Part shown: piece after piece, positions 1-64,000 of the stretch | Numbering within the stretch: position 1 is the first letter of the stretch | Layout of the letters: each line of letters starts with the position of its first letter | From: Lepidodermella squamata | Lineage: Eukaryota; Animalia; Gastrotricha | Direction: 5' to 3' | Assembly: GCA_047495785.1 (NCBI GenBank) | Contig: JBLDXI010000024.1 | Location: forward strand, 3,410,001-3,474,000 | DNA length: 64,000 nucleotides | Translations under genes and position numbers: made by a program | The notes under the pieces: model-generated | What the model was told of the DNA's origin: nothing | Seen by the model: only the letters and a program-made list of their open reading frames with translations | Database searches by the model: none

Positions 1-857
1 CACATATCATGCGGCTGCTTGCTGGGCTGAATGCCATCTCAGACAGAATGCAATTGAACGGACTAACGATCGGAACTTTGATTTTCAACAGAGCCTCCGG
101 TTGAGAACCTTCATTGGCAGTCAAGCCCCACCCAGCTAGGTAACCCATATCCCCTTCGACGCTTTAAAAGAAACTGAACATCCATATAAAGAATTACGCG
201 TGAGCATACCATGATGCTAAACAGGATTCTGGCAGGCAAACTGGTTGCACATTCCAGGAAGTGAAATTCAAAGACGCCGACATCTTGATGAGAGCGAAAT
301 CGTAATCGAAAGAAGGACGGCTGTAGTTAGGGTGGATAACTATCTGCTCTGATGATAGCTCGAACTCTCCAGAGTCTGTTAGCAGCAAGTAGTGATTCGC
401 AAACCACGCTTGTATCCAGGTAGCTCCGCTAACGCAATGCGCAGCGGTGACAATCCACCTTTCTGAATTAGGAAAAATTGCCGCTAAAGTCTACTAAGGT
501 GCTTTCCTCACTATTAACAATAGCTGCTCCACAAGTGAACCCAGAACTTGACAAGATGTATACCGAGTAAGGAAATTCGTTTTGCACAGCTGATACGCCG
601 CTGATTATTCGACTAGATCTTGGATTGATAAGTGCCCGCAATTCATTGACTGGATCGACGTTGAAATACTTTGAATGTCCACAACTTATTTGATTGGCAG
701 TGCTAGGACTCTGCTGGGCCGTTGGTAGAGCATTGTAAGCTTCCGGGCTTGTTCCAGGTAATGGAGCCCTAACTATTTGCCTATCGATGAAACAACAGTT
801 GATAAAGCATGGCAAGGTACAACTAAACCACAAGAACGTGGTTAGCAGACCTGTCAT
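1..857 (-). CDS. Trypsin-family (S1) serine protease, 5' part; runs off the left edge
   Basis: Exons 857-512, 462-210 and 161-<1 join at GT-AG introns. The product has a hydrophobic N-terminus, activation site R|IISG, TCGAAIV, VTAAHC (His), DYDFALIK (Asp), PVCLP and LAGWG. The catalytic Ser lies outside the window. Confidence 0.92.
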
Positions 858-1769
858 GCTGTGCTGCGATATGAACTAAATGATGCGCTACTTACTTTGA
901 TATAAAAACAATAATGCGGTCTGTCAGATCTCATGCCAAGTGCAAACAGCTTCATTTGAAGTTTGCTCGTTCTGTTTGCACTGGAATTGTGCAGTAGTTT
1001 AAGTGAGGTAACAAGGCCCGTGCATCGTCTCGTGCCACAAGTGATAGTGTATATTATTTTTTGGCTTAAATTCATCATCTTGAAACAAACCCACTCAGTG
1101 CGCTTTGTTGTTATCTCAGGATTTGACTAGAACGCGTTTTCAAGCGAAATCTACAATTCTCATTTATTTATTTATTTAATGAGCATGATATCCAGGAAGG
1201 AAGCTCGATAGTGAAAAAGAAAGTGCAGCCGCAGTAGAGTAGTCAGAGTGCCATGATAGTTTGTCGGGAAATTATCGTTCAGAGTCACCAATGGTATTCG
1301 AAAAGTTGAACCAAAGAAAAATGGAATGAAAATTGCATTTTCATACATCTACAGCTGCCATTTCCTTGCGGCCCAGACCTAACTTTAAACTTACTTAAAC
1401 CCTCACCTCTAGCATCAACCTTAAATTATGCCTAACCCACTCAGAACTCAATATTGCATTTGAGCCCGAGAAGGAAATTTACGAAAAAAGGGAATTTTTT
1501 ACTTTACGGAGAAGTCATGTGATGTAGATAGGAGAAGTGGGCCGTTGATATATAGTATTCGTAATTCGTAACCGCTGGCCGCTGGTTTCTCCGCTCTCGA
1601 ATTCGTCATACGAACCATTTTCTAACTTATCAGACAAACAACTTGTTATGCACCTGAACATTTCCCAGTGTAAGAGTGTTAGAAAACAGTTGATCTCGTT
1701 TTATGCTCGTTTTTCGTTACTTTGTGGCGCGACAAAAAGTGTGCGAGAGGAGGTTTTTGCTATGTTATG

Positions 1770-2189
1770 TATAAATCATTTATTCACAGCGCTGCCGCTT
1801 TGCCGGTGTCACCAAGGCTTGCAGAAAACGCAGACAATCGTTAAGCAGCTAAAGGCAGCAGACGTTTTTCGCGCCAGAAAATTCCGAACGTAGCTAATAC
1901 CGAGGATGGCTAGGCAATGCTTTCGTATTAGCTCGATAATGCGTCAGAACATTCTGAATTTAATATGTTCGACCCTTGACTAATGTGGCGCCAAAGTGTG
2001 AGAAGAAAATAAATTGTCAGAAGGTGCGAAACGCGTGATCTACAAATTGTGGTGCGAACTACTTCGCTTAGACATTAAAATTGTCAATTTAACAGTTAAC
2101 CTGCTAACCTGCTAAGACGCATCTCCTCTAGCTCTGCATTTGAGATAATATTATCAGGAAGGGATACAAAATTCTATCATCTTGAATCG
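1770..2189 (+). promoter_or_regulatory. Conserved upstream block of cassette A
   Basis: Non-coding and alignable with 21370-21794. It shares motifs CGCTTTGYCGGYGTCWCCAAGG and TCGTTAAGCAGC with the blocks upstream of the other four cassettes. Confidence 0.55.
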
Positions 2190-2657
2190 ATGCTGCTATC
2201 ACAGGCAATCAAGGTGCCACGTGTAGCAGGAACTGTCCTATTTCCGGCGTTAATCCTTTTGGCGATTTTCCGTCCAATCGGTGCGAATACTGATTGTTAC
2301 CTTGCAAATTTGCTTATAAAAGCTTGAAATTTAAGCTTCGGCTTGTAATGGTACCGTTTCCGGAAATGGCTGTCCAGGTCAAAACAATATTTGCTGCAGG
2401 AATGGCGGATCATGCATAGACGGCAAGTATTGCCGTTGTACGGGAACTTATAATACGAGGTGGTGTGGAGGCAGTAAGTATTTACCTGGTGCCTTCTCCG
2501 AAACAGATGAAACAGATGTCTCTTATTTTTTCAGAGGACGGCGATTTCTGTTCTCTAACAGACAACGATGACTATCCTCCGTGCGAAAATGGCGGGACAT
2601 GCGAAAATAAGCAATGCACTTGTCCGGTTGGGACTTCTGGTAGATACTGTGAAATAG
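2190..2657 (+). CDS. Variable N-terminal cassette A (signal peptide + 2 EGF-like domains); probable 5' end of giant lectin gene copy 1
   Basis: Exons 2190-2280, 2336-2473 and 2535-2657 splice in frame: MLLSQAIKVPRVAGTVLFPALILLAIFRPIASACNG...CCRNGGSCIDGKYCRC...YPPCENGGTCENKQCTCPVGTSGRYCEI-G|gt. The last donor is phase 1. Confidence 0.85.
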
Positions 2658-4284
2658 GTCTGTATCTAACTAATGATTTAATAAGAAAAGACATGCATTT
2701 CCAATTTCCATGCCACTCCATTTCATACCTGGCGCGACCTCGAATATTGCCCCGGTATAATGTTTTTTGATTCCCATATGTGCGGCTGCTATTTCACGCA
2801 AAATTTTAAAAATTAAAATGTTTAGGATTTGTAGCAAAGTTCAGTCATTCTTTTAAATCAGCGTCTATCCTACGTGCTATCGTTTAATGATCACTGATGA
2901 ATGACATGAACCGGATTAATCTAGCAGCTCGAATAAAATCGGCTAAATGAGTAACTAATGTGGTCAAGTAGATCTGATTGATTGGTCTGCGGAGGAGATA
3001 TTTTCGAAGTCTATCACTCTCTTACGGAACGCTGATGCTACCCACTATCAAAATTTACGAAAAATCGCATGACAATGACAAACGTGAATTTTTGAATGAA
3101 TTGAGCATGAAGTTCGAATCCGCCGGCCTTGATTTCCTTCATGACAGTAAGGACTGTTGGTAGAAAAATTATAATGGTAGATGAAAATTATGGGCGCCGG
3201 CTCCTAATTTGTCACGATCGGTCTATTGCGTAACAACACCTGCTGCTACGCTCATAATAGGCACCAAACTTATTAAGTAATGTCTCCTTTTCAATTACCC
3301 TATTGAATATCACCTCATACTTTTCGACCGTTACCCTTTGAATTACTTGAAACCTTCTTGAATCAATTGCAACTAAGGTGACATTTAACGGCTTTTTTAA
3401 GCCGAATCATACTCACATAAGCCCATCGTTTGGGAAACAAAACATACACCCGGGCCATCAGTGTTTCATTTTCGACGAGCTTAACCCAGTGTTTGGCTAC
3501 CGTCCAAAATGGTTGGGCAGTTCATCGAGGAGAATCGCTATGTTCATAGCATCAACATTTGCCGGACAGTTAACCCTTTCATAGCGGGAAGGACGATTTC
3601 GGAATTTCGACTTTGGTAATTCACAGATCCATCAATTTAACTTTTCTATCCCCATTGCCAAAATACTACTTTCTGATTTTGCCTACAACAATCCGAAATT
3701 CATATTTATTCATCCCTTCCCCTCTCTGAATACGATCAATTTTAAAATTTCAAATCGATGGACGTTTTTCTTATTTTTTTCAATCGAGTAAAAAGATGAC
3801 TCAAGAGCCAGCTGCATTTTTCTAAAAACCACAGTCTGGTGTATTATGGTATCAAATAATAGCAATAATCGTTGTTTATACAGGTAGCCCCGTTCTTCCA
3901 GAAACTCTGACCTTGCGAGGTTTTCATAACAGTGATGATACGTCAGTGAGGCTATGAATTAATTTTGAGTATAGTGTTTGTATTTGTATTATAGTAACAA
4001 ACTCATTTTTAATACAAGGAACAAGAAAAAATTAATTGTTAATCACTTATTCCTAATGGACGGGTGGTGGGTACCTGTATTCCTTACCATAAACTAATTA
4101 TCCTAGCGTTTCGTGCATCTTCCGAGCATTATTTTGCTCATGATTTCACCGCTGAACATTTTCCTGTGCAGCCACGGTGCAGATTCTGCTTGTTTTCAAG
4201 CCCAGTAAAAACAATTACATTGTCCAAATTTTCTCGGCCGTTTTTTTTCGATCGCCATAAAACGCCAAAAAAACTTCGTTCTTC

Positions 4285-5770
4285 ATCAATAAATAATTCT
4301 TTAACATGCAAGTAGAGGTGTTTACATCACATTTTTTCGCATACGCTTTGTTGGCATCTCCAAGGCCAACGGGCTGCACTTATGGTCGTTAAGCAGCAAG
4401 CGTTGGGAGGTTACAACTGTTTCAGAGATACGCAATTATGATAAGACTTTTTATTAGCACACTGACTTGACTTAGGTGAAATGTGTGAAGGGTAAATAAA
4501 CTCGGAGGTGACAAATATCGACCAAGATATTATCACACCTTTGGCAAATGTTATTATTGCTTCATCAGAATTATAGTAGCTTAATCCGAGCTGATTCGAA
4601 TTCAATCATGGTGAAAATAAGCGCTTAACCGGAATATCAAAAAGAAAAACTTCAGAGTTGAAATCACACTATCAATTCGCGGTTCGAAGCTAACACTTTA
4701 ACCTTTAGCTGTCCAAATTGCGGCACAGGTACCGTTACGGCCGTAACTAAGTTTCGATATTTCGTATCGGCACTAAATTTCCTTACTTTTAACTACAAGT
4801 TTTGACGTAAAAAATACAGGTACTTTTCGAGGGCAGTGCTGGTAATTTGTTACGAAACAAGGACAAAATTTGTTTTTAGATGCGTAATGACTTGTCATTT
4901 TCGCAAATGCAGCAAAATAAATGTTCCATCCCTGGCATCTCCGGGAACCAAGATCGCACCCTGGCTATGAGGATGCCGAAATTCCGCGTCCAATTCATCG
5001 AAAATCAGTGGCGTAGCCAGAATTTTGTTTGGGTGTGACATGTTTTTGCACTCAGGTTAAAAAAGTCTAGTACTCAAAAAAAGTCGACTCGCGAGCTAAG
5101 TGAGCTTTAGCTGAGGCTTTTTGGCATTTCCAAGCTGAAAATGCCCACAAAAATGCTCGGATCTTAATTCCTTTTACAAAAATCACCAGATGACCAAAAA
5201 TCGATCGATAGTTTTGGCTTCTCAAGGCATTTCAAGTCTAAAGCTTGTAAGTCTAAAAATGCTCAGCTCATCGTTTAATTTCTAGCATAGCAAAGCATAG
5301 CATTATCTTTATTTCATCTTTTCCCTTTTCCTTCATATTATTATTCATTCAACTTTGATTTCTGGTTATTAAAAACATCCCATGCTGCAGTTCTTAATGT
5401 CGATTCGGTACTAAGTACCGGCAATGACGTCATAAAGTATCAGCAATATTATCAAACCACAAAAATATACTAGACTACATTCGATACGATCGTAATGGTT
5501 CTTTTGCCGTAATTTGGGCAGTTGCAACAAAAATGGTTACATTGTCTCTTATAATCTCGTCTAGCGAGCTTTCGTCTAGTTTTCGTCTATTTTTTACGGC
5601 TTCAGATCGCTAACTTCAGTCGTTAGAAGACATTTCTGAAATTTAAGTTTCACAAAGAGGCTGCAACGGAAACTGTAATTCTTACTGCAAGAACTATGCA
5701 TCAACAACTGTGTGATATGCCGTGTACAATAGTCTACAGGCAATGCCTTTGTCGTATCGGGGTAACTCGA
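4285..5770 (+). pseudogene. Decayed cassette B (paralogue of cassette E)
   Basis: 4285-4670 aligns with the upstream block of cassette E (29760-30184). Exon 1 is replaced by about 0.9 kb of unrelated DNA. 5595-5770 aligns with 30267-30640 but has deletions that remove EGF cysteines and the final donor. Confidence 0.8.
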
Positions 5771-5983
5771 AATCTTAAAATACAACCTTAACGTATCTTC
5801 AAACTGTGATCTGATGTTGTGGCACCATACGGTACCATATTATGTAGAAAGTTCAGCATGGGTTTCTACATAATGAAATCATAAATTAACATATAAATCT
5901 TTTCAAAAACATGGGTATGCAATTCAATTCTAAGCTATCGTATCTTTTTATAACATTCGCATTTCCATTTAAATTCCCTACAG

Positions 5984-8900
5984 GTATACCGGGAACAACA
6001 CCTGCACGTATGCTTGATTTGAAAATAATCTCCATGTATTTATGGGCAATCTTGCAGCGACGTGCAGCTTAGATTGCAAGAATGGAGGTACCTGTATAGC
6101 GACAGATACTTGCAAATGCACATCGGGATGGACCGGCACCGACTGCAGCACTCGTAATTCTTAACGTAGTGGATAAAGGTTGGAGCTATTAGTGAAAATT
6201 GACAGCTATTTGCTCGTCATCTTGTCAAAATGGCGGAACTTGCTCGGCCCCAAACACTTGCAAATGTGCTAGCGGTTATACTGGCAATACATGTGGCACA
6301 CGTTAGCTTCATGCGATGTTGTCAGAGAATATCTCTTCTCTTTGCTGTTTTGTTAATTTCTTTTATAGCTTTTTGCTCTCCCGGCTGCCAGAACGGTGGA
6401 ACTTGCTTCGCGCCAGACAATTGCGTTTGTCCCACTGGGTACAACGGAACTTCTTGCCAATCGGGTAAAACAGTCAACATTTTTCAGCAGAATTAATGGT
6501 TAATTTATTCATGATACTCTCCTCAGCTATCTGCTCGCAAGCATGTGCCAACGGCGGGAGTTGCACTAGGCCAAACGTCTGCACTTGCACCCCAAGTTGG
6601 AACGGAACAACGTGTTCAATTCGTAAGCCTGCAAACTTTTTCATACCTCCTCTCTTGAAATTCTTGTTATTATGCCAGCTGTATGCGATCCGTCGTGTCA
6701 AAATGGGGGCAACTGTACGAATCCGAACAACTGCAGTTGCCCGCCTGGTTATACTGGCAGAAGCTGCCAATCAGGTAGGGTTTTGCTGGCTTAGAATTTG
6801 GCATCATCATCAACTGGTTCCTTGAAGCTATTTGCAATCCATCTTGTCAAAATCTTGGTATATGCTCCCGCCCCAATGTTTGCCTTTGCACCTCACTTTG
6901 GAATGACTCGACGTGTTCAACACGTAAGGCTTTGAATCTTTTGCAAATCGTTTTTATTTAGGACTACAACTACAGCTGTCTGTAGCCCCAGCTGCAATAA
7001 TGGGGGAAATTGCACAAGTGTATCTCCAAGTTCCAACAAATGTCGCTGTGCAGCAGGTTGGACTGGGCCTAGCTGTTCTACTCGTAGGATAAAATATTCA
7101 ATGAACGATTCTTATAATCTTACGATTTTCCCTTAATAGCAATCTGCTCCACTGGGTGCGCTCACGGTGGCACATGTATCGCGCCAGAAATTTGCAGATG
7201 CAACTATGGATGGAAAGGGACGAATTGTTCGTTACCAGCTTGCCCATCTTTAAATGAATGCAACGGCCACGGGACGTGCATTGCTCTCAACAACTGTACT
7301 TGTGATTTCTTGTGGAAAGGAGACAGCTGTGACCAATGTTAGTTTGACAGATTTTATTGCAGTATGGACTAAAAAATTACGGTCTTTTTCCCAGGGTATT
7401 GCCAAGACGGGTGGTGTTACAACGGAGGAAACTGCAGTGGGCCTAAGTAACGTTTATTTAAGTCATGTTACGTTGCAGCTTTTTTTTGTTATGTTTGGAA
7501 TGTTACAGCCAATGCCGCTGCCCACCGATTTGGCGTGGACCTCATTGCGAGCAACGTAAGATAATACCATAATAGCAATTCGGAAAATTCTGCTGTATTT
7601 CCCATAGCTGTGTGCACTCCTGAATGTTCCAACGGTATCCATTCAACATAATTTTGTGATTTTTATTAAGAAATATTTAATTAAGGCGGCTGGTGCTTGT
7701 GGGCTGGCGGTTTCAAGTAATGCCCTATGATATAGCGAGGCCTTCTATTTCCATCCATTTTTTCTAGGTGCCATTGTCCTTCAGGATGGACTGGGAACGA
7801 CTGTACCATACGTTTGTAACGATTTATGTATGTTCGGTTGTTAATTTGGGCTCCTTATTTAGCGGACCCTGCTTCTTATTCCGGACATCTAACTTTTACG
7901 AGTCAGAACGCTAAAACATGGGCCACGGAAGATGTTTACAAAAAATTTGTCCTTGACCCAAGCGCCTATCCTCAAGGATTTACATCGGCACGTAAGTCGA
8001 GTTTCCAGTTTGTTTCCCCTTTTGCCTATTCAATTTTCTCTGGCCTCTTTTGCAGCAACTAGTGTCGACAATTGCTGCCCCTGTGGATCCTTCTTACAGG
8101 ACAATAATTGCTATTTTGTTGTAAATCCACACACGTCTTGGAATCTTGGAGATTATATGACACAGCCGCATTACGCAATGGCAACTTGTACCCATGCTGG
8201 AGCAACTTTAGCGACATTCGAAACGGGGGATTCACAGGCGAAAATGGCGAATTTGGTCAAATGGCTTGCAACGGAGCTGAATATTCAGTTGGACAAAAAA
8301 CCAGTTGATCAAAGTCTTAACGAGTGGAATGATATCTGCCTAATTATTGGAGGATACCGAGATCATACTCACAACAAATGGTACTGGCAGACTTATCCAC
8401 CAGTTGAAATCGACTCCAGTTTGTGGTATCGAGGCGAACCGCGTTACGATATTGAATTCTTATGCATGATACCGGTAAGGAGGAAATGTCACATCGGACT
8501 TTTTGACCATTTCCTATACTAGCATAAGAAAAGACCTCTCTTGAGGACTTTCTATTACTGGTGGGGTGCTCAGCCGGCAGTCTGCATGATCCGCAACCCG
8601 TGTTCTAGCATGCCAGTTTGCAAGCCTGGCGTTGCGAAGAATAAAATCGAGAACATGCGAATCATGGATCGCTGCTACTCAACTGGAGTATCCACAGGCG
8701 GAGATTGGGGTAACGATTACGTAGACCGGCTGAAGGCTGAACAAATCTGCCAGGCAAAGAATGGATTCTTAGCGACAATCAGACAGCAATTTGAGCCGTA
8801 CTATTGGTCATGGGCTTTGGACGCCTGGTACAAAGCTGAGGACAGCACGGTAAATAGCTTGTGGCGTATTTGGAATTACCAAGGTTGGATCGGCTACAAT

Positions 8901-11900
8901 CACTTAAGCTGTGAGTCTTTCTGTTCTCAGCGTTCTCCCATATAAACGTTGTGCTTTTATTAGCGGACTATTATTGGGATTCTATCAATAAAAACTTGGC
9001 AAGCCCCTATCATGTCAACTGGAAACTCGGCAGTGGCCAGGAGCCAAATGACCAGTCGGCTAGTTACTGCTCGATGATGAAAGCTGACGGGTGGTACGAC
9101 GAGCTGTGTTCAAACAATGCAATAGTAAGAATCACTCACATCGATGTCTTCTTTCTTTAACGCAATATCTTTGCAGAGCATCGCTTGTGAAGGTGGAGTG
9201 GGCGTGGTGACATTACCATCCACTGATAGCGCTTGCGTTCCCCAGTGTCCAATCACACGTGAGTTTGCCGTTTTTCGAACCAAGTGCCCTAAACTAAGCA
9301 TTGATCCGAGCAGCTACTTGTCCACAAGGCTACTTCTACTCTTCATGCTACGACTCCTGCTACAAAATCAACAAGTTAGTGAATACTCATGATTCAATCA
9401 GAGTCTCATCACTCCTTTTTTAAGCGACTCCAAGAGCTACCTAGACGCCGCGGGAGACTGTGTATGAAACAGCATTCTATGGATGATTCATAAATTTTTT
9501 ATTTTATTTCAGGCCACTCAAGGCGCCACTCTTCTAAATACCAATACAAGTGGTGAATTCTATTACATTACCGGGTTATTGCGCAAAGATAAAGATTGGT
9601 TCCTTGGCCTTGGCGATTGGGCTCGTCGTTCTCGAGGCGATCTTTCAATTGGCATTAAGTCATACACTGGTGATGCGGATGGAACATGGAGATGGCAAGA
9701 TGATAGCATCACGGATACGATATCTTATGATACCTTATCCGGTGCCTTCTCAAAATCCCCATCTCCATACGACTTCTTGATCTGGGAAAAACAGCCAACA
9801 CCAGCCTCAGACGGCATCAGTGCGCCGTATATTAGTTTTCTGAGGTATGATCCGAGCGGAAAGAGATGGTACATCCCAGTGAGCAATGCTAACAACTTCA
9901 ACTACCAAGCCGCTTATGTCTGCGAATACAATGCGGCCTGCTACGTATGCCCGCCTGGTTGGTTTAAATTTGGAGTTCACTGCTTCAAGTCACTTCACAA
10001 CGATGGTGATGGGGCTTATGCTGATAAGGAGGTTGCTTGCAAGAATCAAGACTCAAGGGCATGGATTTGGTATCCTAGAAGCCAGATGACGACAATGTTT
10101 GTTCGACTTCATATTGGTCAGCTGAATTCATTCGGCGTAGGTACAAACGTTTGGATTGGTCTGGAGAAAAACTCAGATGGAAACTGGGTTTGGTCTGACG
10201 GAGTTACCGCTGCCTCGTCCAATTCATTTGACATAACATCCACGGCACTTACCAGCTCTAATGACGCGTTTTTTGTTACTGGCGTCAACAAATTGAGCAG
10301 CATTACTACTGTTACTGGTCAGCCCGAGTCGATGTGGAAACCGGCGGATAGCACTTCAGCCTATAGAGCTGTCTGCCAGATGCCAGCTATTTACGGCTGG
10401 CAGCCAACTTGTCAATCTGCGTGCCCGGCGAAACGTAACTAGATTTACCATCATAAATGTGTCATCTTACTACCATACGTTCTATGTTTAGCGACTTGTC
10501 CAAGTGGCTACACTTATTCGGCGTGTTTTGACTCATGCTACAAAGTGTCTACGTAAGTTCTTCGGACAGCGGGTGCTTAGAGATTTCTTCAACTATTCAA
10601 ATGAACAGGAATGCAGTCCAGTACTTTGATGCTTTAGAAGATTGCGTGAGTATATCATAAGACGCTAAATGGGCAAGAACTATAGCCAGTTTATTAATTT
10701 CCGTAGCTTGCCTCGGGTGCGTCATTGGTGAACTTCAATTCATTCGACGAATATCAGTTCATTATCGGTGGCGGGGTTAGGGGACTAGATACCAGCCAAT
10801 CATACTTTATCGGCCTGCAAGACTGGGTTCGACGGGGTCGCCGAATAACCTTTCCTTCGCCTTTAGTATTCTCCTCTTATAACGGTGATCCGGATGGGAA
10901 GTGGTATTGGTCAGATGGCACTGGTCCGATTGCAAACACAGACATTGCCGATGCTCCTTACTCCGCTTCGCCCAGCCCATGGAGTTACTTGATTTGGCAG
11001 AAGAGACCGATTGCCGACTACAATGGTCTCAACAACTTCGTAGCCTATCTGTCCTACAGTAGATCACGATCGCAATGGTACTTGCCCGTCGATAACAACC
11101 GTTTCAACAATTCGGCTCGTTACATCTGCGAGGTCAACAACGCTTGCTGGATGTGCCCGAGTTGGTGGTATAAGTGGGGCAAGATGTGCTATTTGAATCC
11201 TAGCTGGCCACCGACAAAGATAGGCAATGCAAGGACATGGTGCTTTGGCGAGAGCACCGGTGGTGTCGCAATGATAGCCCCGAAAACTGAGCCTGCATTG
11301 ATGTGGCTGCGAGTTGCCGCCAATCACAACAATCTTTTCGGTTTCGGGGATGTTTTCAACGGCTTGTACCGGCCACCAAATACTAACAATTGGATTTGGG
11401 GCGATAACTCGTCCTTGGCAGCCACCGATGCGTTCGAAAGCTGGACAGACGATGCAGTTTATAACACTGATAATAATTTCGTATTCACGCCATCCTTGGA
11501 TACAAATCTAAATTTCGCGCTAGATCAGGACATTAGCCAGTGGAAAACTCGAGATGATGGCCAATATGCATATGTTTTATGCCAGAAAAACGCTGTTTAT
11601 GCCAACGGAGCAACGCCTGCCCCTACTGGATCGCCAACTACAACGCCCACACCAGACTGTGTTGACGTAAGAATTCTACGAAGAAAGAATTCTAAGAATA
11701 AAATTGATATCAACTGCTTACCCAAACACAGGATGGCTGTTGCAGATGTCCCCTTGTTAGATACTCCGATCCTTCGACTCAAACAGATAACTGCTACTTA
11801 TTTTCGAATTACACGTGAGTGACTATTGCAGTATTAGGTCAAAGGTATACTCAACTGGACACGGAAATAGGGCAACTTGGGCCGATGCAAGTTGGGCATG

Positions 11901-14900
11901 CACTCAACTGGGAGGCTACCTCGCCGTGCCCGATACCATGTCAAAAATGCAATTCCTTCTCAACCACCCGAAAATGGTCATGCCTTATTACTGGACTGCT
12001 TTGTCTTTGAGTAATGACCTAAAGCTAAACCTGAAAAGATTTGCAAAATGATTTCTTTAACATTCAGATTCCTACGGCATTTGGGCTTGGCCCAATTGGC
12101 CTGGTGGTGTTACACAAGCGTTGAGTCGTGAGTTTTCCTTAAGTTTCATAACAATTATTGATTATGAGCTAAAAGGTTTCGTCACGGGTGACACTGCTTT
12201 GAAAACGAGTTCGGACTGCTACGCCGGGCTACTATCCAGCAACGATAACTTAATCATACCATTTTGCAACAGCTCAAGAACTGTTCAATTGACGAACGCA
12301 ACAGTTGGAAACGTCACATCTTTTGATACTACAGCAAAATACCGATTCATCTGCGAGATCGCTCATACGCCTTCTAATTGTTTAGGTTCGAGTGTTTTTC
12401 CAAATTCGAAATGAATTTATTAGATTTCTCGCAGGATGCAAAGATCCGGATTATTCAGCCAATTTAACCGCACTCAGCGACGGTTTGCGTATTGCTCCTG
12501 ACAAATGTGTTTGGCTATTCACCCAGAATGCTGACCGGAGTACTAATCTAGACAAGTGCAAGGCGGCAGGCATGAAACCTCTGACTCTCCTACAACGCTA
12601 TGAAACTCAAGTTGTTAGCCGAGCAATGACTGAACTGCAGAGGGAAGGATTTTGGCTTGACATTGTCCTTCGAAATAAAAGTAATAACTTTCCAAATCCC
12701 CTGAGGCATGCGCAAATACATTCATCTTGCAGCCGATTACGAATGGGAGGGTGAGCCCTCAACTTGGGAAACCACTCCTTATAACAGAGTCGCCGGAATG
12801 CCATGGACTAATAATTGGTATCAACCCTGTTCGAAGCTGAACAATGACATGTTCATATACACTCGGAACTGCCAAGATGGATCTGTTCCCGTCTGCACCG
12901 TCCCATCTGCATCATCTTGTGCTGACCTTTGCCCAGAAGGTTTCACATCAGTAGGAGCAACTTGCTACAAGCTCATAACGTTAGTTTTAAAACACTTTAT
13001 CGAATATAATTCACTCTTTGAAAAAAATCAAATTTAAGGGCTGCTACTGCAAAGAACCCATTTGAGGCTCGAAATTACTGTTACCAAAATCACAACAATT
13101 ATAATTTGGTCTCCATTACTGATGCGAAAGTGTTCACCCAAGTCATCAACTTCATTCGATCTTCGAGTTCCGTTGCAACGGGCACAGCGATCTGGATCGG
13201 CCTTGATAACAGTTTGCGCGTGGGTCGCACACCAAGCTGGATGTTGCAAACCACTCAAATCGGAGATCCAGACTCAAGTATGCTATTGAACATGATCGTA
13301 GCCTTTATTTGATGCATGCTACATTTAGATTGGGATCTTGATAACAATCGGGTTTTCAGCTTGGCGAACAGTTCAGATTTTTGGGCTGACGGCTTCCCAC
13401 AAAACAGTCATATCTGGGCCTACCTTGTTTGGGACGATACCACCGTTCGGGTCAAGTCGACAGCTAGCACGACATCAATAAATGGTTTCTTTATTTGCGA
13501 ACGGCCTCAACCTTGCTTGGAATGCGATTTAGGCTGGGTTTGTATTGTCCAAATATGTAGTCATTTTCAAATCTCCATATGTTTGTGAACAGAGTTTTTT
13601 AAATGGAGGTTGCTACAAGAAAGTAGCCGTCAATGGAGGTGCACGATTTCGAAGTGCGCAGCATCAGTGTGAATACATGAATTCTTACCTGGCTTCGCTC
13701 AACTATCCACTCGAAGCCTCTTTTGCTAGGCTATTGACCGATCCACGAAGTCCAGTTGTCCTAGGGTTGCATCAGTTGATGCAATACAACTATCCGCAAA
13801 AGGAAGAGTACTGGGAATGGGCGGACGGAACGCGACTCAATAGCACTTTGTATAATAGCTGGGTCGGTTGGCAACCAGACAGTGCAGGCGTGAGTATTTT
13901 CCTTCATTAAATTATAAACCACCTATATGAGTTTCAACCAGGATGTCGAAATTGTTGGCGGATTTTTTTGGGATTATGGTATCGGCTGGAACGACGGAGA
14001 CATGAACTTGGGAGATGTGGGGCTGTGTGAAAAAGCTGCCACACCTCCAACAATAAAATGCACGAAAGGTAACACTGAAAAATGCCCAGTTTCAGATTAA
14101 ATTGCATCCTCTGTTAATTGTTCAGTTGGGTCAGCAGCTTCGACTTGTGGTGAAAGTGTCGCAACAAGTATTTTTGTGAGTACCAGTGGTTTTTCTGCAA
14201 GTTCAACATTCGAGAATGGAACTGTATCTTACCCTCCTTCAAATCTCGCCAGCGGAAAGAATGTTTGGTGTCCAAGCCTTACTCCAGCTATAACACCAGA
14301 AAACCCGGCTTGGATAAGGTTACGGTTCAACGACGGACCTATATTTGTTCGTTCGATCGGAGTAGAGGGCCCGTCTGTAGGTGTCGGGCGAGTATTGGCG
14401 TACATTGTCAGTTATAAACAACTGCTCACGTCAAGGGAAATGCATGTCCATGCCCACAAATCGACAGCTTTTTGGATGAAAAAGGCTCCGATCATTTTCG
14501 CCGGCCCCGGTGCAGAGGCAGTACGAAATGCCCAAGAAATTTGCCCGAAAATTCAAGCTGCAGAGTTGACAATATGGGTTCTTAACTACGCAGTCATGCC
14601 ATTCCTTAGGGCAGATATCAAAGGATGTCTAACGACTTCGGGCGGTTTGATTAGGGATTATTCTTTTGGAGGTGCCCTGAAACTTTCGATTTTATAGGCT
14701 CATCGCTATGCGACTGTTGGTATGAGCTTTACGACGGCAGCACATATTTCCCATATTCTAGTCACACGGTCAGTGCAGATTCTGGTGACGCTTCTCAAGC
14801 TCAAGGTCTGGCCCAAACCTCTGGCTCGCAGAACATGTCCGGCTGGACTCCGACAACCTTCGGGGATGGCCGTAACTGGTGGAAAATTGAGTTCAATATT

Positions 14901-17900
14901 CTCAAAATTGTGAGTGGCCTTGTCATGACTGGCAGCAACGATAACAGCAAGAATGATCAGTGGATCAAAACTTACTACGTCATGTGGTCTCACACAGGCT
15001 ACGAATACACATTCATCTACTATTCAGCCCTCGATGGCTCTCCGAGGCTGTTCATCGGACCCATGAATGCCTCCGCCCCAACTCAGCAGTCATTCTGCCC
15101 GCCGATGAAGCTGAAAGCTATGAAGATTATTCCAGTGGATTATAACAATAAGCCAACCATGGTAGTTGACATTTTCGGCTGCTCAGCCAAAGGAAAAAGA
15201 TGTAAGTAAAATCTGAATTTCGCGATTCGATTCATAGGTTCTACTGGAAAACTCTTCTCCCAGGCTTTGATTGCTGCGATATCATTGGCTTGTGTACCTG
15301 TAACTGTCCTGTTGGGTAAGATAGAATTAGGAAATGAATATAAGCAACTCAATTAAACAAAAAATGCCTAAAGATGGTCTGGTTCTTCGTGCTCGTCACT
15401 GGCTGCTGGAAAGACCTATTACATTGATGCTCAGCCGCCAGGTAAATCTTGATGAATTATTAAAACTCTTAATGTTAGGACCTTCTTTTAGTCTGCGAAA
15501 ACGACTTGCTCAACGAAGCATTCTCTAAATGGGGCGCTTCTGTGAGCTCTAGCACCAGCGGCGATTTCAGGGGATTTGTTGATGACGAGCTCGCCGCCTT
15601 CTTCACTACAGCTTCAATCTTGAAGGACGGTCGGCAGTACTTCCAGATAAATCTTGGCAAAGCTACTTCCATTTCAATGATAAGCTTGAAAGGCCGGTAC
15701 AAAGATTCTCTGTCCCGTTATGTCACTTCATATTCATTATGGTTTTTGGTCGAGAACACCAACGATCGACTTTTCTACCCATTGTTGAACTCTCAAACTT
15801 CGTCAACATCCGGCATTATGATAATACCCGGTGCAAGAGACCATTTAGCATACACACCGTACAAGTTCTGTCCGAGTATCAGAACGAAAATTCTACGGCT
15901 AACTCCTGTTACCTTTGTCGGAAAACCGGAGATGTATGTAAAGGTGTATGGCTGCCCTACTCATGCGCCCTGTTCGACATGTTGCACCAACGAAAATGGT
16001 TGCCAATGTTTATGCCCAGTTGGGTATTCTACGGTATTTGGGGTTGGCTATCAAGCTAATCCGTGGCCTCATTGTGGTAAACTATTGAAATTCCTAATTA
16101 AAGCGATTTTCGAAGTTTAAAATTTAGATCAATGGACAATGCCCCAAGTGGACTGTGAGGACCATGCCATGAGACAAGCCTCAAAGGCTGATGGAGTCTA
16201 CAACATATTCCCTCCGGGTTCAAAAACCGCAATATCGGTTTATTGCGACATGACGACTTACGGTGGTGGCTGGACTGTTATTCAGAGTCGGGTCGATTAC
16301 ACTCAAAGTTTCTACCAGAATTGGGCTGATTATCGAGACGGCTTCGGGCAACTCACCAGCAGTCATTGGTTGGGTAATCGATATATCAATGCGATTACGC
16401 AGAATATGAATCGCTACGACTTGATCATCGTCATCACATCAATCGATGACATCGAGGTGATGCATTATTACAAAGACGTTTATATCGAGCCTGAAACCGG
16501 TGGGTTTACCATCCGTATTTCTGGTTACGACTGCTCTTGGTCAACTGCCGGAGATTCTTTCTCGATGGCGGACGATCAGCGATTTTATACTTATGACAAT
16601 GACACCGGTAGTTCTGGAAGTTTTGGCTGTGCGAAAAACGCTTACGGTGGTTGGTGGTACAAACCAGCTGGTTCGGTAACAGGATGCCATAGGGCGAACT
16701 TGAATGGTAACGGCAACGGAAAATCTGAAGGTTCAATGATTACCTGGGCGACGTGGCGGGGATACTGGGAAAGTATGAAGACTACAAAAATGATGATCAG
16801 ACGATCTCCTTTACCTTTTGTTACGCAACGTGAGTTGGCATGTCCCATTTCAGAATTTATTCGCAAATTTACTATCACCTAACAGAGCTTCGCCCTCAAT
16901 TTCCTTACCCGAGCGACTGCTTAGACATTCGAGAAGCTAATCCAAGTGCTCCAAGTTCCACCTACACAATCTACACGGTCACTGGAGAGAGTGTGCAAGT
17001 TTACTGTGAAATGAACGCACTTGAGGGCGGTTGGACTGTAATTCAGCGCCGATACAACGACCCTACAGTAAAATTCGATCAAAACTTCACGACTTATGCC
17101 CGAGGCTTTGGCTCAACGATGGGCGCTCATTACTTGGGTAACAAGTGGATATGGGCGATTACGAACATCGAGCTGACGAGAATTCCATACGAACTTGCTG
17201 TTGTTCTCGAGGACTCAAATGGGGAAAAACGGACCTCTCATTACGATGCCTTCTGGCTGTACAGTAACACGAGCTATGAAATTATCGTCTACGGCTACAA
17301 TTCCGATGGGAGCACGATCGATGTAGGCGGTGATGCGCTGAGCGTACATAACTGGCAGCCTTTCCGAACCTTTGATCAAGCTGTTTCGGGCTGCTCTGGT
17401 GCATACACCACTGGATGGTGGTGGCATAGCGGTTATTGGGATAATGGGAAATGTTGCGAGAGCAATCTAAATGGAGTCTATGATGTAAATACTTGGGAGG
17501 GCGGTATCTACTGGGCGCCATGGAAAGGTCGTTATGAGAGTCTAAAATCTGCAACCATGATGGTCAGAAGACGTGGGCCGAAGCCGATAGACTGCGTGGA
17601 TATGCTGGGCCAAGGCATGACTGATGATGGGGTTTACTTCATTTATCCGTTCGGCATGAAACCCATTCAGGTCTATTGCGATATGGCTACTTACTACAAC
17701 TCGCCAAGAGCCGAGGGAGGTATGGGCTGGATTCTCCTCCAGCGGAGAACGAATTTCGACGTTCCCTTCAATCGAAGCTGGGCTGATTATAAGAATGGCT
17801 TCTCAGGCCCAGATGGGCTCAGGGGGGACTTTTGGCTTGGTTTGGAAACAGTTTACCAGCTGACTAAATCAACAACCTATTCGATGCTGATTTCAGTTAA

Positions 17901-20900
17901 AAGCCCAGCTGACAATCAAACTTACTACGCATACTACAGAGACTTTTACCTGTCAAATGAAGCCGATGGATATACGTTGATTTTGGAAAATTACGACACA
18001 GCGACTAATGCCTGGGAAGCTGCTGGAAATGGATTTTCCGGCATGTCTTATCAGCCTTTTGCAACTTATGATAAAGGTGTCATGTCTAGTTGCATCACGG
18101 CTAATAATCTGAGCGCTTGGTGGTTCAATAGTGACTGCAAATCAAGTCAAAGCAATCTCAACGGCTTCTACAAAGACACTCGAAATTTAGCCGGTGTCAT
18201 GTGGAAGACTTTGAACGGCGCGAAGGATGGGAAAACGTCTGTCGCTGCGGTGAAAATTGCAATTCGACGAAGAAATCGTCTTCAAGATTGCGCTGCAACA
18301 GGTAACAACGGAACTAGTACCTTATACTTGCCCGATGGGACCAGTTTCCAGGCCGTCTGCGATTTGACGACAAATTACTCTTCTCCCAATATTCAAAATC
18401 GGGGAACAGCTTGGACAATAATTCAGAAGCGAGATGATGGGAAAACTGATTTCTGGCGAGGCTGGAATGACTACAAACAAGGCTTTTCCGATCCTGATAA
18501 AGGTCTCAACGGCGATTACTGGCTTGGTCTTGATATAATAAGCAGGATGACTATGGCTGCTCCGTATTCCCTTCTCGTTCACTGCAAAAGTCCGATAGAT
18601 TCTCAGTGGAAATATGCATACTACGACGACTTCAAAGTTTTCCCCGAGAGTCAGAACTATCGGATTCAGTTGAAAGGATTCGACAATGCTACGATATCGC
18701 CAGCCGGGGATTCGATGGGAGCTTGGATGCATAATTACCAGGAGTTCAACACACCTGATAAAGGAGCATTTAAAGACTGCATGGTACAGAATGATAGAAA
18801 ACGATTTGGTGCATGGTGGTATCCACCTCTGGGTGATGGCGTAATTTGGCCTGATGGACAACCAGCGAGTTGTCGGATTCTGTCGAATTTGAACTCCCCA
18901 AACTGGGACAGTCGAGATATGGGTTACGGCTTGAACTGGATGACTCATACTGGCTTAGACAAGTCATGCTCAGCTACTAGACTAGCTATCAAACAAAAAG
19001 GAAACGATGTCTTATATCGACCCAGGGCTAGCACATCTCTTATGTGCAGCAGCAGAAAGATGACGTACAAGCATACGTGCAACCATGCTTACAGGGCAGT
19101 ATCTGGCGATCCTATCCGGCTAATGCTTCCAGATCGAAGTGGGGTATATACTTCGGAAGATTTGGTGTGCAAGCGTAAGTTTGCGATTCGTTACATCTAA
19201 CTGGCTTTCATTCTGTGGTTTATTTTTAAAGCATACGCCGAGCCACAGGACTGCACTTGGAAGCAATCAAAAGCCAATGGAACGAGCAAATTCATTTCGG
19301 ATACATATAGCGATTTAGTGGCAGCTGATAGCAATGGAAACCCTGTTACTTTCACGGGATATTGCGACATGGAAACATTCGGCGGAGGCTGGACCGTCAT
19401 ACAGCGTAGAATTGATGAAAGCACGACGTTCATGTTGGATTTTCCAAGCTATGAAACCTCATTCGGTGCACCTACGAAGAATTTTTGGCTCGGCAATAAG
19501 TTGATCGAAGGCCTAACAGCCTCCGCGAATTTTGAACTTCTGGTCGAGATTCGTGCCGATAACGAGTATGCTTTCGCTTACTACAAACTCTTCTACACAG
19601 AGAGCGATGCCTACGTATTGACCGTCGACAAATATCAAGACTGCTCTACAGCGGGAGATTCGTTAACATCGTTGAAGGGCAACTTTTTCACGTTCGATCT
19701 GTGCGGTGGTTGGTGGTTCAACACTCCATCTGTCTGCTTAGGCAAGAATAACAACGATCGTACATCGAACTTGAACGCTCCAATTGGGAAACAATCCCCT
19801 GATAACTCTGGAATGTTCTGGTACACCTATAAAAACAGTTTCAGTCCCAATCTCATCTGGTCGTCGATGAAAGTTCGCCGTTCTGGAACGCGAGGCCGCT
19901 ACGTTAAAGCAGCGAATTTTAAATGTGACCAAGGCACGTCCGCAGCAATGACAAAGGCCACTGCAGACCTGTGTCAATCAGCATGTACGAGTTACTCAGG
20001 TTTCACCTGCCGAACCGCTGTTTTCACGCCTAAGGGATCTAATGCTGGGGATTGTGTCGTTCGTAATGCGACTTGCGATCCTGGCAGTGGTAAAGTAGAA
20101 GCGGGTACCGATACGTATTTCCGTATGGACGACTGTGATTACTTTCCTGGGGCTTGCGGACCCCCTCCAACAATGGTGGGAGCCACTCAAGAGATTATAT
20201 CACCATCTTACAACTCAAAGATGATCGTCAACTACACTTGCGTAATGGGATTCTCAAACTCAAAATGGAACGGCGATAACACTAATTTGACTTGCGAACC
20301 ATCAAAAGGCATATGGGTCGGAGACTGGTTAGATTGTCGAACATTGTGTGGCATGTTTCCAGATATGTCTCAATTCAACGTTGATAGACTGCCGCAAATC
20401 GACATTGATGGCGGAACAATGACGCTCTACTATCAATGTAGCAACGATTACACTATGGTTTCAACCGGTTCACCCACCAGACTGTGTGCCCCACCCTATG
20501 GCGAGTGGACCGGAGATAAAATTGTTTGCAAATCAACGCGATGCCAGCTACCACCGGTCGTCGACAATTCTTGGAATAACTACACAATTCCCGACCCTAT
20601 CCCATACGAAAACCAAACCAAGTGGAAGACTACCTGGCTATACGGTTGCAATCGGGGTTATGTCTTCAAAGACCCTGATGGTTACGTCAAGAACAAAACG
20701 ATATATTGCGGCGATCAGCAGGAATGGGAACCGAAAACACCTGGAGCGTGTGTTCAGTTCAACTGTGACAATCCTCCGCAGTTTGACGTGAAAGTCTCCG
20801 GACCTGTGCCTATGACAGCTAACGCGCTCTACGAATTCGGCACCACCTTCACCTACGAATGTTTCAGCGATAAAACGTTAGATCCACTGGATTGGGATAG

Positions 20901-21133
20901 TCAGATAAATATTTCGTGCATCGGTGAGTCGTCAGTGTATTCTTGAATGTTTTACATTAAACTCTGCTTGAATCTACAGCCAATAAAACTTGGGGCGTGC
21001 TAAACTATACCGGATCGCCAAAAACATGGCTACCTTCGATTTGCATAGGTAAGATTAGGATATGGGTGAGTTTACGGCCGTATAATAACGTCATGAGTAA
21101 GATCACCACTGGGGCGGTAGCTTCTCACCTTGA
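5984..21133 (+). CDS. Giant mosaic lectin, constant region, copy 1: 11 EGF, ~10 C-type lectin, 3 FA58C, 5 fibrinogen-related, PAN/apple-like, 4 sushi domains
   Basis: I traced about 44 short GT-AG introns and the frame stayed open from the 24-nt microexon (5984-6007) to exon 20980-21048. Motifs include CQNGGTC EGF repeats, WIGL/WxWxDG C-type lectin motifs, [24 protein letters not shown] fibrinogen motifs and C..C..W..C sushi repeats. The terminal exon 21102-21133 ([10 protein letters not shown]) is tentative. Confidence 0.9.
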
Positions 21134-21153
21134 GTTGCGCTTCTTTATGTTTT

Positions 21154-21225
21154 GGGGAGCTGAGCGGTTGACCTCCTCGTGGTGCTTCCTGGAGTCACCT
21201 TGCGGGGTGATACTAACGAACCGCT
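21154..21225 (+). ncRNA. HDV/CPEB3-like self-cleaving ribozyme (copy 1)
   Basis: P1 GGGGAGC/GCUUCCU with G1-U wobble; P2 AGCGGUUG/C(G)AACCGCU; P3 ACC/GGU; L3 UCCUCGU; P1.1 CC/GG; P4 GUCACCU...GGGUGAU; J4/2 CUAA with the putative catalytic C at 21213. Confidence 0.85.
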
Positions 21226-21369
21226 ACTGTTGTATGGATGTTGTAGGTTTCTATAGTAATACACTTGAACTCAAAGTATTGTTCAACATGCTAGAGAAAT
21301 AGCAGGAATGCTGAGAATATTTTGACGCAACGAAGAGTTTGCTAGTTGAGGCTTTCGCCTGCTTTTATG

Positions 21370-21794
21370 AATAAATCATTTATTTTTCACTGCGGTGCCG
21401 CTTTGTCGGCGTCTCCAAGGCTAGCAGGCAACATTAATGGTCGTAATATAAGCAGCAAACAGCGAAGGCTTTGTTCGCGCAAAAAATTCCGAACGTTGCA
21501 AATACCGATGATGGTTTGACAAAGCTTATTTATTAGCTCGATAATGCGTCAGAACCTTCTGACGTTATTCTCGTCCTTTGGCTCACGTGCGCCTAAATGT
21601 GACCGGAAAATAAATATACAGGTGCGAAACCCGTGATCTACAGATCGAGGTGCGAACGCACCTCTTCCGCTTCGCTTCGTCATAGAATTTGTCACTTCAA
21701 GCCATAAAAGTGAAGGCGCATCTCCTCTAGCTCGGTATTTTAGGTTAAATCACCAGGAAGGGATACAAGAGTTTCTCATCTTGAATTGCGCTCG
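21370..21794 (+). promoter_or_regulatory. Conserved upstream block of cassette C
   Basis: Homologous to 1770-2189 with the same shared motifs. Confidence 0.55.
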
Positions 21795-22270
21795 ATGCTG
21801 CTATCCCAGGCTGCTATCAAAGCCCCGTATGTAATAGGAATCGTCATATTTCCGGCGTTGATCCTTTTGGCGAATTTTCGTCTAATTGGTAAGAATTAAG
21901 ACTCCTAACTTCCAACATATTTTTATTCGACATTGAAATTTAAGCTTCGGATTGCAGTGGTTCCGCGCCCGGAAACGACTGCCCCGGTCGAGACAATAAC
22001 AATTGTTGTAGGAACAGTGGATCATGCATAGACGGCAACTATTGCCGTTGTTTGGCGCCTTATAATTCAATGTATTGTGGGAAAAGTAAGTTAGCAATGC
22101 CCTCTAAAAAGCAGATGAAAAGTTTGATATATTTCCTATTTCATCAGAGGAAGGTGATTTCTGTTCCACCTCCAGAACCGCCGACTATCCTCCGTGCGAG
22201 AACGGCGGGACATGCGAAGATAAACAATGCACTTGCCCAGTTGGAACTACTGGTAGATACTGTGAAATAG
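21795..22270 (+). CDS. Variable N-terminal cassette C (signal peptide + 2 EGF)
   Basis: Exons 21795-21888, 21945-22085 and 22148-22270 are in frame with no stops and end RYCEI-G|gtctgt (phase 1). Confidence 0.82.
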
Positions 22271-22799
22271 GTCTGTTTTTCTTTACAAATTCGATTCTTT
22301 CGAAATACAACCGTTATAAAAGCGTAGCTTCGCAACGGGCTACAGTAACTATGATTTAATAAGAAATTATATGTATACATTTCCATTTCATACTGTCCAT
22401 TTCCATATACACATACCATTCATACCGTGAACCGTGATGTTCTGCTTTCCTACCTAATACCTAAGTTTTCTGTTATCTGTTATGCCTTATGCAATACAAC
22501 GCAAAACAGTTATGTTCTAAACGCAAACAAAACTAAAACAAGCTAAATCGAAGTTGAGCAAAACAAAACTCGGTTCTCGGTTATCAGCAAAGACGTTAAA
22601 ATCAATGTAGAAGGTCAATTATGATTGTTTATTCGCAGAATGTCAATGAATTTTTACGAAATAAAAGTCCGCACTCATTAATAGCAAGAATGAAATGCTA
22701 ACTAGAACCGTTCAGGCTCATTATTAGGCAGCTTATTAGGCAGTTCGTTCGCGATTTGCAAATAGCAGGCGAGTAAAGCATCGCGCTGCAACTTGTCAG

Positions 22800-23960
22800 C
22801 GGATTGCTGCATCGCAATAGGCCGATGCCGAGAAGACGCGTTCGACCTTAGACGAAATAAAAATTTGTGCACATCGAAATAGGCGGGAAATATGCGGATA
22901 ATATCTCATCATAATAGTTACCAAGTGAAAATCGATGGACTGTGCCAGGGCCAGAGGCGCACAAGGTACTGTTCGAGGCTCCGCTAGATTAGCGTACTGT
23001 ATAGTTCCTTCAATAAATGACAAGCCAGCATTAAAGTTGGCCTTGCACGAGGCGATTGGATTTTTGGTCGCTTGTTAAGGCCTTCAGTCGCTTCCGGTTT
23101 GACAGGCTCCAGTCTCGAATGGAATGTCGGTCAGCCGATTTCTGAAGTCAGCTGGAAAGCGTTGATCAAGGCCTTGGCCTTACTATAGGACGAGCAATCA
23201 ATCCTTTGGTTGATCAATACAACGCAGATTGTCACGCACGTAATTGTTGGATGCTGATCGGCGATGACGACGATGCCGCAATGCGCTTCAGCCAGCCCAA
23301 AATCGTAAAATTAAATTAAATTATCGCGTCCAAACATTCTCAGGTCCTAATTCAGAGCCAGGTCGCTGATGAGTGATTGGTGACCATCGAAATTTCGAGT
23401 AGCACAGATCAGCCAATGAGTCGGCCGCAGGTCGGCATCGATGAGGAAGCCGAAGAAAACTGAACTAGAGTCAGCGCGAGTCGTTTCTTCTATCTTGGCA
23501 ACGTAATTCATACTATATTTATCAATTGATAGAATCGCGTGCTGCCAAGCCCCATTGATCCCATTGATGCTATCATATCGACCATCAGAACAACACGTAG
23601 TTGGACTTTGACTCCGCAAAATCTGGCCTAAGATGTTACTTGCACTTCGAGAACTGGCTGCACCAAGTCAGCGCTTCGAAGCGCTGTATAACTCAAGCTG
23701 GTTTGTCTTTGGTAAATTTCTTGGCAGCTTGGCAACGCGTGATGCTGTTAGTGGCCTGACAAGCATTAGACAAGCAGTCTTCCATTGCCAAAACACCAAG
23801 GACGATTGAGGGTTCACCCATTCAAACAACGTGTTGCAAACACGAGGAGCCGATGTCGTCCATTAACCAGTCATCGCCTCGCATTCTAGCACAGCAGCGC
23901 AATCGTGGTCTTTAGCATCTTCTTTCTCGATAGATCAAGTCAGTGTCACCTCGCTGAATC
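22800..23960 (-). mobile_element. Decayed coding remnant, probably transposon-derived; homologous to 27960-28960
   Basis: 22938-23100 aligns with 28231-28400. The minus-strand peptides are similar (KRLKAL..NPI.S..A..N.GL...EGT...YANL.EPR) but carry stops and frameshifts. Confidence 0.35.
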
Positions 23961-24019
23961 TTGGCTTCGACTAGCCGACCGGCTTTCAGGTGTTATTAGT
24001 TGCGTTGTTCAACTGAAGG

Positions 24020-24246
24020 CTCTACAATATATCGTTAGCGATGCGCCAAAACAACCACTTTGATGACTCATTCGATCGTACTTTAAGGAGCCCAACGTAA
24101 TGATGAAGTACGTTCGGCTTTTTGAGCACTGATCATACTGATCGTAATTTGAATTTACGTTTAATGGTCGAACGTACTTTCCTTAAAAAATCTATAAATG
24201 GCACAGTGATTGTTTTGGCGCGTCGCTAACGATATATACGATAGAG
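24020..24246. mobile_element. MITE-like foldback element
   Basis: Terminal inverted repeats ATATATCGTTAGCGATGCGCCAAAACAACCACT and AGTGATTGTTTTGGCGCGTCGCTAACGATATAT, plus an inner inverted repeat AAGTACGTTCG/CGAACGTACTT. Confidence 0.7.
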
Positions 24247-25249
24247 TCATACGATTCGGTAACGACTGAATATACCCATTTTTAATTTTAAGCGCAATAG
24301 GTATATTTTTACCATACGAACCGGTTATTAATATGTGCCTCAGTAGTGAAGATTTCAGCGATTACAGCTTGATTTGGGACGAGTTTTGACAAGGACAACT
24401 ACAACATTAGCGTGAGCATGAGAATTGGCGTGGTCCTGTGTGCGATGTGCTGTGTACTACCCAGCCCCCGGCGTATATGCTCCTCGCTAAAAAAACCCGA
24501 AAAAACCTCAGGGGCCCTTTTGTACGGAAGTACCCAAAACTACCTCCCAGATGGAGGATCTTTTCCCGTACATCGGCATTGTCATGACGACTGCCACAAT
24601 TTCGATGCTAAGCATATGTACTAGTACTATTGTACTTTACGTGACGAGATTATTTTAAAAAGAGTGAAATGAAGAGAAAAGAGGGAATCCGATGATTGCT
24701 GCGTGCTAAAATATTAAGGCTCTGCAAAGGGTGAACAGGCGCTTGTCAGTGACAGTGCGCAGGAGACGCTATTGAGGAGGTACATTGCAGAATTTATCTG
24801 ACAAAGGAAATGGAACTTGAGACTTGAGAGACACGGAGAGTTATGGGGCGGTAGAATGGGTGATCGAATTCAGAATAAACACCGGTGACTTCCAGGGGAA
24901 AGACGAACACTTTCGACGTCCTCACGCAGAGGCAGAACATGTCGAACGGCATTGTCAGCATAGCGGCTTCGTGCGATGGCCAGGACACCACATGCAGCCG
25001 ATTCGATCACTGCATTGCCGAAAATACTAATCGGGCCTTATTCGCAACTTAGCACTATCTGCATCGATACATTTAACGAACGGAATTGCCCCGTTCTTCC
25101 CTCTGTTTCAGACTATTTTTCCAGTCTTTCGTTCGTCACTTTGCCACTATAGGAACTGGGGATCAAAAGAAACATAAGCACAAAAGCATTCGAGAAATTT
25201 CTCAGCGACATCTCGCTCAACATCGCAACATCACGGTTGCCTCTGGCAT

Positions 25250-25681
25250 TGAATGAATAATTCTTGTATGTAAATCATGTAAATGATGGTGTTTAGATCG
25301 AATGCTGACGTGCGCCTTTTCGGCGTCGGCAATGTTGGTGGGCAACGCTGATAGTCGTTAGGCAGCAGGCGACAAAACGTTTTTGCACCCCAATGTTCCT
25401 CACACCAAAACGTACCTACATACAGCGTTTCGAAAGAGCGCAATCCTAATCAAACCAGCTATTCAGATGCTTGCGCGAAAAGTGTGAAGGGTAAATACAT
25501 TTCAAGGTGCGAGTGCGAGATAACTTGATCTATCGATCGAGACATCCTGACGTCATTCATTTGTCCCTGCTTCAGAATATAGTCAACGCCGAGAAAATAC
25601 AGCTGAATCATGAATAAGCAGTCTCTAGCAGAGTAGAAGGAGAAAACTCTTTAATTAAAATACGCCAGCGTATCGCGATTG
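25250..25681 (+). promoter_or_regulatory. Conserved upstream block of cassette D
   Basis: Contains GTCGTTAGGCAGCA, TTTCGAAAG.GCGCAATC.TAAT, TGTGAAGGGTAAATA and TGATCTAT.GATCGAGA, shared with the block upstream of E and partly with that of B. Confidence 0.55.
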
Positions 25682-26133
25682 ATGATGCTATCGCCCTTGA
25701 TCGAAACGCCCGATAAGCGAAGAATGGATATATTCTTCTTCATATTAATTCTTCTGGCAAACTTCCTACGTGGTAGGGCTTTAGATTGTTAACATGCAAG
25801 CATTGTTTTGTAACAAATTTGAAATTCAAGTTTCGCAAGCTGGAATATTCTGTTCCAGTGGAAACGGAAACTGTGGTAATTGCTGCAGGAACGGCGGGAC
25901 CTGCATCAACGGCGAGTATTGCCGATGTGAGGCGCCTTATAATTCAATATATTGTGGAAAAAGTAAGTTAACAACACATTGGCCTCCAAAAAAGTTGATG
26001 AAATGTCCAGCTGACGGTGACCTCTGCTCGACTTCGATACTTGACCAATATCCACCATGCGAAAACGGTGGAACTTGTTCATACCAGAAGTGCACTTGCC
26101 CACCAGGGACAAGCGGCAGATATTGTGAAATAG
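25682..26133 (+). CDS. Variable N-terminal cassette D (signal peptide + 2 EGF)
   Basis: Exons 25682-25772, 25831-25962 and 26011-26133 are in frame and end RYCEI-G|gtatgt (phase 1). Confidence 0.82.
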
Positions 26134-26143
26134 GTATGTTATA

Positions 26144-27374
26144 GGGCGATTCACAAACTCGTGTTTTCCACATGAATGAGGCAAAAGATTTTTTGCAGGC
26201 TCACTTGAATCATGAACGATGAAGGAAACCCTTTCACAAATTATTTTTCATAATTCATGATTCAAATAACTGCTTGGCCAATTTTTTCTTTTTATATGCG
26301 GTCAAAAAAGGAATGCGGCCGCAAGGCACAGAACTCGCCACACTTGGCATGATAGTTCTAGATTTTGGACGTTTATGTCATTATGTCTTTTTTCACTGTT
26401 GACTTGGAAATTTTAATTCTCCTATGATTGAGGCTAAAAAACGATACAGAAATAGTGTTTCTGTATTCCTGTACAATACAGAAACACTTTTATTAAGATG
26501 GACTTTTTATTATCGCATTTTCCTATATAAATGGCGTACAAGATCACTTTTCCCCGCACTTTCTAGCTACGTTTCTCCGAGTTTTTAGCAGATACAGAGG
26601 AGAACTCATGACTGTATTCATCTTCGGTTCCTGCGGAACCTCGATTCATACAGTCATTCGTACAAGAAAAGTGTTTCTGTATTCTGACCCATCCAAGATT
26701 GCTTAAATGTCCTATTGAAAAATCTATTAAAAATTTGATTGTTTAAAAATATAGCATTTTTAAGCAACATTTATGGCCCCAATCTTCGACTAGAACACTA
26801 GAACTTCGACTATAGAACACACTAATTAAAATGAGTAATTAGTCGAAACTGATTTGTTTTTGCTAAAATATTTATCCTTGGGCTTTATACTAGCTATTTT
26901 CGGCTATGATAATATCGGCTATTGCTTTGAATTTCAAATTCAATGTAATGACTAGCCTTCAAATAAGCGGTCACAGTGCGCAATATAATCGGGAAAGTTC
27001 GAAAATTAAATTTGCATGGGACTTTTTCAAATTCTGCAAGTCAAAACAAAAATGGATGATAATGACAGGAACGCCATCAACCACCGAAGCTCGCTAGTTG
27101 CATAGTGGCTTAGCTCTGAACATGCGAAACCAACATCATGGGTTCTGTGCTCAGTGGCGGCTTCGTTCTTTTCGGTCAAAGCAAGTCGCACACAAAAAAA
27201 TCGTTATTTGAAATCATGAATCATGAATTATGACAAATAATTTGTGAAAGGGTTTCGTTCATCGTTCATGATTCAAATGGCTTCTCGGCCGTTTTTGCAA
27301 GAGATGAATTTAGCGCATAAAAAAGGACGATGAATCATGAATGTGTATTTTACACACGAGTTTGTGAACCCCAC
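26144..27374. mobile_element. Non-autonomous DNA transposon / large MITE with long imperfect TIRs
   Basis: The left end (TTCACAAACTCGTGT...TTGAATCATGAACGATGAA.GAAACCCTTTCACAAATTATTT.TCATAATTCATGATTCA) is the reverse complement of 27200-27372. The element is flanked by TA/TTA and has no transposase ORF. Confidence 0.75.
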
Positions 27375-27959
27375 TTATCGATGCTAGGGTAAGGCTACCC
27401 AAATATGCATAAACAAGTATGGCTTTTTCAAACGCTTGCTATTCCTTAACCATGAGGTTCCCACCAATTTCAGCAACTCACTTAATTAGCAAATATTCGG
27501 ACACCGATTTAAGAGGGTAGGAAGCTTAGTGGTGTGTGGGATGTGAGAGCGATGCTTCAAATCCGCAGATTTCCGCTCCTATCCGCGAACGAACGAAGAC
27601 ACCCCACGAGTCGTTCGTTCGCTCCGTCCGTCTGTACGTTCAGACAGGAGGATATGAGCGTACGCTTATAAAACAGGAAACCGTCACTATCAAAGGCCGT
27701 CAGGCCGACACAGCTTAATGTTACATTTCTTTTTCGAAATAATGTTTGATTAAATTTAGGCATTTCCAATCAAAGGGTGACAAATTGCAGCAATTGCAGG
27801 GGAACAAAGGGGTGAAATTTATTAGTTCACCGTTGTTCAAAACCAACATATGTTCGGCGTTGTTTACCACGCCGGTCTGGGTCGCCCTCAGACAGATGAG
27901 CTTACAGGTATCGAGGAAAAAATTTGCGCGTATCTGAAGATCTTTTAGTGGATATTGCG

Positions 27960-28960
27960 CTAGTTATTATAACTTTTGGCTCAGCACCCATCCAGCAGCT
28001 GCCCAGCACAAAGCTGGATGATGCTGGATTGTCTTAAAGCCATGAAATTACGGGATGAGCAAATAGCATTGAATTTTGCTGGACAGTGCTGGAAGCCAGC
28101 ACTTGAACCTACTTCATCCGGCCTCTGATTTAGCACCCTCTGACCCGATCCTGCCATAGTGCTGGATCGAAAGTTACATCTCACGTCAGAACGAGGGACA
28201 TTCTGAGCGGTTTCCAAATGAAACGCGTTAGACCGTGCCAGGGCCAGAGAGGCGAGCTTCAGGCCGAGGCTCCACTAGATTGGCGTAGGTACTGCTAAGG
28301 TTCCTTCTGCAAGTGGCAAGCCGATATTGATGTCGGCGCTAAACGAGACGATTGGATTTTCGACCATTTTATAAGGCCTTCAGCCGCTTCGGGTTGACTG
28401 TAATTTCGTTCAGCAAATTTCTGACATCAGTGGGCCAAGCGTTGGCCATAGTGGGCCATAGGGCTGGCTATGCAGGTCGCCCAGCCGAGGGTCGATGTAG
28501 GGGGCGAGCAGAAGCCTTCCATCTTTTTTTGACCGGCATACCCGACTTTCAAGCCAGTTGCCAGATCAAGGAGCAAGCAAGGAGCAGATCCAACGTGCTG
28601 TAACGTAACGCACCGAGATCTTGCCATCCATTAGCCTTTCAACTCGCTATCGGTGTCTTCAACATCTCTTGCTTAGATAAATTCAGAAAAGTCATTTCGA
28701 ACTGGCCGAACCTCGGCTTCGAGTAGCAGACCAGCTTTGTTGATATTTGTTGTTGTTACGGTCGTCGCTTTGAACAGAACCGGCGCAGGTAGTTCAGCCG
28801 GATGATGTGACGAAAGCAGAGCTGTCATAGATTCGCTCCGCAATATTTTCGGCGGTATGTTAAACTGAAAGGGCACACAGTAGCTCAGTAGATAGCTGCC
28901 TGCTGTGCATTGAGCGTCAAGATCGGGCATGAGTTAGATCCCCACCCGGCCATGCACCTG
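27960..28960 (-). mobile_element. Decayed coding remnant, second copy
   Basis: Homologous to 22800-23960, locally higher GC, interrupted reading frames. Confidence 0.35.
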
Positions 28961-29759
28961 GGTCGATCGTGATTCCTCAAGATACTCCATCGAGTTTTAC
29001 TAAAGTGAAAAGTGGGCAGCGAGAATATCTTGGAAACGAAACCGTTTCAAAACAAACGGTTTTCGGGGTTTTATCCCTCAGTGGGGCCTTGATTTAGAAG
29101 AAAATCTGAAACCTGGCGGTCATCGGGGAACTGTGGCCTCGAGCGTTAGGCAGTGAATGAATTCTAGATCAAACTACATAGTGTACGAAGTGTGGTGTGT
29201 TGTACGGTCTCAAACAACGGCGATATCTTGCTAATGCGTAATTCGTGTTCCGCCGTTATTCCTGCAACCGCAACAGCCTTCCCGTCTGTGTAGCCAGATT
29301 GTGAAACTTAAATTTAAAATATTTTACAAGACGATGTGACTATAGTGTAGCAGTCTAAAGCCGTATAAACTGTGCGGAAATTCGCCAGAATCATCGGGCG
29401 TGATTTTACCAGGATTTTTCAGAATCAATGACTAATACATTTAACTGGAGAGGAATTTTAAGTAAGTATAAGTACTTTTAAATGCAAAATAAATTAATTG
29501 CTAATCACCCAACGGTTGCGGCATGCGGCGGGGTCGCGCAATTCTTTCCTTATACTGAAATATCATTGGGTTTATTGTTTTTTCTAACGATTCTAACGGT
29601 TTTTTCTAAATTCTGCCAAATTTTCCTGATGCGCAGCAACTGCGCTGTTTCTGCATGTTTTCCAGCCCTGGGAGTATGGGAACAATAGCCTTGTAAAAAC
29701 TTTCTCCGCTGCTTTGTTCCGATCAACATCGCAAAAAAGCCTCGTTCCCTTGTTCCTAA

Positions 29760-30184
29760 TCATGAATAAATAATTCTTTGACTTGCAAGTAACTCTGTTT
29801 ACGTCAAATGTTTCGTGTGCGCTTTGTCAGCGTCACCAAGGTCGGCGGACAACACCGATAGTCGTTAAGCAGCAAGCGGCGGGAGGTTTATTCGCACCCG
29901 GATGTTCCGAACAGCAAATAACAGCTGTTTCGAAAGCGCGCAATCATAATAAGACTTATTTTTATTGCACTGACTTTGGTGAAATGTGTGAAGGGTAAAT
30001 AAACTTGGAGGTGACAGCTTTTGATCTATTGATCGAGATATCTCACCTTTAGCAAACTTCATCATTACTTCGTCAAAACTATGTTCGAATTGGGCAGATT
30101 CACGACGCATGACGGTCACATTAAGTGTTTAGTTAGAGTTAGAGTGACATAAGAGAAAAAACTCTGCAGGTAAAATCACGGTCG
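29760..30184 (+). promoter_or_regulatory. Conserved upstream block of cassette E
   Basis: Aligns with 4285-4670 and 25250-25681. Confidence 0.55.
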
Positions 30185-30620
30185 ATGCCTTCGATCAAAT
30201 CGACTAATTGGCTAAGAATGGATATATGTTTTATACTCATTCTTCTGGCGAGCTTCCGCCTAGTTGGTACGGCTTTAGATTGCTAACTTGAATCATTAAA
30301 AGACAATTCGAAATACAAGTTTCACAAAATGGCTGCACCGGAAACGGAAACTGTAATTCTTGCTGTAAGAACGGTGGAACCTGCATTAACAACGATTATT
30401 GCCGTTGTGTCATACCGTACAATACACCACACTGTGGCGATGGTAAGTTGCTACCCAGCGGCTTGACAGGCGCAAAGGTTTAAACAATTTTTGCCAGACA
30501 ATGGTAACCTTTGCGCTACAACGGCGAATAGCGACTATCCGCCTTGCGAAAACGGGGGGACGTGTTCAAACAAGCAATGCTTCTGTCCTATCGGGGTAAC
30601 TGGGAGATACTGTGAAATAG
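30185..30620 (+). CDS. Variable N-terminal cassette E (signal peptide + 2 EGF); proximal 5' end of copy 2
   Basis: Exons 30185-30266, 30320-30442 and 30498-30620 give MPSIKSTNWLRMDICFILILLASFRLVVSQNGC...RYCEI-G. A 214-nt intron leads to microexon 30835-30858. Confidence 0.88.
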
Positions 30621-30834
30621 GTCTGTTTTCAAAATCTTAAATACAATCTTAACACATATTCGAATCGTGAACTGATGTTGTGGGACCACACATCACCCGT
30701 TAGAAGGTTGACCATGGGTTAATAAAATATAACATTATTATTAATATCCACATCTTTTCAAAAACACTTCAATTGTACACTATTACTTTCGTATCTTTTA
30801 ATAACATTCGTTTTTCCATTTAAATTCCCTACAG

Positions 30835-33800
30835 GTACACCGATAACAACACCTGCACGTATGCTTGAATATAAAATAATTTTCGAGCATTTATGAGCTT
30901 TCTTGCAGCGACCTGCACCTTAAATTGCAAAAATGGAGGTACCTGTATAGCGACAGATACTTGCAGATGCACATCGGGATGGACCGGCACAGACTGCAGC
31001 GCTGGTAAGTCTTATCGTAGTGGAAAAAGTTTCGAGCTATTAGTGAAAATTGACAGCTATTTGCTCTTCATCTTGTCAAAATGGCGGAACTTGTTCGGCC
31101 CCGAACACTTGCACATGTGCAAGTGGGTATAATGGCACTCTATGTGGCACACGTAAGCTTCAATTTCATGCGATATTATCATGCGAGTTAATATGTTTTC
31201 TTTGCGGTTCTATATTTATAGCGGTTTGCTCTCCAAGCTGTCAGAACGGTGGAACTTGTTCCTCGCCCAACAATTGCGTTTGCGCCTCTGGGTACAATGG
31301 AACTTCCTGTCAATTGGGTAAACAATTCTACATTTCACAAAAATAGATAATTCATTAAAATAATTTCCCTCAGCTATTTGCTCGCAAGCATGTTTGAATG
31401 GTGGGAGTTGTACTAGGCCAAACGTCTGCACCTGCACTCCAAGTTGGAATGGAACAACGTGTTCAATCCGTAAATCAGCCAGTTCAGTAATTCAACTCTT
31501 GATGTTATCTATATCTCAGCCGTCTGCAATCCATCGTGTCAAAATGGGGGCACCTGTTCGAACCCGAACAGCTGCACTTGCCCGGCTGGTTATACTGGCA
31601 ACAGCTGCCAAAATGGTAGGAGTTTGCTGGCTTAGAACTTAAGTCATCATCAACTAGTTCCTTGAAGCAATTTGCAATCCATCTTGTCAAAATCTTGGCA
31701 CATGCTCCCGTCCCAATGTCTGCACATGCACTTCGCTTTGGAATGACTCGACGTGTTCAACACGTAAGGCTTTGAATCGTTTGGCAACAAGCTAATTAAG
31801 CAAATATTTCACGACTACAGCTGTCTGTAACCCCAGCTGCAATAATGGGGGAAATTGCACAAATGTATCTCCAACTTCCAATAAATGTCGATGTGCAGCA
31901 GGTTGGACTGGGCCCACTTGTTCAACCCGTAGGCTATTGATTAAGGTTAGTAAAGTTAGAAAATCTAGTTTTTTTCCTTTCAAGCAATATGCTCCACTGG
32001 TTGCGCTCACGGTGGCACATGTATCGCGCCAGACCTGTGTAAGTGCAACTATGGATGGAAAGGAGCAAATTGTTCGTTGCCAGCCTGCCCAACTTTAAAT
32101 GAATGCAACGGTCACGGGACATGCATTGCTCTCAACAACTGTACTTGTGACTTCTTATGGAAAGGAGACAGCTGTGACCAATGTTATTTTGACAGATTTT
32201 ATTGCAGTATGGACTGAAAAAATTACGGTCTTTTTCCCAGGGTACTGCCAAGACGGGTGGTGTTACAACGGAGGAAACTGCAGTGGACCTAAGTAACGTT
32301 TATTTTAGTTATGCAGTGTTGCAACTGTTTCAAATTTTACAGCCAGTGCCGCTGCCCACCGATTTGGCGTGGACCCCATTGCGAGCAACGTAAGATAATA
32401 CCATAATAGCAATTCGGAAAATTCTGCTGCATTTCCCATAGCTGTGTGCACTCCTGAATGTTCCAACGGTATCCATTTCATAGCCTCGTGTGATTTTTAT
32501 TAAGAAATATTTAATTAAGGCGGCTGGTGCTTGTGGGCTGGCGGTTTCAAGTAATGCCCTTCAATATTGTGAGAACTTCCATTTTTATCCATCTTTTCTA
32601 GGTGCCATTGTCCTTCAGGATGGACTGGGAACGACTGTACAATCCGTTTGTAACGATTTACGTATGTTTCGGTGGTTAATTTGGGCTCCTTATTTAGCGG
32701 ACCCTGCTTCTTATGCCGGACATCTAACTTTCACGAGTCAGAACGCTAAAACATGGGCTACGGAAGATGTTTACAAAAAATTTGTCCTTGACCCAAGCGC
32801 CTATCCTCAAGGATTTACATCGGCACGTAAGTCAAGTTTCCAGTTTGTTTCCCCTTTTGCCTATTCAATTTTCTCTGGCCTCTTTTGCAGCAACTAGTGT
32901 CGACAATTGCTGCCCCTGTGGATCCTTTTTTCAGGATAACAATTGCTATTTTGTTGTAAATCCTCACACGTCGTGGAATCTGGGAGAATACATGACACAG
33001 CCGCATTACGCAATGGCAACTTGTACCCATGCCGGAGCAACTTTAGCGACATTCGAAACTGGCGATTCACAGGCGAAAATGGCGAATCTAGTCAAATGGT
33101 TAGCAACGGAGCTGAATATTCAATTGGACAAAAAGCCAGTTGATCAGAGTTTGAACGAGTGGAACGATATCTGCTTAATTATTGGAGGATACCGAGATCA
33201 TACTCACAACACATGGTACTGGCAGACTTATCCACCAGTTGAAATCGACGCGAGTTTGTGGTATCGAGGCGAACCGCGTTACGATATTGAATTCTTATGC
33301 ATGATACCGGTAAGGAGGAAATGTCACATTCGAAGTGGAATTTTTGACCATTTCCTATACTAGCACAAGAAAAGACCTCTCTTGAGGACTTTCTATTACT
33401 GGTGGGGTGCTCAGCCGGCTGTCTGCATGATCCGCAATCCGTGTTCAAGCATGCCAGTTTGCAAGCCAGGCGTTGCGAAGAATAAAATCGAGAACATGCG
33501 AATCATGGATCGCTGCTACTCAACTGGAGTATCCACAGGCGGAGATTGGGGTAACGATTACGTAGACCGGCTGAAGGCTGAACAAATCTGTCAGGCAAAG
33601 AATGGATTCTTAGCGACAATCAGACAGCAATTTGAGCCGTACTATTGGTCATGGGCTTTGGACGCCTGGTACAATTCAGAGGACAACACAGTAAACAGCT
33701 TGTGGCGTATTTGGACGTACCAGGGTTGGATTGGCTACAATCATTTGGGCTGTGAGTCTTTCTGTTCTCAGAGTTCTCCCATATAAACGTTGTGCTTTTA

Positions 33801-36800
33801 TTAGCGGACTATTATTGGGATTCTATTAATAAAAACTTGGCAAGCCCCTATCATGTCAACTGGAAACTCGGCAGTGGCCAGGAGCCAAATGACCAGTCGG
33901 CTAGTTACTGCTCGATGATGAAAGCTGATGGGTGGTACGACGAGCTATGTTCAAACAACGCAATAGTAATAATTGCTCACATCGATGACATCTTTCTTTA
34001 ACGCAATATCTCTGTCATGCAGAGCATCGCTTGTGAAGGTGGAGTGGGCGTGGTGACATTACCATCCACTGATAGCGCTTGCGTTCCCCAGTGTCCAATC
34101 ACACGTGAGTTTGCCCTTTATTCGATCCAAGTGATATAGTCCAAGAATTTATTCGAGCAGCGACCTGTCCACAAGGCTACTTCTACTCTTCATGCTACGA
34201 CTCTTGCTACAAAATCGTCAAGTTAGTGAAAGTCTTCATGTTTTACTCACAGGCTCATCACTCCAATTTCTTAGTGACTCCAAAAGCTACCTGGACGCCG
34301 CGGGAGAATGCGTAAGAAACATGAAAGTTTTACTGATGCATACATTTTTCATTTCAATTACAGGCTCTTCAAGGCGCCACTCTTCTAAATACTAATACAA
34401 GTGGTGAATTCTATTACATTACCGGATTGTTGCGCAAAGATAAAGATTGGTTCCTTGGCCTTGGCGATTGGGCTCGTCGTTCTCGAGGCGATCTTTCAAT
34501 TGGCATTAAGTCATACACTGGTGATGCGGATGGGACATGGAGATGGCAAGATGATAGCATCACGGATACGATATCTTATGATACCTTATCTGGTGCCTTT
34601 TCAAAAGCACCATCTCCATATGACTTCTTGATCTGGGAAAAGCAGCCAACGCCAGCTTCAGACGGCATCAGTGCGCCGTATATTAGTTTTTTGAGGTATG
34701 ACCCGAGCGGAAAGAGATGGTACATTCCTGTGAGCAATGCTAACAACTTCAACTACCAAGCCGCTTATGTCTGCGAATACAATGCGGCCTGCTATGTGTG
34801 CCCTCCCGGGTGGTTCAAATTTGGGGTTCATTGCTTCGAGTCAGTGCACAACGATGGTGATGGGGCTTATGCTGATAAGGAAGTTGCCTGCAAGAATCAA
34901 GACTCAAGGGCATGGATTTGGTATCCTAGAAGCCAGATGACGACAATGTTTGTTAGGCTTCTAATTGGTCAGATGAACTCGTTCGGAGTGGGTACAAATG
35001 TGTGGATCGGTCTGGAGAAAAACTCTGACGGAAACTGGGTTTGGTCAGACGGAGTTGCCGCTTCCTCATCCCATTCATTTGACATAACATCCACGGCACT
35101 TACCGCCGCTAATGACGCGTTTTTTGTTACTGGCGTCAACAAATTGAGCAGCATAACTACTGTGACTGGCCAGCCCGAGTCGATGTGGAAACCAGCGGTA
35201 AGCACTTCAGCCTACCGAGCTGTTTGCCAGATGCCAGCTATTTACGGCTGGCAGCCAACTTGTCAATCTGCCTGCCCGGCGAAACGTAACTAGATTTACC
35301 ATCATAAATATGTCAACTTACTACCATGCGCTCTATGTTTAGCGACTTGTCCAAGTGGCTACACTTATTCGGCGTGTTTTGACTCATGCTACAAAGTGTC
35401 TACGTAAGTTCTTCGGACAGCGGGTGCTTAGAGATTTCTTCAACTATTCAGATTACAGGAATGCAGTTCAGTACTTTGATGCTTTAGAAGATTGCGTGAG
35501 TATATCATAAGACGCTAAATGGGCAAGAACTATAGCCAGTTTATTAATTTCCGTAGCTTGCCTCGGGTGCGTCATTGGTGAACTTCAATTCGTTGGATGA
35601 ATATCAGTTCATTATCGGTGGCGGGGTTAGTGGACTAGATACCAGCCAATCTTATTTTATTGGCCTGCAAGACTGGGTTCGACGGGGTCGCCGAATCCTT
35701 TACCCTGCGCCTAAGGCATTTTCCACTTATAACGGCGATCCGGATGGGAAGTGGTACTGGTCAGATGGCACTGGTCCGATTGTTAACACAGACATTGCCG
35801 ATGCTCCTTATTCAGCTTCTCCTAGCCCATGGAGTTACTTGATTTGGCAAAAACGGCCGATTTCCTACTACGATGGTTCTAATAATTTCGTGGCATACCT
35901 GTCCTATAACAAATCGCGATCGCAATGGTACTTACCCGTCGATAACAACCGCTTCAGTACTTCGGCTCGTTACATCTGCGAGGTCAACAACGCTTGCTGG
36001 ATGTGCCCGAGTTGGTGGTATAAGTGGGGCAAGATGTGCTATTTGAATACTAATTGGGGTACTACAAAGATAGACAATGCTAGAAAATGGTGTTTTGGTG
36101 AGAACACCGGTGGTGTCGCAATGATAGCCCCGAAAACTGAGCCTGCATTGATGTGGCTGCGTGTTGCCGGTAATCACAACAATATTTTCGGTTTCGGGGA
36201 CACTTTCGTCGGCCTGTACCTGGCCCCGGGCGCCACCAGTTGGATTTGGGGCGATAACTCGTCCTTGGCAGCCACTGATGCGTTCGAAAGCGCGCCTGCT
36301 GATACGCTTGAAGGCGGTGAAACTAACCTCGTATTTAAGCCAGCCGCAGATACTAATTTAAATAACGCGCTTGACCAGCTTGATACTCAGTGGAAGACTC
36401 GAGATGACAGCCAGATGGGATACGTTCTATGCCAACGAGCCGCTGTTTACGCCAACGGAGCAACGCCTGCACCACCAGCACCGACTGCGGCGCCTGGATC
36501 GCCAACTACCACGCCAGTACCAGAATGTGTTAACGTAAGAATTCCAACCATAATTTGGAAATTTCCTGCAATCTTGATCGCAGGATGGTTGTTGCAGATG
36601 CCCCCTCGTTAGATACTCTGACCCTTCGACTCAAACAGATAACTGCTACTTATTTTCGAATTACACGTGAGTGACTATTGCAATGAATCGAAATAGGAAA
36701 TCGAAATCGAAATAGGGCAACTTGGGCAGATGCAAGTTGGGCATGCACTCAAATGGGAGGCTACCTGGCCGTGCCCGACACCATGTCAGAAATGCAATTC

Positions 36801-39800
36801 CTTCTCAACCATCCGAAAATGGTTATGCCATATTACTGGACAGCTCTGTCTTTGAGTAATGACTTTTAATCAACAAATTGTTGCAAAATGATTTCTTTCT
36901 TATTCAGACTCCTACGGCATTTGGGCTTGGCCCAATTGGCCTGGTGGTGTTACACAAGCGTTGAGCCGTGAGTTTTCCTCAAGTTTCATAACAATTATTG
37001 ATGATGAGCTAAAAGGTTTCGTCACGGGTGACACTGCTTTGAAAACGAGTTCGGACTGCTACGCCGGGCTACTGTCAAGCAACGATAACTTAATCATTCC
37101 ATTCTGCAACAGCTCAAGGACGGTTCAGTTGACGAACGCAACAGTTGGAAACGTCACATCTTTCGATACTACAGCCAAATACCGATTCATCTGCGAGATT
37201 GCTCATTCGCCTTCTAATTGTTTAGGTTTGAGTGTTTTTCCAAATTCGAAATGAATTTATTAGATTTTTCGCAGGATGCAAAGATCCGGATTATTCAGCC
37301 AATTTAACCTCACTCAGCGACGGTTTGCGTATTGCTCCTGACAAATGTGTTTGGCTATTCACCCAGAATGCAGACCGGAATACTAATCTAGACAAATGCA
37401 AGGCGGCAGGCATGAAACCCCTGACTCTCCTTCAACGCTATGAAACGCAAGTTGTTAGCCGAGCAATGACTGAACTGCAGAGGGAAGGATTTTGGCTTGA
37501 CATTGTCCTTCGAAATAAAAGTAGAAATTCTAAAATCTGGTTGTAAGCATGCAAAATTTGTTTCTTCTTGTAGCGGATTACGAATGGGAGGGTGAGCCCA
37601 CAACCTGGGAGACCACTCCATATAACAGAGTCGCTGGGTTGCCATGGACGAATAATTGGTATCAACCCTGTTCGAAGCTGAACAATGACATGTTCATATA
37701 CACTCGGAACTGTCAAGATGGATCTGTTCCCGTCTGCACCGTACCATCTGCAGCAACTTGTGCTGACCTTTGCCCGGAAGGTTTCACATCAGTAGGAGCA
37801 ACTTGCTACAAGCTCATAACGTTAGCTTGAATACTAACATATTTCATTCTAAAACATCGCATTTTCAGGGCTGTAACGGCGAAAAATCCATTTGATGCTC
37901 GAAATTATTGTTATCAAAATCATAATACTTACAATTTGGTCTCCATTACTGATGCGAAAATTTTCACCCAAGTCGTCAGTTTTATTCGCTCTTCGAGCTT
38001 AGTGGCAACGGGCGCGGCGATTTGGATTGGCCTCGATAACAGTTTGCGCATAGGTCGGACACCAAACTCGCTAATGCAGAGCACCCAGATCGGAGATCCA
38101 GACTCCAGTATGCTATCGAACGTAGATCAACGTCTATATTCAATTCGTAATACATTTAGATTGGGATCTCGATAACAATGGGGATTTTACCTTGGCAAAT
38201 AGCTCGGATTTTTGGGCTGGCGGCTTCCCGCAAAACAATCACATTTGGGCTTATCTTGTTTGGGACGACACCACAGTTAGGGTGAAATCTACTGTAAGTA
38301 CGACATCAATTGACGGATATTTCATTTGTGAACGGCCGCAACCCTGTTTGGAGTGTGATCTCGGATGGGTTCGTATTCTTACGTTGCTATCTGTTGAACC
38401 TTCATTTCAAATTGAATAGAGTTTCTTTAATGGCCGGTGTTACAAAAGAGTCGCAGGCGTTGCAGGCGCGAAATTTCGAAGCGCAAGACATCAATGCGAA
38501 TTTATGAACGCTTATCAAGCTTCCATCAATTACCCGCTTGAAGGCGTTCTTCTCAGGCTGATGACTGACCCGACAGTTCGCATTACTGTCGGAATGTATA
38601 TGCTAATGCAGTACAACTATCCGCAATACGAGGACTACTGGGAATGGGAGGATGGAACGCGTCTCAATAGTTCACTATTCAACAATTGGCCGAGTGAGCA
38701 ACCTGATAGATCCAACGTAAATCCTCTTCAGATGCATTCAAATAATGTATACTAACGAATCAATTGTTGACAGGATGTCGAAATAGTCGGAGGCTATAGG
38801 TTGAACGGCGGCTTTGCTTGGAATGATGCAAAATTGGATTATGGCGATTGGGGCCTATGTGAAAAAGCTGCAATGCCTCCGACGATCAAATGCACAAAAG
38901 GTACAAGAAATTTTAAATCCTTCAGTATAAAGAAGCTCCCTTCTATTGCAGTTGGGTCTTCGGCTTCGAAATGTGGAGACAGTGTAGCTACTAACATATT
39001 TGTGAGTTCTAGCGGCTTCTCTGCAAGTTCAACATTCGTAAATGGTACAGTATCGTATCCACCATCGAATCTCGCCCTTGGGAACAATTTCTGGTGTCCA
39101 AGCCTCACTCCAGCAATAACGCCAGCAAACCCTGCTTGGATTAGATTACGATTCACTGACGGGCCGATATTTGTTCGTTCGATTGGTGTGGAGGGCCCTT
39201 CCGTAGGTGTGGGCCGAGTGCTGGCGTACATAGTCAGCTACAAACCACAACTTACGTCGAGGGAACTGCACGTTTTTACGCACAAATCAACGGCATTCTG
39301 GATGAAAAAGGCGCCGATCATTTTCGCCGGCCCTGGTGCGGAAACAGTTCGAAACGCGCAAGAAATTTGCCCAAGAATTCAAGCTGCGGAGCTAACAATA
39401 TGGGTTCTTAGCTATACAGTTATGCCGTTCTTCAAGGCAGATATCAAAGGATGCCTCATGACATCTGGCGGTTTGATCTGTTAACATTCAAGATTATTAT
39501 TTAACCTCGGTTATCTCAGGTACTTCACTGTGCGACTGTTGGAATGAGATTTATGACGGGAGCACTTATTTCCCATATTTGAGCCACACAGTCAGCGCAG
39601 ATTCTGGCGATGCTTCTCAGGCTCAAGGTCTGGCCCAAACCTCTGGCTCGGACAATATTCCCGGCTGGACTCCGACAACCTTCGGAGATGGCCGTAACTG
39701 GTGGAAAATCGAGTTTAGTATTCTCAAAATCGTGAGTGGCCTTGTCATGACTGGCAGCAACGATAACAGCAAAAAGGATCAGTGGATCAAATCTTACTAC

Positions 39801-42800
39801 GTCATGTGGTCTCACACAGGCTACGAATACACATTCAACTACTATTCAGCTCTCGATGGCTCTGCGAGGCTGTTCATGGGACCCATGAATGCCTCCGCTC
39901 CAACTCAGCAGTCATTCTGCCCGCCGATGAAGCTGAAAGCTATGAAGATTATTCCAGTGGATTATAACAATAAGCCAACCATGGTAGTTGACATTTTCGG
40001 CTGCTCAGCCAAGGGAAAACGATGTAAGTAAATTCTAATATCCGGGTTTCGATTCATCGCCTCCTCTCCCAGGCTTCGATTGCTGCGATATCATTGGCTT
40101 GTGTACCTGTAACTGTCCTGTTGGGTAATATAAAATTAGCTTTTATAACAAATTCAATGTGACACAAATGCTTAAAGATGGTCTGGCACTTCGTGCTCGT
40201 CATTGGCTGCGGGGAAAACTTATTACATTGACGCTCAGCCGCCAGGTAAATCTTATTGATCTGTGAAAATTTAGAATGTATCGATTTTCTTATAGTCTGT
40301 GAAAACGACTTACTCAGCGAGGCATTCTCTAAATGGGGTGGATCTGTGAGCTCTAGCACCAGTGGCGATTACGGGGGCTTTGATGGTGACGAACTAGCTG
40401 CCTTCTTCACAACGGCATCAATCTTGAAAGACGGTCGGCAGTTTTTCCAGATAAATCTTGGGAAAGCTACTTCCATTTCAATGATAAGCTTGAAAGGCCG
40501 GAACAAAGATTCTCTGTCCCGTTATGTCACTTCATATTCATTATGGTTTTTGGTCGAGAACACCAACGATCGACTTTTCTACCCATTGTTGAACTCTCAA
40601 ACTTCGTCAACATCCGGCATTATGATAATACCCGGTGCAAGAGACCATTTAGCATACACACCGTACAAGTTCTGTCCGAGCATCAGAACGAAAATTCTAC
40701 GGCTAACTCCTGTTACCTTTGTCGGAAAACCGGAGATGTATGTAAAGGTGTATGGCTGCCCTACTCATGCGCCCTGTTCGACCTGTTGCACCAACGAAAA
40801 TGGTTGCCAATGTTTATGCCCAGTTGGGTATTCTACGGTATTTGGGGTTGGCTATCAAGCTAATCCGTGGCCTCATTGTGGTAAACTATTGAAATTCCTA
40901 ATTAAAGCGATTTTCGAAGTTTAAAATTTAGATCAATGGACAATGCCCCAAGTGGACTGTGAGGACCATGCCATGAGACAAGCCTCAAAGGCTGATGGAG
41001 TCTACAACATATTCCCTCCGGGTTCAAAAACCGCAATATCGGTTTATTGCGACATGACGACTTACGGTGGTGGCTGGACTGTTATTCAGAGTCGGGTCGA
41101 TTACACTCAAAGTTTCTACCAGAATTGGGCTGATTATCGAGACGGCTTCGGGCAACTCACCAGCAGTCATTGGTTGGGTAATCGATATATCAATGCGATT
41201 ACGCAGAATATGAATCGCTACGACTTGATCATTGTCATTACATCAATCGATGACATCGAGGTGATGCATTATTACAAAGATGTTTATATCGAGCCTGAAA
41301 CCGGTGGGTTTACCATTCGTATTTCTGGTTACGACTGCTCTTGGTCAACTGCCGGAGATTCTTTCTCGATGGCGGACGATCAGCGATTTTATACTTATGA
41401 CAATGACACCGGTAGTTCCGGAAGTTTTGGTTGTGCGAAAAACGCCTACGGAGGTTGGTGGTATAAGCCGGCTGGTTCGGTAACAGGATGCCACAGGGCG
41501 AACTTGAATGGTAACGGCAACGGAAAATCTGAAGGGTCAATGATAACCTGGGCGACGTGGCGTGGATACTGGGAAAGTATGAAGACTACAAAAATGATGA
41601 TCAGACGATCTCCTCTACCTTTTGTTACGCAACGTGAGTTGGCATGTACAGTTTCAGAATTTATTCGCAAATTTACTATCGCCAAACAGAGCTTCGCCCT
41701 CAATTCCCTTACCCGAGCGACTGCTTAGACATTCGAGAAGCTAATCCAAGTGCTCCAAGTTCAACTTACACAATATACACGGTCACCGGAGAAAGTGTGT
41801 CAGTTTACTGTGAAATGAACGCCCTTGAGGGCGGTTGGACTGTAATTCAGCGCCGATACAACGACCCCACGGTAAAATTTGATCAAAACTTCACGACTTA
41901 TGCCCGAGGCTTTGGCTCGACGATGGGCGCTCATTACTTGGGTAACAAGTGGATATGGGCGATTACGAACATCGAACTGACAAGAATTCCATACGAACTT
42001 GCTGTTGTTCTCGAGGACTCAAATGGAGAAAAACGGACCTCTCATTACGATGCCTTCTGGCTGTACAGTAACACGAGCTATGAAATAATTGTCTACGGCT
42101 ACAATTCCGATGGGAGCACGATCGATGTAGGCGGTGATGCGCTGAGCGTACATAACTGGCAGCCTTTCCGAACCTTTGATCAAGCTGTCTCGGGCTGTTC
42201 TGGTTCATATACCACTGGATGGTGGTGGCATAGCGGTTATTGGGATAATGGAAAATGTTGCGAGAGCAATCTAAATGGAGTCTATGATGTCAATTCTTGG
42301 GAGGGCGGTGTCTACTGGGCGCCATGGAAAGGTCGGTATGAAAGTCTGAAATCTGCAACCATGATGATCAGAAGGCGTGGGCCGAAGCCGATAGACTGCG
42401 TGGATATGCTGGGCCAAGGCATGACCGATGATGGGGTTTACTTCATTTATCCGTTCGGCATGAAACCCATTCAGGTCTATTGCGATATGGCTACTTACTA
42501 CAACTCGCCAAGAGCTGAGGGAGGTATGGGCTGGATTCTCCTCCAGCGCAGAACGAATTTCGATGTTCCTTTCAATCGAAGCTGGGCTGATTATAAGAAC
42601 GGCTTCTCAGGCCCAGATGGCCTCAAGGGGGACTTCTGGCTTGGATTGGAAACAGTTTACCAGCTGACTAAATCAACAACCTATTCGATGCTGATTTCAG
42701 TCAAAAGCCCAGCTGACAATCAAACTTACTACGCCTACTACAGAGACTTTTACCTGTCAAATGAAGCCGATGGATATACGTTAATTTTGGAAAATTACGA

Positions 42801-45800
42801 CACAGCGACTAATGCCTGGGAAGCTGCTGGAAATGGATTTTCCGGCATGGCTTATCAGCCGTTTGCAACTTATGATAAAGGTGTCATGTCTAGTTGCATC
42901 ACGGCTAATAATCTGAGCGCTTGGTGGTTCAATAGTGACTGCAAATCAAGTCAAAGCAATCTGAACGGCTTCTACAAAGATACTCGAAGTTTAGCCGGTG
43001 TAATGTGGAAGACTTTGAACGGCGCGAAGGATGGGAAAACGTCTGTCGCTGCGGTGAAAATTGCAATACGACGAAGAAATCGCCTTCAAGACTGCGCTTT
43101 TACCGGTAACAGCGGAATCAACACCTTATACTTGCCCGATGGGACCAGTTTCAAAGCCGTCTGTGATTTGACGACAAATTACTCTTCTCCCAATATTCAA
43201 AATCGTGGAACGGCTTGGACAATAATTCAGAAGCGAGATGATGGAAACACGGATTTCTGGAGAGGTTGGAATGACTACAAACAAGGCTTTTCCGATCCTG
43301 ATAAAGGTCTCAATGGTGATTACTGGCTTGGCCTCGACACAATAAGCAGGATGACTATGGCTGCTCCGTATTCCCTTCTCGTTCACTGCAAAAGTCCGAT
43401 AGATTCTCAGTGGAAATATGCATACTACGACGACTTCAAAGTTTTCCCCGAGAGTCAGAACTATCGGATTCAGTTGAAAGGATTCGACAATGCTACGATA
43501 TCACCAGCCGGGGATTCTATGGGAGCTTGGATGCATAATTACCAGGAATTCAACACACCTGATAAAGGGGCTTTCAAAGACTGCATGGTACAGAATGATA
43601 GAAAACGATTTGGTGCATGGTGGTATCCACCTCTGGGTGATGGCGTAATTTGGCCTGATGGACAACCAGCGAGTTGTCGGATTCTGTCGAATTTGAACTC
43701 CCCAAACTGGGACAGTCGAGATATGGGTTACGGCTTGAACTGGATGACTCACACTGGCTTAGACAAGTCATGCTCAGCTACTAGACTGGCTATCAAACAA
43801 AAAGGAAACGATGTCTTATATCGACCCAGGGCTAGTACAACGACAATGTGCAGCAGCAGGAAGATGACGTACAAGCATACGTGCAGCCATGCTTACAGGG
43901 CAGTATCTGGCGATCCTATCCGACTAATGCTTCCAGATCGAAGTGGGGTATATACTTCGGAAGATTTGGTGTGCAAGCGTAAGTTTGCGATTCGTTACAT
44001 CTAACTGGCTTTCATTCTGTGGTTTATTTTTAAAGCATACGCCGAGCCACAGGACTGCACTTGGAAGCAATCAAAAGCCAATGGAACGAGCAAATTCATT
44101 TCGGATACATATAGCGATTTAGTGTCAGCTGATAGCAATGGAAACCCTGTTACTTTCACGGGATATTGCGACATGGAAACATTCGGTGGAGGCTGGACTG
44201 TAATACAGCGTAGAATTGATGAGAGCACAACATTCATGTTGGATTTTCCAAGCTATGAAACCTCGTTCGGTGCACCTACGAAGAATTTTTGGCTCGGCAA
44301 TAAGTTGATCGAAGGCCTAACAGCCTCCGCGAATTTTGAACTTCTGGTCGAGATTCGTGCCGATAACGAGTATGCTTTTGCTTACTACAAACTCTTCTAC
44401 ACAGAGAGTGATGCCTACGTATTGACCGTCGACAAATATCAAGACTGCTCTACAGCGGGAGATTCGTTAACATCGTTGAAGGGCAACTTTTTCACGTTCG
44501 ATCTGTGCGGTGGTTGGTGGTTCAACACTCCATCTGTGTGCTTAGGCAAGAATAATAACGATCGTACATCGAACTTGAATGCTCCGATCGGGAAACAATC
44601 CCCTGATAACTCTGGAATGTTCTGGTACACCTATAAAAACAGTTTCAGTCCCAATCTCATCTGGTCGTCGATGAAAGTTCGCCGTTCTGGAACGCGAGGC
44701 CGCTACGTTAAAGCAGCGAATTTTAAATGTGACCAAGGCACGTCCGCAGCAATGACAAAGGCCACTGCAGACCTGTGTCAATCAGCATGTACGAGTTACT
44801 CAGGTTTCACCTGCCGAACCGCTGTTTTCACGCCTAAGGGATCTAATGCTGGGGATTGTGTCGTTCGTAATGCGACTTGCGATCCTGGCAGTGGAAAAGT
44901 AGAAGCGGGTACCGATACGTATTTCCGTATGGACGACTGTGATTACTTTCCTGGGGCTTGCGGACCCCCTCCAACGATGGTGGGAGCCACTCAAGAGATT
45001 ATATCACCATCTTACAACTCAAAGTTGATCGTCAACTACACCTGCGTAATGGGATTCTCAAACTCAAAATGGAACGGCGATAACACTAATTTGACTTGCG
45101 AACCATCAAAAGGCATTTGGGTCGGAGACTGGTTAGATTGTCGAACATTGTGTGGCATGTTTCCAGATATGTCTCAATTCAACGTTGATAGACTGCCGCA
45201 AATCGACATCGATGGCGGAACAATGACGCTCTACTATCAATGTAGCAACGATTACACTATGGTTTCAACCGGTTCACCCACTAGACTGTGCGCTCCACCT
45301 TATGGCGAATGGACCGGAGATAAAATTGTTTGCAAATCAACGCGATGCCAGCTACCACCGGTCGTCGACAATTCTTGGAATAACTACACAATTCCCGACC
45401 CTATTCCATACGAAAACCAAACCAAGTGGAAGACTACCTGGCTATACGGTTGCAATCGGGGTTATGTCTTCAAAGACCCTGATGGTTACGTCAAGAACAA
45501 AACGATATATTGCGGCGATCAGCAGGAATGGGAACCGAAAACACCTGGAGCTTGTGTTCAGTTCAACTGTGACAATCCTCCGCAGTTTGACGTGAAAGTC
45601 TCCGGACCTGTGCCTATGACAGCTAACGCGCTCTACGAATTCGGCACCACCTTCACCTACGAATGTTTCAGCGATAAAACGTTAGACCCACTGGATTGGG
45701 ATAGCCAGATCAATATATCGTGCATCGGTGAGTCGTCTGCGTATTCGTGAATATTTTATATTAAATTATGCTCAACATTGCAGCCAATAAAACTTGGGGC

Positions 45801-45942
45801 GTGCTAAACTACACCGGGTGGTCAAAGACATGGCTGCCTTCGATTTGCATAGGTAAGACTAGGAAAGGAAAATGTGGCAATGAGGTTAATGGGGTGAGTT
45901 TACGCCTGAGAGCACCACTGGGGCGGTAGCTTCTCACCTTGA
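30835..45942 (+). CDS. Giant mosaic lectin, constant region, copy 2 (same exon structure and domain order as copy 1)
   Basis: Collinear with 5984-21133 at an offset of about 24.8 kb. The long ORFs (786 aa, 542 aa) are intact and most differences in the 3' half are synonymous. The terminal exon 45911-45942 ([10 protein letters not shown]) is tentative. Confidence 0.9.
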
Positions 45943-45962
45943 GTTGCGCTTCCTTTTGTTTT

Positions 45963-46034
45963 GGGAAGCTGAGCGGTTGACCTCCTCGCGGTGCTTCCTG
46001 GAGTCACCTTGCAAGGTGATACCAACAAACCGCT
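45963..46034 (+). ncRNA. HDV/CPEB3-like self-cleaving ribozyme (copy 2)
   Basis: P1 GGGAAGC/GCUUCCU; P2 AGCGGUUG/C(A)AACCGCU; P3 ACC/GGU; L3 UCCUCGC (as in genomic HDV); P1.1 CC/GG; P4 UCACCUUGCAAGGUGA; J4/2 CCAA with the putative catalytic C at 46022. Confidence 0.85.
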
Positions 46035-46503
46035 ACTTCTGTTCCTTCCTACTACCTCACTAGTCTCGAATTCGCTTTTTCTTTTCACACGAGTATTTTT
46101 CCCAAAAATAAGTGCAATCGCGGTGCCCCACACCAACAATTTCACCAAAGAAGCGTCGAAATATCTGATATGTCAAGTTCGGCGATTTTGGTTACCGTCT
46201 CAGTTGTTGATTAGATTTCTCCGAGGTTATGCTTCCCGATTAGCCACAGTTGCACTCAAAAAGGCATGCCCTGAGGCGGCAAGAAACAGCAAGCAGTTTC
46301 GACCATTCGAAGCAAAATTTTCATTTTGTCAAGGTAAATGGTACTATTTCAGGAATAACGGCAAAATTCAAAAATGTTTTATTAGTAAATTGCAGAAATA
46401 TAGCACAATTCTTGGCGTAGAAACGTAAATATCTAGCAAGATGATGTAACAGACCAGAAACAAAATGTAAAGGTTCAAAAGTATATTCAAAATTGAGCAC
46501 AGT

Positions 46504-48993
46504 TCATTGACCGAGTTTCTTATTGACTGAAACATCATTCAGATCTGCCAGAAGCGCATCGACTGAAGCCGAGGCCGATGTGGAATCGATCGGAAGCTCA
46601 TCTTGGTGATCATCTTCCTCCGGCATTTCTTCAACTTCGCGTTGTGGTTTCGGAACTATTAACGGAGCTTTGACTGCTGGCGGACGATGAGCAAAAGGTT
46701 TCGGCGGGGTAAACACCTTCGAATTTTCACCGAATGCCTGGTTCGTAGATTTCCCTCCCAGCTGTTCGAAAGTTAGGCTGTCTCGATTGAACTTCAAATA
46801 AATCTTTCCTAGCTCGCCATCGAAACGGTTTTTCGTTATAGCAACGCATTTAGAGTTTGGATTGAACGATGGCTGTTGATTAGGTGGCTGGCCGTAAGTG
46901 TTATTCCGAAATGAAGGAAACGAATTATCGCCGCCGTGAAATCCACCGCTGTTTTGAGGTGGACTGGGCGAAGCTGAGGGTTGCAAAATCATGACATTAT
47001 CAGCTTCTTGAACAGCTTTCACGCCGCCGAAAATGCTTGAATTAGTCAAAGGCACGCCTTCTGCCTCTTTTCTCGGGTGAATAACTAGGGTGACATGGCA
47101 CTGCTGCTGAGTTGCAAATCTCCTCAAGGCCGCAATAATTTGATCCTGAAAAATTAAAGAAAGTCAAATTAATTTGAAAATTATGAAGTAATTCAACCTG
47201 TTTCTGAAATCGATCAATCAAAGCGCGATCGTCCGAAATATCCATCATAAACTGCAAATTATCGATAACGACGTGCATGATGTCATGGACGTAGACTGCA
47301 TGGGTCATTGCTTCAACAACTTTCTTCAACGACTCAGAACCTACAAAATTGAATGGTTTGGTCGTTATAAATTTCAATTAATATTCCTTACCATGAAATG
47401 TAAGAAAATGGATTGGAAGATGCTCAAACTGGTTACTCAAAAGACTGAAATCGTCTTTTAAATGAGCGCTGAAAAAATAATAATGATATTTTCTCAAAAA
47501 TTAGCACAAAGTAGGTACCTTGGAGCAAGTTTCCGACCGGCGAATTGAGTCAGCATCAATTTGCAAAGCCGAACATTGCTGATTTCGAAACTACCCCATA
47601 AGGTAGCCACGCCTTGCATGGCCAAATCGAGCGAATAATCAGAAATGAACGTCGTTTTTCCCGCGCCAGTCGGGCCTGTAAAGATCGTCAATTCACCTCG
47701 TCGATGTCCCTAAAAATTCAGTCAAATTTCATCGACAGCGTGAAAATCAGTGATAATTTACCTTCAAGAGTTCATTCAATCGGGGAAATTTGCGCCATCT
47801 AACACCGGCAACTTGTTCAGACTGGGCTAATTCAGCGTAAACCTCTTGTTTCAGCTGGCTGAATGATACTATCGCTTTATGAGCGGCCGGATAAGCACTT
47901 GATATGACGTCTTTCAAATCGACGCCGCGGGCTAGCGCATCGTGAGCACCGGCGTACTGATCACTGGGCCTGACTAGGAAACATCGCTTTTCGCCTAGTT
48001 TTCGGGAGAATTGCTTAGCAGCTTGCCAAACAGTTAATTCACTTCCAAGCCACAGTGTAATTTTACGGAATGGCTCCAACATTGGGAGCAAATATTGAGG
48101 TAGGGACTGGGTTCCGCATGGTAAAGCCAAAACTGCAACCGACGATGTTGGGGAATGAGAAATCGACTGTAAATTACAGATTAATAATAAAAAATATTAA
48201 GAAAAACAACACCTCATACCTGATAAATTGCCATGGCATCGACTTCCGAACTGGTTAAGATAACCTCAGTCGTTTTCTTCGATAGAAGTTGCCATCCAAA
48301 TAAACCAAACAACTGCTTATTGCAACGCTGACGCATCCTAGCAGGTTGTTCATCAGAAGCCGTAACTGTTCGCGTTCCCCGAAGACGGAAATTGGCATTG
48401 CTGGAAGGACCATTAAATGGGTAAGTGATAGAATCAAGTTTATCACTGGTATAGCAGTCATAGCTGGCAAAAGTTGTTTGAAGTATCCTTTTGTCGATGT
48501 GGAGTTTTTCCTTCAGGCTCGCGAAGTCTTCAGCAGAAAGGAGAGCAATTCGCTTCAGCCCAACGAGTAGATCATCTGCACTTGACGAAGAAGCATCACC
48601 GTCATCTTGTCTCGAAACGACGCGCTGGCAAATTTTCGAAGGTGCTTTGCCGTGAGAAATAGAATTCAGCAAGTTCTGAAAAGCGGCATAGTCGCCCGTG
48701 TGGAGGCAATGGTTGCAAACAAATGCTCCAGTGTGAGCATTCACAAAAAGTTTGCTGTTGTCATCCACAGCTTTGCTTTGGGACTTTGGTTTAGGAACCG
48801 ATGGACATACAAAAGACAAACAAGCATGACCATGCTCGCTGGCTATTTTCTTGTCATCTAAGAATTTTCGGATTTCTTCTGACGTCACCGAGGTAACTGC
48901 GCCAGTATTAATAGTAGAGAACTTTCTTCCCTGTGAACCTATCAATCGCCCATGGCACGAGGTCTTGAGTGCCTTCAAGCTCAGGCGTATCAT
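46504..48993 (-). CDS. TWNK: Twinkle mitochondrial DNA helicase (multi-exon)
   Basis: Basic mitochondrial-targeting-like N-terminus, Cys-rich N-terminal domain, Walker [54 protein letters not shown] and KNRFDG. Confidence 0.95.
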
Positions 48994-49029
48994 ATTAAAA
49001 TCTACCCATGACACCAAAAGAAGATTGAA

Positions 49030-51303
49030 CGTTACATTTTAGATTTGGTAATCCTCAAGTTGCGAAAATATCAGATGCCAGCAGGAACATTCCACAGCGA
49101 GTATTCATTTTCAAAATTGAGCTTGATACGTAGTAAATAGCCTGATTCTCAACCTGCTTCTGTCTACCTCAGATACCTCAATAGTCTACATTGGCTATCG
49201 CTTCCCATTTCCGGTAGCCTGAAAGAAATCAGTGACGTAGGAACGTTCACCGATGTTAATCACTTCAAACAGTTTAACAGCTCAGCGATCAACATGAGTA
49301 AAAGACATTTTTAGAGAGACCGTTGGGGGTTGGGGATGCGGCAGGCCAAGCTTTAGCTCCTGCTGTGGATACATGTCGACGGTACATACACAATTAGCGT
49401 CTCCATGGCACTTTTGGCAGACCGCAGAAGGCTTTCAGTTCTTCAGCACAAGACAAAAAGGCAGCCCACGAGGCAAATAACAGCTGATAACGAAATGCGC
49501 GCCAAAAATTTGGCTTTGAAGCGTAAATTAAGTTGAATGAATCAAATTGCATAAATGTAAGTGAATTATTTAATATATATATGCTGCAAGTATATTTACA
49601 GAAATTAATGGCAGTATGTTGGGTTAGATCTTTGCCAGAGTCTAAAATCAGGGTGTCAGTTTAAAAGAAGTGGAGACGCGATCGCCAGCCTCACCCGTCA
49701 TCCGCTGCCCACCCTGCGTTGCCCGTAGCGGGCTCAGAGCGCTCAAAGGAAAGAGGGACAAGTTCTCAGGTGCCAGCACGACCCTCGGGTCTACCCTCTT
49801 TTCATCCCTCTTTCGCCGTACTTCAAGCTTCAAGGAGGTCTTCTGACAATGATACATGTAACACTTTTTTAGTTTGCGGAGTTTGTTCAATTTCTAAATG
49901 CAAGTTTCGATGGCGACGGGTGACGGCTGTGATCTTATCTTCTTTGCTTAAATATTTTATAATAAACTTGCTGCAAACCTACGCCAATCGTTTTGGGCTA
50001 TTGGACAAGTCAGATAAAAAATGTTAGCGCTAACAGCATTTCTCCGAAGTCTCGTTCGCATTGTTTTAGTTTGAGGCTTGAGGCTTGATAGTTCCGTAAC
50101 GGGTTTGCTGAACAAACTCTTTCCTCTATCTTTGGATGGAATTTTTCTGCGCAGGCATCGAGCAATATGTAAATTGCAGCTTTTGTGCATTAAGTATGAA
50201 TAATTAAGTATGTTTAACTCATTTCAGTTGTCTTTGACAGCCTTTCCGTAATTCGTGGCTCGTTGATCGTTAGTTTTTTGGATCCGGGATCTGAATTTTC
50301 TGTGAATACAAAGTATGAAGGAAGATGCACTGATTAGTTTTTAGCGTACTTGAAGTTGTAAAATCGCCTCGTTTCAGGTTTGAGAAGGTTAACGCGATAC
50401 TATCTTTCAAACTGAAACGTGAAAGCTGTCATTTTCCCCGCTTGAAAATCAGTATCTCTCACATATGTCGATATAATGTTATTGATAAACAGAATCAGCT
50501 ATCGTGATTCGCTGGATTGATGAAATGAAACACTAGATTCTTGACTTCATTTGCATTCCGTCTTAAGGTTCTCCGCGGAATAATTGAAATTCATCACTGT
50601 CCCTTGATTTAATCGGTGAATCTTTGCGATTTTTCTTACTTAATTGTGAGTGGGTTTGTATTCGGGGAGACAGAAGGTGAAGACGCTCTTCATTCGTGTT
50701 GTATAGTAATATTCGTCTATACTACGTTTCCACTTCTTACTAGAACATCGATTCTCTCAATCGAAAACTATTTAAGAAAAAACTCGCTTAATTCGTCTTG
50801 CAATGTTACCTATATCGAGTATGATTATCTGCTTCATGACCTAGTATAACGGTTTAAAATTATATTATAGCTAGTCATAGTATCTCTCGCGTCGTATTAT
50901 GTAGAGAAAGCATGAATGTCCACCGTTCCTTGCGGTAAAATTCACGTTTCTGCGGACATATAAGCTATAAGCCAATTCTGATTTACTAGATGACTGTCAT
51001 TTTAGGCGATTTGAGTTCTGTTACTTCCTAAGAAATAGGAAATAGTTGGGTTTATTTTTGCTTTGTTTGCTATTCGTTTACCTGAATTTTCATTGAAGAC
51101 ATGTAGCCAACCCGCCTTAATTTCAAGCCAAATTTCCCGCTAAACGATGCGCATCTGTTAGGTTATTAATTAAACGTTTTCGCTTCTCATACAGCGTCGT
51201 CATTTTCGCGAACCATATGGTCAGCATCCATCATTTCGCTGCTTAAAGAGTATTTTCTCTTTAATGACTTCTGCACGACTTGAGCTCGTAATTTGGACGC
51301 CAT
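49030..51303 (-). other. Possible decayed gene or spliced non-coding transcript divergent from SURF1
   Basis: An AAGATGGCG start context at 51303 opens MASKLRAQVVQKSLKRKYS.... Several 40-55-nt GT..AG segments follow, but I could not assemble a long frame. Confidence 0.25.
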
Positions 51304-51536
51304 CTTAAATCTTCCGTTTCCGACATGAGCGCAAATTGTTTTGTTAACTCAAATAGAAACAACTGGTCATGTTTTACCGGACGTGTTTCTTTCGCTTTAT
51401 TTATTTCATATTAAATTGTATATTCGCGTTGGTAATATTATTTGCTTGTACTAACGTGCTTTGCGGCATTGCGATGGCTAATTAAGCCTATCAGTTATTA
51501 TTCATCGATTTTTACTGATAGGTTAATTGTAGTAAA

Positions 51537-52471
51537 ATGTTATCGCGTCGGGCTGCAATTTTGCTATGCGGCTACGGAAAAGCTGGGCAGAACGCTTTCC
51601 TGCGATCGCCCGTGTCTGTCCCAAAGCAACGTGTCCCTTCGCGTAATTTCATTCATTTGATCAAAAAGGAAGATCGCGTCCGTGCTGTGATTCTACTCGG
51701 CGGTCCTATTATCACATTTTGCCTCGGTGTTTGGCAAGTGAGGCGTTTATTCTGGAAACGCGATTTGATCGAGCATTTACAATCAACAATGAACCAAGAA
51801 CCGCTCGGGTTCGACCAGGTAAGGCCCGACGAAGACTTAGCTGAAATCATGGACCGTTTACCTGAATATCGTAAAGTCAAAGTCCGCGGGCGGTTCGATC
51901 ACAGCCGAGAAATTTACATTAGACCTCGGCCGATGGTTGACCGAACTGGAAAACCAGCTGGGTCTTCAGGCGCTCACGTCGTAACCCCTTTCATTCTTTC
52001 ATCGCCAATTTACCCGAGTAACGTTCGAGGAACCTGGATTTTAGTGAATCGAGGTAAAATTTGAAGAAATGATTGAGGTAGAAATGCGAAAAAATCGAAA
52101 TTTTAGGGTGGGTTGACTTTGCGCATATGGACCCAACAACACGTGCTCGAGGTCAGATTGATGCCGAAATCGAATTTGTAGGCGTTGTTCGCAAATCTGA
52201 GGCGAAACTTTCGCGAATCGTTCAGAAAGACATTACCGACGAGAAAAATGTCGTTTGGTCGCAGCGAAATGTTGAAGCCATGTCGTTCATTCTCGGTACC
52301 GGCTCGTTTTTCATTGACGCAGACGCGAAAAGCTCAGTACCGGGCGGTCCCATGGGAGGCCAGACCATACTGTCGGTTCGCAACCAACATCTGTCTTACA
52401 TTTTTACGTGGTGGGCGTTATCTAGCGCCACTGCGTACATCTGGTTCCGCACCTTTATCCGACCAAAATAA
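51537..52471 (+). CDS. SURF1: Surfeit locus protein 1 (cytochrome c oxidase assembly factor)
   Basis: TFCLGVWQVRR, EYRKVKVRGRFDHSRE, VVTPF, ILVNRG|WV, PGGPMGGQT, RNQHLSYIFTWW. One intron at 52054-52106. Confidence 0.96.
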
Positions 52472-52536
52472 ACTATACCGCTGATTTAATTACTGTTTAG
52501 GATGGATTTTAATAACACTGATTAACCGGATTAATA

Positions 52537-55500
52537 ATGTTGGCGGTTCCGATTGCGGTCTTCCAATGCTGCCCTGAGTCGATCTTTTTCGACGAGAGGA
52601 AGATCTCGTTCACGAATGGGCAGGTTAAAATTGGCCGCGCGATCGCTCAACTGAAAGCTCGACCTGATAACCTGATTTTCGACTGCAAAGTGCTGTCGCG
52701 AAATCACGCGCTGCTTTGGTACGAGAACGGCAAAGTGAGTTGATTTTCGATTAAGGCGGAATTTTTTCGTATTTTTTGCCCGATTTTTCGAGGCTATTTT
52801 TTGCCGATTTTTTTCAATCAAAATTCCTGTCTGTTCGTTTTTTGATTAGCTACTCACACCTTGTGTTGAAATAACAATTGAACCGTTTGATCGCGCGCGC
52901 TTGCGACTGATTTGTTTATAAATTGGATCACGTTGTTGTACTGATGAGCTCGCGTCGATGGTGTTTGTTCTTGGGGTCGAAGGAACCGGCGCGTGCGCGC
53001 ACATCTGCCGGCCGACTGGCTGACTGATCGTGATGATTCTATCAGAGATAGATAGATATATATTATTAGAGAATTCAAGGCCCCTGCGCCCTTCTACAAT
53101 ATTATATTATCTTTATCACGGCGGCGGGAAGCAGCAGACATGTGGCTGTCTCTATATATGGGTATGTAGGCCTATATATCCTGGATTATATATATTGGCT
53201 CTATTCAAAGTAGAAGTAGGAACAAAACCAGGTCCGGGTCTAATAAATGAGCAATAAAGAGGCGCATTGAATCAGGCGGAGCGTGTTGTATTCGCTAGAT
53301 TAAGCGCGTCTCGCGATCGCCAGACCATTCTTCTTCATCTCGTACTTCATCTTCCTATTTTTCTATCTTTCTTATTGTGAAAAACGTAACGAAGTAGTAT
53401 TATAAATGGCCCATGCCCATCAGTTCGTTGTTGGCCGCGCCCCATTAGCAATCGATTAGCACGCCCGCCGGTTCACCTCTTATACGTAGTGAACGATTGT
53501 TATTTACCCATTTGTTGTATGCGTATTGTGAGAGTGTTGTTATGTTTATTTCCGCATCCTTTTTACGGTTGTTGCTTACGCTGCTAGCCTTCTCGATGAT
53601 CGTCATTAAGAGGCCACTTAACACCTGCCGCGCTGCTGCTGCTGGTTTTTCAATGATCGATTTTTGTGGGTTAAATCCTTTCGATTTATTTTAGGATTTC
53701 TTGATGCGGAGAGAGATTGCGCCATTTAGGTGCCGCGTTTGATATTTCAGTCTATTATTTTATGGGTCTAAATTAATTTCGGTGTACGTTTTCTCTTTTT
53801 CTAGCTGAAATTTCGCCTAAAATCGTTGAATTTTTGAAGTTTTTCATTGCAAGGTCTTTTGTCAAAATGCATTGAGACTTCTTTCTTATTAGGTTTTATT
53901 TTTGCCGATTTTTCTAGGATTTTTCTTCTTAAATTCGGCCAGTCACTGGTCTTTCTTAATTAGCGATCGATCGTTATAACTAGCGAGAAAATGTATTTTT
54001 CGAATTTTGTTTGCCCAGCTATATTTGTCTTAGCCTTAGCCGCATTTTATACCCAGTTTCATCCCACTCAACACCTGCTTTTTATTGCTTTCTTTCGCAA
54101 TCGATCGTTTCATCGCTCGGGAGCAGTTAAACCCTCCTTAATTGCCGTCTGGATATATTTTCGCATTGCATAATTTTGCGAAATTTCGCGCCGCCGCCAT
54201 GCGTGTGTTTGCATATGAGTGGCTGTTGAACGCTGTTGTACTAGTTTGCGTCCGAAAAATCGATAAAAATTTCGCTTGTTACTGCTGTGAAACCCCTCGG
54301 CAGCCGGCGCACAGGGCTATATAATAATAGAGTTATAACAATAATTCTAACACTGTGGCTTAGGGGACGAAAATATGGCTGGCCACTACTATTAGAAGAT
54401 GCTGCCTAAAATTCAAAGCCGCGCCACATTTCGCCGTTATTTATTGTTGTTTGCGCGTCGTTTTTCGCTTGTTCGTGTTCCCTATTTTTGTTTACAGTCG
54501 ACACCACTAGCCACCACATACATAACTACACGCATTGCGACTGGATATTTTTGCGTGTATGTCGACAAAATGTCGGCAAATAACGCAATATTTTCTTGGC
54601 TTGTTTAGAATTTTTCATCCGTAAAAAAATCGGCTTATTACTTGGAAGGGCAATTTTTTTCATTGCGGCAAATAAAGCTTCGATCAAAGAATTTCCGCTC
54701 TTTTGCTCTTCGATTTTTTTATACATTCCGAATGCCCTCCGCGTCTCGTTATACTTCTTATTATTTGTCATGCGATGCGTCAATAATACTCGGCCTTATG
54801 TTTAATATTTGCGATTTTTTTTCCTTACTCGATTGTCGATTTTTTATGCGATTCTTTTGTAATTTTTTCTCTCTAGTTTTTGCTACAAGACACGAAAAGC
54901 AGCAACGGCACTTTTGTGAATAATGCTCAGATTCCGAGTGAAGACGGCAGCCCACCTACCCAGGTCTATTCGCGCGATTACATACAGTTCGGCATCAGCG
55001 TAGTTGATAACGATACGAAAGGTACGTTTTTTTTACTGCCTGGTCTCAAATTGAAGATTTGTTCCGTTTATAAATATCTGGGGATTTTTAAGATTATTTT
55101 TATCGAATTTTACCTATCCCACTTGTGCCGTAAATCTCGCAATAGCAGATTGTTCACTCTGATGCAAAAAGCTGTTTTTAAACGATTTTCTGAAAATTAA
55201 TGATTAGGAATTTCATCGTATATAGAAGAATAAAGTATTGCAAATTTTTAGGCCATGGTTGAAGTCATTTTAGAAGATGATAAAAATGAACGGAATATTT
55301 CAAAATAGAAAAAACGTGTAGTTCAAGACTATCGATTCTCGCAAAAACACACCTAAATTTAATTTTGTCGCCATAATTTAGTAAATTACATTGATTAATA
55401 GGAAAATGATCAAAATCGTGAACTAAGCAGCCAGTGCCCACGCTTTCTGTTCGCATTTCATTGATAATCTCTTCTAACGAAGCGTGAAAAATCGGTTAAT

Positions 55501-58500
55501 GGATAGTCATGCTCATTTTCCCATTCAGTTTATCGAGACATTATTTAACTTGAAATACCTATACCTCATATAGTGCTGTCTCCTTCAACCTAAATTTTCG
55601 GGTCAACATTTGAAGCTAATTGATAGTGATAGTCAACATCAAGTTTCGCCATCTGCATCCCGGTAGCAGTACTTTTAAGGCCCAGATGTGAGACCAAATT
55701 GCTCCAATATAGACGATATCTTCAATTTTCAGTCCCTAGAGTCAGTACTAGAGTCGATTTTGATTATACATTTCATGTCCGAATTTTCACTTTTGATCTG
55801 GGCATGTTAAATTCTTTAAAAATGTGGGATTTCAGCAATAAATTTCAGACTCCAGCATCGAATTTTACCTCTTCCTAAATATATATAACCTTAGGTTACA
55901 CTATTGCGTTATATGTGATCGGTTTACGAGCTATACCGAGCTTACACAGCTGATATCGATTTCAGTTATCGATTTTACAAATCAGTGATTTTTCCGATAT
56001 CTACGGTCATGCAATTTTGAACCTGAGGTTGCCAAATGAAGTCAAAATTCTCAAATTTTTAAAATTCCCTTCCTTGATGTTTTTTCGTTAAATTGATGAA
56101 AATGTTGAATTTGGCTATTTTTTTATTTTCTTTAGTAACCCACGGCTGCATAGTCGCTCAGGCGTTTTTGTACCACGCCGACGGGCGCGAGGCATTGAAA
56201 GAAGCGAACGGCGTCGACGCAATCGCCGGCGCGAAAGGCAACCGCGGCTCATCACAGGCGCTAGCCTGCTCCTCCGCCGACGCTCGCCTTCAGGGCCAAT
56301 TGGCCCGTTACCTGAAAGAAGCCCTGGCCCGCGAGCAGATGCTTGATAAAAAGATTCGCGAGCTGCAGGCGCTCGTCACCGCCGCCCAGCAGTCGAGCGA
56401 ATCGGCGTGGCAGGCGTCAGTCGACGAAGAGCGCCTGCTAACGCGGCTAGAAATGCTAGAGGACCAGCTGAAAATCTACAAGGGCGCGTTTTCCGAGGAC
56501 GATTTCCGGCACGAATTGAGTAGAATCAAGGCCGAACAGATGCAGTACGACCTCGAGGGTAAAGACTCGTTATGCCACGCTCTGGAGGAGAAAACGCGGG
56601 CGGTTGTTCGAATGGTTGAGCTGGAGAATCGTCTCACGTCCACCGAGGAGGAATGCGAGCGGTTGCGGCAGGCGTGTCAACAGGCTGAGGACGAACTGGT
56701 CGAGACTATCGATAAATTGAACGCGAAATTGGACGAAGTTCAGGAGTTGAAGAGTCGGTTAGAACTCGAGGAATCGTCGCGGGATGAAACGGTTCGCCGG
56801 CTCGAGACTGAGAAGACGAATCTGCTGGCTAAGCTGGAAGAAGCGACGCAGAATGAAACTGCTCTGACGGCTCGTCTTTCATCGCTGCTGGCCGAACAGC
56901 AGCAATTAGCGTCGGCGCAGCGTGATTTGAACCAGCAGCAAGTCAACAAGTCGAACTCGTTGGATTCAAACAGCGGCCGGTTGAGTTTGCGCCAGATTGA
57001 GGCGGACAGCTTGGCGTCTCGCGGCTCGCCGGCGTCGTCGTTGCATCAGAACGGCAACGGCGCGAATGACGAGAACTGCGAGAATGGGCTTAGTCACACG
57101 ATTCTGCTGCTTAATGGCGGGCATAAGCCGGTTGAAAACGGCGTCGATGACCATCGCAATAGCACAGGTGAGTTCCTTTAAAAAGAGAGAAAATACGAAT
57201 TTGTTGCCTGATTACACAAGCTGAAAAGTCCACCTTAATATACGTGTTTTTTTATTTGGACGCAAAATTATTTAAATTCCTATTTTCTTGATTTTTTTCC
57301 CCAAAACTCGACATTTACATTCAATTTGTTTGGTTATTGTCAATAAAGCTTGTTGAAAGAGAACGAAAAAATATTCACATACTATTATTCGTTGTTATCG
57401 ATTCGATTGCGATATTTAGGTTATTAAATATTTAGCGATGGGTCAAAAATTTAACCTGAAAAATTGGTTGGATATTCGATAATAGAATTGCCTCTAAAAA
57501 GCTATGAATTCATTGAGAAATTTTTCATTAAAAAAATAATTAAATTATGGGCTATAATTCTGATTGTTCATTTGGTGATTTTTTAATTTTATTTGTTAAT
57601 TTCAGAAAAAATAAACGAACTCGAAAGTCGGTTGGAAGAGGGCCACAAGTCTGTCGCTAATCTTCAGGCCGAACTTGAAACCTCGCAGGCAGAAGCCGCC
57701 GCTCACCTCGCTCGAATTGCCACTCTCGAAGGTCAGTTTTTATCAAAATTCGACATATTTAGCCGCAATTTTGATGCTTTTTATTATTTCTCGAAACCCT
57801 GCTAAATTCTGTTGTTGTCTTGTTTTTTTTTATAAAAATTTTATTGGTTCGTTATCGCGGGTAAATTTACAGAGAGGTAGTTGAATGATGCTGGCATTTG
57901 GGAGGACAAAGAAAACTATTTTACGAACGGAGGCTTGGCTACTAACCTTGTCCAGATGATTACTAGATCGCTGTACTAAAATTACTGCTAGATTCGATGA
58001 GGAAAAACTGACAAAATCCATGCTTGGGCGTTTTAATCAATTTTTTGTTACCGGGAATTTTTTCTTGAAATAAAACTCTAAATTAATTTTGATAATTATT
58101 CTAAAAATTTGATTGATCGTCGTAAAGAAACGCTGCAATCATCGGAGCTAGGCATAAATTTGCTAGTCGAAAACGCGGCAAGTTCGCTACATCGTAAGTT
58201 TGAAAACAGTTTGTTGTCTTGTTATAGCCGTGTTGTTGTATTGTGAGTTTCATTTTCATCGCTACGGGTCTTGCTCGCATTCGGCAAAATTAGATGTACA
58301 CCATATCATCTCTGTTGTTGATTTTTCGACTTTCAAAAAATCTAAAGATTTAGTTGTATTTTTCATTCAATTAACACACGGTGACTCTGGGAATGCTGTT
58401 TTGTCGTTGGTTTTTTGAACGTAATAGCTAGAGCGCATGATTATTGTTTCCCGATTTTTCCGAATATTTATTGATTTTTTTCACTATTTTTTCGGTTTAG

Positions 58501-59490
58501 TTCAATTGGCGGAAAGCGAGCATCAGGTGAATACAAGCCGGCAGATTAAACAGCAGCTGCAAGATCGGATCGGGCAGCTCGAGCTGGAACTGTCTGCCCA
58601 CTTATCGTCCTCTCAAGGCACCCTGCTTGAGGTTGCAAATGTGACTCAAGTGCCCAGTCAATCGCTGATGCAATCATCCGGTGATTCTGATATCAGCAGT
58701 AAGTGATTTTTATCGATTTTTCATTTTATTGATTCAAAAATCAATTTTCAATTTCAAAATTAAAATCTAAAGTGTTCTCATTTTCCCGAATTAATTTTTA
58801 ATTTTTTTATTAATAGGCGATGTGACTAATCTAGCGTCTGAATCGATGATTTCAGTCGAAGAGTCGTTCGAACTCAAGGCCGAGAATGAGAAATTCCGGC
58901 GAATGGTCGAATCGTTGCGGGACGAGAACGCGCGGTTACAGCGCGAATTTCAAGAGCTGAAAACCAGCTCGTCCTCACCTAACATCAACAACAACAACCA
59001 TAATTCGACGCCGAACGGACCCCGGCGGCTGCATACCAGCAACAGTACGGTGGAATCGCCTACCGGTCGGCGCTCGCTCAATTCGACGCTGAACAATTCG
59101 CTGAACGAAAGTCTCGTCGTTTTACCGCCCGATGAAAATTATTGGGTAAGCAGAGTTCAAATTCGAAATTATTTTGAAATTTCAAAAATGAATAATTTTC
59201 GAGAAATTTTGTATTTTTTGAATTATTGAATGGAATGAAAAGTTTTACTGATTTTTAGTCCGTTTTTAATTATTTTTAGATATTTATTTGTTGTATAATT
59301 TTTTTACAAAAATTTTAAAATCGAAAATGAATGATAAAATTTGAGGTTTTATAGTCAGTTATTTCAGATATTTTGTGGTATTTTTCATTGATTTCTTTTG
59401 TTTATTTTTTCACAGCGTCGCCTCGTAATTTCCAGTGCAGTTCTAGCAGGTATTTTCGCAGTGCTCCTCACATTTTGGCAGTCTGGCTGA
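52537..59490 (+). CDS. SLMAP: Sarcolemmal membrane-associated protein (FHA domain, coiled coil, tail anchor)
   Basis: The FHA domain KIGR...FDCKVLSRNHALLWY|FLLQDTKSSNGTFVN|VTHGCIVA spans exons at about 52537-52733, 54876-55021 and 56136-57167. Coiled-coil exons lie near 57606, 58501 and 58818. The last exon 59416-59490 encodes the hydrophobic tail RRLVISSAVLAGIFAVLLTFWQSG*. Confidence 0.92.
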
Positions 59491-60181
59491 TTTTCATCCT
59501 CTTTTCTACCGAACCTGTTTTTTCGATAAAAAAATTTCTGTTAAAAACAACAATAATAATAATATTATGAAAAAAACCCATCACACGTTCTGTTATTATA
59601 ATATGAAATATATTACGCTTCGATTCGACTCAATCTTCCACACGCTTGCTGATTCATCCGTTTATGAAAAAATAGCAAAATTATAGCACTGGGTCCTCTT
59701 TGCCTTCGAGATATCACACGCGTTTCCTTCTCAACTATCAAAAAACTATGTCGATCGAAGTTATGAAATCTGCTTCATGGGTGGTATTTTAGTTTGCATG
59801 GGGCTACAATATAGCGGTGTACCTATAAACTGAAGTGACAAGCTAATCTTTTTTTCGAAGAAAAATTCGGTTGTTTTAACGAAGAATAATGATTGGATAA
59901 AACTAGTTTTGCAAGCCTTTCGCGCGTCTCTCGAGTTGAATCACACACTATATCTCGACTTCTGCTCGATGGATGCCTTTATTAAATCCGAGATTGTAAC
60001 GAAAAAAAACATTATAACTGATGTAAAAAAAATAGCGATGGAAAAAATATGCATGTGTTTCATTTTTTGGCCGCCGCAATCTTGCGCTTTTTTTGATGGA
60101 GAAATAATAAAAAGGAATGGAATTTGAATAAAAACATAAAACTCTGAAAAATCTGTCGCTTTTATTTTAGATTGATTTTTC

Positions 60182-61034
60182 ATGGTAAAAAGGACAAACG
60201 CAGTTGAAAATGTCGCTGAAAGCCCGCCGAAGAAGAAAATTCAGTCGAAAGGAGTTCCTGAGCTGATTTTATCGCTACCCCCGGAAATTTTGATCCGAAT
60301 TTTGGAATTGATACCAGCTTCTGAATTACTGAGCTCCATCTCACAAGTTTGTAAACGGCTTCATGCAGTTATTCAATCCGAATCGTTTTGGCTCGATTAT
60401 TTAGCTAGTCAGTTGTTTGATCGCGAGAAATTCGATAAATTCCTCGAAAAATCGAATTTATCGAAATTGCGGCAGAATTTAGCGAGTGCGATTTTTTCGC
60501 CTCGTGGCGTCGCAGTTTTGACGGATCAGAAAAATTGCTACCCTGTCGCCCTAGTTGTCATTCCAACAACCCTGGAAGACGTAGTTTCTAGCATTTTAAA
60601 GCACAACAAGCGCCCGTTTGAGGACCAACCGTACTGCGTGTTCGATTTTCGGGAGAAAAATCAAGACGTCACGTCGAAAATGTCGCGATGGTTCACGTTG
60701 AATTTTAACGCGCTCGGCTGTGATGCCGATTTTATTGACACATTTCAGCCGGAAATCACGGCGACTGGCACGTCGGGCACGTCGCGAATTTTCGGGTCAT
60801 GCCGGCCCCAGGCCGCGGCTTTGGTCGATGAAAACGGGAAAATTCTCGACAGTTTTTACCTGTACGATTTTCATCACAGCGTGAGTCATTTCATTTTTGA
60901 GTCATATATTTAAATTTGAATTGATTTTTTTTTAGAAAACTCAACTCTTCAAAAGTTGCGCGATCGGATCGCGTTACCTGGTGATATATTCGCGGCACCA
61001 CCCGGTTGTGAAATTTTCGGTCACGCCTCGCTGA
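60182..61034 (+). CDS. F-box protein with a divergent, possibly FBA-like C-terminus
   Basis: NLS-like PPKKK and F-box ILSLPPEILIRILELIP..ELL...SQVCKRLH.VI. Exons 60182-60880 and 60936-61034. Confidence 0.75.
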
Positions 61035-62801
61035 ATTTATTCGAATTTTTTTTCGGACAGCGTTTTTTATTGCTTTTTTATGTTATTGATGATGGTTTGA
61101 TTTAATTCATTTTTAAACAATTTTTTGTAGTTTAATTTTCGTGTTGATGAGAACTGAGAATAAAATGGTTTTTGGCATCATGACTTTCCATCAAAAATCA
61201 AGAGTCGATATGAGAAAATGACCCCAGACACTACAAGGTGGCCAGAAAAAGCCGCAGTTCATTTATTGGATGGCGTATCGTTTTTTGAGGTGTTTCAAGA
61301 AATTGGAGAGCTTCAAGATTTGCGACAATGATCTTTTCAAAATGCAAAAGCAAATTTTCGAATTTGTTGGTAGTCCTCAAAAAACGATGCGCACTCCAAC
61401 CAATGAACTACGCCCCCTGACATGATTGAAGTTGGCGGACCACGTTTCTGCAGCTTTTCTGGTAACCTTGTTTGGGTCAAAATGTCGAGGAAATATCGCT
61501 GGGTGGGCGACAGAACGAGACTTGCCAAGAATAGAAACAAATGGCGAAATGCATTTGATGCACAGAAACGACTGGCGCCCTAGTGATCAGCTGATCAAAA
61601 CACGCGAATGACTTGGCGGAGATGCATAAGTTGTTTTTACGCCATTTATTTCTATTATTGGCAAGTCGTTCTGTCACCCACCCCGCGATATGTCATCAGC
61701 CAACTTTCGTTGGGTTTTTCAAATTTTGGCAATGCAAATTTTGGCAATGCAAAGAAATGGCACAACACCCAAGAACGGGGCAATGCGAACTAAATTGGCG
61801 TACATCTCAAGACTACCTTTGATCTGAGGTAAATAACAAACGTTATCGTGATCTAATTTATCACTCAAACCTCAGCCGGATATAAACTCCCTTCAAACTT
61901 TTTACATCACGCTCAATAGCGAATTTTTTGAGTTTGGAGTGATTAAATTTCAATACGTTTTCCACATCAGGCTCCAGGCTCCAGCATTACGAATATCATG
62001 CTGCCTGCTGGGAAGAAATCGAATCAGAGAAAGTAACACTTTTAGGGTGTCAATTTCTCCTATAATGTGAATGGGAATCCGTTGAAGAAATTCAAACCGA
62101 GTGTGTTCCTATAGCCCATAGTCACTAATAATCGCCAGGGTTGACGGGTCAATTCGGTTCGAAAGCGTAAAAAATGAAAGATTCACTGGCTATTAATTTT
62201 CAAAATTTCAAGTTTGAAATTTTAGTAGCTCCGTATCTATTAGGAACAAATACGGTAATGAGAATCCACGCATATGCCGTTAATAAATTTGACCGAGTGC
62301 TCATTCAGGCTTGTCCAGACTAAAATCGGGTTAAATCCGGGTGTAATCAGGGCACGGAACACGGAACGCAAATACAACCTATTTAACGAGACGCGTCAGC
62401 CTTAATTGCTCGAAGCTCTCTTCTAAAAATGCCTCGTGCGCTGTTATAAGGCACGTGAGTGTCTATAAAAATCAGACGTCTGTGACCATGCGTTATTTTT
62501 CATTGTTTACTGCTCCATAGCTTGGATGAGATGATGAGGAACTCAAGCCTGTCACCAGCTGTTTATTTATAATTCGCTGCGACCGAGACGGCTAGACATG
62601 TTTACCAATATGACGATCTTCGTGATTTGTTGAAAAAAAAACTACGCACCGCCTAGCATCGATTGAATCTACAGCAAAAACACAGACAGTTAATTACTAG
62701 AGCGAAGATCATATTAGATTCATGCGCGTCCGTTTCAAGTTCACATCTATTATCCAATTTTGTTGAATTTGCCAATTTTAAATCTCGCTATTTAAGTTAT
62801 T

Positions 62802-63185
62802 ATGGACTTGTCTGCAAAGTACAACGCTGAACATCAGCGAAATTCCAGTTCTAACATCTCATCGCCGCGTTCATCGAATTCAACCGCGCCAAGGTGCCCG
62901 TTTATTAACGAATTTTTCGCCTCGTTGTACTCGCTGTACGCCGAGGGTCTCATGTGTGACGTCACGGTGGCGATTTCGCCCGAGCACCGGTTTAATGCCC
63001 ACCGCGTTGTGCTATCGGCGTCGAGTCCGTTCTTCCGGGCCATGTTTACTAACAACGCGCTGCTCGAGGCGCATTCGAATACGATCAACCTCGGCGGCAA
63101 TGTTGTCGATCCGCTGTCTTTCAAAATTATCCTCGACTACATGTACCAACGGCAACTGGATATCAACGAAGACAATGTTTGCCAG
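62802..63185 (+). CDS. BTB/POZ protein (probably kelch-like), first coding exon
   Basis: MCDVTV....RFNAHRVVLSASSPFFRAMFT...ILDYMY...INEDNV, followed by donor CAG|gtatgc. No further exon was recognised in the window. Confidence 0.85.
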
Positions 63186-64000
63186 GTATGCCCTTTATCA
63201 TTTGAGCTCACGTGAGATAATTCGATTATAGGCATTTAATTTTCTGGATCTTGTAAAAGTTTAATTGCAAGCACCAGCGAACGCATGACGTCACTTGAGC
63301 AATCGACAACTGAGCAACCCTGTTATAATATTTCTTCAATTGAAAGCTTTACTTCTTAAGTTTGAATACCCTTTTTAGATCTAGGATTTGCTCGATTGTC
63401 GTTTTGCTCAGCGTCAATTGCGCAAATCATATATAGCGATTTTTTTTCCTACTTCAGCCTTTTCAGGTTTACATTTCTCATTTTGTTTAAAATCTTGAAT
63501 TAAATATTGGAGCGATTTTTACTAACGTACTGCCCGAAATGTTAGTCGGCTTCGTTTAAAAGTCGGCCTCAAATATAAGACGGGGTCCAAAGGTCATTCG
63601 AAATATGCAATGAAGGTCAGGCCTCAAAAAATGGTCAGATCTGGCACCTAGTTTCGGACAAAACCATTTTTTTTAGGGATTAAACAGTTTTATAACTAAG
63701 ACAATTATGGCATTTTGAATAAAGGTCGATAAGATGATTGCCGATTTATCTGCAAATTTCGGTGATTTTGCCATTTTTACCTGATTTTTGGCGATCCAAA
63801 ACTAACACAGTTGAAGTTTTCTAACGTAAATTTTTACGGAATTTAGAAGCTGTTAACATTTTTCGGTTATGCAATTCATACTTTTCCATGAAAATAATTA
63901 AACTACATAGGTCTCAATAGCTGATTGGCCGATTTAACGTGTAAATTTTTTGAGGTGTCTCTTGTTAGGCAAATGCTTCCATTTTTCTCCAAATCCTCTA

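What the first reader, a model, noticed from the sequence alone, without database searches (positions are those of the whole stretch)
21154..21225. HDV/CPEB3-like self-cleaving ribozyme at the 3' end of giant lectin gene copy 1
Seen: all elements of the HDV nested double pseudoknot are present in order on the gene's sense strand. These are a 7-bp P1 opening with G-U, P2, a 3-bp P3 closing UCCUCGU, GG for P1.1, a P4 hairpin and CUAA. G1 lies 105 nt after the last clear splice donor and 20 nt after the probable stop codon. Known: these ribozymes cut at their own 5' end, leaving the upstream RNA with a 2',3'-cyclic phosphate. They usually head non-LTR retrotransposons, but no element ORF follows here. 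Inference: this is a host-used RNA that would cut the ~13-kb mRNA away from any poly(A) signal (AATAAA near 21370), or stop read-through into cassette C. It would be analogous to the hammerhead ribozymes in rodent Clec2 3' UTRs.
Basis: partly seen in the sequence, partly recalled or inferred. Interest (0 to 1): 0.92.

Follow-up and report, generated by a model that had tools for sequence, protein, structure and literature searches.

The report
Self-cutting RNA ending lectin genes
A hepatitis-delta-type self-cutting RNA sits just after the coding end of this giant lectin gene, of 16 sister genes and of two relatives in another species, so the host gene seems to use it at its 3' end, but no RNA data show it cutting.

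Summary
Window 21154-21225 (+) has every element of an HDV-like nested double pseudoknot, with the candidate catalytic C at 21213. A second copy lies at 45963-46034.

It is not chance and not a retroelement head.
- The core motif occurs exactly 17 times in the 121-Mb genome.
- Each copy lies 112-183 nt after the last CCP/sushi cysteine of a paralogous FReD/CCP lectin gene.
- Two more copies follow homologous genes on contigs from another species.
- Across these 19 copies, 97.9% of pair cells are paired and 16 of 25 pairs show compensatory changes.
- G1·U, the P1.1 C-G pairs and the catalytic C are invariant.
- Homology starts upstream and stops at the ribozyme's 3' end. This is the reverse of the retrotransposon pattern.

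Function is inferred only, because no RNA run was available. My favoured reading (about 45%) is that co-transcriptional cleavage at 21153/21154 sets the 3' end of the lectin RNA and uncouples it from what lies downstream. The main rival (about 28%) is a Clec2-type switch that removes the poly(A) signal.

I class it as a known ribozyme class in a new, host-gene role. The scan reached the same conclusion earlier on paralogous copies in other windows (s1-379555 and others).

The parts
19318..20922 (+). Large penultimate coding exon of lectin gene copy 1 (FReD, PAN-like and CCP/sushi modules). It ends at a GT donor.
   Evidence: ORF list. Pfam matches: Fibrinogen_C 7.8e-25 and Sushi 7.4e-07.
20980..21049 (+). 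Last recognisable coding exon, the end of the final CCP/sushi domain (...WLPSICI). It follows a 57-nt GT..AG intron at 20923-20979.
   Evidence: Sequence. tblastn finds the homologous exon upstream of 15 of the 17 genomic copies at E<=0.001. The other two, L018 and L019, have only weaker matches.
21050..21055 (+). Conserved phase-1 splice-donor-like GTAAGA directly after Cys-x. It is homologous to a real intron position in paralogs that lack the ribozyme.
   Evidence: The pattern TGY-NNN-N|GT is present in 19 of 19 copies. The same junction is followed by EGF exons in non-ribozyme paralogs.
21103..21153 (+). Conserved non-coding blocks of the upstream cleavage product: TCACCACTGG (21103-21112), GGCGGTAGCTT (21113-21123), GTTGCGCTTC (21134-21143) and a U-rich tail (21144-21153). 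The tail is 46% U over the last 60 nt across copies.
   Evidence: Alignments. Blocks 1 and 2 together occur only at lectin gene ends in the genome. Base composition.
21153..21154 (+). Predicted self-cleavage site (U-1 / G1). The upstream RNA would keep a 2',3'-cyclic phosphate and the ribozyme a 5'-OH.
   Evidence: Position follows from the fold. G1·U is present in 19 of 19 copies. The -1 base is U in 15 and C in 4. The end chemistry is established knowledge for this ribozyme class.
21154..21225 (+). HDV-like self-cleaving ribozyme, 72 nt. P1 21154-21160/21184-21190; P2 21163-21169/21219-21225; P3 21171-21173/21181-21183; L3 21174-21180; P1.1 21175-21176/21191-21192; P4 21194-21199/21206-21211; J4/2 21212-21218.
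21213..21213 (+). Candidate catalytic cytosine, equivalent to HDV C75.
   Evidence: Invariant in the 19 intact copies. It is replaced by A in the four decayed copies that have no lectin gene upstream.
21370..21375 (+). First canonical AATAAA, 145 nt after the end of the ribozyme. It may be the gene's poly(A) signal or a back-up signal.
   Evidence: No AATAAA occurs in the 150 nt before G1 in any of 18 loci. Twelve occur at +75..+250 against 3 expected, though TTTATT is enriched there too.
45963..46034 (+). Second ribozyme copy at the end of lectin gene copy 2. It has structure-preserving changes, for example P1 position 4 is A-U instead of G·U.
   Evidence: locus L011.

Best explanation
This is a genuine HDV-like self-cleaving ribozyme kept by selection. 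It is the last conserved element of the transcription unit in one subfamily of giant FReD/CCP lectin genes.

Proposed mechanism:
1. As RNA polymerase II passes 21225, the 72-nt RNA folds into the nested double pseudoknot.
2. C21213 catalyses cleavage between U21153 and G21154.
3. The roughly 13-kb lectin RNA is released 105 nt after the donor-like GT at 21050, and about 20-33 nt after the stop codon if the small terminal intron is spliced.
4. The released RNA ends in a family-specific block set plus a U-rich tail carrying a 2',3'-cyclic phosphate.
5. Everything downstream stays on a separate 5'-OH fragment. That includes the ribozyme, the AATAAA at 21370 and the promoter/start cassettes of the next gene, or in other loci a convergent neighbour.

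So the ribozyme sets the 3' end of the lectin RNA and insulates it from its neighbours. The conserved upstream blocks and the U-rich, partly Sm-site-like tail are presumed to bind factors that handle this unusual end.

Shown: the fold, its covariation, its exclusive link to these genes in two species, and the end of sequence constraint at its 3' edge.
Inferred: catalytic activity, the timing of the cut, and the fate of the cut RNA.
For: Fold and selection:
- Complete fold at the stated coordinates.
- 97.9% of pair cells paired, 16 of 25 pairs compensatory, slid controls 30-53%.
- G1·U, P1.1 and the catalytic C are invariant.
- The -1 base is always a pyrimidine.

Link to the host genes:
- Exactly 17 genomic copies of the core, reversed control 0.
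- The CM scores them at 55-100 bits.
- Each follows the C-terminal exons of a paralog that is 27-100% identical at the protein level.
- Two contigs from an ENA sample carry homologous gene ends, each followed by the ribozyme at 60-70 bits. Their best amino-acid identity to this genome is 55%, and the flanking DNA tested for L030 finds no match in it.

Limits of constraint:
- No pair except L024/L025 shares any downstream sequence over 1.4 kb, while upstream regions are 65-95% identical.
- Four copies detached from a lectin gene have lost L3 and the catalytic C.
- No AATAAA lies between the coding end and G1 in 18 loci.
- In L019 and L030 a convergent ORF (ankyrin repeats in L030) ends 34-42 nt after the ribozyme. 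That leaves no room there for a further exon or signal of the lectin gene's own.
Against: - No RNA evidence of any kind. Both runs that hold this DNA are contigs and are not shown to be RNA.
- Engineered ribozyme-ended mRNAs without a stabilising 3' element are poorly exported and translated (general knowledge). No encoded A-tract, histone-type stem-loop or conserved 3' structure is present. The upstream consensus fold is only -3.3 kcal/mol.
- AATAAA is enriched 25-175 nt after the ribozyme in 9 of 18 loci. This suggests the primary transcript normally runs on to a poly(A) site, as in the Clec2 arrangement.
- In 6 of 19 copies, including this one, the unspliced frame has no stop before the cut. 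For L024 and L030 I found no splice that supplies one.
- A 5'-OH downstream fragment is not a direct substrate for torpedo termination, so insulation at the transcription level is uncertain.
Confidence: 0.45

Rival explanations
1. Clec2-type 3'-UTR switch. The ribozyme lies between the stop codon and the gene's real poly(A) signal (AATAAA at 21370 here). Cleavage removes the poly(A) signal or tail, so expression is held down or made conditional, for instance released on immune challenge. The cut RNA is waste, not product.
For: - AATAAA is absent before the ribozyme and enriched at +75..+250 (12 observed against 3 expected, in 9 of 18 loci).
- The layout stop codon, ribozyme, poly(A) signal is the one described for the Clec2 hammerhead, which lowers expression (PMC6765202).
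- Both gene families encode lectins.
Against: - Half of the loci have no AATAAA within 400 nt.
- TTTATT is enriched in the same interval, so part of the signal is AT-richness.
- In L019 and L030 a convergent coding region starts 34-42 nt after the ribozyme.
- The conserved blocks lie on the upstream product, which is odd if that product is only discarded.
- A test for upstream sequences that could pair with and silence the ribozyme was not significant.
Confidence: 0.28
2. Intron or trans-splicing module. The conserved GT at 21050 is a donor whose acceptor lies beyond the ribozyme (a CPEB3-like intronic ribozyme) or on another transcript. In the second case the ribozyme releases a donor-only half-message with an Sm-like site, built like a giant spliced-leader RNA.
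For: - The donor-like GT is present in 19 of 19 copies at a position that is a real phase-1 intron in other paralogs.
- An AU4-7G (Sm-core-like) motif lies in the last 50 nt before the cut in 8 of 19 copies, against 1.9 expected.
- A candidate SL RNA gene in the rDNA spacer has GTAAGT followed by AUUUUUUG.
- L024 and L030 lack any nearby acceptor that gives a stop.
- An earlier scan note (s1-379672) raised the same idea.
Against: - 15 of 19 copies have an AG 38-95 nt after the donor, and known introns here are about 45-57 nt. Splicing there gives a short tail and a stop before G1, so an ordinary tiny terminal intron suffices.
- Nothing is conserved downstream.
- Convergent genes abut the ribozyme in some loci.
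- The paralogs are not independent, so the Sm-like count is weak evidence.
- No partner acceptor is known.
Confidence: 0.12
3. A conserved structured RNA that no longer cleaves, or cleaves negligibly, and is kept for another reason such as a protein-binding or localisation element in the 3' UTR.
For: - Activity is untested.
- This copy has two G·U pairs in P1.
- Rfam scores are below gathering.
Against: The residues that matter only for catalysis are invariant in 19 copies: the J4/2 cytosine, G1·U, the P1.1 pairs and the L3 CCUCC core. They are lost in the detached copies. The -1 base is always a pyrimidine.
Confidence: 0.08
4. The 5' end, or a relic, of a ribozyme-headed non-LTR retrotransposon or SINE that inserted behind the gene.
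For: - HDV-like ribozymes usually head such elements (PMC6765202).
- This genome has ribozyme-headed rDNA elements, according to earlier scan notes.
- Four decayed copies share about 400 nt of downstream sequence with one another.
Against: - There are only 17 intact copies, all at the homologous position of paralogous genes.
- Homology lies upstream and ends at the ribozyme's 3' edge. The retroelement signature described in the literature is the opposite.
- No reverse-transcriptase ORF lies downstream in this window.
- The four decayed copies are a four-member segmental family that also shares 25 nt upstream of G1.
Confidence: 0.02

Closest known systems
HDV-like (delta) self-cleaving ribozymes: HDV genomic/antigenomic, CPEB3, drz-Agam-1 and the R2, RTE and L1Tc 5' ribozymes
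   Same: The same nested double-pseudoknot topology: a 7-bp P1 opening with G1·U, a 3-bp P3 closing a CCUCC-type L3, a 2-bp P1.1, P2, P4 and a J4/2 cytosine. The size (72 nt) is close to CPEB3. The core is almost identical to the drz-agam-1 consensus.
   Different: The genomic role differs. It is not at the 5' end of a mobile element, not in a viral genome and not, as far as I can tell, deep in an intron. It is a conserved 3'-terminal module of a host protein-coding gene family. Conservation lies upstream of the cut rather than downstream. Its scores are below Rfam's gathering cut-offs.
Discontinuous hammerhead ribozyme in rodent Clec2 / Clec-like 3' UTRs (as summarised in PMC6765202)
   Same: A self-cleaving ribozyme between the stop codon and the poly(A) signal of lectin-family genes, shared by paralogs. 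Cleavage would detach the message from its poly(A) signal.
   Different: The ribozyme class differs (HDV-like rather than hammerhead), and it is compact and continuous (72 nt) rather than split by hundreds of bases. Here 17 paralogs plus a second species carry it, with conserved upstream blocks. Half of the loci have no nearby AATAAA, and some abut a convergent gene.
Poly(A)-independent 3' ends made by structure-specific cleavage (histone mRNA stem-loop/U7; MALAT1 and MEN-beta by RNase P at a tRNA-like element)
   Same: If my favoured reading holds, the 3' end of a Pol II transcript is made by cutting at a conserved structured RNA. The conserved sequence sits just upstream, on the retained product.
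   Different: No protein or RNP nuclease would be needed, because the RNA cuts itself. I found no stem-loop or triple-helix stabiliser upstream. The end would carry a cyclic phosphate on a U-rich tail.

Membership tests
HDV-like self-cleaving ribozyme (structural class) | Nested double pseudoknot in the order P1, P2, P3, L3, P3', P1', P1.1, P4, J4/2, P2' | tested here: met
   All helices can be drawn at 21154-21225. Across 19 copies 97.9% of pair cells are paired, and P1, P2, P3 and P4 each show compensatory changes.
HDV-like self-cleaving ribozyme (structural class) | Cleavage site directly 5' of G1, with G1 in a G·U wobble closing P1 | tested here: met
   G·U at this pair in 19 of 19 copies. 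The -1 base is U or C in all of them. The position of the cut itself is inferred.
HDV-like self-cleaving ribozyme (structural class) | Catalytic cytosine in J4/2 (C75 equivalent), and the two L3 cytosines that form P1.1 with GG | tested here: met
   C21213 and its equivalents are invariant. P1.1 is C-G in 19 of 19 copies for both pairs. Both features are lost in the four decayed copies.
HDV-like self-cleaving ribozyme (structural class) | Divalent-metal-dependent self-scission giving 2',3'-cyclic phosphate and 5'-OH ends | not testable with these tools
   This needs an in vitro transcription and cleavage assay or end-specific RNA sequencing. The available runs are contigs only and are not shown to be RNA.
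Rfam RF00094 HDV_ribozyme / RF01787 drz-agam-1 (sequence families) | Score at or above the curated gathering threshold | tested here: not met
   HDV_ribozyme scores 24.7 bits against a cut-off of 50, and drz-agam-1 scores 15.5 against 37. So it belongs to the structural class but is not a member of these curated sequence families.
Ribozyme-headed non-LTR retrotransposon | Conserved element sequence (ORF, 3' tail) downstream of the ribozyme, variable sequence upstream, and many dispersed copies | tested here: not met
   Downstream sequences are unrelated in 170 of 171 pairs, while upstream sequences are conserved. There are 17 copies, all behind paralogous genes.
Clec2-type 3'-UTR ribozyme arrangement | Cleavage site between the stop codon and the functional polyadenylation signal of the same mRNA | tested here: inconclusive
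   A stop codon upstream is plausible in 17 of 19 copies. AATAAA lies within 250 nt downstream in 9 of 18 loci. The actual poly(A) sites are unknown.

The most novel reading that the evidence does not exclude
A third route of mRNA 3'-end formation in an animal. A family of giant lectin mRNAs would have productive 3' ends made by a built-in HDV-like ribozyme instead of cleavage and polyadenylation. The ends would be U-rich, partly Sm/LSm-site-like, carry a 2',3'-cyclic phosphate and be handled by dedicated factors. A still bolder variant is that the cut RNA is a donor-only half-message that is trans-spliced.
Probability: 0.3. Interest if true: 0.92.

Novelty: new variant of a known kind. Interest (0 to 1): 0.78.

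Why it matters
Clear biological roles for HDV-like ribozymes in cellular genomes are almost all in retrotransposon processing. The host-gene case, CPEB3, is a single intronic copy. The only 3'-UTR ribozyme with a described effect on a host mRNA is the Clec2 hammerhead (review PMC6765202).

Here a compact HDV-like ribozyme is fixed at the 3' end of 17 diverged paralogs (amino-acid identity in the C-terminal exons as low as 27%) and of relatives in another species. The covariation is textbook, and the ribozyme decays wherever it is detached from the gene. That is strong evidence that the host uses it.

It also gives a tractable system for asking what self-cleavage does to a Pol II message: form its end, switch it off, or insulate it in a compact, trans-splicing genome. 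I found no paper linking ribozymes with gastrotrichs or with fibrinogen-related genes.

Tried and rejected
- **Rfam at gathering score:** nothing found.
- **Plain MFE folding:** the 77-nt RNA scores z -0.9. This says little, because pseudoknots are not modelled.
- **RNA evidence:** Laying them on 18200-24000 showed no ends, joints or coverage at the ribozyme that could be interpreted.
- **Upstream 'attenuator' idea:** block 1 (GCACCAC) is an exact complement of GUGGUGC in P3'/P1', and GCUUC mimics the P1 3' strand. RNAduplex against shuffled upstream sequences was not significant overall (z from -2.6 to +1.3), and block 1 does not covary with the ribozyme.
- **Conserved structure in the upstream blocks:** the RNAalifold consensus is only -3.3 kcal/mol.
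- **Coding explanation for the blocks:** rejected. Block 1 falls in different reading frames in different copies.
- **Paralogs as a natural control:** 27 other paralogs lack the ribozyme. They continue into EGF exons, so their 3' ends are not comparable.
- **JGI metagenome scan for the core motif:** 26 contigs came back. They carry other, lower-scoring HDV-like ribozymes with no lectin gene upstream, so they add no orthologs.
- **Second protein search with P0001:** it found only itself.
- **Nematode SL1:** absent from the genome.
- **Organism identity:** earlier notes suggest a gastrotrich. I did not verify this.
- **One liberty in a local script:** for a local tblastn I represented the codon split between the last two exons by a single residue placed before the translation of the last exon. 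I built no joined multi-exon model and sent none to any search tool.

Full report
**1. The observation**

The sequence at 21154-21225 on the + strand contains every element of an HDV-like ribozyme, in order.
- P1 is GGGGAGC (21154-21160) paired with GCUUCCU (21184-21190). It opens with G1·U.
- P2 is AGCGGUU (21163-21169) paired with AACCGCU (21219-21225).
- P3 is ACC/GGU and closes L3 (UCCUCGU).
- The GG at 21191-21192 can form P1.1 with C21175-C21176.
- P4 is a 6-bp hairpin.
- J4/2 reads ACUAACG, with C21213 at the catalytic position.

Rfam finds nothing at gathering score. In E-value mode the HDV_ribozyme model aligns over its full length (24.7 bits), and drz-agam-1 aligns to the core. A second copy lies at 45963-46034.

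**2. More than chance**

BLAST of 21100-21400 against the window's own 121-Mb genome found 8 copies. I built a covariance model from these, and it found 21 hits.
- Seventeen are intact, scoring 55-100 bits.
- Four are decayed, scoring 31-51 bits.

A degenerate 22-nt core pattern, with one mismatch allowed, matches exactly those 17 places and nothing else. The reversed control matches nothing.

I aligned the 17 with two copies from another species (alignment A2). In that alignment 97.9% of pair cells are standard pairs, against 30-53% when the partners are slid by 1-3 columns. Sixteen of 25 pairs show changes on both sides: all 7 pairs of P2, all 6 of P4, 2 of P1 and 1 of P3. G1·U, both P1.1 pairs and the J4/2 cytosine never vary. 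The base before the cut is U in 15 copies and C in 4. P1 and P1.1 were not part of the model's structure, so their agreement is independent of the way the alignment was made.

**3. What it is attached to**

The gene in the window encodes repeated fibrinogen-related domains followed by PAN-like and CCP/sushi modules. All 17 intact ribozymes have the homologous C-terminal exons of a paralogous gene directly upstream on the same strand, at 27-100% amino-acid identity. The last sushi cysteine lies 112-183 nt before G1.

The four decayed copies have no lectin gene upstream. They have lost L3 and have A in place of the catalytic C. They form a four-member segmental family of their own.

Twenty-seven further paralogs continue past the same sushi domain into EGF exons. 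None has a ribozyme within 1.8 kb. The ribozyme therefore marks one subfamily, the one that ends right after the sushi domain.

Two contigs from an ENA metagenome sample carry homologous gene ends, each followed by the ribozyme (59.7 and 69.9 bits). Their best amino-acid identity to this genome is 55%, and the flanking DNA tested for L030 finds no match in it. They therefore come from another species.

**4. Not a retroelement**

The literature describes the retrotransposon signature as conserved sequence downstream of the ribozyme and variable sequence upstream (PMC6765202). Here the pattern is reversed.
- Homology begins 50-130 nt upstream of G1 and stops at the last base of P2.
- Over 1.4 kb downstream, only one pair of loci (L024/L025, probably allelic or homeologous) shares anything. 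Upstream regions are 65-95% identical.
- Pairs that are 90-95% identical in the 1.4 kb upstream, such as L010/L011 and L014/L016, also lose all similarity at that point. So the edge of the ribozyme is the edge of selective constraint.
- No reverse-transcriptase-like ORF follows in the window.

**5. Anatomy around the cut**

Three features stand out.

*(a) A donor-like GT.* All 19 copies keep a GT exactly one base after Cys-x of the last sushi domain. Fourteen of them match GTRAG. In the non-ribozyme paralogs this position is a real phase-1 intron.

Reading straight through the GT gives a stop 96-151 nt before G1 in 9 copies. Four more (L011, L021, L025, L031) stop 20-33 or about 75 nt before G1. 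In 6 copies, including this one, the frame runs into the ribozyme.

Known introns in these genes are about 45-57 nt. In 15 of 19 copies an AG 38-95 nt after the GT gives a short tail and a stop before G1. In the window, splicing from 21050 to an acceptor ending near 21098 or 21102 gives stops 33 or 20 nt before G1. L024 and L030 have no such solution.

I regard a tiny terminal intron as the ordinary explanation, but it is unproven.

*(b) Conserved upstream blocks.* The C24 group shares three sequence blocks before G1: GCACCACUGG, GCGGUAGCUU and UUGCGCUUC. All copies share a U-rich run-up, 46% U over the last 60 nt.
- The blocks fall in different reading frames in different copies, so they are not coding.
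- They have no conserved fold of their own.
- Blocks 1 and 2 together occur nowhere else in the genome.
- An AU4-7G motif, which resembles an Sm core, lies within 50 nt of the cut in 8 of 19 copies against 1.9 expected. The paralogs are not independent, so this is weak.

*(c) Poly(A) signals.* No AATAAA lies in the 150 nt before G1 in 18 loci. Twelve lie at +75..+250, in 9 loci, against 3 expected. TTTATT is enriched there too, so part of this reflects AT-richness.

In L019 and L030 a convergent ORF (ankyrin repeats in L030) ends 34-42 nt after the ribozyme. In L017 a Methyltransf_28 C-terminus ends 133 nt after it.

**6. Mechanism**

What is shown is a structurally constrained HDV-like ribozyme that is the last constrained element of these genes. 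I could not obtain RNA evidence. The single run search returned two contig-only holders that are not shown to be RNA, and laying them on 18200-24000 was uninformative.

My favoured reading (about 45%) is that co-transcriptional cleavage at 21153/21154 sets the 3' end of the lectin RNA and detaches it from whatever follows. Three observations point this way:
- the conserved blocks lie on the upstream product;
- nothing downstream is constrained;
- some loci have no room for any further signal.

The main rival (about 28%) is the Clec2 arrangement. There the transcript normally continues to a poly(A) site, 21370 in this window, and cleavage removes it and so lowers or gates expression. The AATAAA enrichment favours this rival.

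Less likely readings:
- an intronic or trans-splicing role for the conserved GT, about 12%;
- a non-cleaving structural element, about 8%;
- a retroelement origin, about 2%.

**7. Comparison and novelty**

By structure this is an HDV-like ribozyme. It is not a member of the curated Rfam sequence families, because its scores fall below their thresholds.

Its role differs from the known cases: a viral genome, the heads of retrotransposons and the CPEB3 intron. The nearest functional analogue is a different ribozyme class, the hammerhead of Clec2 3' UTRs.

I found no paper that links ribozymes with gastrotrichs or with fibrinogen-related genes, and none describing HDV-like ribozymes after host stop codons.

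Earlier agents of this scan reached the same 17-gene conclusion from paralogous copies in other windows (s1-379555; s1-379672, s1-374168, s1-387770). I re-derived it here independently. I also add that most copies do have a plausible nearby splice acceptor.

**8. Verdict**

I class it as a new variant of a known kind, with interest 0.78.

Noticed in passing
G000 C24:3717766-3717841(-) = L026; C54:2166769(-) and 2168722(+) = L027/L028; C54:2150958(-) = L029: Four decayed copies of the ribozyme with no lectin gene upstream. L3 is lost and the catalytic C is replaced by A. They share about 25 nt upstream and up to about 400 nt downstream with one another and with nothing else in the genome. L027 and L028 are an inverted pair 2 kb apart.
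   Followed up: partly
L059 (G000 C5:9800-18300), about 5440-5560 (+), and 5S rRNA at 4345-4463 (-): The 8.46-kb rDNA unit carries a 5S gene and, in the spacer, a spliced-leader-RNA-like unit: a candidate leader ending ...CACAG, then GTAAGT, then AUUUUUUG about 40 nt later, then a T-run. A repeated promoter-like box (aaccacatgcacgtggtcattggcgac) occurs twice in the spacer.
   Followed up: no
G000 C24 about 4.17-4.63 Mb, 2.54-2.60 Mb and 1.85 Mb; C9:4698420; C46:1589439 (loci L032-L058): About 27 further paralogs of the FReD/CCP exon continue past the same sushi domain into runs of EGF-like exons through phase-1 introns, and have no ribozyme. The ribozyme-bearing genes look like a truncated (secreted?) branch of this larger receptor-like family.
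   Followed up: partly
window 21058-21086: One contig of DNA run X2 skips 29 nt here, between the donor-like GT and the conserved blocks. This is an indel variant or a paralog-derived contig. The length is not a multiple of three, which fits a non-coding region.
   Followed up: no
L060-L085 (JGI/ENA metagenome contigs): The 22-nt core ACCUCCNCGYGGUGCUYCCUGG also occurs in 26 unrelated metagenome contigs, and the model matches 20 of them. L085 (three model matches) and L072 (three) carry several copies spaced about 400-1100 nt apart, which looks like other repeat- or retroelement-type HDV-like ribozyme families. The core alone is therefore not specific to the lectin family.
   Followed up: partly
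L010 vs L011 (window copies 1 and 2): The C-terminal coding exon is 99.5% identical at the protein level between the two tandem genes. The last about 130 nt, including the ribozyme, are 93% identical, and similarity then drops to nothing. This suggests gene conversion over the coding region on top of an older duplication.
   Followed up: partly

Follow-up and report, generated by a model that had tools for sequence, protein, structure and literature searches.

Introduction

Alternative first exons that go back to tandem duplication are common. The vertebrate clustered protocadherins and UGT1A possess variable first exons with separate promoters, and splicing connects their tandem 5' units, all of which carry a conserved promoter element, to common exons. 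A unit in these genes is one large exon; because this exon has no internal acceptor, the use of one unit per mRNA is enforced.

Cassettes of several exons have been described for the chelicerate sDscam genes. The sDscam 5' cassettes comprise 2 or 4 exons with a promoter each, and sDscam-beta6 has only two cassettes (PMC4835542). This system is backed by RT-PCR, RNA-seq and reporter assays (Yue et al. 2016, PMC4835542).

Here we describe a window of 64,000 nucleotides from the gastrotrich Lepidodermella squamata (assembly GCA_047495785.1, contig JBLDXI010000024.1, forward strand positions 3,410,001 to 3,474,000), in which two copies of a giant multi-lectin gene are preceded by cassettes A and B (copy 1) and C, D and E (copy 2). 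Its closest known counterpart in layout is sDscam, because the sDscam 5' cassettes are likewise multi-exon. Both systems have tandem paralogous multi-exon 5' cassettes, each with a leader and N-terminal extracellular domain(s), which lack a 3' end of their own and are joined, here putatively, to shared constant exons. In both, the duplication unit is promoter plus cassette, the promoters being putative here, and gene copies are clustered in tandem. In contrast to the Ig domains and the membrane receptor of sDscam, the gastrotrich locus encodes Cys-rich/EGF modules and a secreted multi-lectin body; sDscam has tens of cassettes, whereas this array has three (in the sister copy one live and one dead) and is thus small, and it belongs to another phylum.

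With the clustered protocadherins and UGT1A the locus shares tandem variable 5' units with a conserved promoter-like element and a putative splicing to common exons, and a motif at a fixed upstream distance recalls the conserved sequence element of the protocadherins. Unlike theirs, the unit here consists of three small exons with acceptors. Stochastic or single-cell choice, CTCF-type looping and an enhancer are unsupported here. The reading that we prefer, and to which we give as much credence as doubt, takes C, D and E for three alternative 5' modules of copy 2, A for the working module of copy 1 and B for a dead one.

Results

Two intact constant bodies

Both constant bodies start with a 24-nt microexon (Table 1). 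The microexon of copy 2 reads ag/GTACACCGATAACAACACCTGCAC/gt and is entered and left in phase 1. The copy 2 body then contains 96-nt phase 1-1 EGF exons and CTLD-like regions; further domains are two F5/8 type C, several fibrinogen-C and one Sushi. Pfam searches with the constant exons detected Fibrinogen_C (E 9.5e-48, 2.7e-74 and 1.9e-25), F5_F8_type_C (one match above cut-off with E 3.8e-10 and another, with 24.4 bits, under the cut-off of 28.2) and Sushi (E 1.7e-6), and revealed no match for the CTLD-like exons. The gene model of the bodies was based on codon usage and position weight matrices (PWM) and replaced an intron-minimising model, which had read through short in-frame introns; it is approximate at 10707-12010 / 35557-36855 and at 13942-14644 / 38774-39470.

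Exon lengths and splice sites are nearly all identical between the two bodies. Their comparison over 3,731 gapless codons showed a dN of 0.028 and a dS of 0.26 (omega 0.11), and both ~4,100-codon bodies are intact and apparently functional. A search with the 788-aa fibrinogen exon among 1.84 billion representative proteins revealed neither close kin nor transcript-derived models of the family, the best matches showing 37% identity (long, amphioxus FGL1-like) and 51-52% identity (two short fragments). Metagenome scans with the exon-3 alignment and with an N-terminal body exon likewise detected no relatives. The window contains no Rfam match at gathering level and no tRNA genes, and its spacer ORFs are without Pfam domains.

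Table 1. Positions of bodies, cassettes, upstream regions and other elements, counted from the first nucleotide of the window.
Feature	Position	Strand	Remarks
Upstream region of A	1796-2189	+	block 1 ~1800-1860 (ATCGTTAAGCAGC variant), block 2 motif 1996-2013, acceptor-like AG ends 2157
Cassette A, intact	2190-2657	+	exons 2190-2280, 2336-2473, 2535-2657; sister of C, distal at copy 1
Inverted relic, decayed	3847-3897	-	E-type exon 2; copy 1 side
Upstream block of dead B	4158-4574	+	motifs 4385-4397 and 4483-4500
Cassette B, dead	5533-5766	+	sister of E; leader, exon 2 and exon 3 all damaged
Copy 1 constant body	5984-20946	+	microexon 5984-6007; ~45 exons, ~4,100 codons (approximate model)
Upstream region of C	21385-21794	+	block 1 motif 21440-21456, block 2 motif 21597-21614, acceptor-like AG ends 21756
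Cassette C, intact	21795-22270	+	exons 21795-21888, 21945-22085, 22148-22270
Upstream region of D	25310-25681	+	block 1 motif 25354-25366, block 2 motif 25482-25499, acceptor-like AG ends 25668
Cassette D, intact	25682-26133	+	exons 25682-25772, 25831-25962, 26011-26133
Foldback/MITE-like insertion, high-copy	26143-27375	.	starts 10 nt past the end of D exon 3
Inverted relic, decayed	29189-29390	-	E-type exon 1/2 region; copy 2 side
Upstream region of E	29817-30184	+	block 1 motif 29861-29873, block 2 motif 29986-30003, acceptor-like AG ends 30169
Cassette E, intact	30185-30620	+	exons 30185-30266, 30320-30442, 30498-30620; proximal to copy 2 body
Copy 2 constant body	30835-45750	+	microexon 30835-30858, phase 1-1

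Anatomy of the intact cassettes

An earlier note on this DNA had placed three intact three-exon cassettes upstream of copy 2, and the coordinates it gave for C, D and E proved exact. All junctions of the intact cassettes A, C, D and E are GT..AG and phase 1, and the order of modules is the same in each: a hydrophobic leader exon with the ATG, a Cys-rich exon 2 and an EGF exon 3. The ATG and signal peptide claimed for each cassette were found in C, D and E as a start codon and a hydrophobic core, and the leader cores reach a Kyte-Doolittle mean of 2.9-3.1 over 11 residues. The two EGF-like domains that the note assigned to each cassette were recovered in part. Exon 3 of A, C, D and E matches Pfam EGF (PF00008) with 22.0-26.8 bits at a curated cut-off of 21.5, whereas exon 2 is Cys-rich and EGF-like but contains no domain recognised by Pfam (best E 0.45). 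All 14-15 cysteines are retained in the intact cassettes.

The cassette exons of C, D and E are free of in-frame stops, and each of the three ends with ...GRYCEI + G/gt. The described absence of a terminal exon, with an end at RYCEI-G/gt in phase 1 that fits the copy 2 microexon, thus holds. Reading on past the last donor soon leads to a stop (after CEIGML in D and after CEIGLFSKS in E). The similarity between A and C ends 6 nt 3' of the last donor, which fits an exon-intron boundary and not a coding tail. The foldback/MITE-like insertion adjoining D left its last donor, GTATGT, intact.

In the DNA run X1, error-free unitigs with an even depth of 64-71 extend across D, E and the microexon, and the array is therefore not an assembly artefact. 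A search of sequencing runs with 25600-31500 returned a single run, which was DNA with even unitig depth and no joints.

Selection on the cassettes

A dN/dS comparison among the cassettes, which had been suggested as a check, revealed purifying selection on every intact one. Pairwise omega values of A, C, D and E range from 0.09 to 0.26, at a dS of 0.64 for A and C and of >1 or saturation for the other pairs. Under a neutral simulation of substitutions only, run to half the observed divergence, 1-4% of copies retain start, frame and splice sites and <0.1% retain all cysteines. Copies of the same age that were not retained, namely B and the inverted relics, have decayed. As evolutionary evidence, this selection and the apparent reliance of copy 1 on A speak for use of the cassettes and against decay.

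Cassette death thus has precedents at this locus, and C and D might be old duplicates that were silenced recently, with E (in copy 1, A) as the only one in use. However, both combine an omega of 0.1-0.26 at (near-)saturated dS with intact signals throughout, and their silencing would need to be very recent; we consider this highly improbable.

Upstream blocks as putative promoters

The conserved block that had been reported ahead of each cassette was confirmed, with motif matches far above chance expectation. The 18-nt block 2 motif GTGTGANNNGNAAATAMA, allowing <=1 mismatch, has 5 matches compared with 0.04 expected in 64 kb, and these are found only upstream of the five cassettes; for GTCGT(0-4)TARGCAGC, 4 matches compare with 0.02 expected. 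In all four intact cassettes the 18-nt motif lies 194-200 nt 5' of the ATG. Block 2 carries a TATA-like core ~197 nt before the ATG, and block 1 lies 100-160 nt farther 5'. The upstream blocks of C, D and E (~450 nt) contain GTGTGA..AAATAAA and GTCGTTAAGCAGC. Upstream regions of A-type and E-type can still be aligned (E 8.7e-8) despite their saturated coding dS. Folding of block 1 gave no convincing conserved RNA structure (-9.3 kcal/mol, 2 compensatory pairs), and we therefore read it as a DNA element. Each upstream block may represent the promoter of its cassette.

The AATAAA in block 2 was considered as the poly(A) signal of an upstream transcript and rejected, as A has the motif without a preceding same-strand gene. 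A scan for bacterial-type promoters was discounted, the host being a eukaryote.

An acceptor-like AG precedes the ATG of every cassette, at -32 (A), -38 (C), -13 (D), -15 (E) and -11 (B), and these sites score 4.2-8.3 by PWM. Lying 13-38 nt 5' of each intact ATG and scoring within the range of real acceptors, these sites would suit one long transcript that begins upstream of C and in which spliced-leader trans-splicing before the ATG of C, D or E selects the cassette. The conserved TATA-like blocks argue against such a selector, since their fixed distance to every ATG, kept even between the saturated A-type and E-type, is promoter-like for each cassette. We regard trans-splicing as the sole selector as distinctly unlikely; promoter choice and trans-splice choice can coexist.

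Probable dependence of copy 1 on its distal cassette

Copy 1 repeats the layout of copy 2, with the intact distal cassette A followed by the dead proximal cassette B. In B, neither the hydrophobic core nor the donor of the leader survives, a frameshift and a stop disrupt exon 2, and most of exon 3, with RYCEIG/gt, has been deleted. An insertion of ~835-850 nt now separates the upstream block of B from its exon 1. A scan of 2658-5983 for another ATG with hydrophobic leader and phase-1 donor found none; the same scan recovers A, C, D and E.

With B dead and no further leader exon detected in the interval, body 1 would start only at A, over a 3.3-kb intron. Body 1 is thus very probably fed by the distal cassette A, the sole candidate leader for this constrained body, which makes it very probable that a distal cassette can feed a body. 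The joining of A to body 1 must pass the remnant acceptor of B. This argument applies directly to C, the sister of A, and not to D.

Splice signals and joining to the microexon

Serial inclusion of C, D and E in one mRNA is as legal as their exclusive use, since every exon of a cassette is phase 1-1 and both exon 2 and exon 3 carry an acceptor. Exon 3 of C could be joined in frame to exon 2 of D, and exon 3 of D to exon 2 of E, both of which have AG acceptors, and the three putative promoters would then yield a nested series of proteins, with 6, 4 or 2 Cys-rich modules at the N-terminus. Cross-cassette products with extra domains are known from sDscam-beta (PMC4835542). The acceptors of exon 2 are weak, though, with scores of 2.3 in D and 0.0 in E compared with 6.7 for the microexon and 6.4 +/- 2.6 for the constant introns, which favours predicted skipping of both exons. 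Transcripts started at A must in addition skip the remnant acceptor of B exon 2, since B contains a stop and lacks a last donor, and body 1 is still strongly constrained. Serial inclusion appears unlikely on balance.

For exclusive use, in turn, the joining would require introns of 8.6 kb from C and 4.7 kb from D, whereas the other introns of the gene measure ~42-75 nt. A, C and E share the last donor GTCTGT, which occurs once among 89 constant introns and scores 3.8-4.1 by PWM compared with a mean of 6.4. Such very long introns and atypical donors, together with the short tails and early stops on read-through, count in favour of another reading, in which C and D are small genes in their own right that encode secreted peptides of two Cys-rich modules and end by read-through (in D, ...CEIGML), with E alone feeding body 2. 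Yet A, the sister of C, must start body 1; the phase-1 end at G/GT is invariant in 4/4 cassettes, while the tails beyond it are unrelated and similarity breaks off just past the donor; the ribozyme-like 3' element of the lectin genes has no second copy after C or D; and the foldback element directly follows exon 3 of D. We find stand-alone genes rather improbable.

Mutually exclusive splicing of the Dscam1 type requires base pairing between docking and selector sequences, one in the intron behind each variable unit and one ahead of the constant exon. RNAduplex comparison with 200 dinucleotide shuffles revealed no such pairing for C, D, E and A (z -0.84 to +0.57).

Discussion

The layout put forward in the earlier note, tandem paralogous 5' modules with a start, leader and block each, without an end of their own and phase-compatible with one body, is real. 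From it we infer that A is joined to body 1 and that C and D are joined to body 2, with a single module in each mRNA. Besides a putative proximal control region of its own, each module has a signal-peptide exon, two Cys-rich exons and, 5' of the ATG, an unpaired acceptor. Either transcription or leader addition would begin at one module, the last donor of the chosen module (RYCEI-G/gt, phase 1) would be spliced to the 24-nt microexon at the start of the common body, and modules 3' of the chosen one would leave with the long intron. The products would be secreted proteins of ~4,100 residues with different leaders, different first and second modules and different regulation. The intact start modules thus probably give alternative N-termini or expression patterns.

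If C, D and E do serve as alternative starts, the few genes that diversify their 5' end through tandem duplication of promoter plus cassette would be joined by one from a new phylum and from a third class of protein unrelated to the others, a secreted EGF/lectin/fibrinogen mosaic. The two sister copies, one with a dead proximal cassette, would provide a natural experiment on the way in which a distal donor bypasses the exons of downstream cassettes amid ~55-nt introns.

More speculatively, and with little confidence, the giant multi-lectin family of Lepidodermella squamata may use small arrays of exchangeable modules of promoter, leader and Cys-rich exons, with a promoter or a spliced-leader trans-splice site as selector, so that pattern-recognition-type proteins would vary in N-terminus and in expression domain. 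This would be an independent lectin counterpart of the sDscam and protocadherin layout, in a phylum from which no such system is known.

Tandem gene copies and their start modules

Self-comparison of the window revealed a very large gene, encoding a giant secreted multi-lectin, in two tandem copies (copy 1, 5767-21228, versus copy 2, 30629-46037; 89-90% identity over 15.5 kb). The repeats before each copy are shorter and much more diverged than the bodies (1722-2663 versus 21320-22276, 73%; 4158-4574 versus 29620-30082, 67%; 25693-26140 versus 30187-30627, 67%). The sequence is eukaryotic, and its introns measure about 42-75 nt. From the reading frames, five start modules, or cassettes, were delimited, each with an upstream block, a leader exon and two cysteine-rich exons, ahead of the 24-nt microexon that opens the constant region.

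Start modules, microexons and further reading frames of the window
Feature	Position	State or reading	Coordinates
A	distal, before copy 1	intact	exons 2190-2280 / 2336-2473 / 2535-2657
B	proximal, before copy 1	dead	remnants 5533-5766
C	before copy 2	intact	exons 21795-21888 / 21945-22085 / 22148-22270
D	before copy 2	intact	exons 25682-25772 / 25831-25962 / 26011-26133
E	proximal, before copy 2	intact	exons 30185-30266 / 30320-30442 / 30498-30620
Microexon	copy 1		5984-6007
Microexon	copy 2	phase 1-1	30835-30858
ORF (-)		reads like trypsin-type serine protease (translation reading only)	114-875
ORF (-)		reads like Twinkle-type mitochondrial helicase (translation reading only)	46507-49038
ORF (+)		reads like SURF1 (translation reading only)	51522-52468

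The three modules that an earlier note had placed before copy 2 were recovered in detail. As proposed there, C, D and E each have their own ATG and hydrophobic leader (Kyte-Doolittle 2.9-3.1; examples are FPALILLANF, IFFFILILLANF and ICFILILLASF), and all end in GRYCEI with a G directly before gt, in phase 1, fitting the microexon; every intron is GT..AG and every junction phase 1. Of the two EGF-like domains suggested per module, that of exon 3 lies above the Pfam cut-off, whereas exon 2 is cysteine-rich without a Pfam match. D, E and the microexon are matched without difference by unitigs of DNA run X1 at even depth (64-71), so the cassette array is real DNA.

Segments of the C-D and D-E spacers (22917-23099 and 28210-28395), which lie about equally far from the cassette that follows, share 73% identity; this suggests that D and E stem from a unit of spacer plus cassette, about 4.5-5.3 kb long, that was duplicated in tandem. 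The stretch 28870-28950 is tRNA-like on reading and may be a SINE; its depth is raised (270 versus about 68), and ARAGORN found no tRNA in it.

Constraint on the gene bodies

In a splice-aware model built on codon-usage log-odds and splice PWMs, each body comprises some 45-48 exons and around 4,100 codons; 41 of the 45 copy-1 exons map to copy 2 with equal length and equal splice dinucleotides. Domain searches used exons singly, and joined exons served only for translation, alignment and dN/dS. Besides the microexon linker, the bodies contain 96-nt phase 1-1 EGF exons in a row, CTLD-like regions that Pfam does not match, two F5/8 type C domains, a Sushi domain and fibrinogen-C domains spread over three exons. 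Neither close relatives nor transcript-derived proteins of the gene were found in the protein libraries searched or in metagenomes.

Comparison of body 1 with body 2 over 3,731 gapless codons showed dN 0.028, dS 0.26, omega 0.11 and no stop; for a drifting copy 1, omega near 0.5 and many indels would be expected. Because of this low omega and the lack of stops, both bodies are judged functional. Their dS is mosaic, 0.09-0.34 over most of the gene and about 1.9 (dN 0.13) in 13329-14644 versus 38160-39470. Divergence is far higher in the cassettes and the DNA flanking them than in the body, and it changes sharply directly behind exon 3 of B/E. An old duplication of one unit comprising A/C type, B/E type and body, with most of the body later subject to gene conversion, fits this pattern, and the dS mosaic points to homogenisation that spared the 13329-14644 / 38160-39470 segment. 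The two-cassette layout would then be older than the gene duplication.

Selection on the cassettes

The dN/dS comparison called for in the earlier note gave pairwise omega of 0.09-0.26, with dS of 0.64 for A-C, 1.2-1.7 for D-E and saturation in the remaining pairs. Neutral simulation with substitutions only, run to half of the observed divergence, left start, frame and splice sites intact in 1-4% of copies and all cysteines in <0.1%. In B the leader core and the exon-1 donor are missing, exon 2 is frameshifted with a stop, and exon 3 is mostly gone, last donor included; this cassette can be taken as an internal control for the look of unselected copies of that age. Two inverted E-type fragments (3847-3897, 29189-29390) are likewise decayed. 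Low omega, the simulation and these decayed controls show that selection maintains the intact cassettes. It is very unlikely that C and D are silent, unused leftovers.

Relative to E, about 835-850 nt of extra DNA lie in 4575-5480, between the upstream block and exon 1 of B; they were probably inserted, either as a factor in the death of B or after it.

Predicted cassette use and splicing

Scanning 2658-5983 for an ATG with hydrophobic leader and phase-1 donor, by a procedure that does recover A, C, D and E, gave no further candidate. Since body 1 is strongly constrained and has to begin with a leader, and since B is dead and the scan gave no other leader, A very probably feeds body 1. For this, A would have to splice from 2657 over 3.3 kb to 5984, bypassing the surviving exon-2 acceptor of B. 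Indirectly, yet fairly strongly, this indicates that the body can be served by a distal cassette while a cassette downstream of it is skipped. By homology the argument would extend to its sister C, and not directly to D. That C and D are instead small genes for stand-alone peptides seems improbable.

With every cassette exon in phase 1-1 and an acceptor before each exon 2 and exon 3, inclusion of C, D and E in series in one mRNA would be legal. However, the exon-2 acceptors of D and E are weak (2.3 and 0.0 versus 6.7 for the microexon), which together with the forced skipping of B argues mildly for exclusive use; we regard serial inclusion as unlikely. To reach the microexon, C and D need introns of 8.6 kb and 4.7 kb, very long for this gene. 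The rare GTCTGT is the last donor of A, C and E, and no docking/selector pairing was found at the cassettes.

A foldback/MITE-like element (26143-27375) begins 10 nt past the last D exon and leaves the D donor untouched. Its terminal inverted repeats (22 nt) match at 86% and its inner arms (63 nt) at 95%; it is high-copy, with unitig depth up to about 4,900 versus 64-71 in the flanks.

Upstream blocks

Alignment of the five cassette upstream regions revealed two conserved blocks, in line with the block per module described earlier. The window contains GTGTGANNNGNAAATAMA five times, always ahead of a cassette (0.04 expected), at 194 (A), 198 (C), 200 (D) and 199 nt (E) from the ATG and 1,050 nt in dead B. 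GTCGT..TARGCAGC occurs four times (0.02 expected), and A carries a one-mismatch version. Because the blocks are conserved across cassette types with saturated synonymous sites, they are constrained; we read them as a predicted TATA-like core promoter and upstream element. They gave no sign of an RNA fold and no Rfam family. In addition, an acceptor-like AG that scores like a real acceptor stands 13-38 nt ahead of the ATG in each cassette. We regard choice of the cassette by trans-splice site as quite unlikely.

A weak HDV-ribozyme match (21152-21225; Rfam RF00094, 24.7 bits, E 0.33, below the gathering score of 50) lies about 200 nt past the copy 1 stop and about 160 nt short of the conserved region that precedes C; such an element would separate copy 1 read-through from C.

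Relation to known 5'-cassette genes

The proposal of alternative promoters and N-terminal cassettes feeding one constant region is partly supported: it held for the tandem intact modules, the phase fit and selection, and A is inferred to feed body 1. For copy 2, the chances seem about even that C, and probably D, provide body 2 with alternative 5' modules, each under a control region of its own.

Clustered protocadherins and UGT1A have single large first exons; the principle is common to the cassette locus, the exon structure differs. In the closest known system, chelicerate sDscam, each tandem 5' cassette comprises 2 or 4 exons behind its own promoter and supplies leader and N-terminal domains that are joined to constant exons; one sDscam gene has two cassettes only, and cross-cassette products occur too (PMC4835542). 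The locus has the structure of the tandem 5'-cassette class, to which it probably adds a new protein class and a new phylum.

Follow-up and report, generated by a model that had tools for sequence, protein, structure and literature searches.

To our knowledge, very few self-cleaving ribozymes outside viruses, satellites and jumping elements are clearly tied to a host gene, and the usual examples of those that are remain CPEB3 and Clec2. The sequence described here, a 72-nt stretch from the genome of Lepidodermella squamata that lies behind the last coding exon of a lectin gene, has features in common with each of these two ribozymes, with the HDV class of ribozymes and with the ribozymes that stand at the head of non-LTR retrotransposons. 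Like the mammalian intronic CPEB3 ribozyme (PMC10919898, PMC6765202), it would be a host-gene ribozyme that is under purifying selection and comes after a splice donor, and its cleavage could compete with RNA processing. However, CPEB3 is a single-copy ribozyme in a long intron between two conserved exons, whereas the lectin ribozyme occurs in 17 paralogues and no conserved exon follows it. With the discontinuous hammerhead in the 3′ UTR of rodent Clec2 genes (PMC6765202) it shares the position of a self-cleaving ribozyme in the 3′ region of lectin-type genes, between the coding end and the message end. The Clec2 hammerhead, though, is split by hundreds of nucleotides and lies between a defined stop codon and a defined poly(A) signal, whereas the lectin ribozyme is without a consistent poly(A) signal and its coding exon ends in a splice donor. 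The ribozyme heads of non-LTR retrotransposons (R2, L1Tc, RTE and baggins; PMC6765202, PMC3185411) have the same fold class and, as would be the case here, their cleavage frees the downstream part. In retroelement ribozymes, however, conservation is found downstream and variability upstream (PMC6765202), which is the reverse of what is found in the lectin family, and no reverse-transcriptase context was seen around the lectin ribozymes.

In structure, the closest relatives are HDV and the HDV-like ribozymes (RF00094, RF01787), with which the lectin ribozyme shares a 7-bp P1 that starts from a G.U pair at the cleavage site, a 3-bp P3 and a double pseudoknot closed by P2, as well as an L3 (UCCUCGC) identical to that of genomic HDV, a P1.1 of two G-C pairs and the J4/2 pattern C-N-R-A. 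It differs in scoring below both Rfam thresholds and in having a short P4 (7 bp) and a one-base bulge in P2. The predicted ribozyme (copy 2 of two) occupies 45963-46034 (+) of the window, by which we mean the whole 64,000-nt stretch of DNA that was analysed, and is numbered from G1 (45963) to U72 (46034), the predicted cleavage site lying 5′ of G1, between 45962 and 45963 (+). As modelled, this stretch is a real HDV-like fold in which all structural hallmarks of the class are present, namely a nested double pseudoknot with P1, P1.1, P2, P3 and P4 in which all 27 pairs can form. P1 (45963-45969 with 45993-45999; positions 1-7 with 31-37) has 7 bp and begins with the wobble pair G1.U37; P2 (45972-45979 with 46026-46034; positions 10-17 with 64 and 66-72) has 8 bp, with A65 (46027) bulged; and P3 (45980-45982 with 45990-45992; positions 18-20 with 28-30) has 3 bp. 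The 7-nt loop L3 (45983-45989; positions 21-27) provides C22 and C23 for the 2-bp P1.1 (45984-45985 with 46000-46001), where they pair with G39 and G38, respectively. P4 (46003-46020; positions 41-47 with 52-58) has 7 bp and a 4-nt loop, and J4/2 (46021-46025; positions 59-63) contains the candidate catalytic residue C60 (46022).

An Rfam search of the locus gave no match at gathering score. In local searches HDV_ribozyme (RF00094) reached 24.3 bits against a threshold of 50, aligned over the whole length, and drz-agam-1 (RF01787) reached 18.2 bits against a threshold of 37, aligned over P2-P3-P4. Because of these sub-threshold scores the ribozyme is filed under the structural HDV-like class and in neither Rfam family. 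Minimum-free-energy (MFE) folding, which cannot represent a pseudoknot, gave weak z-scores of -2.1 and -0.8. A covariance model (R2) built solely from eight distant paralogues on other contigs detected exactly two sites in the 64-kb window, 45963-46034 with 79.1 bits (E 3.6e-19) and the copy in the upstream gene (copy 1) with 75.9 bits (E ~1e-18), and these scores exclude a chance origin of the two sites.

A blastn search of the animal's own genome yielded five ribozyme copies. In these five closest copies 135 of 135 helix cells pair, with two-sided changes at 5 pairs, and a second covariance model (R1) was built from them in which P2, P3 and P4 were entered as pairs and P1 and P1.1 were absent. 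The genome search with R1, in which 150 candidates were scored, gave at least 20 strong matches on eight contigs; among the matches listed, 17 are intact and 3 are decayed. In a model-guided alignment of these 20 copies, the three decayed ones included, to which P1 and P1.1 were added, 95.4% of 503 helix cells pair, versus 32-49% in controls in which the pairing partners were slid by 1-3 columns. Two-sided changes are found in 18 of the 27 pairs (75 cells), a level reached by 0 of 500 shuffles. Covariation is seen at two pairs of P1 (G-C/A-U), a helix that was absent from the search model, and at one pair of P3 (A-U/G-C), and every pair of P2 and P4 varies. P3 is ACC/GGU throughout except for GCC/GGC in three members, L3 follows the pattern UCC-N-CG-Y, and all intact copies have G1.U37 and a P1 of 7 bp, the copy L020, which the model had misaligned, having been checked by eye. 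Invariant in 16 intact copies are G1-G3, A5, C7, C19-C23, C25, G26, G28, G29, G31, U33, C35-U37, G38, G39, C60 and A63, the positions that make up the predicted catalytic core.

The three decayed copies have a deletion of 3-4 nt in L3 and AAUAA instead of ACUAA in J4/2, which places an A at the position of C60. All three keep part of the leader and have no Sushi exon of the kind that precedes the intact copies. One of them is L015 (G000:C24:3717765-3717844, -), and the other two (L024/L025; G000:C54:2166768-2166848, -, and 2168719-2168799, +) are an identical inverted pair 2 kb apart. From their sequences, all three look like decayed fragments of lectin gene ends. An initial sequence-only reading of the window had proposed that, if the RNA structure were not under selection, broken helices or loss of the J4/2 C would be seen at neutral rates among homologues; this pattern is confined to the three detached copies. 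Averaged over all 136 pairs, identity falls from 0.70 in the ribozyme to 0.59 in the exon and 0.56 in the last 55 nt of the leader, and the spacer (0.50) and the downstream sequence (0.49) are at the random level given by the shuffled baseline (0.49). The ribozyme is better conserved than the adjoining coding exon (0.70 versus 0.59), in a comparison among paralogues of one genome, where gene conversion could inflate similarity within subgroups. The proposal of the sequence-only reading that purifying selection acts on the HDV-like RNA structure is correct, as judged from this family-wide sequence evidence; the comparison of two copies from which it was drawn barely carries it.

The same ribozyme core was found in one scan on 25 metagenome contigs. 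As orthologues these were rejected, because 0 of the 25 carry the Sushi exon, and they are taken to be other HDV-like ribozymes. Two of the contigs carry three such ribozymes each, with the same P3/L3/P1 core on one strand at a spacing of 420-1130 nt (L067, at 648-726, 1290-1366 and 1710-1792; L054, at 1606-1686, 2733-2813 and 3559-3633), and these arrays look like tandem ribozyme-headed repeats.

As the sequence-only reading had stated, a paralogue of the ribozyme sits at the same position in the other gene copy of the window, a tandem duplicate ~24.8 kb apart. This is copy 1 (21154-21225, +), which shows 6 differences in 72 nt relative to copy 2; a 36-nt ribozyme probe matches at a single further site of the window, 21154-21189, against a chance expectation of none. 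The differences are at ribozyme positions 4, 27, 51, 52, 61 and 65. Their assignment by that reading proved accurate for position 4, where a G.U pair of P1 becomes A-U, and for positions 27, 61 and 65, which lie in L3, J4/2 and the P2 bulge, respectively. It had also listed two U-G to U-A changes in P4, and one of these is present (pair 47-52, U.G to U-A), but position 51 sits in the 4-nt loop and cannot be counted as part of a P4 pair because pairing of 48 with 51 would leave a 2-nt loop. Of the 6 differences, 4 are among the 18 unpaired nucleotides (binomial P = 0.038) and the two in helices keep pairing, so that their placement offers modest support for selection on the RNA structure. All six sites are variable elsewhere in the family.

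The ribozyme is no island of similarity between the two gene copies because similarity is high all around it. The copies are 89.3% identical overall, with a median of 93% in 60-nt windows, 47% of the 130-nt windows are at least as similar as the leader and ribozyme together, and the 1.1 kb of exon directly upstream is 98-100% identical. This last large exon (44600-45700 versus 19770-20870), which encodes fibrinogen, PAN and Sushi domains, is 98-100% identical in copies that are 89% identical overall, and the near-identical tract suggests a recent gene conversion that did not extend to the terminal exon. The sequence after P2 is indeed unalignable, as had been claimed: the sole blastn HSP between the gene copies (5767-21228 versus 30629-46037) stops at 21228/46037, 3 nt past P2. 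The preceding intron, which had been described as largely unalignable as well, is so only over a spacer of ~55 nt (about 45863-45917, +; 50% identity between the copies, with 15 gap columns), whereas the 52-55 nt before the cleavage site are 93-96% identical.

The host genes are giant lectin genes with EGF, fibrinogen, PAN and Sushi domains, and 17 paralogues carry the ribozyme module. In gene copy 2 the last coding exon (45784-45852, +), assigned from its open reading frame and translation, encodes the second half of a terminal Sushi/CCP domain and ends in phase 1, and the adjoining 542-aa exon contains Sushi (PF00084) and Fibrinogen_C (PF00147) domains. A profile of the terminal exon (consensus N-x-T-W-x-V-x-N/D-Y-x-G ... 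W-x-P-x-x-C) detects 17 places in the 121-Mb genome, and these are exactly the 17 loci with an intact ribozyme. Every intact ribozyme is preceded by the same Sushi exon, with G1 located 105-176 nt after the exon in the 17 genes. A GT stands right after the terminal exon in 17 of 17 paralogues, mostly as GTAAG or GTGAG. In copy 2 this splice-donor-like GTAAG (45853-45857, +) adjoins the exon and has no conserved acceptor or exon further on to pair with. Most paralogues also have a second donor-like motif, which in copy 2 is GGTGAGT at 45893-45899 (+). The unspliced reading frame stops at 45927-45929, ahead of the ribozyme; the conserved donor suggests that splicing may occur. In the downstream 1.5 kb no homology was found in 10 of the 11 paralogue pairs tested, the exception being one recent segmental duplicate, and there is no shared downstream coding sequence save in one recent duplicate pair. 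Since the upstream sequence is conserved and the downstream sequence unrelated, the ribozyme was passed on together with the gene family, and the conserved gene unit ends with it. By this sequence pattern it is a 3′-end module of a host gene and not a transposon head.

Seven of the 17 genes are found in one array on G000:C24 (3.05-3.46 Mb), oriented + + at 3.058 and 3.082 Mb, - - - at 3.340, 3.362 and 3.386 Mb and + + at 3.431 and 3.456 Mb. With the 21-25 kb spacing of this array, what lies ahead of each ribozyme is either the start region or the end of a neighbouring gene. The start exons of the next paralogue lie in the DNA behind copy 1; as to a start-module relic behind copy 2, there is only a weak alignment with three modules behind copy 1.

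Taken from the sequence, the animal probably cuts its lectin messages at their end with this ribozyme. We consider it fairly probable that a functional HDV-like self-cleaving ribozyme closes the 3′-end module of the 17 lectin genes, where catalysis and its consequence for the mRNA are what we infer. The module would be read in the order terminal Sushi exon, unpaired splice donor, non-coding leader of ~105-176 nt and ribozyme. Once the polymerase had passed 46034, the RNA would fold into the double pseudoknot and C60 (46022) would catalyse co-transcriptional scission between 45962 and 45963. The upstream product would be the lectin message, with its U-rich leader ending in a 2′,3′-cyclic phosphate, and the downstream product would be a fragment that starts with the ribozyme and has a 5′-OH end. 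We propose that the cut separates the coding part of the RNA, unpaired donor included, from the transcription that follows, into the start exons of the next paralogue behind copy 1 and into the convergent Twinkle gene behind copy 2, and that it may define or trim the 3′ end of the message. The role would thus be either 3′-end formation or uncoupling from downstream transcription. A message with a cyclic phosphate and without poly(A) is normally unstable and poorly exported, so that the ribozyme could form the 3′ end by itself only with the help of an additional stabiliser.

The DNA behind copy 2 holds a homologue of Twinkle (TWNK) that is convergent to the lectin gene, its last exon being at 46504-47127 (-) with the stop codon at 46504-46506; in phmmer searches against PDB 7t8b, in which the exons were searched separately, the last Twinkle exon gave an E value of 7e-19 and the N-terminal exon one of 2.5e-8. 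The distance between U72 and the minus-strand Twinkle stop codon is 470 nt, which agrees with the sequence-only reading. Its suggestion that copy 2 limits transcriptional overlap with Twinkle is disfavoured on two grounds: the module is present in all 17 genes, some of which face a paralogue in the same orientation, and plus-strand spliced RNA past the ribozyme reaches the 3′ end of Twinkle. The RNA evidence consists of assembled contigs of two runs (X1 and X2), and such contigs show neither transcript ends nor a junction from 45852. The contigs of run X1 behave like RNA from the same species. One X1 contig comprises the Twinkle exons, with four introns of ~51 nt that read CT..AC on the plus strand, and also a GT..AG intron of 52 nt at 46334-46385 (+; joint 46331/46384, cut +2). 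It joins the minus-strand Twinkle exons to this plus-strand junction, the plus RNA covering 46140-46333 and 46386 onward. A GT..AG junction on the plus strand means plus-strand spliced RNA past the ribozyme that overlaps the Twinkle 3′ region, and the candidates for this RNA are a lectin tail, the downstream product of the ribozyme or a transcript from a promoter of its own. A minus-strand AATAAA (46382-46377) is located inside the plus-strand intron 46334-46385. Contig depth is 0-10 over the lectin exons and 0-1.5 over 45743-46136.

This spliced RNA bears on an explanation of the CPEB3 type, in which the donor at 45853 is spliced to a poorly conserved terminal exon beyond the ribozyme and self-cleavage competes with splicing, thereby setting the ratio of C-terminal isoforms or the level of full-length mRNA. 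The donor-like GT after the exon in 17 of 17 genes and the phase 1 end of the exon would be expected on such a scheme, the plus-strand spliced RNA downstream (46140-46333 and from 46386) has a depth similar to that of the lectin exons, and an AG at 46149-46150 would join in frame. However, the RNA contig begins 11 nt before this candidate acceptor, the candidate tail is without membrane-anchor character, and paralogue pairs with exons that are 75-97% identical have no homologous sequence in the downstream 1.5 kb (10 of 11 pairs). We regard a CPEB3-type intronic ribozyme as unlikely.

The sequence that separates the donor from the cleavage site contains the unalignable spacer (45863-45910, +) and ends in a conserved non-coding leader (45911-45962, +), composed of short motifs and a U-rich end that runs up to the cleavage site. 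In copy 2 the motifs are GCACCAC (45912-45918), GCGGTAGCTT (45923-45932) and TTGCGCTTCC (45944-45953), all on the plus strand, and in the family the last 50-80 nt before G1 contain GCACCAC, GCGGTAGCTT, TTGCGCTTC and the U-rich end. The 8 paralogues that are chromosome neighbours retain these motifs, and the rest do so in part. A snoZ101 match on the leader (20 bits versus 44) was dropped, the stretch taking in the non-conserved spacer. One run X2 contig lacks 39 nt of the unconserved spacer that separates donor and leader (45869-45909), which may be a strain difference or the result of cross-mapping between paralogues; for the ribozyme itself, no difference is listed in the X2 contig. GCACCAC, which is present in 11 of the 17 genes, is the exact complement of ribozyme positions 26-32 (the 3′ strands of P3 and P1) in members that have U27. 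In copy 2, GCACCAC at 45912-45918 faces 45988-45994 as the complement of GUGGUGC, the most conserved stretch, and C27 results in one A.C mismatch. GCACCAC is missing from the three paralogues whose P3 is GCC/GGC, which have ACGCCG-like words upstream instead. Inhibitory alternative pairing is known for sequences upstream of the HDV ribozyme, and an alternative, inhibitory pairing of GCACCAC with the lectin ribozyme is possible from the sequence. Duplex energies of the whole leader with the ribozyme do not exceed those of shuffled controls (z -1.9 to +1.3), and no common leader structure was consistent among single-sequence folds.

Such pairing would also have a place in an explanation modelled on the Clec2 hammerhead, for which there is a described precedent (PMC6765202). 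Here a poly(A) site beyond the ribozyme would be removed by cleavage, which would lower or tune lectin output, and the leader might modulate the reaction by alternative pairing. AATAAA or ATTAAA is absent between exon and ribozyme in 16 of the 17 genes and 10 of 17 have a poly(A) hexamer 100-550 nt past the ribozyme, which speaks for this account, and the leader GCACCAC is the exact complement of the 3′ strands of P3 and P1 in 11 of 17 genes. Nevertheless, the remaining 7 of 17 genes, copy 2 included, have no hexamer within 600 nt downstream, the hexamer positions are not conserved among the genes, and the leader-ribozyme duplex energies are not above those of the shuffles. A damper of this kind is a distinctly improbable account of the module.

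It is more doubtful still, to the point of being very improbable, that the conserved block is a coding exon, for example for a hydrophobic anchor, or a structured RNA without catalysis whose likeness to a ribozyme is incidental. The T-rich leader does translate to hydrophobic stretches in several frames, but differences in motif spacing and in ribozyme length do not keep to multiples of three, the frame is not the same in copies 1 and 2, and several members have stops before the leader. A reading of leader and ribozyme as a coding membrane anchor was rejected for the differing frames and for indels that are not multiples of three. The spacing between motifs differs by 0, 2, 3, 11 and 20 nt, and this variability marks the leader as non-coding. 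Against a non-catalytic RNA, the two-sided helix changes together with the invariant catalytic core fit an RNA enzyme. Finally, a neutral relic of a ribozyme-headed retrotransposon that had inserted downstream of the ancestral gene and was then duplicated with it is scarcely credible. HDV-like ribozymes do usually head non-LTR retroelements (PMC6765202), and the same core sequence occurs in 25 metagenome contigs, but the pattern is reversed, with the upstream part conserved and the downstream part unrelated. Moreover, conservation is higher in the ribozyme, whose helices covary, than in the coding exon, copies that have come away from the exon decay, and the Sushi exon is found in no metagenome copy. 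The neutral-relic and coding-exon readings are both contradicted by the data.

The self-cleaving 3′-end module that we favour can be extended to a bolder proposal, which we put forward as a tentative possibility. In this form the mRNA ends of the whole lectin family would be made by the ribozyme and not by cleavage and polyadenylation, the unpaired U1-type donor would suppress the use of poly(A) sites, the U-rich leader would be a protected cyclic-phosphate end, and the GCACCAC switch could tune cleavage. The HDV-like fold class is well known, and its role as a conserved end module in a 17-member host family, behind an unpaired donor, appears to be undescribed: the Lepidodermella squamata genome paper (PMC11660948; 122 Mb, 157 contigs) makes no mention of ribozymes, and a literature search gave no paper that combines the genus name Lepidodermella with 'ribozyme'. 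If the lectin mRNA ends are indeed made by the ribozyme, it would be the first time that a ribozyme is seen to set the message end of a host-gene family. In L. squamata a delta-type ribozyme has been retained as 17 paralogous genes diversified, always behind the last exon and an unpaired donor, and the family thus offers 17 natural replicates, along with 3 decayed controls, for asking what a ribozyme does at the end of a gene. The roles that come into question in this system are the formation of 3′ ends free of poly(A), a safeguard against read-through splicing to the paralogue that follows in tandem, and tuned down-regulation.
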